NCBI GenBank assembly: GCA_002269645.1
Contig: NIVC01000135.1
Coordinates: 62,001-126,000 of the forward strand
Length of the DNA: 64,000 nt
Direction of reading: 5' to 3'
From: Macrostomum lignano
Taxonomy: Eukaryota
Shown: piece after piece, positions 1 through 64,000 of the stretch
Numbering within the stretch: the first letter of the stretch is position 1
Layout of the letters: every line of letters begins with the position of its first letter
Notes under the pieces: generated by a model
The model's database searches: none
What the model was told of the DNA's origin: nothing
What the model saw: the letters and a program-made list of their open reading frames with translations, nothing else
Translations under genes and position numbers: made by a program

Positions 1-1804
1 ACAAGAACCCATCAGTGATATTTTTGGGAGCATTGCAAGCCCAGACGATGCCCTTGGCTCGGCTTTTAGCTGGTACATTCAGCGCTGTCGGGTAGTTGAA
101 GTACCTGCCGAACGGACCGGAGTTGTGGCAGCAATTGTGCCAGTGAGGCTGCTGGTGAACAATCGCACAGTTGTGTATGCAGTTGTTCCATCCGCGATCT
201 CGAGTGATGAACTGCCTGTTTTTCCTTTGAATTAGACAGTCCCTAAGGCCTCCAGCAGGCACGTGGGTGTAATCAGAAAACGTGTAGTTGGTGCTCTCGG
301 CTTGAATGAGCACGTTCAGGTAGTAGGCGTAGATGTAGGCGTCGTTCCAGTACAGCAGGTCGACTCGGAACCGGTTGCTGCTGGGCTGAGCGCTGGTCCG
401 TGCGTGCAGCCACTCCAGGCCTGAAATTCGCAGGTAATGAAATTGCGCTTTGGTTCTGATCTTAACAAGTGAACCAGTTGTCGATTCAGTGGCGCATCAA
501 GCACATTAAGAAGAAGTCACATGAACACTGAGCCCATTTTTATTATTATTAGTAGAAAGCTACAAGCAGCACTTTCTGATACTATAAGACGATGTTTCAT
601 GAGCTAAACCATTAAGACTTTCATTGCTGTCAATGATTCTTATTTCTTGCTTTTATTTTGTCGATACAGAAATTTATGACATCAAGGATAGAATATACAA
701 TAAAAAGCTCCGCCTCACCAGCAAAGTAGTTGCCGTGATAAGTGCCGAAGCCGGTCTTGTACTCGGCCCAGAGCCGGTCGAAGTTCAGCGCGTCCGATAC
801 TCGCAGGTTGACGGTCTCGAAGCACTGCTGAGTGCCCACAGTGTAGAACTCCTGAGTTTGGAGTTTGATGTGCAATGTAAAGAAACGTGTCTGCAGGGAT
901 AGCCCTGATCAAGCAATGCTTTCCCAACACTCACATAGACGGCCAGCTCAGAGCTGCCCGGCGGCTGCTCGAACCAGCGGCACAGCGGGTAGTCGGTGAG
1001 CAGAGAGCAGCTGCTGGAGTTGAACACAATCCCGCGACAGGCCACCACCTCGCTGCACTTGTAAACGCAGCCAACGAGCGATGAGACAGCCGGCTGGTGC
1101 AGAAGGAATGCGGCGAAGATCTTCACCGAGTTGTTGGGAATGTGGACCCGCTTCAGAGTCACGTTCCGATCCACCAGGTACTCTGTGAGATGGATATTTG
1201 GGGTTGGATTCTATGGGAATTACGGTGAGAACAGGCTGCATCATCGCTGAAACAAGCTGGATTGCATCAACATTTTCATGCTGGAACTCATCACCTTAAA
1301 AAGGTACTAAAACTCACTGCGCTCGGGGTCAGTGCCTCTGAGCAGCTGCTGCTCAAAGTCGCCAGCCTTCCAGATCTGCACACCGTACTCAGGCCGAATC
1401 TCCCTGGCAACAAAGCTGCTGCTGCTCAAGCCTGGCTCGCTCGCATTGTTGATTACGAGCACCTGGCATTCGAGGATCGCGGCTTCCTTGACGATTGCGA
1501 CAGCACATAACGTTGCCCAGCACTTCCACAGGCAGAAAACGCTTGATTGAATGCCTGTCGCGTTTAGCAGCTCGCTGCTCACGTAGCTGCCGATGCCGAT
1601 GAAGCCGCTGCTCACCCGATGATAGAAGCCTCCGGTGACGGCGCTAGGGTCTGCGGCGGAGACCACAGCTGAAAGGGGTGTGAGTGAGCAGTGAGTGAGT
1701 AGAGTCTCTCCATCAAGGTGGCACCATTTTCATGCAGACTCACCCGTGAGCAGCTGGCACAGAAGCAGCTGCAGCGGCTCGGACCGCTTGGCTGTCAGCT
1801 TCAT
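1..1804 (-). CDS. Secreted protein: signal peptide + 2 PAN/apple-like modules + fibrinogen-related (FReD) domain; 3' end lies outside the window
   Basis: Exons 1804-1744, 1668-1318, 1182-935, 851-719 and 420-<1 are joined by GT-AG introns with matching phases (1,1,0,1). Signal peptide MKLTAKRSEPLQLLLCQLLTA. PAN-like Cys motifs: FCLWKCWATLC and GCVYKCSEVVACRGIVFNSSSCSLL. FReD motifs: NFDRLWAEYKTGFG..GNYFAGLEWLH, QFITRDRG..NCA..W.N.CH.SGPFGRY, KGIVW. I found no stop in the last exon. Confidence 0.85.
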
Positions 1805-2224
1805 CGCAGGCAGCTGAGTTGCTGGGCAGATTTTACAGTCAGCGATCGGCTCTGCTGATGCGAGATGATCCGCGATGGAGCTCAGCTCCTGATGGGGCTC
1901 CTGAAATATGGGATTCTGCCGCCCCCAGAGCTGATAAATACAAGCTGGTTGCCAAGCGCCTGACAAACCGCACTTTCTCCACTGTACTCGGCGGCCCCGC
2001 AGTGCCCAGTTATGGTGCAGCGGCTCGGTAGCCATTGGTTCCTTGATTGGGGGCGGTGATGGCTGGCTGGCTTTGGGCAGTCGAGTCTTCTCTTTAACAA
2101 TTGGCGCCTATGTATTTTTTGTCTTTCTTTCTCCTCTGTTCCTTCCCAGTTCAGAATCAGATTCAGATAATTCAGCAGTTCCCCCAAATGCCAATCAATT
2201 TTAGCTATACCCTCATGAGTTTTG

Positions 2225-2397
2225 TGGTCCGACCGGGTGTAGCTTGGTTGGGTGTTAAACCAGTGGGGCGTGGCTCTTGTGCGTTGGTGCGGGGGTGGTG
2301 GGCCGGGCCTTGGTCACGTGCCCGCGGCCTGGGTGGCGTTTATTTAATACGGTGCGGGCTGTCGCTGACCCGCCAAGCGCGTATTGATTTTTTTCTC
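2225..2397 (+). repeat. Split direct repeat A1
   Basis: Matches 6314-6488 except for 1 substitution and 2 homopolymer length differences. Contains a TATA-like TATTTAATA. Confidence 0.93.
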
Positions 2398-2407
2398 AAT
2401 TTTTGCA

Positions 2408-3526
2408 ATGGCTGACCGCGACAAACTTATGCACCTGAGCAAGGTGGCTTTGCAAGCCTTGTGTGCCCACGCTAACATAAGCAGTCGGGGCAACAAGGCC
2501 GACCTTGTCAGCGCCCTGCTCGCAGCCCCAGACCAGTCGTGGACAGATTCGCTGTTGCAGAACATGGAGCAATCTGAGCAAGAAGCCGAAGCAGACGACA
2601 ACATCAGTACGGAGGCGGCTCGGGAGTCGGCGGCGGGCCTGGACGAGGACATCGCGAAGGCGGAGAAGGAGATCAGACTGTTGCAGCTACGCAAGGAAGC
2701 CGCTCAACTCAAGAGGGAGATCGGAGATCTGCAGCGCGAGTGTCCATCCACGCGTCCTATGAATCGCGGTGAGTGTGCCAAGCCTGCTGGCCCCAGTTAC
2801 TTTCCTGATGGGTGTGGTGATGCTGAATTAGACCAAGCAGATAATGGCAATGAGCTGCTTGACAGATTGTTGTCACAGAACAGGGCCAATGAACGGATGG
2901 AGTGTTCTGGTAGACGTAAGGCTCTCCTGGTTCGTGATTTCCTCGACGGCTTTGAGCAGGAAGAGGTGCTGGCTAATGGTTCTGGTGGCCGAATCACTTA
3001 CAAGAGCAGAAAACCTAATCCAGATAGCATCACGGCAGCGCAGTATTTGGTAGGCAATTGCAGGCTGATGATGCAGATGATCAAGGATGGTGCCCTGGTG
3101 ACTAGTAGAAATGGAACTGCCGACATGACTGATTTGATGAATTACTTACGCTACTCAATACAGATTGGCGAGCTGTTTGACGCGGGCTTCGGCCTTGCGC
3201 AGGTGAATCGTTTTGACGAGGACTACCGCACTAGGCAAGCTGAAACTGGCAAGCGATGGGGCAAGGAGTCTTTCCAACTCGTTGCTAAGCACTTAATCAG
3301 AACTGGAACTCCAGCAAACCATGGAGTCAGCAAGTCATTGCCCCAGCCACGGCAGCAGCGTTTTCAAAAACCAATAGACCCCAAGAGCCTCAGAACGCCA
3401 GACGGGGAAGAGATCTGCTTGCACTTTAATCGCCGGGGGTGCTTCCGGTCGAGCTGCAAATTCCGGCACGTCTGCCGCATCTGTTTCGAGGCCCACCCTG
3501 AGGCCAACCATTCGACAAAAAACTGA
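2408..3526 (+). CDS. Ngaro ORF1 (Gag-like): SAP-like N-terminus, coiled coil, C-terminal Cys/His zinc-finger region
   Basis: ATG at 2408. SAP-like segment LMHLSKVALQALCAHANISSRGNKADLVSALL; coiled coil LDEDIAKAEKEIRLLQLRKEAAQLKREI; Cys/His motif CLHFNRRGCFRSSCKFRHVCRICFEAH. Confidence 0.85.
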   Translation: MADRDKLMHLSKVALQALCAHANISSRGNKADLVSALLAAPDQSWTDSLLQNMEQSEQEAEADDNISTEAARESAAGLDEDIAKAEKEIRLLQLRKEAAQLKREIGDLQRECPSTRPMNRGECAKPAGPSYFPDGCGDAELDQADNGNELLDRLLSQNRANERMECSGRRKALLVRDFLDGFEQEEVLANGSGGRITYKSRKPNPDSITAAQYLVGNCRLMMQMIKDGALVTSRNGTADMTDLMNYLRYSIQIGELFDAGFGLAQVNRFDEDYRTRQAETGKRWGKESFQLVAKHLIRTGTPANHGVSKSLPQPRQQRFQKPIDPKSLRTPDGEEICLHFNRRGCFRSSCKFRHVCRICFEAHPEANHSTKN

Positions 3527-3534
3527 AGTCTGCG

Positions 3535-5142
3535 ATGCTCTGTTTTAATCCTAAAATTTTGCCTAATGCTCAGCCTGCTTTAAATTTTAACAATCCTGTC
3601 GTTGGCAGTGCAGGGGGTCGCCTGCGTTTTTGTTCGTGGGATTCTGAGCTTGAGAATGACCCTGATCGGAATTTTATCCTAGACGGCATCGCAAATGGTT
3701 TTCGCATTACTGATGGCAAAGGGCTTTGTGAGACTTTTAATGCCAATTACATGTCTACTTCTACTTTTCATCGCGCTGTTGAGCTGCAAATTAAGGAAGA
3801 GATTGAGAATGGCAGGTATTTGATTGTGCCTAAGAAGCCTACGATGGACAGCCCTCTGGGAGCAATTCCCAAGGATAACGGGAAGGTTCGACTTATTCAT
3901 GACTGCAGCACGCCTCCGGGCTACTCGGTAAATGACAACTATACGAAGAAGCTGAGCCCCAGGTTCGAGTCCGTCAAGAAGGTTGCAGCCTCTATCGGCA
4001 AGGGCTGGTTCATGGCAAAGCTTGACTTGTCGCAAGCTTACAGAAGCGTGGCGATCCATCCGGATGATTACCAGGCGACCGGCATTGGTTGGCGTTTTAA
4101 AGGCAACCGTGATCTGACATGGCTTGTCGACACCCGGCTACCCTTTGGTAGCTGCGCCTCGGTCGAGATTTTCTACCGGCTTACTCAAGCGGTCAAGAGG
4201 ATGATGGTGCGACGCGGCGTGGCCAATATTTCGGTTTACCTGGATGATTTTCTGGTTGCAGCCGAGAGCGAGAAAGAGTGTATGGATGCTCTGAAAGAGC
4301 TGATTAAGCTGGTTCGCCAGTTAGGTTTTGGTGTCAATTGGAACAAAGTGGTTGAACCTACGCAATGCTTGGTGTATCTCGGTGTGAAGATTGATACTGT
4401 CCGTGGAGTTCTTAGTGTGCCGGCGGAAAAGTGTGAGGAAATGCGCACCACACTGCTTAACTTTTCGCAGCGCAGGCGTCTCTCGAAACGACAGCTTTCG
4501 TCGCTTTGTGGCAAGCTCAGCTGGGTCGTCCAGGTGGTGCACGCTGGGAGTTGCTTCCTAAGACCCCTGTTCGACCTGCTTAATGCCCTGGAAAAGCCAC
4601 ATCACAAAGTGCGTGTGTCCGCTGACACTGTGCGTATTTTACTCTGGTGGCGAGGTGCCCTTCTGAAGCTGCCTGATTTTCAGCTTTGGAGAAGTTGCAC
4701 AAACGGCTGGATCATCGAAACCGATGCGAGCAGTGCTGGTGGCGGAGCCATTTTGCGCAATGGTAGCGGTATGGTGGATTGGCTGTACGTCAATTGGCAT
4801 CTGGATGCTGGAGGAAAGTTTAAAGACAAGCATATCACGTACAAAGAAGCTATTGTTCCGCTGCTGGCTATGGTTCGCTGGGGTGCCTTTTTAAATGACA
4901 GTTCGGTCGTGGTCTACTCCGACTCTAGTGCGGCTGTTGGCATGATTAACAAAGGTTGCTGTCGGCAGCCTGAGTTGCAGCCGCTGTTCCAGACTGCCAT
5001 GCTCATTGCTGTTAGGCGTGGGGTTGAGGTGCGCGCTTTTCATGTGCCTGGCTGGTACCATGTCTTTGCGGACCCGTGCTCTAGGCTGCACGCCGTGGAC
5101 AAAATGCGCGATTTTTTTATTTCGGGTGTATGGCTCTGTTGA
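3535..5142 (+). CDS. Ngaro ORF2: reverse transcriptase + RNase H
   Basis: RT motifs PLGAIPK..GKVRLIHD, KLDLSQAYR, LPFG and YLDDFL. RNase H motifs ETDAS, HITYKE, YSDS and HVPG...ADPCSR. Confidence 0.93.
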   Translation: MLCFNPKILPNAQPALNFNNPVVGSAGGRLRFCSWDSELENDPDRNFILDGIANGFRITDGKGLCETFNANYMSTSTFHRAVELQIKEEIENGRYLIVPKKPTMDSPLGAIPKDNGKVRLIHDCSTPPGYSVNDNYTKKLSPRFESVKKVAASIGKGWFMAKLDLSQAYRSVAIHPDDYQATGIGWRFKGNRDLTWLVDTRLPFGSCASVEIFYRLTQAVKRMMVRRGVANISVYLDDFLVAAESEKECMDALKELIKLVRQLGFGVNWNKVVEPTQCLVYLGVKIDTVRGVLSVPAEKCEEMRTTLLNFSQRRRLSKRQLSSLCGKLSWVVQVVHAGSCFLRPLFDLLNALEKPHHKVRVSADTVRILLWWRGALLKLPDFQLWRSCTNGWIIETDASSAGGGAILRNGSGMVDWLYVNWHLDAGGKFKDKHITYKEAIVPLLAMVRWGAFLNDSSVVVYSDSSAAVGMINKGCCRQPELQPLFQTAMLIAVRRGVEVRAFHVPGWYHVFADPCSRLHAVDKMRDFFISGVWLC

Positions 5143-5209
5143 CTGCTGTTTTAACGAGATCGCTAGCCATGCTTTCTGCCCTGCTGCCTCCGTTTTTCTC
5201 ATTTTACAG

Positions 5210-6210
5210 GCCCTCCGCGCCAGACTCCCGACCGCCTCAGCAAGCGTTGCGCGTTTATCCTGGGCAATGCCTACGCGCCCCGCACGAAGCGGAGTTACCG
5301 GTCGCAGCTCGCGTCTTGGCTGCGATTTTGCAATTCCCGGCACCTGACGCCGCTGCGGGCAGAGCCTGTGCACGTGGCTGAATACCTGGCTGAGCTGTCC
5401 ACCCGGCTGTCAGCCTTTCGGAGTTGCCAAGCGTATGCTAACGCGGTCTCGCTGTACTTCAGAGCTCTCGGCCGGCCGGACCCGTGCGAGTCGCCGATGG
5501 TTAAGCTGGTGCTTCGTGGTCTTCGCCGGTGTCTCAGTCGGCAGCAGCGCTCAAGGGAGCCATTCAGAGTCGCGGATCTCCTCAAGCTACACGCCCACCT
5601 GGACCAACGTCTGAAGAGTGACATCGCGTTCTGGGCAGCAGTTCTGGCAGCCTGGTGGGGTATGCTGCGAAAAGCGAATGTGACGACGCAATCGGGGCAG
5701 CTCGATCTGTGGTGCGACCTGGCAGCATCGAGCATCGTCTTTTCAGAGTACGACTGTGAGCTCACTGTGCGGCATTCGAAGACCAACCAGTTTGGCGATC
5801 GAGTTCAGCGAGTGTTTCTTCCGAAACTGCCTGATGGAAGCTTGGGTGTCCTGTGCCCGTTCCGTGCGCTAGAGCGGCAGCTACGGACAAACCGAATCGG
5901 CCAGGCGCCGCGTCCGGTTCACCTGTTCTCCACGTGGTCGTCCGCGGGATGGTTGCCTCTGACGGCTAGCAGGTTTGATAGCCGGCTTCGTTCGCTCTGC
6001 ACATCGGCGGGTTTGTCGCTACGCGAGTTCACTGGCCACGGGCTGCGGCGGGGCGGCGCTACGGCAGCCATGCAGCTCGGTGTTCCACTGCCGATGATCA
6101 AGAAGCTGGGCGACTGGAAGGGCAACTCAGTGTTTCGCTATCTATCTGTTCGGGACTCGGATGCCAGGGCGGCTGTGCATGGCTTGGCTCGTCGGGTTGG
6201 CGCGCTCTAA
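5210..6210 (+). CDS. Ngaro ORF3: tyrosine recombinase (no in-frame ATG; probably reached by splicing)
   Basis: The frame is open from 5167 to the stop at 6210. Motifs: YAPRTKRSYRSQLASWLRFC, WGMLRKAN, RHSKTNQFG, TGHGLRRGGAT, LGDWKGNSVFRY. A pyrimidine tract + CAG ends at 5209. Confidence 0.9.
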
Positions 6211-6252
6211 CTCTCTCTCTCTCTCTCTATGTCGAACTTTCTGGTTTGGGTT

Positions 6253-6313
6253 GGGCCAGGCTCGAACCTGCGCCTCTCGTGCCAACTGCCTTGACTTCGT
6301 CTCACTAGTTTAA
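6253..6313 (+). repeat. Split direct repeat B1
   Basis: 61 bp, one mismatch to 6572-6632, directly abutting A2. Confidence 0.92.
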
Positions 6314-6488
6314 TGGTCCGACCGGGCGTAGCTTGGTTGGGTGTTAAACCAGTGGGGCGTGGCTCTTGTGCGTTGGTGCGGGGGGTGGTGGGCCGGGCCT
6401 TGGTCACGTGCCCGCGGCCTGGGTGGCGTTTATTTAATACGGTGCGGGCTGTCGCTGACCCGCCAAGCGCGTATTGATTTTTTTTCTC
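6314..6488 (+). repeat. Split direct repeat A2
   Basis: Near-identical to 2225-2397. Confidence 0.93.
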
Positions 6489-6571
6489 GCTTTTAGGTCT
6501 CCAAGGTTTTTATTTGGCTTTTAAGTCCGGTAAATTAAAGTTAATAAATACGCTCGAATACTCGTACAATA

Positions 6572-6632
6572 GGGCCAGGCTCGAACCTGCGCCTCTCGTG
6601 CCAACTGCCTTGACTTCGTCTCACTGGTTTAA
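6572..6632 (+). repeat. Split direct repeat B2 (3' end of the element)
   Basis: GGGCCAGGCTCGAACCTGCGCC...CACTGGTTTAA, matching B1. Confidence 0.92.
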
Positions 6633-8299
6633 ACATCTCACGAAAAGCTTCCATGTCATATGATCCTAGCAATTCTTACTCACCAACTCTGTGTGAAATC
6701 AGGAAAATTTTTGAGTTAACGGTGCAAGTTTAATGAAAGTCAGTTGAGCGTTTTTTCTAAAACCAACCGAATACCTAGAGACCTAGGACGTAGATACCGA
6801 GACAAATTATGTTTAGTATAGTGGACTAGCAATCTGCGCCACCTGCGGGGCATCATAGAAAGGAATAAAATGTATTAATAACTAAATAATACACTTAAAA
6901 CATTCGACCGTGTACACTTGCTACTGTTATAGTAGCTTAGAAAAAATTATGTTTGAGCAATATGCATATCACTCCTCTGTGATATTTGGCACCAAAACCT
7001 CCCTTTAAGTTTTTAACCTAGCTATAAACTCTCCTTTGATGCTTGGCCTACCAACAACTTCCAAGTGACATCGGTTGATCCTTGGCATCCTAGCAACCCC
7101 AATATGAGCCACAGAAATTTAGCGATCCCCTCAGTTGTTCCCTCAGACATCTCAGCCATCCCCCTCATGATCCACAGAATTTAACGGAGAACGGAGAACT
7201 AAGGTAGACATCGACCTAGTCAGAAAACAGGAATATAAAAAATGTCAGCTCTTTTGGCTTACGAGTGAAAAATTACTAATTGGCCAAATATTGCTGACGA
7301 TTTTGCAGACTAACTTCAATTTCATTATAAGCCCAAGGGATCCTCCAATCTTAGATCTGGATTCAGTGTTAAATATCAGATTTTGCAGTTGCCAAGATAA
7401 ATGTTTGCATGCAGCACATGCAAACCAGATACCAGATGCAAACGTTCACAAGTAAAATAGCTACTGCATGTTGATTTCTTATTCCAATTTCACAACCGGA
7501 TCTGAATTTCGTTCAAATAATGAAGCCTATAACCCAAGTTTGCGAGGTTCGTTGCCCGAGTATAGGGGAACGCGAATCTAAGCGGAATTTGCATAAACGT
7601 CTCTACATTTCCGGATAAAGCTGCCTGGGTGCCAACTGCAGTGGCCAGATCAGGTTGCAAAAAGTAAATTTAGAATGCGGAACTTTACAAACGCTAGCAT
7701 GGATTGTGGAGAATAGAAAAGTTATGGATACACTTTTTTCTAGGAAGTAAATTTTCTTGTCAAACTTTGAAAAAACTGTGCGAAGTTCGCATATACTTAC
7801 ATGTACATGCATGCATGAGCAGTAGTGATATTTTATTTCACAAAAGTGAAGCTTTGAAGGAAACGTTTAAATATTTTTGAATGCAGAAAAGGCGAAAAGG
7901 GGAAAGCATAGCTGCTTTGCTATGGAAGAAGGTCGTTTTCATCTCTAATGTTTAAAATATCTTGTCATTTAGTGCGAGTAAATCGCTTTGTACTTGTGAA
8001 GTTCTCTGCTAACCATATTTTATTACCACGGCGCACTTTAAGCGACATTGTCACACAACCGGCGAGAGGCATTGTACTGCCCATTCCGCAGACTCGCAGA
8101 GCGCGCGGATACGTACGCAGTCACACACCATAGGCACACACTCGCACAGGAGTGTACAGTGGCCCTAACTTTATTTATCGTTAGGCATGTACACTTCACT
8201 GCGCCTTGTTAGGAGGTTGGCGGTTGGCTCAAGCAGATCGAGTTTCTAATTAATTTAGGCCCCAAATTAATGTGACTGCACTTGAAATCGAGACTGGGC

Positions 8300-8510
8300 T
8301 ACCAAGATCACGTGTTCCCGGTTCAGCTGGCCCGCCAAGTGCGTATCGATTTTTTTAGCTTTTTAGTCTCCACGTTTTTATATTCAGGTTTTTTTGAGTC
8401 AAATAAAATAAAGTAAATAAATATACGCTCGAATACTCGCACAATGCGTCCAAGCTCCAACCTGCGCCTCTCGTGCCAACTGCCTTCTTGACTTCGTCTC
8501 ACTGGTTTAA
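8300..8510 (+). mobile_element. Degenerate 3' terminus (A2 tail-spacer-B2) of a related Ngaro element
   Basis: Carries CCCGCCAAGTGCGTATCGATTTTTTT, ACGCTCGAATACTCG and CCTGCGCCTCTCGTGCCAACTGCCTT..GACTTCGTCTCACTGGTTTAA, in the same order as 6460-6632. Confidence 0.8.
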
Positions 8511-9475
8511 ATTTTTCGCCACCAGAAAAATGAAAGAGAAAACGGTTTGTACATTCGGCGCGGCATATCAGGGGCAGTTTGAGTAAATATGGCTCATGAA
8601 GTCAAGGCTTATAGATTGGAGTGCACGCAGGTACACAGAATGAGTTGGAAGTTTAGACTTGCTTTTCGTTTCTTGGTGTACACTGATTTAAATATGTTTA
8701 GTCTGGAATCCGTTTGGCAACAAATCAACGATTTTAAAATGCTCGGTCAACAAAGAAAGGTTCTTCACACTGTCAAAACAACTGTTGCAGCAGAGGAGGT
8801 GTTCTTGGGTAGCTGCTATTTTCAGCCAATGTTCTCTCCCTCTAGTGGATATTTTTAGGTTATTTTATTGCATGAAATCTTCTGATCTACCGAACAAGAA
8901 AATCGTAGAAGGATAAAAGCGTTTGAAAGAATAACTATGCAAAGTTATGTTAATTTTCGCTTTTAAGTTCAAGCTTTTTTAAAATTTGCGACGGGTCCGG
9001 ATGCAGCAGAAGCGTGCAGTGTAAATGAAACTTGCTGCTATTTGGGAGTTTGGGAGGAAAGCAAAAAGCAGTATAAAGTAAATGACACATTAAATTTCTC
9101 TGGTTGACTTACAGTTTTTTTTAAAAGATTATCCAAAACTTTCCCAATCTTTCCAAATCAACCGCAATTAAGGGCAAAAAAACGGAAACTGAATGAATGA
9201 AGAGTGTTCGCAAAGGCTATCAGGAAAAGTACACTGAAACGCTGCGATTTGAAATAGATAGAAGGCATCGAATTTTGGAATGAAAAAAGCTGAGGCAAAA
9301 ATATAGTTTCAGAGAGTCGATTTCAGACGCAAACTTCTCGAGCTTAAATTACTTTACGTAGGCTTAGGTATGCATGCCAATTGGCTAAAATTGCACGTCT
9401 TGATCTAACACTAAATTACAGCTTTGACAGTTCATCTGCTCTGCTCAGCTGCATCAGCGTTTGCTTCATTCGCAC

Positions 9476-10302
9476 TCAGCCACGGACAAAGAAGTCGCCA
9501 CTACTGGCGCTGCCGAAGGCGGCCGGGACCGCAGCGAACCCCAGCAGGTGGCACAGGCGCTGCTGCTGGCTGAAGATCACCGCCTGGCAACCGGAACCTT
9601 TACTGGAGCACAGATACGCGCGATGGACCTGACTTGAAGCGCTGACAGCCGTAAAGTTTGGCACATCAGGGATGTTGGGTTCGACGAAGGTCCGGTTGCC
9701 GCTGATGAAGTTGTTACCTTCGATTCAGAATGAATGATTGACGTTAAACGGCTTGCCTCTATATGGCTTTTGAGCTACTACTTAAAAGTTAGTTTGGCAG
9801 CAAAAATACAATGTAGAAACATATGAAGAACAAGTGTTGAGCAAGTGGCCACCAGCAGCAGCAACTCACCGTTGGTGTAGCTCAGCTGGAGCACCCGGTT
9901 TCGCTAGTCGCCTCTGCAGTTCTGGCCCGAATTTCCACTGCAGGCCAGATTGCACTCCGAGTCAGGAGCAGCGCCCAGCGACCCGTAGGAGTTGCCACAG
10001 AAGCACCAGTATATGGCCTGCAGAGCCGCGAACTCGAAGCCGCCCAGAGCGCAGACGCTGCTGCACAGCTCGTGAGTCATCTGGCTGCTGCCGACAAAAG
10101 CGGTACCGGATTCGTATTTCGGAGATACTTCGGAGCTGCCGATCCGTATGAGGCCAATGTGCTTCATGTCACCGACGTCTCTCATGTGATTCGAGTATTC
10201 AACGAAGCAGCCGAGGTCCGAAATCTGGAACTGGCGGCAGAGAGAGTCGCAGATGAGGCAGCTCAGGATCGGAGCAGCGCAGAGGATCCTGCAGAGAGGC
10301 AT
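9476..10302 (-). pseudogene. Secreted WSC + PAN/apple-domain gene with a premature stop
   Basis: Signal-like start MPLCRILCAAPILSCLIC. WSC motif LGCF..MTHELCSSVC..FAALQAIYWCFCGN..ECNLACSGNSGQNC. In-frame TAG at 9906-9904. Intron 9869-9718 (GTGAGT..AAG, phase 1). Exon 2 is PAN-like: YLCSSKGSGCQAVIFSQQQRLCHLL. Confidence 0.75.
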
Positions 10303-12569
10303 GGCCAGGCTGGGTTTGTCAGTGCGGCATGAAGCAGAATATTGCCGAATCTCTGTGCGAGAGAGAGGCTAAATAACAGCAGCCTCATTGATGCGTTGCC
10401 ATGGAGACTCTCAGCAGGCTGCCGCTTGCCTATCGGTAAACAGAGCTCTGTGGGAGCGGAATGAGCCGGATTGAAATCCATCAGCGCCATGCATTAACTC
10501 GCTCTTGCCCTTAGCCAGAATCAGTGGAGCTTGGAGACCGTTGGGAGTCTCGATTTGCTTTCTGCCGTTGTCGAATCGAGGCTGCAGCAACTGCTCATAG
10601 CCTCATGAGCCCTCATCGAGATCTGTAAAAAATGCTCCTGTTTTGCAACCACTGCACCGATTGAGTTGAGTTGAGTGAGGTGTCGATCGATAGAAAACTT
10701 TTAGATCTATCGAATGAATATACTTTTAAGTGCAGATATTTTTTTAACTGAGCCGTAAATTAACTGGAAAGACATTTTTTCAAAAGTGCTTCTAGGAGAT
10801 CTCAAAATTCTAGTACACCTTACGAGATGAGATACGGCTTCGACATCTGAAGATCAAAGTTTTCAAATTAAATTTCCTACAAAATGGTATATGGCGCTTC
10901 AATTTATTTCTGCATTTTTATGCAGTTTTGGTGGGTTTTTTGGGTAAAAAAATGACCCTCATTTTATTATTTCGCCCCCTTTTCCTACGAAGCTTTCTGA
11001 GTTTGGGCTTCAAAGCAGTGCAGTTGGATGCGCAATGCAAAAATCTACAAGTGTCTAAATTTCTGTTTTCCTGCGATTCTGCAGTGCTGAGAAATCGACA
11101 AGAATCGATTTTTTTAAAAATCGCCTGACTTTCGCATTATTGCTCATTATAATTTTGAGAAAATGGTGCGAATAATCCGACTTCGAATTTCTATAGCACT
11201 GTACTATATTGGTTTAAATTTCCGCCGTCTAATTTCGCTGCTTTCGGGTTGAAAAATCGATCAGAAATCGATAATTAGTGATTTTTGGCTGATTGGGTGC
11301 CCGAAAAATGGATGAATAAAATTTTAAAAGAATGGTAGATCAAAAGCGGATACCGCAACGAGTCGTCCTTATGTCTGGCTAAAATCAACCAAATTTTTGA
11401 GTGTCTGCAACAAGTGCTCATGTGTCAAAAGTGATTGGAAATCGATCAGAGTAGTGACTTTTTATGTTTGGCTGGAAATCAGGCAAAAAACGCAATAGGA
11501 CGGCAATATTTTTATGACGCCTGATTTCCCACATAACGAGGCTGCAATTTCTAGAGATTCGGTTCATTGGGTAAAAAATTATCGATAAAAAACTGAAAAC
11601 TTGATTTGTGACACTTTTGCTACTTCCGGGGCTAATTAACCGGGGGGCTGTGGCGTGAGGGCTTGGCGGCTTGGTTTGGAGGGCGTGTAATAGAGCTTCA
11701 TTTGACTCGCGCACAGACCAAGGAAAATTAGATCGATAAACGGGCGTCACTTTTTTCATCTTAGACATTTATTATAGGTGGATTTAGCTCTTTAACTGCA
11801 CATTTGATTTGCAAGCCCAGTTCAAAGTTTGGCGGGGGCAAGCTCCAAGTCACTACGTGTACAATCCTTCCCCAGACTATAAGGTTGCCTCCATTTCTCT
11901 TAGGGTCTTTTGTGAGCCTGGAGTGAAATGGGTGTTAGCCATCCACCCCTCGCGCTGTACTTTGTGCCGCCTTTGTGCGCCGTCCTCTCTACCCCCGTGG
12001 GGTGGGGGGGGTTTGCTCACCCGCTTATTTATATGCACGCCGCCCTCTGTGCCCGTCGCTCGCTTTGGCTTTGCAGCGCAATTTTTTTTACACACATTTT
12101 ATTTTTTAAATCTCGTTTTCTTGCAAAATACACTTATCCCCACCTTTCCTTTCCCCACCTCTCGCGCTGCTTCGGGCCATAGACCTTTGCCTGCCTGCTG
12201 TTCCTCTCATTTGCTGTTGGGGTGTGATTGGTTAACAGGCGATACGGCTTATGAAGTAGCTAGCTATTTACAGTGTTTTGGAAAGACCTTTATTTATAGC
12301 TTTCTTTGCAACTCCGTTGGAGAAGAGGCGTGCGGTATCTTAAGTGTACTATCTGATTGAGAGTACGAGGTTTATGTCCCACAAAACTGGCCTGACTTTC
12401 CAAGCACTTCAGCTGATGCTGAGGATCATGCGCCGAAACAACCAGCTTAATGAGGTCGAGGTGGTATAACCCTGCTACGCTCTGGAGACTTTGGTCATTA
12501 GACAATTTTTAGATCGAGGCCTTCGAGGGCCTATTATAGAAGATTCGATTCTAGCTCATGGCTGCGGGT

Positions 12570-12725
12570 CAGATGAGAGAGAAAATGAAAGAAAATAGAG
12601 AGAGAAGAGAAAAGAGGAGATAAGAGATAAGACGAGAGCGAAGCGAGAGGAGAGGAGAGAGGGAGACTAGAGAGAGATTAGAGAGGAGGGAAACAGAACA
12701 GATAAAGAGAGAAAATGGGAGAAGT
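12570..12725 (+). repeat. GA-rich low-complexity tract
   Basis: Imperfect (GA)n/(GAGAA)n sequence. Confidence 0.8.
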
Positions 12726-13518
12726 AGAGATTTACATTTTTCTCGAGCTTCTCAAAGTTCTTTTTCATCGGTACAAAACTAGGTTTATCAAGTAGTATGA
12801 AGACCCGCGTCTAAAAAGAAGCCCGTTCACTGGTGGCAAGAAGACGTGTGCGTCTTCATACTACTTGTAGATTTATTTAGATAGTTTAGAACTTTATATA
12901 GATCAGAGAAGCTTGTTTGCGTCTTTGAAAATCAATATTCACTCAGCTCTCTATATTAGTGCGTGCCCACAGTGCCTTCACTGCGCTTCTCTCATCTTAG
13001 CCTAAAGCCTAATTTGCCAAATTTGGTTCAAGTTCGGCCATAGACTAGGATTTTAGCGCTTTGTATTAAGACTGAGTTAAGCAGCTTTTGCGATCTCCTC
13101 AATTTAGTCTATGGCCAGTGGCCTCTGTGCAGTACAGTTCCATTCTGAGCGCCTTCCCCCAGCTTTTGTTAAGCTAGCAGACAAGCGAGCGGCGATCGCA
13201 ACTCTGAGGCTCAGATAAGTTTTGTTCAACGAAGGACCAAGACTGGGTAAGTTTGATTTCTGACCAATTCTGCCATGCCTTATATATGGAATCTTTGTTC
13301 GCAAAGCTGTTCCATTTTTAATTTAGGGAACTATATAAGCTGTTGAAACCCGCGGCTTTTGTATGAGCCCACTAAATTACAATCCTTGGAATTATTTTTT
13401 TGTATGCATTTTTAAATCTGATGTCATATTTAAACAAAAACTTGTTAATATTTATAGGATAAAAGTTAACAATGTGAGACTATAAAGTTTTAATAGAAGA
13501 TGAATCTTTTAAAAGATA

Positions 13519-14560
13519 GATCCAGCAGGCCTGGCGCCCCCTTCCTTTCCAGCAGGCCTGGCGCTCCCCCTTTCCAGCAAGCCTGGCGCCCCCCTCCTTT
13601 CCAGCAGGCCTGGCGCCCCTTCCTTTCCAGCAGGCCTGGCGCCCCCCCTTTCCAGCAAGCCTGGCGCCCCCCTCCTTTCCAGCAGGCCTGGCGCCCCCTT
13701 CCTTTCCAGCAGGCCTGGCGCTCCCCCTTTCCAGCAAGCCTGGCGCCCCCTCCTTTCCAGCAGGTCTGGCGCCCCCTTCCTTTCCAGCAGGCCTGGCGCC
13801 CCCTCCTTTCCAGCAGGTCTGGCGCCCCCTTCCTTTCCAGCAGGCCTGGCGCTCCCCCTTTCCAGCAAGCCTGGTGCCCCTCTCCTTTCCAGCAAGCCTG
13901 GCGCCCCCCTCCTTTCCAGCAGGCCTGGCGCCCCCTTCCTTTCCAGCAGGCCTGGCGCTCCCCCTTTCCAGCAAGCCTGGCGCCCCCTCCTTTCCAGCAG
14001 GTCTGGCGCCCCCTTCCTTTCCAGCAGGCCTGGCGCTCCCCCTTTCCAGCAAGCCTGGTGCCCCCCTCCTTTCCAGCAGGCCTGGCGCCCCCCTCCTTTC
14101 CAGCAGGCCTGGTGCCCCTCTCCTTTCCAGCAAGCCTGGCGCCCCCCTCCTTTCCAGCAGGCCTGGCGCCCCCTTCCTTTCCAGCAGGCCTGGCGCTCCC
14201 CCTTTCCAGCAAGCCTGGCGCCCCCTCCTTTCCAGCAGGTCTGGCGCCCCCTTCCTTTCCAGCAGGCCTGGCGCTCCCCCTTTCCAGCAAGCCTGGTGCC
14301 CCCCTCCTTTCCAGCAGGCCTGGCGCCCCCCTCCTTTCCAGCAGGCCTGGTGCCCCTCTCCTTTCCAGCAGGCCTGGTGCCCCTCTCCTTTCCAGCAGGC
14401 CTGGCGCCCCCTTTCTCCTTTCCAGCAGGCCTGGCGCCTCTCTCCTTTCCAGCAGGCCTGGCGCCTCTTTCCTTTCCAGCAGGTCTGGCGCCCCCTCTTC
14501 TCCAGCAGGCCTGGCGCCTCCTCTTTTCCAGTAGACCTGGCGCCCCCCTCCATTCCAGCA
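13519..14560 (+). repeat. GC-rich minisatellite, unit about 25-27 bp (TCCAGCAGGCCTGGCGCCCCCTTCCTT)
   Basis: About 40 tandem copies with minor variants. This array explains all the long overlapping ORFs between 13480 and 14757. Confidence 0.95.
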
Positions 14561-14847
14561 GGCTTGGCTCCGCCAGAAATGGGGACATTAAAATGCGTGG
14601 ACATAGTTGCCACAAATGCACACTCACTCTTGTATTGAAATTGGCTTATTCGGTTTCGTATTACTACACGATATAAGCGTATTTGCGCATACGCGTACGT
14701 ATCCGTCAATAATTTAGGACACAAACAGTAACTTGTAAATACAGTCTGATTTAGCATTATGATTGCTAACGCATTTGTATTTGATTGTTATTGTTAATTA
14801 TGAGGCAAATTTCTTTCGATTGTGATCAAAATTCAATATAATATCAA

Positions 14848-15610
14848 TATAGCTTTTGGCAGCCTATTTGGGCTTACGCGCATTTAATTTAATCCAAGAT
14901 ACGTTTGCCAATGTAATGGAGCTTTTGTCTATGGTAGCAAGGCTGCCGCTGCGGCATTTAGTTTAGTCCAACAAGCATCAATTTGGTCCAAATGCTTGTG
15001 AGCCAATGGCAAAATTTTGCGTTCTTGCAACTGCCTAAGGGTTGTTGCGCACCGCTGGAATTTCAGCGTCTGTACCAGCAATTTCCAGTCGCTTTTCCTG
15101 AGCTCTGCTGATAGTCCAAATCTGATAACCAACTGGAACTGTTCCTTCAACTGCTGCTGAAATTTCTGCAACGTCAACAAAGGGTTCGTCTCAATTGCAT
15201 TAGATAGCAGTTGGACCTGAGTATCTAGCAACGTGCCTTGGCGATTGCCACCCTTTCACAGGCGACCTATGCCAGAAGTGGTTTCAACACGCTGATGGAT
15301 GCTGTAAACCATCTTTCTTCTATATTCAGCAGCCTTGCAATGTCCTTTGGATGTTCACCTCTGTTGAGTGCTTTGATGACAAGCCAGTGGCATACGTTCG
15401 ACAACCTAGCATGGTTCACAATTCTGGGGCTGGTGCTGCTCCTCCGCAACAGTTGCAAATAAAGCTATGGACTAAATTGATGCTTGTTGGACTAAATTAA
15501 GTGGCGCTGTGGCAGCCTTGCTACCATAGACAAAAGCTCCGGTACATTGGCAAACCTATCTTGGATTAAATTAAATGCGCGTAAGCCCAAATAGGCTGCC
15601 AAAAGCTATA
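14848..15610 (-). mobile_element. Internally deleted Tc1/IS630-like DNA transposon
   Basis: TIRs of about 137 bp (14848-14984 and 15474-15610) end in TA on both sides. The interior encodes only degenerate HTH segments (GEHPKDIARLLNI; KGGNRQGTLLDTQVQLLSNAIETNPLLTLQ). No DDE domain is present. Confidence 0.8.
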
Positions 15611-15691
15611 GTATAGCTAATATATCTTACTTACATAGAGAAAGAGCACAACCGTACAAAGTTGTGACCTAGCTTTGAGAACGACCGAGCC

Positions 15692-17100
15692 GATGAGATG
15701 TCATTGGAATCAATGATTGAATGGAATTCGAATGAAGGCATGTTCTTCGGCTATGTTGGCAAAGGATATGATGGCAAGGCAAGTGATCAGGAGGCGACGT
15801 CGGCATTGGTAGTGATGGCTGTGGGTCTGAAGAACTATTGGAAGTTGCCATTGGGTTATTTTCTAGTAAATGGTGTGGATGGTGAATTTTTGTATAGTGT
15901 TGTAGAAGACTCAATTCAGAGGCTTTATCAGGTTGGCGTTGTCGCCACATCGTTCACATGCGATGGATTGCAGCACAACATTTGAGCTATTGAACTTCTT
16001 GGGACTAAAATTAGTTCTCCGGATTCAATTGTCGCCACGTTCCCTCATCCTTGTGACCCAAGCATTCAGGTTTCTGCCTTCCTCGATCCGCCTCATATGT
16101 TGAAGCTGACTCGCAATCAGTGGCAGTCATTATGCACGGTAGTTTGGCCAAATAGGGGGAATATTGATTGGAAATCTGAAGGTCTATTTGGCATCCCAGC
16201 TTTTTAGTAAGTCAGTTGCTGACTCCCTGCGGAGGGTACATCAGCAAGCTTTGGCCGGATTCGAGCACCATGATGTACTTGTGACGGCAGATTTTATTGA
16301 GCACATGAATGTCTTGTTCGACGCCTTTAACTCCAAGCGACTAGTAAATTACGAGGCCAAAATGGCTCTAAGAGCTGACAACCAGTCGGACTTTATTGAC
16401 TTCTTTAACTGACTCCATTAAGCTTCTCGGAAGTCTTGAAAATCTGTCTGGACGCAAAATTGTTGAAACTGCAAAGAAAACAGACTTTCTCGGCTTCATG
16501 GTGAATTGTGAGGCTGATATGGCCCTTGCCAAGTATTTGTTTTCAAGTTGTGGTTTTTTTCTTTGCACTTACAAGTTGTCGCAGGATTTTCTAGAGTTAT
16601 TTTTTAATGCCGTCAGACTTTGAAACGGCTGGAATCACAATCTGACTCCGTGACAGTTTCGCTCAGCCTTTAGACAGTTACTAGTGCACCCTGGAGGTGG
16701 AATTATCCAATCGACTAGTCCCAATGTTAAGCAACAGGATGCCACTATTTAGTTGTCATTATCTTGTCTGCCTTCGTCACAATCAACAGAGGCAGGAATA
16801 CCTCAATGGAAGCAAATAAGTGCTCAGAACAGTTTGGGTTTAAGCTTTAATTCCATTCAACATTGTGTGAATGCATCAAAATGTAAAGTATGCCAGTCGA
16901 TTGTGTATTACATTGCAGGGGCAGTGGTCCGTAGTATGCTTAAATTAATTGAATGCGCCCCGTGCAGATCAGCACTCATTTCCAGCACTGAAATGTCAGC
17001 GGCTGCACGGTTGCCCTGGTCTCTTGTCACCATGAAAAATGTGCTGAATAAAGCAGGGACTGGGGGTTGATTTTTCCAAGCAGCAATGTCTTGCAAGTTT
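15692..17100 (+). pseudogene. P-element/THAP9-like transposase pseudogene
   Basis: Motifs DEMSL, ATSALVVMAVGLKNYWKLPLGYF, TCDG, LDPPHMLKLTRN, LKVYLASQLFSKSVAD, YKLSQDFLELFFNAVR and YIAGAVVR. Multiple stops and frameshifts. No THAP domain or TIRs seen. Confidence 0.85.
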
Positions 17101-17864
17101 TGCTTCATGCCTAAATAATCATTCGACATTCAAACTATAACTGCGGATTTTCTAGCGATGTGGCTGTCCAGGAGACGTTGCGCATGTCAGTTGATGCATT
17201 TGCAGAACTTGACTTGCATTCCGCAGCTGCCAGAATTGGCATTGAATCCCACAAGCTTCATAATTATAAGTAATATTATAAAGTTTTAAAGAAAACAACC
17301 AGGCCCCCAGGTTTGGGGATTCCCCGGTTAGATGTACATTGGGCAGGCAGGAGGGAAGGAGAGGAAATCCCAGTAGCGAGCAGCCCCCAGGCTGACGAAG
17401 AGAAAGGAGGAGGAGGCAGGTGGAGTACTGCATCCATTAGAATACTGTGTTGTAAACTCTGAATCAGTCAGCTCTTCATACAAACAATAAACACTAGTAG
17501 TACTCATATAGCTCAGCTCAGCTTATCTACCTACTACTATCATTATCCACCCCAACCCAACCACTTACCTGTCACAGTCTAGTTTATTTTTGGGAAACGC
17601 TGCGCTGGCCGAGAAATGTGAAATTTCTCTAAGTGTCAAAATTATTTTGACTTAGAAAATTTTCGCGCTGAAAAAAAACTTTTTTCTTCTGGGGATGCTT
17701 GCTTTCTGAGTGATGATTGCTGCTGTCTAGATCTCGGGTGATTGCTCACTGTCTAGCTCTGGTGGATTGTAGAGATGAGCGGAGAGTGAAGAGAAGCGAG
17801 AGTAGAATTGATAGAGGACAGAGATTGAAGAGTTGAGATAAGAAATTTGGGAGACGCTTGTTAT

Positions 17865-18030
17865 CTGGGTGATGCTATCTATCTGGGTGATGCTTACTAT
17901 CTGTGGGATGCTTACTATCTGGGGGATGCTTGCTATCTGGGGGATGCTTTCTATCTGGGGATGCCTGCTGTATGAGGGATGCTTTCTATCTGGGGGATGC
18001 CTGCCGTATGAGGGATGCCTGCTGTCTGGG
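17865..18030 (+). repeat. Degenerate GATGCTTGCTATCTGGG-type repeats
   Basis: Same motif as the arrays at 27500-27700, 31920-32150 and 37470-37700. Confidence 0.6.
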
Positions 18031-18746
18031 AGATGAATCTTCTTCATACTAATCTGTCTGGGGAACCGCAGTGTGATATCTTGGAAACTCTGCGTGGATA
18101 AACTGCAAGTAGTCTACTGTGTAAACAAACGACTCGTGGTACTATATTTACAGTATCGAGGTCGTGGAATCGCGGTAGCAACGCACTAGCAGCAATAACA
18201 AGCATTGTATCGATTCACTGATGCTTAGTATGATATATATTCCAGAGGATTTATATGCTTTATAATTTATTTATAGTTTTATAATTTATAATTTATATGA
18301 TTTATAATTATAATTAAAAAAACAAGAAGATATCAAGCGCGATATTTTTTTGTAATTAACAATCCATCAGCCACTCGCTTGGTCTCGCTTCTCGCTTGCA
18401 TATTGCATTATTAGATAGACTGTTATTAATATATTAGTTAGAGCGCGCTCGATATTATCTTGGTGGATGAAACGCACACAATCAAGCTAAATCGCTCCAT
18501 ACTATTTACATTGCAATAAAGCAACAATAAAAAACGCACTAATAATCTATATACTGGACTGGTTTGTGCGGCGAAAGTGCACAAACCGGCTTTAGTGCCC
18601 AGCGCGTTGATTGTACATCGCCGCCTGCCCCCCCCCCCTTTGGGTGGCAGGGGTGTTTTTAAACCCCCGTCGCGCTCTACTGGCGGCTCACTTTGCCTTC
18701 TCGCAGTGAATTTTTTTGACTTGGAAATAGAAACTTTTGCTGAGTC

Positions 18747-19230
18747 ATGAACCGCAACCGTAGCCAGTCAGCCGATTCCGTCCCCACAACTGTGCCAGCA
18801 CTGTGAGGGAAACTAAAGGAGCTTGGTTTGCCAACCTCTGGCAACAAAGCAAAACTAGTCCAAAGGCTTCGCGCCCATATTCAAGACGTGGAGACCTCTG
18901 TCGAGAGTGACGAGCTGACGAACGTTCAGGCCATTCTGCGAGCTACAGGGCAGAACTCGGCGGTAGCGAGCAGCGGGGGCAGCCCCCCAAATCGGCGACA
19001 GGTCGAGAACGGTGGGTCTGGCGCGGCTGGCGGCCTGGACGAACAGCTGCTGGAGGCGGAGAAGCGAATCCGTCTGCTGAAGCTGCGCAAAGAAGAAGCG
19101 CAGCTGGAATCCGAGTTCGCGTTATTAGTGCAGCATGAAGTTGGGCAGCAGCATGAGAACATAAGAGCCTCAGGGAGAAGTACCAGTAGCGTCTACCGAA
19201 TCGTTGACTTCGTCAGCAAGCGCAAGCAGT
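18747..19230 (+). pseudogene. 5' fragment of a second Ngaro-type ORF1 (SAP + coiled coil)
   Basis: TVPAL*GKLKELGLPTSGNKAKLVQRL is a SAP motif with an internal TGA. AAGGLDEQLLEAEKRIRLLKLRKEEAQL aligns to ORF1 at 2408. Similarity ends after YRIVDFVSKRKQ. A GC-rich terminus-like block lies upstream at 18550-18720. Confidence 0.75.
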
Positions 19231-19593
19231 GTCTTCTAGGCCAGAGTAAGTCTAAAGAAGTGGCGGTCGAATATTATGATCGCACTAATAATCTATATAC
19301 ACACATGGTTCATGTACGTAATAATCTGTGACGGGAAAACAAACGCACGTACATCTAGTCATATATATATACGTGTGCGCGCATAATTTTATGTACAGTT
19401 ATACTACATATATTCATTCACATATGGTTGCGTCTACAACTGAGTGAGGCTTGATGATAAGTTTCGATTTCGTTTCACATGGTCGAAGCTTAATTTGTTT
19501 TTCTAAGAAATAATTCCTAATTACTTCTTTGTTTGTGTTGGACACAACCATTGTGATGTGGCGTAATCGGTAAAAAATAGATATTTTATTCAA

Positions 19594-22500
19594 TCAAGCA
19601 TCTGTGCGCCGAACGACACGACCTGATCGGGTGACAATACAGCTCCTGTGTTGTTGCGGTTGCTGTTGATCCGGTCGACCCCCACGCGATCCAGTCGCAG
19701 CGCAGTCAATTGCATCAACTGACTGCGATCGTCGTCGGGTGGTGTTCGAACGCATACTAGATGTTGATGGTGATCTGAGTCGCCTGCTCGATGATCGCAC
19801 ATTCGATGTCGCAGCAATCGACTGATCAACAGCCACTGAAGACGTAGCACTGTCAGTCGATGTACCAGTCAAACGAGTGCGCCGCTCCGACCGCGTCTGG
19901 ACTAATCGCCGATCGTCAGCATCATCGTTAGCAGCAGCCAATCGACTTAAATCGGCAGGTACGCTCGATCCAATGCGTGTACGTACAGAGGAGAGCAACG
20001 ACCCCGATTTAGGTACAGATCGGTTGTCACAGCGGCGGCGGTGGCTAGTCTGTACATTTGGCGTATGAGTCGCGTCATCGCTTCTTTGACAGCCAGTTGT
20101 TGCCCTGTCGTCATCGGCGTCTTCGTCAGCATCTTCATCATCGTCGGCGTCTAGATCGACGTTCGGCAAATTGATAATACCACGTCGTTTTTTTGTTGGT
20201 GGCGACTGCGGCGACTTGGATCGCGACATTCTGCTCGACGACGATGACAATGTCGACGCCAACTGGTGAGAGTTTGATTTCAGACGACTCTTACCAGCTG
20301 ACGGCGAGCGCGGCGACGGCGGTAATGAGCGAAATTTGCTGGACGATGGCGGACGCGGCGACGGCGATTTAGGGAGGCGACATTTGTCGGACGATGGCGG
20401 ACGCGGCGACGGCGATTTAGAGAGGCGACATTTGCCGGACGATGGCGGACGCGGCGACAGCGATTGAGAGCGGCGAAATTTGCCAGACGTCTTAGTCGGT
20501 GCAGTATCAACGTCGGCTTGATCGTGCTGCTCTGGCAATACGATGCTAACGCTTCGTCGTCGTCGTCTGCTTCCCGATGTCGTCGTCGTCGTCGTCGCCG
20601 ACTCACTGGTCTGCTGCTCGATTGCTGTCGCAAGCGTCGACGCATCCAAGATGGACTGTTGGACTTTTGCGCATTTCGATTTGCTCCGCTCGTCACCAGT
20701 TTGGTTGACGGCGAACTTTTCGAAACAGTCTCTCAAGTCGGTAGCAACTTCGAGTCGAGCTGCGTCAATTGCTGCGGCGGCGTAGTACCGGGTGACAACA
20801 GGCTTCGAAGTGTCGTACAAATGCGTCACCTGTTCGATCTGGTCCGGATGAAAACGCGCGTACGCAGACAGTTGATTGCGCCGTCCATCGCTGGCCCGGT
20901 ATTTGCGACCAATCACTCGAACCGAACGTCGACCACGAGCCTCGAATAGCCACCAGTGACTCGAGCCGTCCCGTTGGAAGTAGGGAAGATATAGCGCATT
21001 TCATCGGGCACTTGCACATCTAGGTCTTCGAGCGCAGGCGTGACAAACTTTTCGCACCATAGAATGAACGATTTACACAATCGTCTCGGTGACAACAGTG
21101 TTGCACCACGGCCTCGCGAACCTTGCTTGTGTGGCACCTCGCTTGGTGGTAATCGCGTTATGACGGTATCCATACTGGAGCCTTTGTTTTTTAACGCGTC
21201 TTCGAGGTGATGCCGACACAGATAGATCCACGGCAATACACGATTGCTATGGAATATTGCAGTGCCCAAGAATGCCAGCTCGCGACTGATTGGCATTATG
21301 AAATCGCGCCATCTTCCTCGCGGAGAATTCGTTTGATTGACCAGCCGCGCAATGTCGGACCAGGTACCTTCTGTTGGTAAATCTGACCAGGAATGTTTCT
21401 CGATCATATTAACCAATTCCAGTAGCCTGTTTCTTACGAGGTCATACTCTTCGACAGACAGGAACAACTCGGTGTATTTTTGTTGTCGCGCATCATCATT
21501 CAGATGGTACCGATTGTCCTGTTGTCGGCTGACTCGTCCGAGTTGCGCCTGCGTGTATTATAAGAGAAGCAAAAATTCATCTTTATGTATCATCATTATC
21601 ATCATTATCGTTCTTATCATCATCATCATCATCATCATCACCACCATCATGTGCACAATCATAGTTTATAGTTCTAATTTACACATAATATAGATTATAA
21701 TTTCAAAAATATAATCAAACAAACAAACAAACAAACAAACAAACAAACAAACAAACAGGTACTTACGTAGACAGCATCGATTCGAAGTATTAGAAACGCA
21801 GACACTGTCTTTCGATGGTATAGATTGCTGGGCAACTTCTTTACTCCGCTGGCTATTCCATGCAATAGTCTGGCCGCGGTAGTGACGTCATCTGCTGCGT
21901 CAGTGAATACGCCGTTGGGTCGTTCCGATAACCGGAGTGCCCTAATTACAGTGATGGCACCGAAATCAGACTCATTTTCCAATAGAGTCTTGACTGCGGC
22001 TAGGATGCACTGTAATTGGCATGCTTTTACTCCGGCGGTACTTGCTTGCCAGACACCGCGGGTTTTCATCTCTGTCAAATCTGTGGCAACTTGGTGCGGA
22101 GCATTTAACCAAGTCTCCAGACTGACGCCCAGCTTATGTTTTAATTTGGCAAGCGTTCCTCGAACCGCAGTGGTCAGTTGTTTCCGACGATGGACATGCG
22201 ACTTGTTTTCTTCAATCTTGTTATTAATTTTCCACCAAATATCGACAAGTCGCTTAGTCATGTCCTCGGCGATAGACTGTGCTTCACCATAGTCGATCAC
22301 GGCAAGTGGATCATCAGTCTCGCTCGCACTGCTGTCGGAACCACCCGCATTGTCATCCGCTTCGTCCTGAATGTCGGCATCGGAACCAGACGACACATCG
22401 GCGGCTTGGTCGTTGTCAGGCGGCGCTGGTACGACAATGACTCTGCCTTGCTGCTCAGAATCTGCAGTTTCATTGTCCTTGGCACACTGTTCGATCGCGT

Positions 22501-23664
22501 CCAATAAGCTGGCAACAATCTCGTCGTCTGATGTCGCGACGACGTTACCAACCGCGATCTCTTCTCCTACTTCTTGGTGCCGTTGTACCGCGCTGGCCAG
22601 TCTACCGATAGCAGGACGCTTGACCTGACTGATGCTCGTCTCGAGTGCACGGACCAGCTGTTCAGACGCCAATTCGACGTGACCATGGAGTACACGTGTC
22701 ACATCGACAATGTCTACGTCGCTAGTCTCCATGTCTGGACGAAGCTGTTCTGCAAGCCTGTCAAGTTGACTAGCTGTTTTTTGCAGATCAGTCAAATAGC
22801 CTGTTGGTTGTTTAAGCGTAAAACAATATCCATTTACTATGTAATTAGTACACGTCGATAAGTATACAATAATATTGTGCCATACTATCTACTAATATAG
22901 AAGAATTTAACGATGAATTATTATTACCTTGGAATTGGCGCGCCTTTCGTATTGTCGCATCGGCAATGCTGTTGCCGACCGAATCATTGTTAGACGATGG
23001 ATGAACACGGTTGTCGCCAGATGGTCTCTGTTCGACTGGGTTGTACAACTCGTCGACAGATTCGACGACACACGGTCTAACATGCTCAGGCGCGGCATTG
23101 GTCGGCCCGGTTGCGAACTTAGCTGCTGATTGGCGTTCGGTGTTCGATGCCGGGGTCACCGTTTGAGCGCGGCGGCGTTCACTGTTGACTGTCTTGGTCG
23201 CATTGTCTTGAAGTTTGAAAATTGGAATCACTGCTTAGTCCAACGTCTACACCGTCGAGTAAACCACTTGTAGACGGACCAGCGGATAAACTGACGACCG
23301 GCTGTTCAACAGTCTGTTGAGCAATCACATCTGTTGGGCGTGCGTTTGTTGCGTCAGGCTTTCGCTTGCATGATCGTTTTATATGTCTTTCGACACAACG
23401 AACAATCTTATGGCAGTGTGGACACATTGTCATGTTGTACACAGCACCGCCATGCTGCAACCTGGTCGCTTTCAACACAGCCAACGCCTTTGCCGTTATA
23501 GGCGCACCCGCGTTTGGACGTCGTTGTTCTTCAACACCGGTCCAGTCGAACTCGCGGATGAATGATGCGTGGCGTCTCACAAGATGTCGCACCATGCTCG
23601 TTCGACAGAGCAACTCGGCGCAGACTGGACATGCCGTATTGTCATTATTTTGATTATCGGCCAT
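19594..23664 (-). mobile_element. Intron-containing zinc-finger + tyrosine-recombinase gene (Crypton-like), about 1,200 aa, with two frame disruptions
   Basis: ATG at 23664. Zinc fingers CPVC..RHLVRRH and CPHC..RHIKRSC. Phase-matched introns 22927-22801 and 21766-21549. YR-like motifs FLGTAIFHSNR, HKQG, YIFPTSNG, SDGRR and LYDTSKPVVTRYY. Frameshifts near 23232 and 20916. S/R/P-rich tail; AATAAA after the stop. Confidence 0.65.
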
Positions 23665-24263
23665 CTTTATCTAATTCAGTTTGAACTACTTACTGAATAA
23701 TTCTAGTGAGAATAACAGATGCTAAGAACAGAGCAGATGCGAAAGGGGAAGAATTCTATACCTGATGGGCTGTTAATATAATATAACCGACGAAATGCGA
23801 TATACACACTTTTGTGTCTATGGCCAATAGGCCTAGCTGGGACCGATTTTGTACAGGCCGCTGTGTTTAATTGTATGGATGCATCTAGAGCTAATTCAAT
23901 TTCGATTAATGCACTTTCAAAGCCCTTTGTGTTACTTCGTTTGATTGTCTATGGTAAAAGCGTTCATGCAAATCGGCTCCCATAAGCCCCGTATGTTGAG
24001 TTTACTCGCGCAGATTAGCTCCCATAAGCTTAATATGTCAAACATGCTCTCGCCGGTTGGCTCTTTTCTTTATTTAGATCAAAGTAGGCTAAAACATAGA
24101 GGTCAAAATAACAGTGTTAAAGAATAGGGAGTCAAAACAAAAGTGTTAAAACATTAGAGCGAAAACGAGACGAAAAATACTGTCTATAGCAATCAAGAGC
24201 CAATAGGGGAGAACGAGGGGAAAGGGATGTTATGATCGAGATAAAAATAACTGGTGGGCGTCA

Positions 24264-24525
24264 GCCAAAGTCGTCAGCCAAAGTCGTCAAGCTGCCAAAG
24301 TCGTCAGCCAAAGTCGTCAAGCTGCCAAAGTCGTCAGCCAAAGTCGTCAATCAATTCTCATTGGCTTGTCTATGTGCATAGGGGAATCTAGCCATGGCTG
24401 CGTGACTATTGAACGTATATTCTATGGTCTATGGACTAGGGAAATCCATACTCGCTGCGGAAATCCAAAGGTCGACTGACGACTTAGGCTGACGACTTTG
24501 GTTATAGGTTGACGACTTTGGCGGC
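24264..24525. repeat. Inverted clusters of GCCAAAGTCGTCA repeats around a ~120-bp core
   Basis: Tandem copies at 24264-24350 and reverse-complement copies (TGACGACTTTGG) at 24470-24525. Confidence 0.7.
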
Positions 24526-24569
24526 TTTAATTTTGTGTTTTTAAGGTGTTTTGATAAAATAATTATTTT

Positions 24570-25111
24570 TCACTACTAAGATTCGAACCCAGGTCGCTAC
24601 ATTAGCAGTCCAGTCTGTTCGCATCTAGACTATCTCTTTTCGATTGGAGAACATGAATTTTGGCCCTTATAATTCAATACTTACAGCAAGTCGTTTAGTG
24701 TAAAAAGGTATGACGTAATCAATTTCTCAGTCAGCCAGTATCCGTCTCAATTGAAGTTAGCAATATGGTTACGCAATTTTAATCAAGTCTTGTGCGCATT
24801 TCTTCCACACTGTTTTCAACTTGTTGTGATGTAATATTTATCAGAATCAAAATTCAGTCAGTCAGTTTTTTCTCTAGCATTCTTATAATGCAATTCAATT
24901 CGAAAATTTGGCTTGACCTTTGCAAAAAAGCATGTTTTTCGAATATTTAATCCCTTTAACATTGAGCAGTTTCTTAGCCAAGATGCATGTACCGTCCCAG
25001 GAAAATTTCTGATCAAATGGTGCAAGTTTGAAGAAAATCGGTTGAGCCAATTTTTCTGAAATCTATCGCATACCCACATACCCACAGACAACTCATTTTT
25101 AGTATATAGGA
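24570..25111 (-). mobile_element. 5' part of a minus-strand non-autonomous Helitron-like unit
   Basis: The minus strand reads CTAG|TCCTATATACTAAAAATG...AACCGATTTTCTTCAAACTTG, the same head as the units at 25706, 30309 and 34590. It includes the tRNA-like cassette at 24575-24635. Confidence 0.7.
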
Positions 25112-26242
25112 CTAGCCAATTCCAACCCCCGTTGGGGCTTTCCGTCCAAACTCCAACCACAGTTTTCCCCATCCACAAAATCCCCGATGCAAAGAATCTC
25201 ACATGCAAAGAATCCCCCATCCAAAGAACCCCCATCGATAGAATTATTGATCCGAAGAATTCCCCATTCAAGAAATCCTCCCATGTGAAGAATTCCCCAT
25301 CCAATGAATCCCTTACTCAAGAAATCCCCTGTCTACAGAAGCCCCTTATCCTAAGAATCCCCATCCAAAGAATCCTCCATCCATCCCTATCCAAAGAATC
25401 CCCCCATCCATCCCTATCAAAAAAATTTCCCCATCCATTCCTATCTAAAGAATCCCCCATCCATCCATATCCAATGAATCCCCCACCAAAGAATCCCCAT
25501 CCAAATAATTCACATTATAATCCACATCCACAGAATCCCATCCAAATAATCCATAGATCTCCCATCTAAATAATCCCCCATCAAAAAAAATTGGCCAAAT
25601 AATTCCCTCGTCAACAGAACCCCGTCTAAATAATCCCCATCCAAAGAATCGAAAGAATCTCCCATCCAAATAATCCCCCTATCAATAGAATTCATGGCCA
25701 AAGAATCTAATATACTAAAAATGAAATGCTTGGTTGCTTGCTTGTAATTGATTTTCTCCCGAACGGCTCAACCGATTTTCTTCAAACTTGCACCATTCGA
25801 TCAGAAATTTTCCCGGGACGGTACATGCATATTGGCTAAGAAATTGCTCAATGTTAAAGGGATTAAATATTCGAAAAACATGATTTTTTGCAAAGGTCAA
25901 GCAGCTCTTTCGACCTGAAATGCATTGTAAGAATGCTAGAGAAAAATCTGACTGGTTGAATTCTGATTCTGAAATAGATTGCATCACAATACACTTTATT
26001 TATCGTCTGTGTACTGGCTGAATTTGACACTCAATTGAATTGCGTCACAGCTTTGAGGGTGAAAGTATAGTGCAGTACTGAATTTATATTACGTAACCAT
26101 ATTGTTAACTTTCATAGACACTGGTACTGACTTGCCTAAGAAATTGATTATGTCATAACTGCTTCGCGTGACTTTTTACTCTACCTGACTTGGTGTGAGT
26201 GTTGAATTATATAAGTGGTACAAATTCACTGATAACTTCGAT

Positions 26243-26305
26243 GAGAGCTAGCCTAGAGCTGAGCAGACCAGACTGCTAATGCAGCGACCTGGGTTCGAAT
26301 CTAAG
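26243..26305 (+). other. tRNA-derived (Ser-GCT-like) degenerate cassette; copies at 24575(-), 27740, 30845, 32190 and 35105
   Basis: Contains GACTGCTAAT and the B-box GGTTCGAATC. The stems do not close, so this is not a functional tRNA. Confidence 0.5.
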
Positions 26306-26374
26306 TAGTTTAAAAGTAGTAGTGTAAAATTTTTTATTAAAAGCTTTTATTAAAGGACTAAATAAAAACACTTA

Positions 26375-27455
26375 GATTACTGCACTCGATAAGCTAAGGA
26401 TTATTGCTCTTGGCAAACCAAGGAATACTGCACTCGATAAGCCAAGGATTATTGCTCTTGGCAAACCAAGGATTACTGCACTCGATAAGCCATGGATTAT
26501 TGCTATTAATAAACCAAGGATTACTGCACTCGATAAGCCAAGGATTATTGCTATTAATAAACCATGAATTACTGCACTCGATAAGCCAAGGATTATTGCT
26601 ATTAATAAACCAAGGATTACTGCACTCATAAGCCATGGATTATTGCTATTAATAAACCAAGGATTACTGCACTCGATAAGCCAAGGATTATTGCTATTAA
26701 TAAACCAAGGATTACTGCACTCGATAAGCCAAGGACTATTGCTATTAATAAACCAAGGATTACTGCACTCAATAAACCAAGGACTATTGCTCTTGGCAAA
26801 CCAAGGATTACTGCACTCGATAAGCCAAGGACTATTGCTCTTGGCAAACCAAGGATTACTGCACTCGATAAGCCATGGATTATTGCTATTAATAAACCAA
26901 GGATTACTGCACTCGATAAGCCAAGGATTATTGCTATTAATAAACTAAGGATTACTGCACTCGATAAACCAAGGATTATTGCTATTAATAAACCAAGGAT
27001 TATGCACTTGGCAAACCAAGGATTACTGCAATCGATAAGCCAAGGATTATTGCTATTAATAAACCAAGCATTACTGCACTCAATAAATTACTGCACTCAA
27101 TAAACCAAGGACTATTGCTATTAATAAACCAAGGATTACTGCACTCAAAAAACCAAGGACTATTGCTCTTGGCAAACCAAGGATTACTGCACTCGATAAG
27201 CCAAGGATTATTGCTATTAATAAACCAAGGATTACTGCACTCGATAAGCCAAGGATTATTGCTATTAATAAACCAAGGATTAATGCACTCGATAAACCAA
27301 GGATTATTGCTATTAATAAACCAAGGATTACTGCACTCGATAAGCCAAGGATTATTGCTATTAATAAACCAAGGATTACTGCACTCAATAAACCAAGGAC
27401 TATTGCTCTTGGCAAACCAAGGATTACTGCACTCGATAAGCCAAGGATTACTGCG
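26375..27455 (+). repeat. Satellite A: 48-bp dimer of 24-bp monomers
   Basis: Unit ATAAACCAAGGATTACTGCACTCG + ATAAGCCAAGGATTATTGCTATTA. Confidence 0.95.
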
Positions 27456-27864
27456 CTTGATAAGCTTGGCTACATGTATAGGATTATTTCTATCCAGGGA
27501 TGCTTGCTATTTAGGGATTCTTGCTATGTGCAGGATGCTTGCTATCTGGAAGGATGCTTCTACATTATTTGGGGTATGCTTGCTATCTGCAAGATGCTTG
27601 CTATCTGCAAGATGCTTGCTATCTGCAGATGCTTGCTATCTGGGTGGATGCTTGCTAGGAGTATTAGGGGATGCTTGCTACTGGGGGATGCTTGCTGTCT
27701 TGGGAATATTTTCTATTTAGGGGTAATGACTAAAATTCATGAGAGCTAGCCTAGAGGTAAACAGACTAAACTGCTAAATGCAGGGACGATGGTTCGAATT
27801 TTTAGAGAGTAGAGTTTTTTTAATTAAAGCCTTTTAACGCCAAGACAAAAAAAATTATGGAAGC

Positions 27865-28745
27865 GTCATGTAAACAATCATACAAGCGTCATGTAAACAA
27901 TCATAGAAGCGTCATGTAAAAATCATAGAAGCGTCATGTAAAAATCATAGAAGCGTCATGTAAAAATCATAGAAGCGTAATGTAAACAATCATAGAAGCG
28001 TCATGTTAAAATCATAAAAGCGTCATGTAAACAATCATACAAGCGTCATGTAAACAATCATAGAAGCGTCATGTAAAAAAATCATAGAAGCGTCATGTTA
28101 AAATCATAAAAGCGTCATAAAAAATCATAGAAGCGTCATGCAAGCAATCATAGAAGCGTAATGTAAACAATCATAGAAGCGTCATGTTAAAATCATACAA
28201 GCGTCATGTAAACAATCATACAAGCGTCATGTAAACAATCATAGAAGCGTCATGTAAAAAAATCATAGAAGCGTCATGTTAAAATCATAGAAGCGTCATG
28301 TAAACAATCATAGAAGCGTCATGTAAAAATCATAGAAGCGTCATGTAAAAATCATAGAAGCGTCATGTAAACAATCATAAAAGCGTCATGTAAACAATCA
28401 TAGAAGCGTCATGTATACAATCATAGAAGCGTCATGTAAACAATCATAGAAGCGTCATGTATACAATCATAGAAGCGTCATGTAAACAATCATAGAAGCG
28501 TCATGTAAAAATCATAGAAGCGTCATGTAAAAATCATAGAAGCGTCATGTAAAAATCATAGAAGCGTCATGTAAAAAATCATAGAAGCGTCATGTAAAAA
28601 TCATAAAAGCGTCATGTAAAAAATCATAGAAGCGTCATGTAAACAATCATACAAGCGTCATGTAAACAATCATAGAAGCGTCATGTAAAAATCATACAAG
28701 CGTCATGTAAACAAGCATAGAAGCGTCATGAAAAAATTATAGAAG
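27865..28745 (+). repeat. Satellite B: 22-23-bp unit ATCATAGAAGCGTCATGTAAA(C)A
   Basis: About 38 tandem copies. Confidence 0.95.
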
Positions 28746-29695
28746 CCTCATATAAAAACTAATGAAAGTGTGTCATTTAAAAAATTAAGAAGCATCATGG
28801 AAGAATAAAAGAAGCGTAACGTAAAAATCAAAAGAAGCGTCATGTCAGACATGAAAGAAATGTCATATAAAAATTAAATGAAGCTATAGTACAGTGCTGT
28901 GCTGGGGAGAATTACTGAGACGTCAAGGCTCACAGAGAATAACTGAGATTACAGGGGGTTTCTGAGATGTTAAAGCAAAAGTCAGAAGCTACTTCAAAGT
29001 ACATGTACTTTACTTAAGTTTTTTATTGCATTCTTTGTTGGCTTGCCACGGTGGGGGGGGCGCTGATAGAAGAAGAGTCATGTAAAAATAAAAGGAGCAC
29101 TATGTATACATAAAATAAAAGTCATGTCAAAGTTAAAAGATTCATTTGGGAATTGCTACGATGTCAAAGCTTGGAGGGAATCGTTATAGTGCTGTGATTC
29201 TTAAAGAAGGAATCACTTAAATGCCAAGGCTTAGGGAAGAAGAATTGCTGTGATTTCAAGGCTTTAGGTTGGGTGAAAGTTAGGTTTACGTCAGGTTTGG
29301 GTTGAGGGTTAGATTTTAGCGCGTTTCAAGGTTAACAGGGGATTTTTTAGATTTCAAGGTTTATGGGGGCATCGCTGACATGTCAAGGCTTACGAGGGGA
29401 ATCTATCTATCTATCTATAGCTGAGATGTCAAGGCTCACGGGGGAATAAATGAGATGTCAAGGCTAATGTCAGAAGCTACATGTAGTTTATTGGAAAAAA
29501 GTTATTACATTATTTGTTGGCTCCTCACGGGAGGGATCGCTGATAGAAAAAGCGTAATGTAAAAAAAAAGAAGCTTCATGTCAAAGTTAAGAGATTCATT
29601 TGGGAATCCCTACGATGTCGAGGCTTGCAGGGAATCGCTATAATGCTGTAGTAGTGCTATAGACTCTTAGAGAGAATTACTGAAATTTCAATGCT

Positions 29696-29729
29696 TTAGG
29701 GTTAGGGTTAGGGTTAGGGTTAGGGTTAG
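29696..29729 (+). repeat. Interstitial telomeric repeat (TTAGGG)5
   Basis: Five perfect units plus TTAG. Confidence 0.95.
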
Positions 29730-30976
29730 AAAATAGACAGATTTTTTAAGATTTCAAGGCTTGTGGGAGCATTGCTCAGATGTCAAGGGGGGAGTTGATA
29801 TGTTAAGGCTTGTGGGGGGGATTGCTGACATGTCAAGGCTTACAAGGGTACTGGTAGCGTACTGAAGCATACTGGTATAAGTAGCTCTGAAAGAAGGCAA
29901 GTATGGTTGAATTTCAATGTCTGTTATAAAATTCTGCACAAACATGTTTTATTGGTACATAAGCCTGGAATTAAAATGAGAATTCGATTCCTAGCCCCCT
30001 CCCTAAGAATTTTTTTCATTTAAAAGGATTCGTCCTTGCTTATTGGCCACCCCGAAGGCCATTTTTTATCAAAAATGATAAAAATAATTTTTATCAAACA
30101 CGTTGACATATACAGGGCTCTAAACTAAAAACTGTAAAAAGTTGATAGTTTTGTTTTACCTAAAATGCGTTATTAACGATCTCCAAAAATTCCTATTTTA
30201 AGCTTAAGCTTAAGAAAAACACTTAAAGTACTCCTGCTAAAAGGTATATTATATTAGACGAATATTAATTATTTCTGCTCCCCGAAGGGGGGCAAAACTT
30301 TAGCTAGTTCCATATACTAAAAATGGTCTGTCGGTATATGTGTGTGTGATCGATTTTAGCAAAAATGGCTCAACCGATTTTGTTCAAACTTGCACCATTC
30401 GATCAGAAATTTTTCCGTGACGGTACATGCATATTGGCTAAGAAATTGCTCGATGCTAAAGGGATTAAATATTCGAAAAACATGCTTTTTTGCAAAGGTC
30501 AAGCAGCTATTTCGACTTGAAACGCACTGTAAAAATGCTAGAGAAAAAACTGACTGGTTGAATTCTGATTCTGAAATAGATTGCATCACAATACACTTTA
30601 TTTATCGTCTGTGTACTGGCTGAATTTGACACTCAATTGAATTGCGTCACAGCTTTGAGTGTGAAAATATAGTGCAGTACTGAATTTATATTACGTAACC
30701 ATATTGTTAGCTTTCATAGACACTGGTACTGACTTGCCTAAGAAATTGATTATGTCATAACTGCTTCGCGTGACTTTTTACTCTACCTGACTTGGTGTGA
30801 GTGTTGAATTATATAAGTGGTACAAATTCACTGATAACTTCGATGAGAGCTAGCCTAGAGCTGAGCAGACCAGACTGCTAATGCAGCGACCTGGGTTCGA
30901 ATCTAAGTAGTTTAAAAGTAGTAGTGTAAAATTTTTTATTAAAAGCTTTTATTAAAGGACTAAATAAAAACACTTA

Positions 30977-31880
30977 GATTACTGCACTCGATAAGCTAAG
31001 GATTATTGCTCTTGGCAAACCAAGGAATACTGCACTCGATAAGCCAAGGATTATTGCTCTTGGCAAACCAAGGATTACTGCACTCGATAAGCCATGGATT
31101 ATTGCTATTAATAAACCAAGGATTACTGCACTCGATAAGCCAAGGATTATTGCTATTAATAAACCAAGGATTACTGCACTCAATAAACCAAGGACTATTG
31201 CTATTAATAAACCAAGGATTACTGCACTCAATAAACCAAGGACTATTGCTCTTGGCAAACCAAGGATTACTGCACTCGATAAGCCAAGGACTATTGCTCT
31301 TGGCAAACCAAGGAATACTGCACTCGATAAGCCAAGGATTATTGCTATTAATAAACCAAGGATTACTGCACTCAATAAACCAAGGACTATTGCTATTAAT
31401 AAACCAAGGATTACTGCACTCAATAAACCAAGGACTATTGCTCTTGGCAAACCAAGGATTACTGCACTCGATAAGCCAAGGACTATTGCTCTTGGCAAAC
31501 CAAGGATTACTGCACTCGATAAGCCATGGATTATTGCTATTAATAAACCAAGGATTACTGCACTCGATAAGCCATGGATTATTGCTATTAATAAACCAAG
31601 GATTACTGCACTCAATAAACCAAGGATTATTGCTATTAATAAACCAAGGATTATGCACTTGGCAAACCAAGGATTACTGCACTCGATAAGCCAAGGATTA
31701 TTGCTATTAATAAACCAAGGATTACTGCACTCAATAAACCAAGGACTATTGCTCTTGGCAAACCAAGGATTACTGCACTCGATAAGCCATGGATTATTGC
31801 TATTAATAAACCAAGGATTACTTACTGCACTTGGCAAACCAAGAATTACTGCACTCGATAAGCCATGGATTATTGCGCTT
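30977..31880 (+). repeat. Satellite A array in unit 2
   Basis: Same 24/48-bp unit. Confidence 0.95.
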
Positions 31881-32314
31881 GATAAGCTTGGCTACATGTA
31901 TAGGATTATTTCTATCCAGGGATGCTTGCTATTTAGGGATTCTTGCTATGTGCAGGATGCTTGCTATCTGGAAGGATGCTTCTACATTATTTGGGGTATG
32001 CTTGCTATCTGCAAGATGCTTGCTATCTGCAAGATGCTTGCTATCTGCAGATGCTTGCTATCTGCAGATGCTTGCTATCTGCAGATGCTTGCTATCTGGG
32101 TGGATGCTTGGTAGGAGTATTAGGGGATGCTTGCTACTGGGGGGATGCTTGCTGTCTTGGGAATATTTTCTATTTAGGGGTAATGACTAAAATTCATGAG
32201 AGCTAGCCTAGAGGTAAACAGACTAAACTGCTAAATGCAGGGACGATGGTTCGAATTTTTAGAGAGTAGAGTTTTTTTAATTAAAGCTTTTTAACGCCAA
32301 GACAAAAAAAAATT

Positions 32315-33222
32315 ATGGAAGCGTCATGTAAACAATCATAGAAGCGTCATGTAAAAATCATAGAAGCGTCATGTAAAAATCATAGAAGCGTCATGTAAAA
32401 ATCATAGAAGTGTCATGTAAAAATCATAGAAGCGTCATGTAAACAATCATAGAAGCGTCATGTTAAAATCATAAAAGCGTCATGTAAACAATCATACAAG
32501 CGTCATGTAAACAATAATAGAAGCGTCATGTAAAAAAATCATAGAAGCGTCATGTTAAAATCATAAAAGCGTCATAAAAAAATCATAGAAGCGTCATGCA
32601 AACAATCATAGAAGCGTCATGTTAAAATCATACAAGCGTCATGTAAACAATCATACAAGCGTCATGTAAACAATCATAGAAGCGTCATGTAAAAAATCAT
32701 AGAATCGTCATGTTAAAATCATAAAAGCGTCATAAAAAATCATAGAAGCGTCATGTAAACAATCATACAAGCGTCATGTAAACAATCATAGAAGCGTCAT
32801 GTAAAAATCATAGAAGCGTCATGTAAAAATCATAGAAGCGTCATGTAAAAATCATAGAAGCGTCATGTAAACAATCATAGAAGCGTCATGTAAACAATCA
32901 TAGAAGCGTCATGTAAACAATCATAGAAGCGTCATGTAAAAATCATAGAAGCGTCATGTAAAAATCATAGAAGCGTCATGTAAAAATCATAGAAGCGTCA
33001 TGAAAAAATCATAGAAGCGTCATGTAAAAATCATAGAAGCGTCATGTAAAAATCATAGAAGCGTCATGTAAAAAATCATAGAAGCGTCATGTAAACAATC
33101 ATACAAGCGTCATGTAAACAATCATAGAAGCGTCATGTAAACAATCATACAAGCGTCATGTAAACAAGCATAGAAGCGTCATGTTAACATAGAAGCGTCA
33201 TGAAAAAATCATAGAAGCCTCA
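32315..33222 (+). repeat. Satellite B array in unit 2
   Basis: Same 22-23-bp unit. Confidence 0.95.
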
Positions 33223-34164
33223 TATAAAAACTAATGAAAGTGTGTCATTTAAAAAATTAAGAAGCATCATGGAAGAATTAAAGAAGCGTAACGTAAAAAT
33301 CAAAAGAAGCGTCATGTCAGACATGAAACAAGTGTCATAAAAATTAAATGAAGCTATAGTGCTGTGCTGGGGAGAATCACTGAGACGTCAAGGCTCACAG
33401 AGAATAACTGAGATTACAGGGGGGTTTCTGAGATGTTAAAGCAAAAGTCAGAAGCTACTTCAAAGTACATGTACTTTACTTAAGTTTTTTTATTGCATTC
33501 TTTGTTGGCTTGCCACGGTGGGGGGGGCGCTGATAGAAGAAGAGTCATGTAAAAATAAAAGGAGCACTATGTATACATAAAATAAAAGTCATGTCAAAGT
33601 TAAAAGATTCATTTGGGAATTGCTACGATGTCAAAGCTTGGAGGGAATCGTTATAGTGCTGTGATTCTTAAAGAAGGAATCACTTAAACGCCAAGGCTTA
33701 GGGAAGAAGAATTGCTGTGATTTCAAGGCTTTAGGTTGGGTGAAAGTTAGGTTTACGTCAGGTTTGGGTTGAGGGTTAGATTTTAGCGCGTTTCAAGGTT
33801 AACAGGGGATTTTTTAGATTTCAAGGTTTATGGGGGCATCGCTGACATGTCAAGGCTTACGAGGGGAATCTATCTATCTATCTATCTATAGCTGAGATGT
33901 CAAGGCTCACGGGGAATAAATGAGATGTCAAGGCTAATGTCAGAAGCTACATGTAGTTTATTGGAAAAAAGTTATTACATTATTTGTTGGCTCCTCACGG
34001 GAGGGATCGCTGATAGAAAAAGCGTAATGTAAAAAAAAGAAGCTTCATGTCGAAGTTAAGAGATTCATTTGGGAATCCCTACGATGTCGAGGCTTGCAGG
34101 GAATCGCTATAATGCTGTAGTAGTGCTATAGACTCTTAGAGAGAATTACTGAAATTTCAATGCT

Positions 34165-34204
34165 TTAGGGTTAGGGTTAGGGTTAGGGTTAGGGTTAGGG
34201 TTAG
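34165..34204 (+). repeat. Interstitial telomeric repeat (TTAGGG)6
   Basis: Six perfect units plus TTAG, at the position homologous to 29696. Confidence 0.95.
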
Positions 34205-34554
34205 AAAGTAGACAGATTTTTTAAGATTTCAAGGCTTATGGGAGCATCGCTGAGATGTCAAGGGGGGAGTTGATATGTTAAGGCTTGTGGGGGGGATTGC
34301 TGACATGTCAAGGCTTACAAGGGTACTGGTAGCGTACTGAAGCATACTGGTAGAAGTAGCTCTGAAAGAAGGCAAGTATGGTTGAATTTCAATGTCTGTT
34401 ATAAAATTCTGCACAAACATGTTTTATTGGTACATAAGCCTGGAATTAAAATGAGAATTCGATTCCTAGCCCCCCTCCCTAAGAATTTTTTTTCATTTTA
34501 AAGGATTCGTCCCTTGCTTATTGGCCACCCCGAAGGGGGGCGCTAGATTGCTAG

Positions 34555-37500
34555 CTAAATATACTAAATCTCTAAGGTTTGTATGCTTGTCTAATATACT
34601 AAAAATGGTCTGTTTGTGTGTGTGTGATCGATTTTAGCAAAAATGGCTCAACCGATTTTGTTCGAACTTGCACTGTTCAATCAGAAATTTTTCCGTGACG
34701 GTACATGCATCTTGGCTAAGAAATTGCTCAATATTAAAGGGATTAAATATTCGAAAAACATGCTTTTTTGCAAAGGTCAAGCAGCTCTTTCGACTTGAAA
34801 TGCATTGTAAGAATGCTAGCAGAAAAACTGACTGGTTGAATTCTGATTCTGAAATAGATTGCATCACAATACACTTTATTTATCGTCTGTGTACTGGCTG
34901 AATTTGACACTCAATTGAATTGCGTCACAGCTTTGAGTGTGAAAGCATAGCGCAGTACTGAATTTATATTACGTAACCATATTGTTAACTTTCATAGACA
35001 CTGGTACTGACTTGCCTAAGAAATTGATTATGTCATAACTGCTTCGTGTGACTTTTTACTCTACCTGACTTGGTGTGAGTGTTGAATCACTGATAACTTC
35101 GATGAGAGCTAGCCTAGAGCTGAACAGACCAGACTGCTAATGCAGCGAACTGGGTTCGAATCTAAGTAGCTTAAAAGTAGTAGTGTAAAATTTTTTATTA
35201 AAAGCTTTTATTAAAGAACTAAATAAAAACACTTAGATTACTGCACTCGATAAACCAAGGACTATTGCTCTTGGCAAACCAAGGATTACTGCACTCAATA
35301 AACCAAGGTCTATTGCTCTTGGCAAACCAAGGATTACTGCACTTGATTAACCAAGGATTATTGCTATTAATAAACCAAGGATTACTGCACTCGATAAGCC
35401 AAGGATTATTGCTATTAATAAACCAATGATTACTGCACTCGATAAGCCAAGGATTATTGCTATTAATAAACCAAGGATTACTGCACTCGATAAGCCAAGG
35501 ACTATTGCTATTAATAAACCAAGGATTACTGCACTTGGCAAACCAAGGATTACTGCACTCGATAAGCCAAGGATTATTGCTATTAATAAAACAAGGGTTA
35601 TTGCACTTGATTAATCAAGGATTATTGCTATTAATAAACCAAGGATTACTGCACTCGATAAGCCATGGATAATTGCTATTAATAAACCAAGGATTACTGC
35701 ACTCGATAAGCCAAGGATTATTGCTATTAATAAACCAAGAATTACTGCACTCAATAAACCAAGGACTATTGCTCTTGGCAAACCAAGGATTACTGCACTT
35801 GATTAATCAAGGATTATTGCTATTAATAAACCAATGATTACTGCACTCGATAAGCCATGGATTATTGCTATTAATAAACCAAGGATTACTGCACTTGATA
35901 AGCCATGGATTATTGCTATTAATAAACCAAGGATTACTGCACTCGATAAGCCAAGGATTATTGCTATTAATAAACCAAGGATTACTGCACTTGGCAAACC
36001 AAGGATTACTGCACTCGATAAGCCAAGGATTATTGCTATTAATAAACCAAGGATTACTGCACTCAATAAACCAAGGACTATTGCTCTTGGCAAACCAAGG
36101 ATTACTGCACTCAATAAACCAAGGACTATTGCTCTTGGCAAACCAAGGATTACTGCACTTGATTAATCAAGGATTATTGCTATTAATAAACCAAGGATTA
36201 CTGCACTCGATAAGCCAAGGATTATTGCTATTAATAAACCAATGATTACTGCACTCGATAAGCCAAGGATTATTGCTATTAATAAACCAAGGACTACTGC
36301 ACTCGATAAGCCAAGGATTATTGCTATTAATAAACCAAGGATTACTGCACTTGGCAAACCAAGGATTACTGCACTCGATAAGCCAAGGATTATTGCTATT
36401 AATAAACCAAGGATTAATGCACTTGATTAATCAAGGATTATTACTATTAATAAACCAAGGATTACTGCACTCGATAAGCCATGGATAATTGCTATTAATA
36501 AACCAAGGATTACTGCACTCGATAAGCCAAGGATTATTGCTATTAATAAACCAAGGATTAATGCACTTGATTAATCAAGGATTATTGCTATTAATAAACC
36601 AAGGATTACTGCACTTGGAAAACCAAGGATTACTGCACTCGATAAGCCATGGATTATTGCTATTAATAAACCAAGGATTACTGCACTCGATAAGCCAAGG
36701 ATTATTGCTATTAATAAACCAAGGATTACTGCACTCAATAAACCAAGGACTATTGCTCTTGGCAAACCAAGGATTACTGCAATCAATAAACCAAGGACTA
36801 TTGCTCTTGGCAAACCAAGGATTACTGCACTTGATTAATCAAGGATTATTGCTATTAATAAACCAAGGATTACTGCACTCAATAAAGCAAGGACTATTGC
36901 TCTTGGCAAACCAAGGATTACTGCACTCAATAAACCAAGGACTATTGCTCTTGGCAAACCATGGATTACTGCACTTGATTAATCAATGATTATTGCTATT
37001 AATAAACCAAGGATTACTGCACTCGATAAGCCATGGATTATTGCTATTAATAAACCAAGGATTACTGCACTTGGCAAACCAAGGATTACTGCACTCGATA
37101 AGCAAAGGATTATTGCTTTTAATAAACCAAGGATTAATGCACTTGATTAATCAAGGATTATTGCTATTAATAAACCAAGGATTACTGCACTCGATGAGCC
37201 ATGGATTATTGCCATTAATAAACCAAGGATTACTGCACTCGATAAGCCAAGGATTATTGCTATTAATAAACCAAGGATTACTGCACTTGGCAAACCAAGG
37301 ATTACTGCACTCGATAAGCCAAGGATTATTGCTATTAATAAACCAAGGATTACTGCACTCGATAGCCAAGGATTACTGCTATTAATAAACCAAGGATTAC
37401 TGCACTCGATAGCCAAGGATTACTGCTCTTGATAAGCTTGGCTACATGTATAGGATTATTTCTATCCAGGGATGCTTGCTATTTAGGGATTCTTGCTATG

Positions 37501-38172
37501 TGCAGGATGCTTGCTATCTGGAAGGATGCTTCTACATTATTTGGGGTATGCTTGCTATCTGCAAGATGCTTGCTATCTGCAGATGCTTGCTATCTGGGTG
37601 GATGCTTGCTAGGAGTATTAGGGGATGCTTGCTATCTGGGTGGATGCTTGCTAGGAGTATTAGGGGATGCTTGCTACTGGGGGGATGCTTGCTGTCTTGG
37701 GAATATTTCCTATTTAGGGGTAATGACTGTGATCTTTGTGAAAGCTATATTTTCTTGTCTGTTTATTAATTTTACAAATCTTGTTGGCGAAGCCTTCTGC
37801 AAAAACATCTTAGTTCTTATCCTTTTGACTATAGCTTTGAACTGTTCTGTCTTTATTCGATAATTCGTTGGAAATTAATAAAGACGATATTGTTCAGTTT
37901 AATAGACTTTTTTTCAGCTGTAGTTGCTTTTCCAGTCGTTGCAGAGCGTACTGCTTGCACCGCAACAGAAGTAGTACGCTATTGCTCTGAAAGAAGGCAA
38001 GTAGGTTGAATTGTCAGTTTTAAAATTCTAAACAAGCATGTTTTATTGGTACATAAGCCCCAGAATTAAAATGAGAATTCGATTCCTAGCCCCCTCCCTA
38101 AGAATTCTTTTCATTTTAAAGGATTCGTCCCTTGCTTATTGGCCACCCCGAAGGGGGGCACTAGATTGCTAG
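34555..38172 (+). mobile_element. Non-autonomous Helitron-like unit 3 (lacks satellite B and the TTAGGG block)
   Basis: Head TCTAATATACTAAAAATG at 34590, preceded by a short second head. Ends with hairpin + CTAG|T at 38172. Positions 37730-37985 replace the internal block seen in units 1 and 2. Confidence 0.75.
35236..37435 (+). repeat. Satellite A array in unit 3 (expanded to about 2.2 kb)
   Basis: Same unit, with additional GCACTTGATTAATCAAGG variants. Confidence 0.95.
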
Positions 38173-38714
38173 TCCCTCATCTAAAGAACCCCTGTGAAAA
38201 TAACCCTCATCTAAAGAATCCTTCATCTAAATAATCCCCCATTCAAAAAAACCCTCCATCGAAACAATGCCCTATCGAAGGAATTCCCCAATGAATCACC
38301 AATCCAAAGATATCCATTAGAAGCATCCCTCACACAAAAAATCATCAATCCATAGAAATCCCCCCAAGACTCGACACCTCAGAAATTTACCCCAAGCATT
38401 GACATCTCAGCAATTTCTCCCCGTCCAAAGCCTTGACATCTTACCAATTTCTCCCCGTCCAAAGCCTTGACATCTCAGTAATTCCACTCCCCAAGCCTTG
38501 AAATCTCAGTAATTCCCCCAGTAAGCCTTCATATCTCAGTAATTCCCCCAGTAAGCCTTCATATCTCAGTAATTCCTCCAGAAAGTCTTGACATCTTAGC
38601 AATTTCTCCCCGTCCAAAGCCTTGGCATCTCAGCGATTCCCCTCCCCAAGACTTGACACTTCAGCAATTCCTTCTTTATTATTAAGCAAAAACTAATATA
38701 CAATTGCTCTTCTG

Positions 38715-38855
38715 TGTTTGCTCACCAGTGTCATCATTTGCTCACCAGTGCCCTCATTTGCTCATCAGTGCCCTCATTTGCTCATCAGTGCCTTCATTTG
38801 CTCACCAGTGCCCTCATTTTCTCACCAGTGCCCTCATTTGCTCATCAGTGCCGTC
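38715..38855 (+). repeat. 20-bp minisatellite CTCACCAGTGCCCTCATTTG
   Basis: About 7 copies. Confidence 0.85.
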
Positions 38856-38898
38856 ATTCGAAATACTCGAATTTTCAATACTCGAATACTCGAAATAC

Positions 38899-39258
38899 CG
38901 AGGCTCCTGAGCGTGATGAGTAACTATTGTACTCCGCCTAAACTATTATAGTACAAGCCAGTACAGGCACTGTGCGAGGCGCATACGCGGGTGCGAGTTC
39001 CGCAGTCTAGGGATCAAGTCAGCTGTACTTCATTAATGCACAGTTGCTCCAATGACCAAATCACATGACCAAACTCATCGAGGCTCCTGAGCATGATGAG
39101 CAACTATTGTACTCCGCCTAAACTATTATAGTACAAGCCAGTACAGGCACTATGCGAGGCGCATACGCGGGTGCGAGTTCCGCAGTCTAGGGATCAAGTC
39201 AGCTGTACTTCATTAATGCACAGTTGCTCCAATGACCAAATCGCATGACCAAACTCAC
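38899..39258 (+). repeat. 180-bp tandem duplication
   Basis: 38899-39078 and 39079-39258 are near-identical. Confidence 0.9.
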
Positions 39259-39763
39259 CGAATAGTTGCAATTGCAATTACTTCCCTTAAATTGCAATAA
39301 TTTAAACTATCTACTAAACTATCTAATTTAAACTAACCCGCTATCGCTCACACACGCTTCGCTTCGCTCATGGCTCTTGCTTCGCTCATAGCTCTCGCTT
39401 CGCTCATAGCTCAAAGGCCTAAAGTTTTAATTGCCAAAGTTCAAAAGTCAAAAGTCAAAGTCAAAGTTTTTTTTATAAACAAAATAGGTTTTGCGTCTGT
39501 GCGTCACAGACTTTTTTAGATAAAACATAAAAAACATGTTTAAAAGCAAAAGGCAAAATTAATCAAAATCAAGAAATGAATGAGGCAGTTGCTACGCGCA
39601 GTTAAGCAGTTAGAAAAAAGAGCACCATATTTTGCGTTCGATAAATAAATATTCTATTGAATTTTGTGAGTGGTTCATTGGTGCATTGAGGTGAGATGAA
39701 TAAAGAATTGCGGCACAGGGAGAGAATTCGGCACGCTTTGAAGAGCTGGTCGCATCTGGATCA

Positions 39764-40391
39764 CCTAGCCACCCAACTGCCCACCTAGCCACCCAACTGC
39801 CCACCTAGCCACCCAACTGCCCACCTAGCCACCCAACTGCCCACCTAGCCACCCAACTGCCCACCTAGCCACCCAACTGCCCACCTAGCCACCCAACTGC
39901 CCACCTAGCCACCCAACTGCCCACCTAGCCACCCAACTGCCCACCTAGCCACCCAACTGCCCACCTAGCCACCCAACTGCCCACCTAGCCACCCAACTGC
40001 CCACCTAGCCACCCAACTGCCCACCTAGCCACCCAACTGCCCACCTAGCCACCCAACTGCCCACCTAGCCACCCAACTGCCCACCTAGCCACCCAACTGC
40101 CCACCTAGCCACCCAACTGCCCACCTAGCCACCCAACTGCCCACCTAGCCACCCAACTGCCCACCTAGCCACCCAACTGCCCACCTAGCCACCCAACTGC
40201 CCACCTAGCCACCCAACTGCCCACCTAGCCACCCAACTGCCCACCTAGCCACCCAACTGCCCACCTAGCCACCCAACTGCCCACCTAGCCACCCAACTGC
40301 CCACCTAGCCACCTAACTGCCCACCTGCCCACCTAGCCACCTAACTGCCCACCTGCCCACCTAGCCACCTAACTGCCCACCTGCCCACCTT
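39764..40391 (+). repeat. 20-bp minisatellite CCACCTAGCCACCCAACTGC
   Basis: About 27 perfect copies, then a few longer variants. The flanking block GTTAAGCAGTTAGAAAAAAGAGCACC... occurs at 39601, 40394 and 40483. Confidence 0.95.
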
Positions 40392-42446
40392 GCGTTAAGC
40401 AGTTAGAAAAAAGAGCACCATATTTTGCGTTCGATAAATAAATATTCTATTGAATTTTGTGAGTGGTGCATTGGTGCATTGAGTTAAGCAGTTAGAAAAA
40501 AGAGCACCATATTTTGCGTTCGATAAATAAATATTCTATTGAATTTTGTGAGTGGTGCATTGGTGCATTGAGGTGAGATGAATAAAGAATTGCGGCACAG
40601 GGAGAGAATTCGGCACGCTTTGAAGAGCTTCGTGTGGCGAGCAATTTAGGTCCTATAGCTAAGAGAGGGACAGCGAGAGACAAGCAGGGAGAATTTTGAA
40701 AGTAGAAATTAGCTAATCCGCAGATCAACTAACTCGCTGCCCGTGCGTCCTGACTCACCACACCGGGACTCTCGAAATCGGGCTTCCGACTAGAAGGGGC
40801 TTTACACTTACCTGCCAACTAGTGTCTTCTTGCTGTCAATCTCGAAGTCATAGCCGATGATAAGGGACACTGCTGGGACTAGATCGCATTGGCCATGCAG
40901 GTACAGAGGGGACTTGTGCAGGGGATTCTTGCAGTGGCGAGTCTATGGGGTAGTTACATGTACTATTACATTGCTAAATACGAAGAATTGTGCTTTTGGC
41001 CTTCAACGCGCCAACTAGCCTCTCATAGCGCTGATGATAGACTAACTCGAACTTCAGAGACCTCGCATGATTTATTACCCGAGCCGCTTGGCGATCCTAG
41101 AGTGCACAAAGTACATCTCTGGCGCCGATTCTGCACTTCTGGCGGTTTTACTCACTGATTTGATTGATTGATCGACTGAGAACCGCCTTGCCATTGGTCC
41201 ACTGTGACCGGCGCCTACTAGCTTAGCTACTCATCTGAGCCATCGGCGAACAAATAAATAAAACCGATAAAAGTAACTGTTAGATTTAACCTTCTCCTTA
41301 GTTCACTTCACACTTCAGATTGAATTGGAGTCTTAGACTACTAGCAGTATTATTGAATGATTTCTGCCTCAATAGCAGCACTACTGAACAAAATGAGCAA
41401 AAGTGTGCGCCTAATTCAGCTACTGCAACAGGGGACAGATAAGGGATCACCCAATCAAGCAAGTCTAGGTAGCCTCTCACCCAACCAATCAGAAACTCAA
41501 CAGCCGGAGACCAGGTAATCCACAGTGACCGAATCGGCTCGATGCTCTGCAGCTGTAGACTCGGGATGATTCAGTCACAATCTTCGCTGTTAGCTAGCAG
41601 GTGATGCTCTTAACTTGATGTTCGCTGCTGATGACCGGGGGACTCGTCCTTGATGATGATGGGGGGAAGTCGCAATCCGGGGATCAAGAAACGACGGTCA
41701 GTTCCGGGCCGGTGGAGTAGGAACCAGGCCAGAGTCGGAACAGGTTGAGGTCCGAGCGGGCCAAAAACACCGGTTTAAATAGCCGCCAACTGGACCGCAG
41801 TTTGTTATAATGGAACACGTCGATTCTAGCGTGGACCGATTCTAGACGGTCCACGCGCGCTCTCTGCGTATGAATCACCAAGATTACATGTACAACTCTA
41901 AACCCTACTACATGTATAGTTGTACAATCTCATCTACTACTGCCAAATGAGTCAACTAATTGTGTAGCTCACAACGTAAATGTATATTTCCAATGTACAT
42001 TCTCAGACAGATTTGAATAATACTGGTCGGAGTTTACATGTACATCAATAGCCTCTATACTCATATCCGCTACATACCCCAAAAATTAGGTATGTACATT
42101 TTCACCCTCGGAGACTGTAGGTTTGAATATGCTGATAATTTATTCAAAATCACACATACTTTCATATAGAGGCGGGCCTGTACAAACTCTCGCCAAGCGA
42201 TGGGGTGGAGGTTGCGTCATCTAAGTCTCTCCGAAGTCTGCCTCCAAATACAAGACTGTGTTGAAGCAGTGCTTTATATTTCTATTGACAGTTGGGTATG
42301 ATACAAGACGCTTCGTCGCGCTTTAATTACAGTAAACAACCCCCTCGAAGCTCCTATACTGAATGCTGAATCACCCTTTAACTCGGACCATAGTCAAATT
42401 CAACCGTGTTCGAATACAGCCGCGCACCGCGCAGACCCATATCGTT

Positions 42447-43460
42447 ACTGAATTGGCAAAACAGCCAACACTCAATGGTCATATTAGACTCGTCTTCACA
42501 GCACAGACCCATAGCTATCGAACAGAACCACTCGTCCCTGTCTCTCTGACCTTACCATTTCTAACTGTCAAGGAATTCCGACCCTCCCTCTCCAATTTCA
42601 GTGTACAAACAGATATTTTCACAGCACGGACCCATATATTGAGCCTCCTCCAACCAAAACCCTATCTTGATTACGTCATCCACCTCCCACATAGGAGCAG
42701 TTAGCAAGAAACAAAATTTTTCGATGCACATATGAACACTGTGAACCATGCAAAATCGTACATCTACGGGTCGATTTTGATTGACAATTTAATACCTTTT
42801 GTTGATGCTGCTGTATACAGTAGTCTTATTTCCGAAGCTCCTAGCAGTCATCTTTTAGATGTGGTGAATCAGTGTTGTTGTTGCCAACTTTACATCTTGA
42901 TTCATCCTCCAAATTCTTCAACTCTGACCATATTCAATAATTTAACCCATGCAAGTAGATTTGCCAATTAGCCAAATTAGTCAATACGAATGGGCCAGAG
43001 AACCCACCCAACAGAATCGAGTCAATCTTTTACCAAATCGAGCCCTTGTCTCCCCCAGGCCTCTCTCTCCTACACATACCCAGAAAAGTGACTCATGAGG
43101 CAATCAGTTTGACAGGTTCAGTATACTGAATTGGCAAAACAGCCAACACCCAATGGTCAATGGACTCGTCTTCGCAGCACAGACCCATTTTGAATAAAGC
43201 CAAAACACACATACACCCCTAATTTCCGACCAAACCTTTCCATTTCTAGCTGTCAACGAAATTCGACCGGCCTCTCTCTCAATCCTAATGTACATTTTGA
43301 CGAAGCAAGCAGATTTTTTCACCGCACGGACCCAGCCTCCCCCAACCAAACCCTATCTCTGATTACGTCATCTATACATCCCCATAGAAGCAGTTAGCAA
43401 GAAAAAAAATTCGATGCACATATATGAACAATGCGAACCAAGCGAATCCGCGCGTCTACC
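42447..43460 (+). repeat. Diverged direct repeat pair of about 330 bp (42447-42770 and 43125-43460)
   Basis: Both copies start ACTGAATTGGCAAAACAGCCAACAC and remain colinear. Confidence 0.75.
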
Positions 43461-44289
43461 AAAGCCAACCGTACCCTGCGTGCCGCAATACCCTGCATTT
43501 GTCAATGTACACAGCATATGAATCAGTGTCTCCTTCTCTGGAACACACAAAGGCATTAGTCAGAAAGTTTGGATGCAATTAAAAACTCTCTCGATGCTTT
43601 GCGTATAAACGAGTAATCGATTGAATCAATTGTACACTTGACACATTTAATTACGTGCTGCTATGCAACAGAAAGGCCAGATAATGGGGTGGCCGGTCAC
43701 GCAGCCTTGTTTCCGGGGTGCAACGCGCATGTGTGCATAGTTCCTCATCAGATTTACCACATGTTCATTTACATGTACATATACTCGTACAAGCGGCAGC
43801 CGATTTAAACCTGAGAAATGGTCGATGCACTCCCCTGACTATGACTAAATGCACGTACGTTTAGTCAAATACAGGAAAATTTGACACCCGTAGTATGAAG
43901 ATGTAATCTTCACGAAAGCTTCTCTGTGGAAATGACGATAGTTTCTCAATAAAAATCTGCCATAGGCCCAATATAGCAGTTTAAATATTTTCACGAAAAT
44001 GTCGCATTCTTCCAAGAACTGATTTTTGCAAACTATACTGTCAGTAGGAAGATGAGTTTTCATAGAGACATTTTGTAAAACATAGACTAAACGTTCAAAT
44101 CATTCGTTTACACGACCAACTGTCTATATTAATGCCTAGCAACCGTATCATTTTTTCAGGTCAAGGAGCCTTAATACATGAACTAGCACTCCTATTTTAC
44201 ATTCATTAAGAGGAAGCGGCGCGGCGGAGGCAGCAGTAGAGACAGGGAATGTTGTAAACATTTTCTGTTAAAAATAACAAATAAAATAA

Positions 44290-45238
44290 TAATTAATTTC
44301 TCTTTGACAAAACTACTATAAACTGGCAGATAGGGTCGTTTTGCGAAGGTCCGTCGGGCTGATGTCGGCCTCTAGCACCGACGCGGCAAGGTGCTCCCTC
44401 GGGGTGTACCACCTCCCCCGGGGTGTACCTCCAGCGGGGTGGGCGTCCAGTGAGTGTACCTCCAGCGGGGTCCAGGTGTACCTCCAGCGGGGTGGGCCTC
44501 CAGCAAGTGTACATCCGGCAGGGTGGGCGTCCAGCGAGTGTACCTCCAGCAGGGTGGGCCTCCAGCGAGTGTACCTCCAGCGGGGTGGGCCTCCAGCGAG
44601 TGTACATCCAGCAGGGTGGGCCTCCAGCGAGTGTACATCCAGCAGGGTGGGCCTCCAGCGAGTGTACATCCGGCGAGGGATTCCCGCCCCTCCCACCAAT
44701 GTCGTGTGCACGCGGTTAGTGTTGGGGGAACCCAGATGCTGACGCAGCCCTGTAAAGTGAGCCTAGGTGAGTGTGGTCATGCGATTTGGTCATTCGAGCA
44801 ACTGTGCATTTGTGAAGTACAGGCGACTTGTCATTTTTTGGCTGCCTGCGTGAGCTCAATTTTTTTAGCTCTAAGATTTTTCATCTGGCGCCATGTCTGA
44901 TCTCGACCGGTTAACAGTAGCCCAACTGCGAGCGGCCCTAAGAGACAATGGCCTACCGGTTTCGGGAAACAAGCAAGAGCTTATTGAGCGGCTTCAAGCT
45001 GCTCCACCACAGCCAGGCGACGCCGAAGTCCCAGATGATGCAGAAGGGGACGAAGCAGATGCTGCGATGAATCAGCTGCTGAGCGGGGAAGAATCGGATA
45101 ATGTTGACACCGCCAACATCGCCCAAGTGAGCCGACTTGACAGCGAAATTATCAAGATTTAAATCTGTTGCTCCCGTCAGATGAGGAATCTGTTACATCA
45201 GAAGACCTGAAAAATCTTAGCCTCGTCTGAGGAATGTA
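44290..45238 (+). repeat. Left arm of an inverted duplication (Ngaro-type 5' region with a 31-bp minisatellite and the SAP ORF start)
   Basis: Reverse complement of 47994-48170 plus 52891-53600. Confidence 0.9.
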
Positions 45239-45745
45239 CGATCCGCGACCGAGCTGCTAGAACTGAAGAAGCGAGAGGCGCAACTCCGGCAGGAAATCGG
45301 TCTGCATGCCGCCGCCACAGCTGGAGAGGTCGACCTGATTTCGGCACTTTTTGGCTCGCTTTCGGCGGAGGCGCGGCCGGCACGACGCCCTCTGCTCATC
45401 CCAAACTTCGTGGATGGCAGACGGGAGCAGATGGCTTGGCTGCCGCATGATCGCGACCGGGGCGCGGCGAAGAGCAGTGAGCCCAGTCTTGACAGCATCA
45501 GCACTGGGCAATGGATCGCTGCTAACGCCAGAATAATGCAGCAGCTGCTTGAGTCCAACCAGTTCGTCTCAAAAGGAAGCGATGGAAGCATCGATGTGCG
45601 GCGCTTGAAGGCTTATCTCTATTTCAACATACATATCGGCGAGCTCATGGAAGCAGACTACGATTGGAATGTCGTCCTACGATACGATCAGGACATGCGT
45701 CTGTTACAGCACGAGCGGCAAAGAGACTGGGACAGCCCAGACCCA
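44893..45745 (+). pseudogene. Third Ngaro-type ORF1 (SAP, coiled coil, Gag core), interrupted and 3'-truncated
   Basis: SAP motif LDRLTVAQLRAALRDNGLPVSGNKQELIERL; coiled coil ELLELKKREAQLRQEIG. PSLDSISTGQWIAANARIMQQL..IGELME..VLRYDQDMRL aligns to the ORF1 core PNPDSITAAQYLVGNCRLM..IGELFD..RFDEDYR. Stop at 45160. Confidence 0.8.
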
Positions 45746-47160
45746 CGACCCACGCGTCGCCGCAGCAGGAAGCCGTTGTCGTTGGAAGGCAGAGCAGTCC
45801 GTAGCACCCAGTCAAGCACCAGAATAAATAGGAACGGCGCTAGTGTATCTCCCTGGAGCACCCCGGAGGATGTCTCGAAGAAATCTGATAGGCCGTCCGG
45901 TGTTGAGACAGCCGCCGTCGTGCCGTGGTACAGCGCCATGACAGCAGAAATCAGCAGCTCTGGCACGTTGTACGCACGGAGCACCTCTGGGAGCGCGTCC
46001 CTCACGACCGAGTCGAAGGCCTTCCTGAAATCGACGAAGATCAGGATCAGGGTCAACGGGCGGATGCGCGCCTCCTCGATGACTCGCCGAAGAGCCAGGA
46101 TCTGCGTCACTGTGCCGCGATGGGGCCGGAAACCGTTCTGCTCAGGCCGCAGGTACGGTCCAGCACAGGCTGTAACCGCGATAGCAGCATGCGGTTGAAC
46201 AGCTTCGCGGCGCAGGACTGTAGGCAGATGCCTCGATGCTCCTCGAGCTTGGTGGTGCCCGGCTTCTTTGGAATGGCGACGAAGTGCGCCGTGGTCCATT
46301 CGTTTGGCGCCACCTCACCGGAAAGCACGCGGTTCATCACTCTGGCAACCTCAGTGGCCACGCAGTGGATCCGCAGCGCCTCGGTGGGCACCTCGTCCGG
46401 ACCAAGCGCTTTGCCGCCCGGCGACTGCGAACTTCACAACGTCGGCTGTGCTGACTGGGGCAACGTTGAAGCTCTCCTCCGCCGGCAACGGCGTCTCCGG
46501 CGGCAGCCTCAGATTTTCTGGAAGCGGAGGGGGCGGCGCGTTGACAATGGCGGCGAAGAACTCGCGCAGCTTGTTCCTGCGCTCATCCGGAGTGTCGCCT
46601 GCCAGGTTGAGCGCGATGCGCCGCTTTCGCCCCGTTAGAGTGTTGATGACGGACCAGGCCACGCGCCCTCTGGCATCGGGCCCTGCGGCAGAGACGGCTT
46701 GGATGGCGTCATCGACAGCGGACTGCTGCCGCTGCAGGTAGACAGCCGCCAGAGCCTCCTCCGCCTCGCGAGTTTGCCGCCCACTCAGACGGAGCCTCTC
46801 CAGATCTTCCCTCGCTTCGTCGATCGCGGGGTCCTCCTGCCAGACCGGCTGCCCGCGCTGGGCCGGTCGCATCAGCGGGACTGCTTGCTCCGCAGCGGCC
46901 CGAACTGCAGCGCTCACCTCCGCGTACTCGGCTCCTCCACGCTTGTCGCCCAGCGCAGTGACAAAGGCACCGGCAAAGCGACGTCGCGTCTCGGCGTCCC
47001 TGAGCGCGCGGTAGTAGCGCCGCGGTGGCCGCTTTGGCGGACGGTAGAGCGGGTCCCGAAGCCGAAGGTCGCAGATGAGCAGCCGAGGGTCGGACCGCAG
47101 AGCCAGCGGCGTAATGGTGCGGCAGTTGATGACGCGGCGGCGCCACTATCCTCAGCAGCC
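45745..47160 (-). mobile_element. Fragment of an RTE-like non-LTR retrotransposon (end of APE to mid-RT), frameshifted
   Basis: Motifs IPKKPG..HRGICL, GFRPHRGTVTQILALRRVIEE, FVDFRKAFDSV and GVLQGDTLAPFLFILVLD. It ends before the YADD motif. Confidence 0.85.
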
Positions 47161-47221
47161 TAGAACTTAATTAAGTCTGAAAGAACTACCTAAGCAGTTT
47201 TCAGTTTGTCCCTTTGCAGTC

Positions 47222-47960
47222 TGCAATTCCTCAGATTGGGGGTTCAGATTCCTCAGATTGGGGGTTCAGATTCCTCTGGTTGGGGGTTCAGATTCCTCTG
47301 GTTGGGGGTTCAGATTCCTCAGATTGGGGGTTCAGATTCCTCAGATTGGGGGTTCAGATTCCTCAGATTGGGGGTTCAGATTCCTCAGATTGGGGTTCAG
47401 ATTCCTCAGATTGGGGGTTCAGATTCCTCTGGTTGGGGGTTCAGATTCCTCTGGTTGGGGGTTCAGATTCCTCAGGTAGGGTTCAGATTCCTCAGATTGG
47501 GGGTTCAGATTCCTCTGGTTGGGGGTTCAGATTCCTCTTCTTGGGGGTTCAGATTCCTCAGATTGGGGGTTCAGATTCCTCAGGTAGGGTTCAGATTCCT
47601 CTGGTTGGGGGTTCAGATTCCTCAGGTTGGGGTTCAGATTCCTCTGGTTGGGGGTTCAGATTCCTCTGGTTGGGGGTTCAGATTCCTCTGGTTGGGGGTT
47701 CAGATTCCTCAGGTTGGGGGTTCAGATTCCTCAGATTGGGGGTTCAGATTCCTCTGGTTGGGGGTTCAGATTCCTCAGGTTGGGGGTTCAGATTCTTCAG
47801 ATTGGGGGTTCAGATTCCTCAGGTAGGGTTCAGATTCCTCTGGTTGGGGGTTCAGATTCCTCAGGTTGGGGTTCAGATTCCTCAAGTTGGGTTCAGATTC
47901 CTCAAGTTGGGTTCAGATTCCTCAGGTTGGGGGTTCAGATTCCTCATGTGGGGGGTCAGA
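47222..47960 (+). repeat. ~22-bp minisatellite GGGGGTTCAGATTCCTCAGATT
   Basis: About 33 variable copies. Confidence 0.93.
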
Positions 47961-48170
47961 TTCCTTTTGTAGGGTTCAGTTTCCTCCAGGTCTTACATTC
48001 CTCAGACGAGGCTAAAATTTTTCAGGTCTTCTGATGTAACAGATTCCTCATCTGACGGGAGCAACAGATTTAAATCTTGATAATTTCGCTGTCAAGTCGG
48101 CTCACTTGGGCGATGTTGGCGGTGTCAACATTATCCGATTCTTCCCCGCTCAGCAGCTGATTCATCGCAG

Positions 48171-48386
48171 TGTGGACTAAGGCAGAGAGATACAACTGAG
48201 AGTTGACGAAGCCTCTTGGCGTTTATTAGATCGATACGCAGGTTAAATACGATACAACGATTGTTACATAACTGGGTATAAAAGATAGAGACAGGGGTGG
48301 GTGAAAAGCACGAACATGCTGTACAATAGCAACCCCCACCCCGCTCTAGCGACTGGCGCATACAAGTACACTTGCAACTCACTACA
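48171..48386 (-). repeat. 3' LTR
   Basis: 214/216 identical to 52675-52890. Confidence 0.95.
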
Positions 48387-48542
48387 ATCCTCCCCGGCGA
48401 AAAAGATCAATAACATTCGAACGAATAATTCGAAGGAAACATAAGAACAGTAAAACATTCGAAACAATATTGGTATAAAGAATTTCTCGCTTTCAAATAA
48501 TTCGCAACAGTCAGTAGAACAGTCACTGAGTCAATCAAAAAT

Positions 48543-51500
48543 TCAACCGGCCACATAGCGATCCACCGGCATCCGCCTACGCATCGGGTAGCGTCTCAGG
48601 GGCAGCTCCTCGTCCGCCTCATCGCCGCCGTGCGCCGCGTGCGCAAAGGGCGGCTGCAGGAAGCGCTCTCCGTCAGGGACTGGCAGGATCCGCGGCCGCA
48701 GACGATTCACATTCACCCTGCGGGTCCGGCCGTTCTCGATCTTTCGAATTTCGACTACCAGATCCCGCTGCGACAGCACCTGCCAGCCCGGCTCCCAGTA
48801 CGGCGCCAGCTTGGAACCCCTCAGCTCGATGCGCAGCAGGACCTCGTCTCCAGGACTGAACGTGCGCAGCTGCCGACCTGTACTGCGGTCGACCTGTCGT
48901 AGCCGCTCTTTTGCTCGCCAGCGGCCTGCACCAGATGCTCCTCGACAAACTCTCGAATTCGCAGCAGGTCGCCCTCGAGCTTGTCGGCGTAGGTGCGCAC
49001 GTCATAGAATCGCCTGGACTGCTGGCTGATGACCGGCAGGCTCGGATCGCGCCCGGTAAACACCTTCAGTGGCGGCAGCTGTGTTGAGCAGTGCACCCGG
49101 GAATTGTAGGACAGCAGGATCAGTGGCAGCTTGTCCTCCCACTCGCTCTCTCGCTCGGTGAAACACCTGAGTAACTGCAGCACTGACTTGTTGCCTGACT
49201 CTGCTAATCCGTTGCCTTTGGGATTGTAAGCCGTTGTTCTTGTCTTCGTGACTCCCAGGCCTCGCAGAGTGTCTTGAAAAAGCTGAGACTCGAAATTCGG
49301 TCCTTGATCGGAGTGGATGACTCGGGGAAGTCCAGTCTGGGAGCAGATGGAGAGGAAGGCGCGAGCAGTAGTCTCAGCAGTCTGGTCAGGAATCGCCACG
49401 GCCGTCAGGTACTTGGAAAACTGATCCTGAGCCACCAGCAGGTATTTGTTGCCGCGCGATGATGGCGCCACCTTGACGATGTCGATAGCCACAGAATCCC
49501 ACGGCGAGCCGATTGGCAGTTCTCCGAGTGGCGCGCTGGTCCGCGAGCCCGCTTTCTTCTCCTGACAGACAGAACAACTCTGGCAGTGTTGCACGATGTC
49601 TTCAGCCATGCCGGGCCAGTAGGCGGTCAGTTTCAGTGTGCGGTAGCATTTCTCGGCTCCGAAATGACCTCCCAGACCTTCGTGAGCGTTGGTCAAAAAC
49701 TGTTGTCGAAGCCGCGCTGGCACCACTGGAACCTCCCGCAGGCCGTCCGGGTCATTGAACTTGCGCAGTAGAACACCGTCATCATCCAGCTTCAGCTTCT
49801 TCCAGATTCTGCCGAGTTGCTGCAGTGGTCCTGTTCGCCATCTGGGTGCAATTTCTGCGTCCTTGTCCATCGCCTGAATCACCTGGCTGAGCTCCGGGTC
49901 ATGTCGCTGCGCAGTTTTGAGCTCTTCAGTGTCGATTTCCGGAGTCAGCTGCGTAGCTGCGACTTCTTGGCCGTGCAGTCTGGACAGCGCGTCAGCATCT
50001 GTGTTCTCAACGCCTCTTCGGTACTTGACGGTGAAGTCGAACTCTTGAAGCAGCAGACGCCATCGTCCTAGCCTGCCGTAGCTGTCAACTCTCTATGAAT
50101 CGATGTAGGTGAGCGGGCAGTGATCCGTGTGCACCGTGAAATGCTTGCCGAGAAGATAGTGGCGAAAAACTTTGAATGCGTGCAGGATGGCCAGGCATTC
50201 CTTTTCTGTTGCAGAGTATTTCTTCTCAGCTGAATTGAATGCGCGGCTTGAGAACTCGATCACCGCCTCGCCTTGCTTCAGAATTGCACCGACTCCGCTG
50301 CCACTGGCATCCGTGAAGACTGAGAACTCCTTAGTGAAATCCGGGTTCACCAGGATCGGAGGACTAATTAGGCACCTTTTGAGCTCGTCGAAGGCCGTCT
50401 GGCATTCCGAAGTCCAGTCAAATGGGACGCCCTTGCCAGTCAGATTGTGCAGCGGTGCGGCGATGGCAGCGAAGTTGGCTACATGGCGTCGGTATTGGTT
50501 GCACAGGCCGATGAACTGACGCACCTCCTTGGCTGACCTCGGCTCTCTCCACTGCTGAATTGCCTCCAGCTTCTCCTGGCTGGGCTGGGCACCATCCTTT
50601 GAATACCGTGTGCCGAGAAAGGTCACTTCGGGTACCGCGATCTTGCACTTGGAGCCTCTTAATGTCAGTCCGGCTGCTCGAAGTCGCTCGAAGGTCTCTC
50701 GAAGTTGCCGCAGATGATCCGACTTGGTCTTTGAGAAGCAGAGGCTGTCATCGAAGAACGTGAAGACGAAATCGCAGCCGTTGAAAACTTTTGACATTAG
50801 CATGCAGAATGTACTTGGGCCCCCCGACAGACCTTGGGGCATTCTCTTAAATTGGTATAGTGGCATCCCTGGTCCCGGACAGAAAGCAGTTTTTAGCTTG
50901 TCTTCTTCTGCCATCGGAATTTGAAAATAGCCTCCATTGAGATCCAACACAGAGAACACTGAACTGCCTGCGATTCGATCTCTTGCCTCCTCCATCAACG
51001 GAATTCCCTGTGCAGAGCGAATAGTCTTCTTGTTGATCTCTCGATAGTCTATGGTCAGGCGGAGACTGCCATCCTTCTTTGTCACGTACACCGGTGGGGC
51101 CACGTACGGACTTTCGCTCAGCTCTATCACGTCGTTCTCCAGCAGTTCCTGAATCAGCTGCTCTACCTTCTCCCGGTAATGCACAGGCATTCGGCGCGGT
51201 GGCACTCGGACAGGAACTTCATCCGAGAGAACAATTCGGTGCTGTTGCAGATGAGTTAGTCCCGGCTTTTTCTTGAACAAGTCTTTGAACTCCACCAGCA
51301 GCCGTTGTACATCAGGGTCGTCGGTAGTCGGCAACTCGAACTCTTCACAGCTGAACTCGGTGACGATTGCGTCTTCGATGTCAACGGTATCGTCGGTGTC
51401 AGCCTGGAATCTGGTGCTTCAGACTTGGCCGGCTTCTTGTGAAGATCCTGTGAAGTCCAGTTGCAAATTATGCTTGCCGATGAAGTCGACTCCAACAATG

Positions 51501-51889
51501 ACAGGGCAGACCAAACCTGACACAACGAAAAACAATTGCCGGGCTGTCACTCCACCGACTGTAAGTGGCAATTCGATTTGCCGTTCTATGCTAATTGGCT
51601 GCTTGTTCACTGAATGAAGTTGCACTCTGGCTGCAGTTGCCTGTCTGAGCTGGGATTTTGTCAGGATGCTGGACTCAACTAGTGAGCACTGGCTTCCGGT
51701 GTCTAACAGCGCCTTCACACTTCTGCCATCAAGCTTGCACTCACACTGCGATAGTCGGTCGGGCGCGACGCTGCATCCGTCGAAGATCTCGCCGACTGTG
51801 AGCGCCGGCCTTGAAGCCGCTGCTGCTGGGCCCGCAGTTACTGCTGGCCGGGGTTGCGGGCCCGCACACCCCAGCCTCTGGCGTTTCCC
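48543..51889 (-). pseudogene. Gypsy pol (PR-RT-RH-IN) with 2 premature stops and a frameshift
   Basis: Motifs LLDTGS, FFDD, TDASG, KECLA, TDH, H..H..C..C, IDIV, SDQG and LAESGN. In-frame TGA at 51421-51419 and TAG at 50095-50093; a small insertion near 48890. Confidence 0.9.
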
Positions 51890-52647
51890 GGCTGTCGCCT
51901 GCTGTAGCAATCTCTGGCAATGTGGCCGGCCTTGTGGCAGTTGTAGCAGATGATGTCAGACTTCGAACGGTGCTGCGGTCTCGTTGTGCTGCTCGTCCTC
52001 ACTCCACAGGCTGCCAGCTGCTGCAGCTGGGAACTCAGGGTGCTCACCGATGCCTGCAGACTCTGCACAGTGTCCCGCAGCTCCTGAACTTCGCTGGATT
52101 GGCTCGACTGAGGTTGCACCGCTGCTGCTGGGATGCTTGGCGAGCTGTGCTGCATCAGTAGCTGGGCCTTTTGAAGCGCTTGCTCTGAGGTCTTAACGCT
52201 GGAGTCCGCGCGAATCTGCCAGCTCACGGATTCGGGAAGGCCACAGACGAACTGATGGAACAGCAGAGCCTCTTGAGCATCTTTGTTGTCCACGGAGGAG
52301 CTTTTGAGCATCTTCTTTAACTCATAAAGATACATGCGTGGAGTCTCATTTGACAAAATCTTCCTTGATTTGAACGCCTCCATGACGGCGAAGTGCTCGC
52401 GGTTCGGGTGGAATGCATCATCCAATGCCTGGACTACTTTGTCGTAGTCTGCCTGATCTCCTGCCGACAGTTCCAAATAAACGACGAGAGCCTCGCCATC
52501 CAAAAATGTGGCCAGTCGCTCCGCTTTGCACGTGTCCCACTTGTTGACTTTTGCGCATACATTGAAACGCTGCAGCCATTCCTTAAAGTTGCCGGTACTG
52601 AAAACTCTGGGCAGCGCTGCACTGGCGGTCAAACCTTTCTCAGCCAT
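51838..52647 (-). CDS. Gypsy gag with CCHC zinc knuckle
   Basis: ATG lies just after the PBS. Motifs WLQRFNVCAKVNKW and CYNCHKAGHIARDC. Confidence 0.9.
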   Translation of the reverse strand: MAEKGLTASAALPRVFSTGNFKEWLQRFNVCAKVNKWDTCKAERLATFLDGEALVVYLELSAGDQADYDKVVQALDDAFHPNREHFAVMEAFKSRKILSNETPRMYLYELKKMLKSSSVDNKDAQEALLFHQFVCGLPESVSWQIRADSSVKTSEQALQKAQLLMQHSSPSIPAAAVQPQSSQSSEVQELRDTVQSLQASVSTLSSQLQQLAACGVRTSSTTRPQHRSKSDIICYNCHKAGHIARDCYSRRQPGNARGWGVRARNPGQQ

Positions 52648-52661
52648 TCTAGAATAATTTG

Positions 52662-52672
52662 CTCTGCTACCA
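52662..52672 (-). promoter_or_regulatory. Primer binding site complementary to initiator tRNA-Met
   Basis: TGGTAGCAGAG lies 2 nt after the 5' LTR and matches the 3' end (CUCUGCUACCA) of animal tRNAi-Met. Confidence 0.8.
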
Positions 52673-52674
52673 GT

Positions 52675-52890
52675 TGTGGACTAAGGCAGAGAGATACAAC
52701 TGAGAGTTGACGAAGCCTCTTGGTGTTTATTAGATCGATACGCATGTTAAATACGATACAACGATTGTTACATAACTGGGTATAAAAGATAGAGACAGGG
52801 GTGGGTGAAAAGCACGAACATGCTGTACAATAGCAACCCCCACCCCGCTCTAGCGACTGGCGCATACAAGTACACTTGCAACTCACTACA
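52675..52890 (-). repeat. 5' LTR
   Basis: TGTAGT...CCACA, followed by the PBS. Confidence 0.95.
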
Positions 52891-53893
52891 GCAGCATCTG
52901 CTTCGTCCCCTTCTGCATCATCTGGGACTTCGGCGTCGCCTGGCTGTGGTGGAGCAGCTTGAAGCCGCTCAATAAGCTCTTGCTTGTTTCCCGAAACCGG
53001 TAGGCCATTGTCTCTTAGGGCCGCTCGCAGTTGGGCTACTGTTAACCGGTCGAGATCAGACATGGCGCCAGATGAAAAATCTTAGAGCTAAAAAAATTGA
53101 GCTCACGCAGGCAGCCAAAAAATGACAAGTCGCCTGTACTTCACAAATGCACAGTTGCTCGAATGACCAAATCGCATGACCACACTCACCTAGGCTCACT
53201 TTACAGGGCTGCGTCAGCATCTGGGTTCCCCCAACACTAACCGCGTGCACACGACATTGGTGGGAGGGGCGGGAATCCCTCGCCGGATGTACACTCGCTG
53301 GAGGCCCACCCTGCTGGATGTACACTCGCTGGAGGCCCACCCCGCTGGAGGTACACTCGCTGGAGGCCCACCCTGCTGGAGGTACACTCGCTGGACGCCC
53401 ACCCTGCCAGATGTACACTTGCTGGAGGCCCACCCCGCTGGAGGTACCCCTGGACCCCGCTGGAGGTACACCCCTGGGGAGGTGGTACACCCCGAGGGAG
53501 CACCTTGCCGGCCGCGTCGGTGCTAGAGGCCGACATCAGCCCGACGGACCTTCGCGAAACGACCCTATCTGCCAGTTTATAGTAGTTTTGTCAAAGAGAA
53601 AAAAAAAGTAATATTTTATTTGTTATTGAGTATTTATGGAAATTAGCTCGTATTATAGTTTCAGAAATCAATTTTTTTCTTTAAAAAAAAGGTTTATTTA
53701 ATTTTATTTTTAACAGAAAATTTTTTTTGTCCTCCTGCCGCCTCCTTTCTGCCGCCTCTGCCGCCGCGTCCGCCCGTGGTGCTCGTGAGTCCTTGTCGTT
53801 ACTCCTGAAATGTTGGTTTACTAAAAGATTATACATTCTGTAACATAATATATGATTACATCATAATTGCTATAAGCTAAAGCTGATGTCTTG

Positions 53894-56320
53894 CTAATTG
53901 GGAGTCTGCTTTTGGGGTTTGTTTGCCTCATAAAAAAAGAAATACAAACTGAATATGTCAGTTTCAAGGTGCCGGGTTGAATCACTCATAATGACCAATG
54001 GGTTTGTATTTTGCGTTTTTTCGAAAGTCCGGTACCCTGGGCCAATCGGAGAGACTGACAAGTATGGACTTTCCGCAAGGCACGCGTTGCCCCCCTTCCA
54101 GAGACCTGCGAGAATGCCAGAAAACAACTCGTAGTTGCACAGCGCGTATTTAAGTTGCGGGTTTACCTTGCGCTTCCGCTTGGCAGCCAGGGCCTCCCTC
54201 GCCGGCTGCGTTTGCAGCCGCCGCCTCTCCCTCTGCGTCAGCGGCGGCGGCGGCGGCGGCGGGGGTGTCGGCGACGGTGGCGGAGATGCCGGCGGCGGCG
54301 GCGGCGGGGGTGTCGGCGGCGGTGGCGGAGATGCCGGCGGCGGCGGCGGGGGTGTCGGCGGCGGTGGCTGCTGCGGCTGTTGCGGCTGCTGCGGCTGCTG
54401 CGGCTGCTGCGGCTGCTGCGGCTGGTGCGGCTGCTGCGGCTGCTGCGGCTGCTGCGGCTGCTGCGGCTGGTGCGGCTGCTGCGGCTGCTGCGGCTGCTGC
54501 AGCTGCTGCGGCTGCTGCGGCTGGTGCGGCTGCTGCGGCTGCTGCGGCTGGTGCGGCTGCTGCGGCTGCTGCGGCTGCTGCGGCTGCTGCGGCTGGTGCG
54601 GCTGGTGCGGCTGCTGCGGCTGCTGCGGCTGGTGCGGCTGGTGCGGCTGGTGCGGCTGCTGCGGCTGCTGCGGCTGCTGCGGCTGGTGCGGCTGGTGCGG
54701 CTGCTGCGGCTGCTGCGGCTGCTGCGGCTGCTGCGGCTGCTGCGGCTGGTGCGGCTGTTGCGGCTGCTGCGGCTGCTGCGGCTGCTGCGGCTGCTGCGGC
54801 TGCTGCGGCTGCTGCGGCTGCTGCGGCTGCTGCGGCTGCTGCGGCTGCTGCGGCTGGTGCGGCTGTTGCGGCTGCTGCGGCTGCTGCGGCTGCTGCGGCT
54901 GCTGCGGCTGCTGCGGCTGCTGCGGCTGTTGCGGCTGCTGCGGCTGCTGCGGCTGCTGCGGCTGGTGCGGCTGTTGCGGCTGCTGCGGCTGCTGCGGCTG
55001 CTGCGGCTGCTGCGGCTGCTGCGGCTGTTGCGGCTGCTGCGGCTGCTGCGGCTGGTGCGGCTCTTGCGGCTGGTGCGGCTGCTGCGGCTGCTGCAGCTGC
55101 TGCGGCTGCTGCGGCTGCTGCGGCTGGTGCGGCTGCTGCGGCTGCTGCGGCTGGTGCGGCTGCTGCGGCTGCTGCGGCTGCTGCGGCTGCTGCGGCTGCT
55201 GCGGCTGGTGCGGCTGTTGCGGCTGCTGCGGCTGCTGCGGCTGCTGCGGCTGCTGCGGCTGGTGCGGCTGCTGCGGCTGCTGCGGCTGCTGCGGCTGCTG
55301 CGGCTGCTGCGGCTGCTGCGGCTGGTGCGGCTGCTGCGGCTGCTGCGGCTGCTGCGGCTGCTGCGGCTGCTGCGGCTGCTGCGGCTGCTGCGGCTGTTGC
55401 GGCTGCTGCGGCTGCTGCGGCTGCTGCGGCTGCTGCGGCTGCTGCGGCTGGTGCGGCTGTTGCGGCTGGTGCGGCTGGTGCGGCTGGTGCGGCTGCTGCG
55501 GCTGCTGCGGCTGCTGCGGCTGCTGCGGCTGCTGCGGCTGCTGCGGCTGGTGCGGCTGTTGCGGCTGCTGCGGCTGCTGCGGCTGCTGCGGCTGCTGCGG
55601 CTGCTGCGGCTGCTGCGGCTGCTGCGGCTGCTGCGGCTGCTGCGGCTGCGGGGCGAGCGACCCCTGCACGATGGCCGGCAGGTTACGCAGGTCGCCCCCC
55701 CGCAGCTCCACCCCGTGGGTCCAAAGAACGCAGCCGCCGCCCACGCGCCAGTACATCCTCTGGAGTAAAATGAAATGGGATGGGTGGGATACAGCTCTCA
55801 GGTCAGCAAGAGAGCGAGAGTGGGAGAGCGAAAGCGAGAGTGATAGCGAGAGAGCGAGAGCGTGAGAGCGAAAGCGAGAGAGAGAGCAAGAGAGCGAGAG
55901 CGTGAGAGCGAGAGCGAGAGTGAGAGCAAGAGAGAGAGAGCGTGAGAGCGAGAGCGAGAGTGAGAGCAAGAGAGAGAGAGCGTGAGAGCGAGAGCGAGAG
56001 TGAGAGCAAGAGCGAGAGAGGGAGAGCAAGTGGCAAGGAAAGGGAAATAATAACATAGGATGAGTACTTACTGCGTGCCCGCCAGAATATTGGTACGTCT
56101 GCGCGGCGTGCCGACGGCCGCCTGCAGCACCTCCGACGCCCAGAAGACATGGGCACAACCGATCCCGCACCTGTGCGGGTCGGCCCTGCATGTTTACCCA
56201 GATGGCAAATTTGCCATCTGGGCAAACAAACTGAGTACCGACAGGTGCGGGCTCGATTGTGACAGCACCCATGCCTTCTGGGCCTGCTTGCATGTAATCT
56301 TCGACCTTCATTTCGCTCAT
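53894..56320 (-). CDS. Putative (Pro-Gln-Gln)n / poly-Pro protein of unknown function
   Basis: ATG at 56320. A likely phase-0 intron 56071-55760 (GCA|GTAAGT..CCAG|AGG) removes a (CTCTCG)n tract. The basic motif RERRR..AAKRKRK follows the repeat. The 3' end is uncertain. Confidence 0.4.
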   Translation of the reverse strand: MSEMKVEDYMQAGPEGMGAVTIEPAPVGTQFVCPDGKFAIWVNMQGRPAQVRDRLCPCLLGVGGAAGGRRHAAQTYQYSGGHAVSTHPMLLFPFPCHLLSLSRSCSHSRSRSHALSLLLSLSLSLSRSLSLALTLALALTLSLSCSLSRFRSHALALSLSLSLSLSHSRSLADLRAVSHPSHFILLQRMYWRVGGGCVLWTHGVELRGGDLRNLPAIVQGSLAPQPQQPQQPQQPQQPQQPQQPQQPQQPQQPQQPHQPQQPQQPQQPQQPQQPQQPHQPHQPHQPQQPHQPQQPQQPQQPQQPQQPQQPQQPQQPQQPQQPQQPQQPQQPHQPQQPQQPQQPQQPQQPQQPHQPQQPQQPQQPQQPQQPHQPQQPQQPQQPQQPQQPHQPQQPQQPHQPQQPQQPQQLQQPQQPHQPQEPHQPQQPQQPQQPQQPQQPQQPQQPQQPQQPHQPQQPQQPQQPQQPQQPQQPQQPQQPQQPQQPQQPHQPQQPQQPQQPQQPQQPQQPQQPQQPQQPQQPQQPHQPQQPQQPQQPQQPQQPHQPHQPQQPQQPQQPHQPHQPHQPQQPQQPHQPHQPQQPQQPQQPQQPHQPQQPQQPHQPQQPQQLQQPQQPQQPHQPQQPQQPQQPQQPHQPQQPQQPQQPQQPQQPQQPPPPTPPPPPPASPPPPPTPPPPPPPASPPPSPTPPPPPPPPLTQRERRRLQTQPAREALAAKRKRKVNPQLKYALCNYELFSGILAGLWKGGNACLAESPYLSVSPIGPGYRTFEKTQNTNPLVIMSDSTRHLETDIFSLYFFFYEANKPQKQTPN
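54366..55648 (+). repeat. 9-bp compound microsatellite (GCTGCGGCT)n
   Basis: About 140 copies, with GGT and GTT variants. Confidence 0.97.
55805..56025 (+). repeat. (GAGAGC)n-type microsatellite
   Basis: Imperfect hexamer tract lying inside the predicted intron. Confidence 0.85.
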
Positions 56321-58494
56321 AGATCGGTTGCTGCTGCTGCAAAGTTTGGATTTGGATTTGAATTTGGCTAACCGAATTCACACAGAAGTTCGAAGCTCGA
56401 AAAGCTGAAATGCCATAGATGATTTGCCACTTAGCCTTCGTGATAAGATATTCATTGGTTTAATAAGCAGCTTCGGCTACTACAAGTAGCAATAAAGAAA
56501 CCTACTAGTACTCCCAAAACACAAACTACACACAAAATAAACGTTTACAAAAAGGAGTATTGTGATAAATACAATATGAATATATATTGCATGCACGATA
56601 AGCAATTTTTAGGCCCTAGACAAACCTATTTTTGGAGCGTCAGAGATTTTAAAGCTATTGGCCCTAATTGCCTATCGCCGGTCGGCGAGTTCTACCAGTC
56701 TTTCTCCAATAGTCACAGCACGGTACAAGAAAAGGAAGAACGCAGATGAACACGAACCGAATAGATTTAGAGAGTGATAATCCTATGTGATACAGACTGA
56801 TAATTGGCTAGACGATTTAATTTGATTACTTCAAGTTACAAGCTTCAATGCAACTCGCGGCGCAGATAATTTCGAACTGATAATAGCGGAAAATGATAAC
56901 GAGACAACGATTAATAATAATAACTTAGTTACGCAATGGCAAGCAGATCTCAGCTGAAGAAGAAAAACCGAACAGGACCACGGAGAAGACTCCTAACCCC
57001 TGGCCTAAACCAGAACCTACACTCAAACGAGAGCCCTGTCGAATTGACCGTTTAACGGAGCACTGACTAAATTCTATCAGCGCTGCCCTTCAGTGTGACA
57101 CTGAGGCCCTCTGGGTCGAGGCCACGTACTTGGTCAAATCCGACAGTCTCTAACTAGACCGCGCTTAATAGCGACGACTGCAGACAGGAAATTGCCGTAT
57201 CGTTACGCTACAAGACTGAAGCGGTCGGGCAAGGGAACAAAAATATGGACCGGGGTGATGAACTCAGGCGCCTCAAAGCGCGAACCAAAGAGAGATCGGC
57301 AAACGGCCGGGAAGCCGGGACAAAAAAAATAGAAGAGAAGAGAAGGGAAGGGAAGGTGAGATCTGCTTGCCAAACACACTTTCATATATAGTCAGAGTCA
57401 AACCCCTCAAAACCACCCCTCAAGCCGGGTGGTGGTCGTCTGGCCGGCCGCTTGCTTAAGCCGAATTGCGCTGTGCCCGCGGCGCCGGGTAGAACTGGAA
57501 CTTGCCGCGTGCCAGGGTCCAGGCCGGTTCTGATTGGCTGGCCGCGCAAAGCCGGGGTTCGCAGAGAAACTCAACCCTCCGCTGAGTCACAGTTGGCGTC
57601 TGACTTCTAGCCTGTTTACGCAAAATAAACCCTAACTAACAAGAAAAAAGTACATTGAAAACGCATGACTAAACTAAAGCAAAATAATATATCAATAACA
57701 ATATAAAAACTAATACAATCAATTAACTAACAAAATACAACGCAAAAGATGCTCACACTACAGTATACTTTTTTGTTTTTTAAACAGAGTATAACAGAGA
57801 CGCAGCGCCAAAAGAGAAAGGGCGCAAAAGGAGACAACGCCTCATTGACTTAATTCAACTCACAATCGACGTGCTTTTACGTGCGAAAACATTTTTAACC
57901 TCCATTTTACGCCTCCATTTTTTAAACAACTAGAAAGTAATTGTATAACACAGATAAACATTTCGGCAGCCAGAGTCAAAATCAAGTAAAATTCAACATC
58001 GCACTTGGAGCAAAACTTATTATTTATTATTATTGAAAATTTCTGGGTGCTGATTTTTTTATATTTTTCGATAAATGGTTCACGAAAACATATATTGGAC
58101 TGCCGAGAAAACAATTGGACGACCGATCCAATTCTGGAGTCTTTACAGTAGAAACTCGAATACTTGAGTTTCGATTTTGCACGACAAAAAGTCCAAAAAC
58201 CTTTTCTGGACGACCTTCTGGCGCGCTGGGACCGGCGCCATTCGACTCGGGTTGCCGAAATCTATAAGAACATCTTGTTCGCATAGCGTGAAAGCCACTC
58301 TGCAAAAATGCCAAATTGCCGACTGCAAATTGTAATCCAGGTCCACTTCTCAAATTCACGCCAGACCAAGCTGCTCATGGTAAAGATTCTGCAAGTAGTC
58401 AGGTGCTCCCGCAACCTCCAACTAATCAAAACTACCCGAGCCGCTGAGCAGTTTAGCATTGCACTGAGAGCTAAACTGGACTAGCTCTTTTTAC

Positions 58495-58760
58495 AGTTTC
58501 TACTGTAAGGACTCCATTATAGGAGTTTCTACTGTAAGGACTCCAGTATTGGAGTTTCTACTGTAAGGACTCCAGTATTGGAGTTTCTACTGTAAGGACT
58601 CCAGTATTGGAGTTTCTACTGTAAGGACTCCAGTATTGGAGTTTCTACTGTAAGGACTCCAGTATTGGAGTTTCTACTGTAATGACTCCAGTATTGGAGT
58701 TTCTACTGTAAGGACTCCAGTATTGGAGTTTCTACTGTAAGGACTCCAGTATTGGAGTCG
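58495..58760 (+). repeat. 29-bp tandem repeat GTAAGGACTCCAGTATTGGAGTTTCTACT
   Basis: About 9 contiguous copies with no spacers. An inverted copy lies at 58136-58172. Confidence 0.92.
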
Positions 58761-59927
58761 TATTGGAGATTAATGTAGAAGTACATATGTACTGTGTACA
58801 TATACAATTGGGGATAGTCATGTACAGCTACAATTTGGGATTAATGTACATATACGAGTACATGAATTATTGTACATGGGATTAACATGTAGTATTGTTT
58901 CGAGTTGTACATGTAATCTTGGTACGCGCGCGGGCCGGCTGGGGAGGACACTGTTACATGTAGAAGTAGATTAATGTAGATCCCCAGGGCCGGAATCATG
59001 GCCAGATCATGGATGATCCATGCATGCACCCATCCATGCATCATCCCTGATCATCTATGGACCGATCCATGTTCATAGATGGTTTCATGCTCATTCCATG
59101 GATGGCAGAATAGCCATACATGATCATCGATGTATTACTGGACATACATACATGGACATACATGTCATACATGGACATGTATGATTGTTAATTCTGGCTG
59201 TATATACTACTCGTTAAGGCACATTTGAGTTTTAAAGAAATAACCCAAAGAACTATAGCTCAAATTTCAGAACAAGACCTGCAACATACAATAATACTTC
59301 AGGCACTACTTTAAGGTATAACTTAGAATCAACCATTGGCACTATCATCATCATCATCTTCTTCTTCTTCTTCATCATCATCATCATCATCATCACTTCA
59401 TCATCATCATCATCACAATATACTAAATCTCTAAAGTTTGACCGGTATTCAAGTCTACAGCCTGAATGCCTGAACCGATTTTTTTCAAACTTGCTTTATT
59501 CAACTCAAAATTCTTGTGAGATTGTGTGGGTGTAATTGCATTGAAAAATTCGAATGAGAAGTTGGTTAAATATTCGAAACGAGTTTTCCCAATGCTTTCA
59601 ATGGGAGGCTAGAAAAGGTCAAAATCTCACTAACTGAATAGCAATTCCAATTAAGATTGCGCCACAACTTTTCTCTGTTCACTGTGTACGCCTCAATACT
59701 GGCTGCAATAGGGGAGAGTAAAATAATGCTCAGTGGCTGCGTGTGTACATTCTGACCCTGGCTGACTGGCGGACTGCATAGACAATTGCTATTAATAGAT
59801 TTCACTCAACTGTGCATTGGCTCTGCCTGCACAACCTGTGCACACTGAGCAGCCTATCACTGCTATGTATTTGACTGCAGTGCCGAAGCATATATGGCTG
59901 ATTTTTTGCGCCCTCCGATCAGTAGGC

Positions 59928-60000
59928 GGAATAGCCACAGTGTAGGCACTAGGACTAGGTTTAGGCTAGGCATAAGGTCCAAGGTTCGAGTCCGCCTCCC
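59928..60000 (+). other. tRNA-like Pol III A/B-box cassette (second copy at 62446-62515)
   Basis: TAGCCACAGTGTAG ... GGTTCGAGTCC. Confidence 0.45.
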
Positions 60001-61059
60001 CAGCGGATAATTAAAATTAAATAAATTCATTCATTAGTAGCTTCTGCCTCGACTATTTTGAACATTTTTAGAATAATTTTTTGCTACTCGCACAAGCCAG
60101 TAAGCAAATTTGATTTGATTTGAAAAATCCAAAGATCCCATTAATTGTTATTATCTAGGTCTATAGAAGTAGATATTACTAAACTGCAGATGATGCTGCT
60201 AAACTGCTGAGGTATTGCTAAATGCTGAGTGGTGCAAAAGATTGCCGATATGTGTCGAAAATCTATTAGTGAGCCATAAAATGCTGAGCAAATTTTTAAA
60301 TCATTGAAAAGATCATTGCAGTTTGCTGAAAATATTGAGGGGCCAGCTGAGAGAACTGCAGACTGCTGAGGGGATAAATGAGAATTATTAAGGAAACACT
60401 TGCTGACTGCAAATTAATTGACTGCAGACTACTGAGGGGAACTGCAGATTGTTGAAAGGATCATTGCAGACTGCAAAGGGGACAAACTGCAAACTCCTGA
60501 CGTCGGTTAGTTTCTCGAGACTTATGAGCGTATAAGCTGCAAACTGCCGAGGGGATAGCTGCAGACTGCTAGGATAATAATGGCAGACTTCTGAGGCGGA
60601 TATCTAACTGTGAATAATTGTAGCTTGCAGAAGGGACAATTCTGGGTCCCTGAGGGATAAATGAATAATATTAATAAAAGTTGTAGAGTGCAAATGAGTT
60701 GTATGACTGCAGTCTGTTTTGCGGAATTAGAAGGGATAATTTCAGGTTGTTGTGGGGATAACTGCCAATTTCTGGGGAGGGTTTAACTTTAAACTTCTGA
60801 GGCGATAATAGTAGTCACCTTTTAGCAGTTTGGGAGTGGTGCTAATCTGGGGAGCGGTGCTAATCTAAGGGAGTGGGGCTAATATAAAGGAGTGGGGGGG
60901 CTAATATAAAGGAGTGGGGGGCTAATCTGGGGGATTGGGGCTAATCTGGGGGATTGGGGCTAATCTGGAGGAAGTAGCGGTGCGAATTTTTGCGGAGTGG
61001 TGCAAATCTGGGAAGGTGAAACTATCTGGGAAGCGGCGGTAATCTGTGGAGCGGTGCTA

Positions 61060-61590
61060 ATCTAGGCTGAGTGCTAATCTGGGCTGAGTGCTAATCTGGG
61101 CTGAGTGCTAATCTGGGCTGAGTGCTAATCTGGGCAGAGTGCTAATCTAGGCTGAGTGCTAATCTAGGCTGAGTGCTATCTTAGGCTGAGTGCTAATCTG
61201 GGCTGAGTACTAATCTAGGCTGAGTGCTAATCTGGGCTGAGTGCTAATCTAGGCTGAGTGCTAATCTAGGCTGAGTGCTAATCTAGGCTGAGTGCTATCT
61301 TAGGCTGAGTGCTAATCTGGGCTGAGTGCTAATCTGGGCTGAGTGCTAATCTGGGCTGAGTGCTAATCTGGGCTGAGTGCTAATCTAGGCTGAGTGCTAA
61401 TCTGGGCGCAGTGCTAATCTGGGCTGAGTGCTAATCTAGGCTGAGTGCTAATCTGGGCTGAGTGCTAATCTGGGCTGAGTGCTAATCTGGGCTGAGTGCT
61501 AATCTAGGCTGAGTGCTAATCTGGGCGCAGTGCTAATCTGGGCGTAGTGCTAATCTGGGCGCAGTGCTAATCTGGGCGCAGTGCTAATCT
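61060..61590 (+). repeat. 17-bp minisatellite GGGCTGAGTGCTAATCT
   Basis: About 30 copies inside the Helitron-like unit, with degenerate flanks. Confidence 0.93.
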
Positions 61591-61959
61591 GGGGGAAGTG
61601 GGGCTAATCTGGGGGTGTGCGGCTAATATGGGGGGAGTAGTGCTAATCTGGGGGAAGTGGGGCTAATCTGGGGGTGTATGGCTAATGTGGGAGAATAGTG
61701 CTAATCTGGTGAGGATTTGAAAATAACGAATAATCATAAAATAACTATAAATGAATTGACATTACAAAGTTTCAAACATTAGGAAATGTAACATTTTAGA
61801 ACTTTTTAGTCTCAGTAAAATTGGTGTACAACTGCTTAGAGATTTGCTACTGCAGAACTGCTCAGAGATTAGTGAGATTTGCTCAGCGACTGTGCAAAAC
61901 TGCTTATAGACAAGCGCTAAACTGCTAAGAAGCCACCCGGAGGGGGGCTAAATGGCTAG

Positions 61960-64000
61960 TCACAATATACTAAATCTCTAAGATCTGACCGGTATTTCAG
62001 TCTACAGCCTGAATGCCTGAACCGATTTTCTTCAAACTTGCTTTATTCAATTGCAAATTCTTGTGAGATTGTGTGGTTGTAATTGCATTGAAAAATTCGA
62101 ATGGGAAGATGATTAAAAATTCAAAAAACGAGTTTTCCCAATGCTTTTAATGGGAGGCTAGAAAAGTTCAAAATCTCACTAACTGAATTTCAATTCCAAT
62201 TAAGATTGCGGCACAACTTTTCCCTCTTCATTGTGTAGTAGGCCTCAGTACTGGATGCAGTGTGCAAGGGAGAGAAAAATGCTCAGTGGCGGCGTGTGTA
62301 CATTTTGCTCTGGCGGACTGCATAGACAATTGCTATTTAAAGATCTCACTTAATTGTGCATTGGCTCTGCCTGCATACAACATGTGCACACTGAACAGCC
62401 TATCAATGCTATGTATTTGACTGCAGTGCCAAAGCATATATGGCTGAGTAGCTGCAGTGTAGGCACTAGGACTAGGTTTAGGCTAAGCGTAAGGTCCAGG
62501 GTTCGACTCTGCCTCCTTGGTGGATGATCAAAATTAAATTTATTCATTTATAGCTTTCCCTCAACTAATTGGAATATTTTTGTTGAATTCGCAAGGCACA
62601 CTTAATGAATAATTTTTGCCATATACAAAATTATTCAAATTCTCTAAGCAAATTTGATTTGTAAAAAAACTGCTTCGAGCATTACTTATCGCATCAATGG
62701 GTATTGCCTACTAGCTCCAAGAAAGTATGAAATTGCTAAGCTGCTGAATTGGGTGAAAAATGAATTGGCTGAATTGGGAAAAAAACTGCCGATATGTATC
62801 AAAAATTGATTAGTGAACTGTAATAAATGCTGGGAAAAAATTAAGATTCTTGAAAGGATCCTTTATTTCAGTTTGATAAGTATACTGAGGAGCCCGCCGA
62901 GAGGAGAACTGCAGACTGCTGAGGGGAACTGCAGATTGGCGAAAGGATCATTCATGCAGACTGCAAAGGGGACAAACTGAAAACTGCTTAGGTAGTTCTT
63001 CCAGACTTATAAGGCTATAGCTGCAAACTGCTGAGGGGGACTGCTTCGAGGATTGGTAGACTTCTGAGCTGTTGTTTGCTGAGGGGACAGTTCTAGGCTG
63101 CTGAGGAGATAAATGCTTAATAATTGTTATAGACTGCAAGGGGATAACTCCAAGCTGCTAAGTTAATGACTGCAGTCTGTTTTGTAGGATTAGAAGGGAT
63201 AATTTCAGGTTGTTGTGGGGATATCTCAGGAATTGCTAAGATGTACTGGCTCTTTGGGGCAATTTCTGAGATTTTAAGGCCCTTGGAGCATTGCTGATAT
63301 GCCATGTCTTACTGGAAGAATTGCTTGAATTGAGGTTTCAAAGACTTATGAGGGGAAGTGTTGAGATTACAAAGCTGAAGGGGGGAAATGCTGCGATTGC
63401 TTTCTTTTGGGGATGCTTGCTATTTAGGAATTTAAAATGCGTATTTGTGCCAAGACTGCCGATATGTATCGAAAAGTAGTGAACCGATTAGATAATCGTA
63501 CTAAATTGTTAGCAAATTTTTTTTGTAGAAAATATCATTGCAGTTTGCTAAGCAGGAGACTGAGAAGCTGGCCAACAGGAGAACTGCAGATTGTCAAAAG
63601 GATCATTCATGCAGACTGCAAAGGGGACAAACTGCAAACTGCTAAGGTAGTTCCTCCAGACATTTCGATCATATCGTCTGAACGATCATATCATAGATGT
63701 AAAGATGTGAGATGTGCAGACGGAGTTCCTCCAGACCATATTCAGAAGCAATGATATGATCTTTGCTCCAGACTTATGAGCGTATGGCTGCAAACTGCTG
63801 AGGTGGTAATTGTGGACTACTGTGGACTGCTGAGTAAATTATTGTTTGCTGTTGGGACAACTCTAGGCCGCTAGAATGACTGCAGTCTGTTTTTTGGGAT
63901 TGGAAGGGATAATTTCAGGTTCTTGTGGAGACATCTCAGGAATTACTGAGATGTCAAGGCTTACTGGTTGAATTGCTGAGATGTCATGGCTGTTTGGGGT
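61960..64000 (+). mobile_element. Next head-to-tail copy of the second Helitron-like family (runs off the window)
   Basis: Junction CTAG|TCACAATATACTAAATCTC. Colinear with 59413 onward but diverged. Confidence 0.78.

What the first reader, a model, noticed from the sequence alone, without database searches (positions are those of the whole stretch)
19594..23664. Spliced zinc-finger + tyrosine-recombinase gene with a long Ser/Arg/Pro tail (Crypton-like, divergent catalytic set)
Seen in sequence: four apparently unrelated minus-strand ORFs join into one ~1,200-aa product through two phase-matched GT-AG introns (22927-22801, 21766-21549) and two 1-nt frame disruptions (~23232, ~20916). The order is two Cys/His fingers, an acidic linker, a helical region, and then YR-like motifs HSNR / HKQG / YIFPTSNG / SDGRR / LYDTSKPVVTRYY. 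A 400-aa basic tail with repeated KxRLxKSPSPRPPSS units follows. Established knowledge: YRs use an R-K-H-R-H/W-Y catalytic set, and Cryptons are intron-containing YR DNA transposons, some of them domesticated. Inference: R, K, R and Y appear retained at canonical spacing, but both His positions look replaced, so this is either a divergent active recombinase lineage or a domesticated DNA-binding derivative. No RT is attached, and it begins just downstream of where the Ngaro ORF1 fragment breaks off (~19230).
Basis: partly seen in the sequence, partly recalled or inferred. Interest (0 to 1): 0.8.

Follow-up and report, generated by a model that had tools for sequence, protein, structure and literature searches.

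The report
Divergent recombinase-like zinc-finger gene, broken copy
This is a frame-broken copy of a multi-copy flatworm (Macrostomum lignano) gene whose protein joins two zinc fingers to a domain that carries the essential active-site residues of tyrosine recombinases in the right order, but is too divergent for any standard database to recognise it.

Summary
The gene structure is real. Four minus-strand ORFs join through two phase-matched GT-AG introns. An intact 1084-aa M. lignano paralogue (P0006, 93-97% identical) reads through both frame breaks. The breaks are a 10-nt insertion (23211-23202) and a missing G (20927), so the window copy is defective unless the assembly is wrong.

The recombinase (YR) reading is plausible but unproven. 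Pfam, PHROGs, NCBIfam, PDB sequence and profile searches and hhalign scores give no significant YR match. Two AlphaFold runs failed (pLDDT 40 and 49).

Three distant relatives (23-35% identity) conserve one invariant Lys, one invariant Tyr and Arg residues. An unsupervised alignment to a Cre/Ngaro profile puts these opposite Cre R173, K201, R292 and Y324. None of 890 shuffled decoys did that.

It is not a demonstrable Crypton: no Crypton-type YR match, no defined ends, and copy number is confounded by host polyploidy. Best reading: a new, very divergent, RT-less YR-like lineage, probably selfish or recently so. The neighbouring Ngaro fragment is unrelated.

The parts
22928..23664 (-). Exon 1. 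Start ATG at 23664. Two zinc fingers (C2H2-like 23631-23569, C2HC-like 23424-23368), then a linker.
   Evidence: tblastn of P0006 gives 73% identity over the finger part and 93% after it. The first ~75 aa are only ~55% identical to P0006, yet all metal ligands are kept.
23202..23211 (-). Frame disruption 1: 10 extra nt (TCAAGACAAT) relative to the intact paralogue. Shifts the frame by +1 and creates the stop at 23179-23181.
   Evidence: P0006 reads ...SDSNFQT|ATKTANSERRRAQ straight through.
22750..22927 (-). Intron 1. GT donor at 22927. Both are in phase.
21767..22800 (-). Exon 2. Acidic linker (22417-22310) and helical region. Includes a stretch (22099-21968) whose best, non-significant local alignment is to the first core-binding-domain helices of Cre (residues 20-60).
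   Evidence: (E=0.09). P0006 is 95.8% identical.
21519..21766 (-). Intron 2. GTAAGT donor at 21766. Acceptors at 21549 (P0001) or 21519 (P0006, P0003, P0007, P0002). Contains (TTTG)n and (GAT)n microsatellites.
20737..21476 (-). Putative YR-like catalytic domain (FLTxxE start to end of last helix). Candidate active-site codons: Arg-I 21242-21240; Pro (Glu176 position) 21233-21231; Lys 21128-21126; Ser (His-II position) 20892-20890; Arg-II 20883-20881 (second Arg 20880-20878); Thr (His/Trp-III position) 20811-20809; Tyr 20784-20782 (preceding Tyr 20787-20785).
   Evidence: Family conservation. In-register hhalign alignment to the Cre/Ngaro profile with decoy control. Predicted secondary structure around the motifs. 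Coordinates.
20927..20927 (-). Frame disruption 2: a single G where the intact paralogue implies GG (1-nt deletion). It cuts off the part of the domain carrying Arg-II and Tyr, giving VVDVRFE* at 20913-20915.
   Evidence: This could be a homopolymer assembly error; raw reads are needed.
19594..20736 (-). C-terminal low-complexity Ser/Arg/Pro/Asp tail ending at stop 19596-19594. Includes a 16-aa (48-nt) unit KxRLxKSPSPRPPSS x 3.4 at 20329-20489.
   Evidence: P0006 is 96.7% identical as far as it extends.
19584..19589 (-). AATAAA polyadenylation-type signal 5 nt after the stop codon.
   Evidence: Read directly from the sequence.

Best explanation
The locus is one genomic copy of a lineage-restricted, multi-copy Macrostomum lignano gene family.

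Shown:
- The gene has three exons.
- The encoded protein has two N-terminal Cys/His zinc fingers, an acidic linker, a helical region, a ~250-aa conserved domain and a long Ser/Arg/Pro tail.
- This copy carries two frame-breaking indels relative to an intact paralogue.

Inferred:
- The conserved domain is a highly divergent tyrosine-recombinase/type-IB-topoisomerase-type catalytic domain.
- It keeps exactly the four residues that are most sensitive in Cre: Arg-I, the beta-hairpin Lys, Arg-II and the Tyr nucleophile.
- It has replaced the three tolerant positions: Glu176 to Pro, His289 to Ser/Tyr/Met/Thr, Trp/His315 to Thr.
- An intact copy would bind DNA through the fingers and a core-binding-like helical region, and would cut and rejoin DNA through a 3'-phosphotyrosyl intermediate.
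- With no RT, sparse and patchy relatives that are themselves broken, and a setting among transposons and satellites, the family is most likely an RT-less (Crypton-style) YR element or a very recent derivative.
- The window copy is a decayed, non-autonomous member.
For: Gene structure and intact paralogue.

Host identity: 94-98% identity to M. lignano proteins for two independent genes.

Family conservation at 23-35% identity:
- The only invariant Lys and the only invariant Tyr of the domain, plus invariant R(L/V)xPW and RR.
- Their spacing fits YRs. Family values are R-I to K 38, K to R-II 82, R-II to Y 32-33. Cre values are 28, 91 and 32.
- Permutation gives p = 0.001-0.03 depending on how generous the spacing windows are.

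Unsupervised hhalign against Cre + 6 Cre-like + 3 Ngaro YRs:
- It aligns 201 co-linear columns (family 13-244 to Cre 104-336).
- R/K/R/Y fall opposite R173/K201/R292/Y324, and YIFP opposite YLFC.
- 0 of 490 column-shuffled and 0 of 400 block-shuffled decoys reach 4/4; the maximum was 3, once.
- An identical LAFLG-x7-R string is shared with Cre.
- The RR doublet also occurs in the window's own Ngaro YR, HGLRRGGA.

Predicted secondary structure: Arg-I lies at a helix N-terminus after a turn, Lys between two beta-strands, RR at a helix start, and Tyr in the last helix.

Sub-threshold Foldseek lists are headed by or contain integrases and type IB topoisomerases in two libraries.

Cre mutagenesis (PMC2943603): only Tyr and Lys are strictly needed. 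His289 tolerates all substitutions except D/E/K/R/W.

Element-like behaviour:
- At least 7 M. lignano models show different truncations or deletions.
- The relatives carry a frameshift (L003) or an in-frame stop (L002), and two divergent paralogues occur in one metagenome.
- Only 3 distant relatives exist among 1.84 billion representative proteins.
Against: - No significant match to any YR model or structure: Pfam including PF00589, DUF3504 and DUF3435, PHROGs, NCBIfam, PDB sequences and profiles (9, 27, 89, 90), tblastn against phages.
- hhalign scores lie within the decoy range. The real score is 16.7; the decoy 95th percentile is 17.8-19.4.
- Both AF2 models are of low confidence (pLDDT 40.5 and 48.9), and all fold matches have E > 0.28.
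- The register test uses only four sequences. It tests order and spacing of conserved residues, not homology as such.
- Mobility is not shown. No termini, no target-site duplication and no second copy in the window.
- M. lignano is polyploid by general knowledge, so several near-identical models need not mean transposition.
- Most models, like the window copy, lack an intact Arg-II/Tyr part.
Confidence: 0.5

Rival explanations
1. This is a non-mobile, lineage-specific host gene family. A YR-derived domain has been co-opted as a DNA-binding or chromatin module (domestication). The copies arose by whole-genome or segmental duplication, and the window copy is an ordinary pseudogene.
For: - Introns, a polyadenylation signal and gene models are consistent with ordinary expression.
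- Zinc fingers plus an SR/SP-rich tail look like a nuclear regulator.
- No termini or target-site duplications were found.
- M. lignano polyploidy could explain 5-7 near-identical models (general knowledge).
- Both His positions are lost.
Against: - Known domesticated Crypton YRs have lost the Tyr and the second Arg (PMC3212892). Here both are invariant.
- Distribution is extremely sparse, and the relatives are themselves frameshifted or stop-containing.
- P0006 has an unrelated 5' region and a mosaic first exon, ~55% then ~95% identity. That is not expected for alleles or homeologs.
- The locus lies among transposons and satellites.
Confidence: 0.2
2. This is not a recombinase at all. The conserved ~250-aa region is a novel alpha/beta domain of unknown fold, and its R...K...RR...Y pattern mimics the YR signature by chance.
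For: - Every formal similarity test is non-significant.
- AF2 gives no confident fold.
- Three of the seven Cre active-site positions are not conserved.
- The family alignment has only four members.
Against: - All four catalytic positions are in register in an unsupervised alignment, and 0 of 890 decoys match this.
- The spacing permutation gives p = 0.001-0.03.
- The secondary-structure context fits.
- Integrases and TopIB recur among the top sub-threshold fold hits.
- hhalign with thin profiles also misses true YR pairs (Cre vs lambda Int, Ngaro vs lambda Int), so negatives are weak evidence.
Confidence: 0.27
3. The region is a Ras guanine-nucleotide exchange factor (CDC25-homology) domain, as the UniProt names of six paralogues suggest.
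For: UniRef names P0001-P0005 and P0007 'Ras-GEF domain-containing protein'.
Against: - Pfam RasGEF is not hit even at E<=10.
- No RasGEF chain appears among the PDB sequence or profile hits.
- Predicted beta-hairpins do not fit the all-helical CDC25 domain.
- The full-length paralogue is named only for its C2H2 finger.
Confidence: 0.02

Closest known systems
Crypton DNA transposons (CryptonA/I/S/F; Kojima & Jurka 2011, PMC3212892; Glomhopper, PMC13465315)
   Same: Eukaryotic and RT-less. The coding capacity centres on a YR-type domain, the gene is interrupted by introns, there are no obvious terminal inverted repeats, copies are often truncated, and the locus sits in repeat-rich DNA.
   Different: Crypton YRs are recognisable as PF00589 or DUF3504 and keep the R-H-R-Y tetrad. 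This family hits neither model and lacks the His. It adds N-terminal C2H2/C2HC fingers and a ~400-aa Ser/Arg/Pro tail. Termini, target sites and mobility are unknown.
Cre and Cre-like recombinases; DIRS/Ngaro YRs (e.g. the window's own Ngaro YR at 5368-6210, P0012)
   Same: The best co-linear alignment puts Arg-I, Lys, Arg-II and Tyr in register. Shared local strings are (D/E/N)(I/L)AF...R before Arg-I, an RR doublet at Arg-II (Ngaro HGLRRGGA), and V-x-R-Y at the nucleophile. A helical region precedes the domain, as the core-binding domain does.
   Different: Identity is about 17% and the score is non-significant. Glu/Asp-I is Pro, His-II is Ser/Tyr/Met/Thr, and Trp/His-III is Thr. The Arg-I to Lys spacing is longer (38 against 23-32). 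There is no RT, unlike DIRS/Ngaro.
Type IB topoisomerases (poxvirus/eukaryotic)
   Same: They share the minimal R-K-R-...-Y chemistry and have no equivalent of His-II (PMC2943603). Variola TopIB and an Ostreococcus-virus topo I appear among sub-threshold fold hits.
   Different: TopIB keeps a His at position III. No sequence similarity was detected, and the domain architecture differs.
Domesticated Crypton genes with DUF3504 (ZMYM2-4, QRICH1, KCTD1, KIAA1958, WOC)
   Same: A YR-derived domain is embedded in a much longer zinc-finger-containing nuclear protein, and the canonical His is lost.
   Different: Those genes have lost the Tyr and the second Arg. They are conserved, single-locus orthologues across wide taxa (PMC3212892). 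Here Tyr and Arg are invariant, distribution is sparse and copies decay.

Membership tests
Tyrosine recombinase superfamily | Significant sequence or profile match to a YR model (Pfam PF00589, DUF3504, DUF3435; NCBIfam or PHROGs integrases; PDB YR chains) | tested here: not met
   No hit even at E<=10 for any family member. hhalign gives E = 0.16-0.72. Control: hhalign also misses Cre vs lambda Int.
Tyrosine recombinase superfamily | Conserved Arg-I, Lys, Arg-II and Tyr nucleophile in canonical order and spacing | tested here: met
   The residues are invariant in 3-4 of 4 family members. They align to Cre R173/K201/R292/Y324, and 0 of 890 decoys do the same. Spacing permutation gives p = 0.001-0.03.
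Tyrosine recombinase superfamily | His-II (HxxR) and His/Trp-III, plus Glu/Asp-I | tested here: not met
   The positions hold Ser/Tyr/Met/Thr, Thr and Pro respectively. These three positions tolerate substitution in Cre (PMC2943603).
Tyrosine recombinase superfamily | YR/TopIB catalytic fold | tested here: inconclusive
   AF2 pLDDT is 40.5 and 48.9. Foldseek best E is 0.28 (a phage integrase); TopIB ranks 2 in PDB at E = 4.6. The order of secondary-structure elements is compatible.
Tyrosine recombinase superfamily | N-terminal core-binding domain preceding the catalytic domain | tested here: inconclusive
   The best local hhalign hit of the full-length family aligns 22099-21968 with Cre 20-60 at E = 0.09. 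No Pfam Phage_int_SAM hit.
Tyrosine recombinase superfamily | Covalent 3'-phosphotyrosyl DNA intermediate; recombination activity | not testable with these tools
   Needs biochemistry on an intact copy (P0006 type).
Crypton DNA transposons | Encodes a YR but no reverse transcriptase | tested here: met
   No RT domain in any exon. The nearest RT ORFs belong to separate elements at 3535-5142 and 50093-51334. This holds only if the domain is a YR.
Crypton DNA transposons | YR groups with Crypton YRs (recognisable as PF00589 or DUF3504) | tested here: not met
   No hit. No Crypton sequences were available for a phylogeny.
Crypton DNA transposons | Multiple dispersed copies with shared termini, with or without target-site duplication | tested here: inconclusive
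   At least 7 M. lignano gene models exist. P0006 has an unrelated 5' region. There is no second copy and no flanking repeat in the window.
DIRS/Ngaro retrotransposons | RT/RNase H and YR in one element | tested here: not met
   No RT in or next to the gene. The adjacent ORF1-like fragment (18828-19331, + strand) is convergent, only 60% identical over 35 aa to the intact Ngaro ORF1, and has no continuation.
Domesticated Crypton (DUF3504) genes | Loss of catalytic Tyr and Arg-II; conserved orthologues across broad taxa | tested here: not met
   Tyr and Arg-II are invariant. Only 3 distant, fragmentary relatives exist among 1.84 billion representatives.
RasGEF (CDC25-homology) domain | Match to Pfam RasGEF or RasGEF structures | tested here: not met
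   No hit at E<=10.

The most novel reading that the evidence does not exclude
Intact members (P0006 type) are active recombinases of a previously undescribed, superfamily-level lineage of eukaryotic RT-less YR elements. These would work with a stripped-down R-K-R-Y active site (no Glu-I, no His-II, Thr at position III), close to a TopIB-like minimal set. They would be targeted by rapidly diverging N-terminal zinc fingers, and are invisible to all current YR models.
Probability: 0.25. Interest if true: 0.7.

Novelty: new variant of a known kind. Interest (0 to 1): 0.5.

Why it matters
If the domain is a working recombinase, three things follow.
- Natural YRs could dispense with all three 'tolerant' active-site residues at once, something so far explored only by Cre mutagenesis.
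- Eukaryotic YR elements would be more diverse than the PF00589, DUF3504 and DUF3435 models capture, so Crypton-like elements are under-counted in flatworm and other invertebrate genomes.
- It would offer a zinc-finger-guided recombinase scaffold.

If it is a co-opted DNA-binding derivative, it would be an unusual domestication that kept the nucleophile. For genome annotation, the 'Ras-GEF domain' names on six UniProt entries are probably wrong.

Tried and rejected
- **Family libraries.** Pfam, PHROGs and NCBIfam scans of window ORFs, the joined peptide and all family members gave only noise.
- **PDB sequence searches.** phmmer and hmmsearch with three different queries gave noise.
- **Homologue searches.** The word-indexed search found only M. 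lignano paralogues, and the profile iteration added nothing. The full HMMER scan found three true distant relatives plus one coiled-coil false positive, P0010.
- **AF2.** Two runs were both of low confidence.
- **Foldseek.** Three searches gave nothing significant.
- **hhalign with thin profiles.** Comparison with the window's Ngaro YR, Cre and lambda Int singly was non-significant. Controls showed the method misses true YR pairs.
- **Insertion into a Ngaro copy.** I looked for the Ngaro sequence resuming beyond the gene and found no continuation.
- **Other genomic copies.** Exact-protein look-ups found no record. Two metagenome scans and one viral-contig scan found nothing.
- **tblastn against phages.** Noise.
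- **RasGEF reading.** Rejected.
- **L002 insertion as an intron.** The ~80-aa insertion with an in-frame stop could not be modelled as a phase-consistent GT-AG intron, so I left it as an insertion in a decayed copy.
Full report
**Observation.** Reading the minus strand in three frames and joining the pieces confirms two introns: GTAATA...AACAG (22927-22801) and GTAAGT...CGCAG (21766-21549). Both are phase-compatible and full of stops, and the second contains (TTTG)n and (GAT)n microsatellites. The tail holds a 48-nt unit repeated 3.4 times (20329-20489, 91% matches). An AATAAA follows the stop by 5 nt (sequence).

**Host and paralogues.** The joined peptide matches UniRef proteins of Macrostomum lignano at 94-98% identity. 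The window's separate Ngaro recombinase is 98% identical to an NCBI M. lignano protein. The window is therefore M. lignano DNA or something very close to it.

One paralogue, P0006 (1084 aa), reads straight through both frame breaks and uses the same two introns, so the spliced gene is real. Comparison with it corrects three details.
- The upstream break is a 10-nt insertion (TCAAGACAAT, 23211-23202). The downstream break is a single G at 20927 where GG is implied.
- P0006 uses an intron-1 acceptor 51 nt further on (22750).

The window copy is thus defective unless the assembly is wrong. The 1-nt case could be a homopolymer error. By tblastn the copy is 93-97% identical to P0006, except for the first ~75 residues (~55%), where all zinc ligands are nevertheless kept.

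**Standard recognition of the conserved domain.** Nothing standard recognises it.
- Pfam (which includes PF00589, DUF3504, DUF3435 and RasGEF), PHROGs and NCBIfam give only noise for every family member, even at E<=10.
- PDB sequence and profile searches also give noise, as does tblastn against phages.
- A full HMMER scan of 1.84 billion representative proteins found only three real distant relatives, at 26-35% identity by that search. All sit on short eukaryote-like contigs: one Logan run and two contigs from one JGI metagenome.
- Reading those contigs extends the homology upstream. It also shows that L003 is frameshifted and L002 carries an in-frame stop within an insertion.
- AlphaFold2 with these shallow alignments failed twice (pLDDT 40.5 and 48.9). 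Foldseek then gave no hit better than E = 0.28.

**Evidence that does bear on the recombinase idea.**
- In the four-member alignment the domain has 28 invariant columns. They include exactly one Lys, one Tyr and four Arg.
- These lie as R(L/V)xPW, then (E/D)VxxK 38 residues later, then RR 82 residues after that, then TS-x7-Y with Tyr 32-33 residues after the first Arg. Cre has 28, 91 and 32. Randomly placing the same residues satisfies YR-type spacing windows in 0.1-3% of trials, depending on how generous the windows are.
- I built a template profile from Cre, six Cre-like plasmid recombinases and three Ngaro YRs. hhalign produced an alignment of 201 co-linear columns (family 13-244 to Cre 104-336).
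- That alignment puts the family's Arg, Lys, first Arg of RR and Tyr opposite Cre R173, K201, R292 and Y324. YIFP falls opposite YLFC, Ser opposite His289, Thr opposite Trp315 and Pro opposite Glu176.
- The score itself is ordinary: E = 0.2, score 16.7, against a decoy 95th percentile of 17.8-19.4.
- The register is not ordinary. None of 490 column-shuffled and none of 400 block-shuffled decoys aligned all four catalytic positions to invariant identical residues. One reached three, and the reversed alignment reached one.
- Controls show that thin-profile hhalign detects Ngaro vs Cre (95.5%) but misses Cre vs lambda Int and Ngaro vs lambda Int. Non-significant scores are therefore weak evidence against.

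Smaller points agree with this picture.
- An identical LAFLG-x7-R string is shared with Cre.
- The RR doublet also occurs in the window's own Ngaro YR, HGLRRGGA.
- The family has a conserved FLTxxE motif at the start of the region. From my own knowledge it resembles the start of many YR catalytic domains; no tool tested this.
- Predicted secondary structure puts Arg-I at a helix start after a turn, Lys between two strands, RR at a helix start and Tyr in the last helix.
- The best local hit of the full-length family is to the first core-binding helices of Cre (E = 0.09).
- Phage integrases rank 1, 6, 13 and 20, and a eukaryotic-type topoisomerase I ranks 11, in the BFVD list. Variola TopIB ranks 2 in PDB. 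All are sub-threshold.

**Could such a site work?** Gibb et al. 2010 (PMC2943603) found that only Tyr324 and Lys201 are strictly required in Cre. The two Arg tolerate one substitution each. Glu176, His289 and Trp315 tolerate several. His289 is inactive only as Asp, Glu, Lys, Arg or Trp.

The register therefore matters. With the first Arg as Arg-II, the His-II residue is Ser in M. lignano and Tyr, Met or Thr in the relatives, all tolerated in Cre. The family keeps exactly the residues shared with type IB topoisomerases and has lost the three YR-specific ones. Activity of an intact copy is therefore conceivable, but this is inference.

**Element or host gene?**

For a selfish element:
- There is no RT.
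- At least seven M. lignano models show different truncations or internal deletions.
- P0006 has an unrelated 5' region and a mosaic first exon.
- Relatives are extremely sparse, themselves broken, and two divergent ones occur in one sample.
- Intron positions are not shared with the relatives.
- The locus lies between a truncated Ngaro-like ORF1 fragment and satellite arrays.

Against:
- No termini, no target-site duplication and no second copy in the window.
- The host genome could not be searched.
- M. lignano's polyploidy (general knowledge) can inflate copy number.

The neighbouring ORF1-like fragment (18828-19331) is convergent with the gene. It matches the intact Ngaro ORF1 at 60% identity over only 35 aa and does not resume anywhere nearby. 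It says nothing about insertion.

**Comparison with known kinds.** By architecture the closest kind is Crypton: RT-less, YR-centred and intron-containing. Membership fails the one sequence test available (no PF00589 or DUF3504 match), and termini are unknown. The family differs from domesticated DUF3504 genes, which have lost Tyr and Arg-II and are conserved orthologues (PMC3212892). It is not DIRS/Ngaro because it has no RT. The UniProt 'Ras-GEF domain' names are unsupported.

**Verdict.** The most likely reading (about 0.5) is a defective copy of a new, very divergent YR-like, RT-less family. The probability that the domain is YR-derived at all is about 0.7. The main rivals are a co-opted host gene family (0.2) and a non-YR domain with a chance signature (about 0.27). 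Novelty: a new variant of a known kind. Interest is moderate (0.5), limited by the lack of a confident fold and of any evidence of mobility.

Noticed in passing
window 2384-6210 (+): An apparently intact Ngaro/DIRS-type element. It has a SAP-domain ORF1 (380 aa), an RT ORF (535 aa, RVT_1 E=4e-17) and a YR ORF (280 aa, Phage_integrase). The YR is 98% identical to M. lignano BOX15_Mlig028869g1 and has canonical R, K, HxxR and W...Y.
   Followed up: partly
window 44297-53601: 562-nt inverted repeats, 98% complementary (44504-45065 and 52891-53452). They enclose Gypsy-type gag/RT/RNase H/integrase ORFs on the minus strand (48821-52647) and, on the plus strand at 44878-45730, a region 29-31% identical to the Ngaro ORF1. 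Inverted rather than direct terminal repeats around an rve-integrase element are odd. This may be a nested or DIRS-like structure.
   Followed up: no
window 24555-37000: Large 24-bp-period satellite arrays in low-GC DNA (36-40%). They are interspersed with ~170-270-nt units that recur in inverted orientation (24824-25089 against 25765-25989, 30326-30591 and 34612-34869), which suggests a higher-order repeat of about 4.3-5 kb.
   Followed up: no
window 53894-56320: A 9-bp-period tandem array (~54130-55800) at 72% GC lies inside an 808-aa minus-strand ORF, with long ORFs open on both strands. No Pfam hit.
   Followed up: no
window 24264-24525: Just upstream of the gene there is a perfect 30-nt tandem repeat x 2.9 (GCCAAAGTCGTCAGCCAAAGTCGTCAAGCT). 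Inverted copies of the same motif lie ~130 nt away, giving a small hairpin-like, MITE-like structure.
   Followed up: no
window 13480-14757: Five overlapping ORFs of 254-425 aa are open on both strands over the same ~1.3 kb. The 425-aa one has no Pfam hit. The cause may be unusual composition or a repeat.
   Followed up: no
window 23664-23440 (first ~75 codons): The first zinc finger and its surroundings are only ~55% identical to paralogue P0006, while the rest of the protein is 93-97% identical and all Cys/His ligands are kept. This points to recombination between subfamilies or fast evolution of a DNA-recognition finger.
   Followed up: partly
UniRef entries P0001-P0005, P0007 (M. lignano): Six paralogue fragments are named 'Ras-GEF domain-containing protein', although no RasGEF similarity is detectable. 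Five of them start at the same internal residue (CILAAVKTL). Several end at NGTARVT, just before the position of the window's 1-nt deletion, so that defect may be shared by several copies.
   Followed up: partly
L002 (Logan SRR31628394) 1194-1415; L003 (JGI 3300040801) ~1190-1215: The distant relatives are themselves damaged. L002 has an ~80-aa acidic insertion with an in-frame stop between the Arg-I and Lys segments. L003 has a frameshift after HSWMRMPESG. Neither has an intron at the M. lignano intron-2 position.
   Followed up: partly
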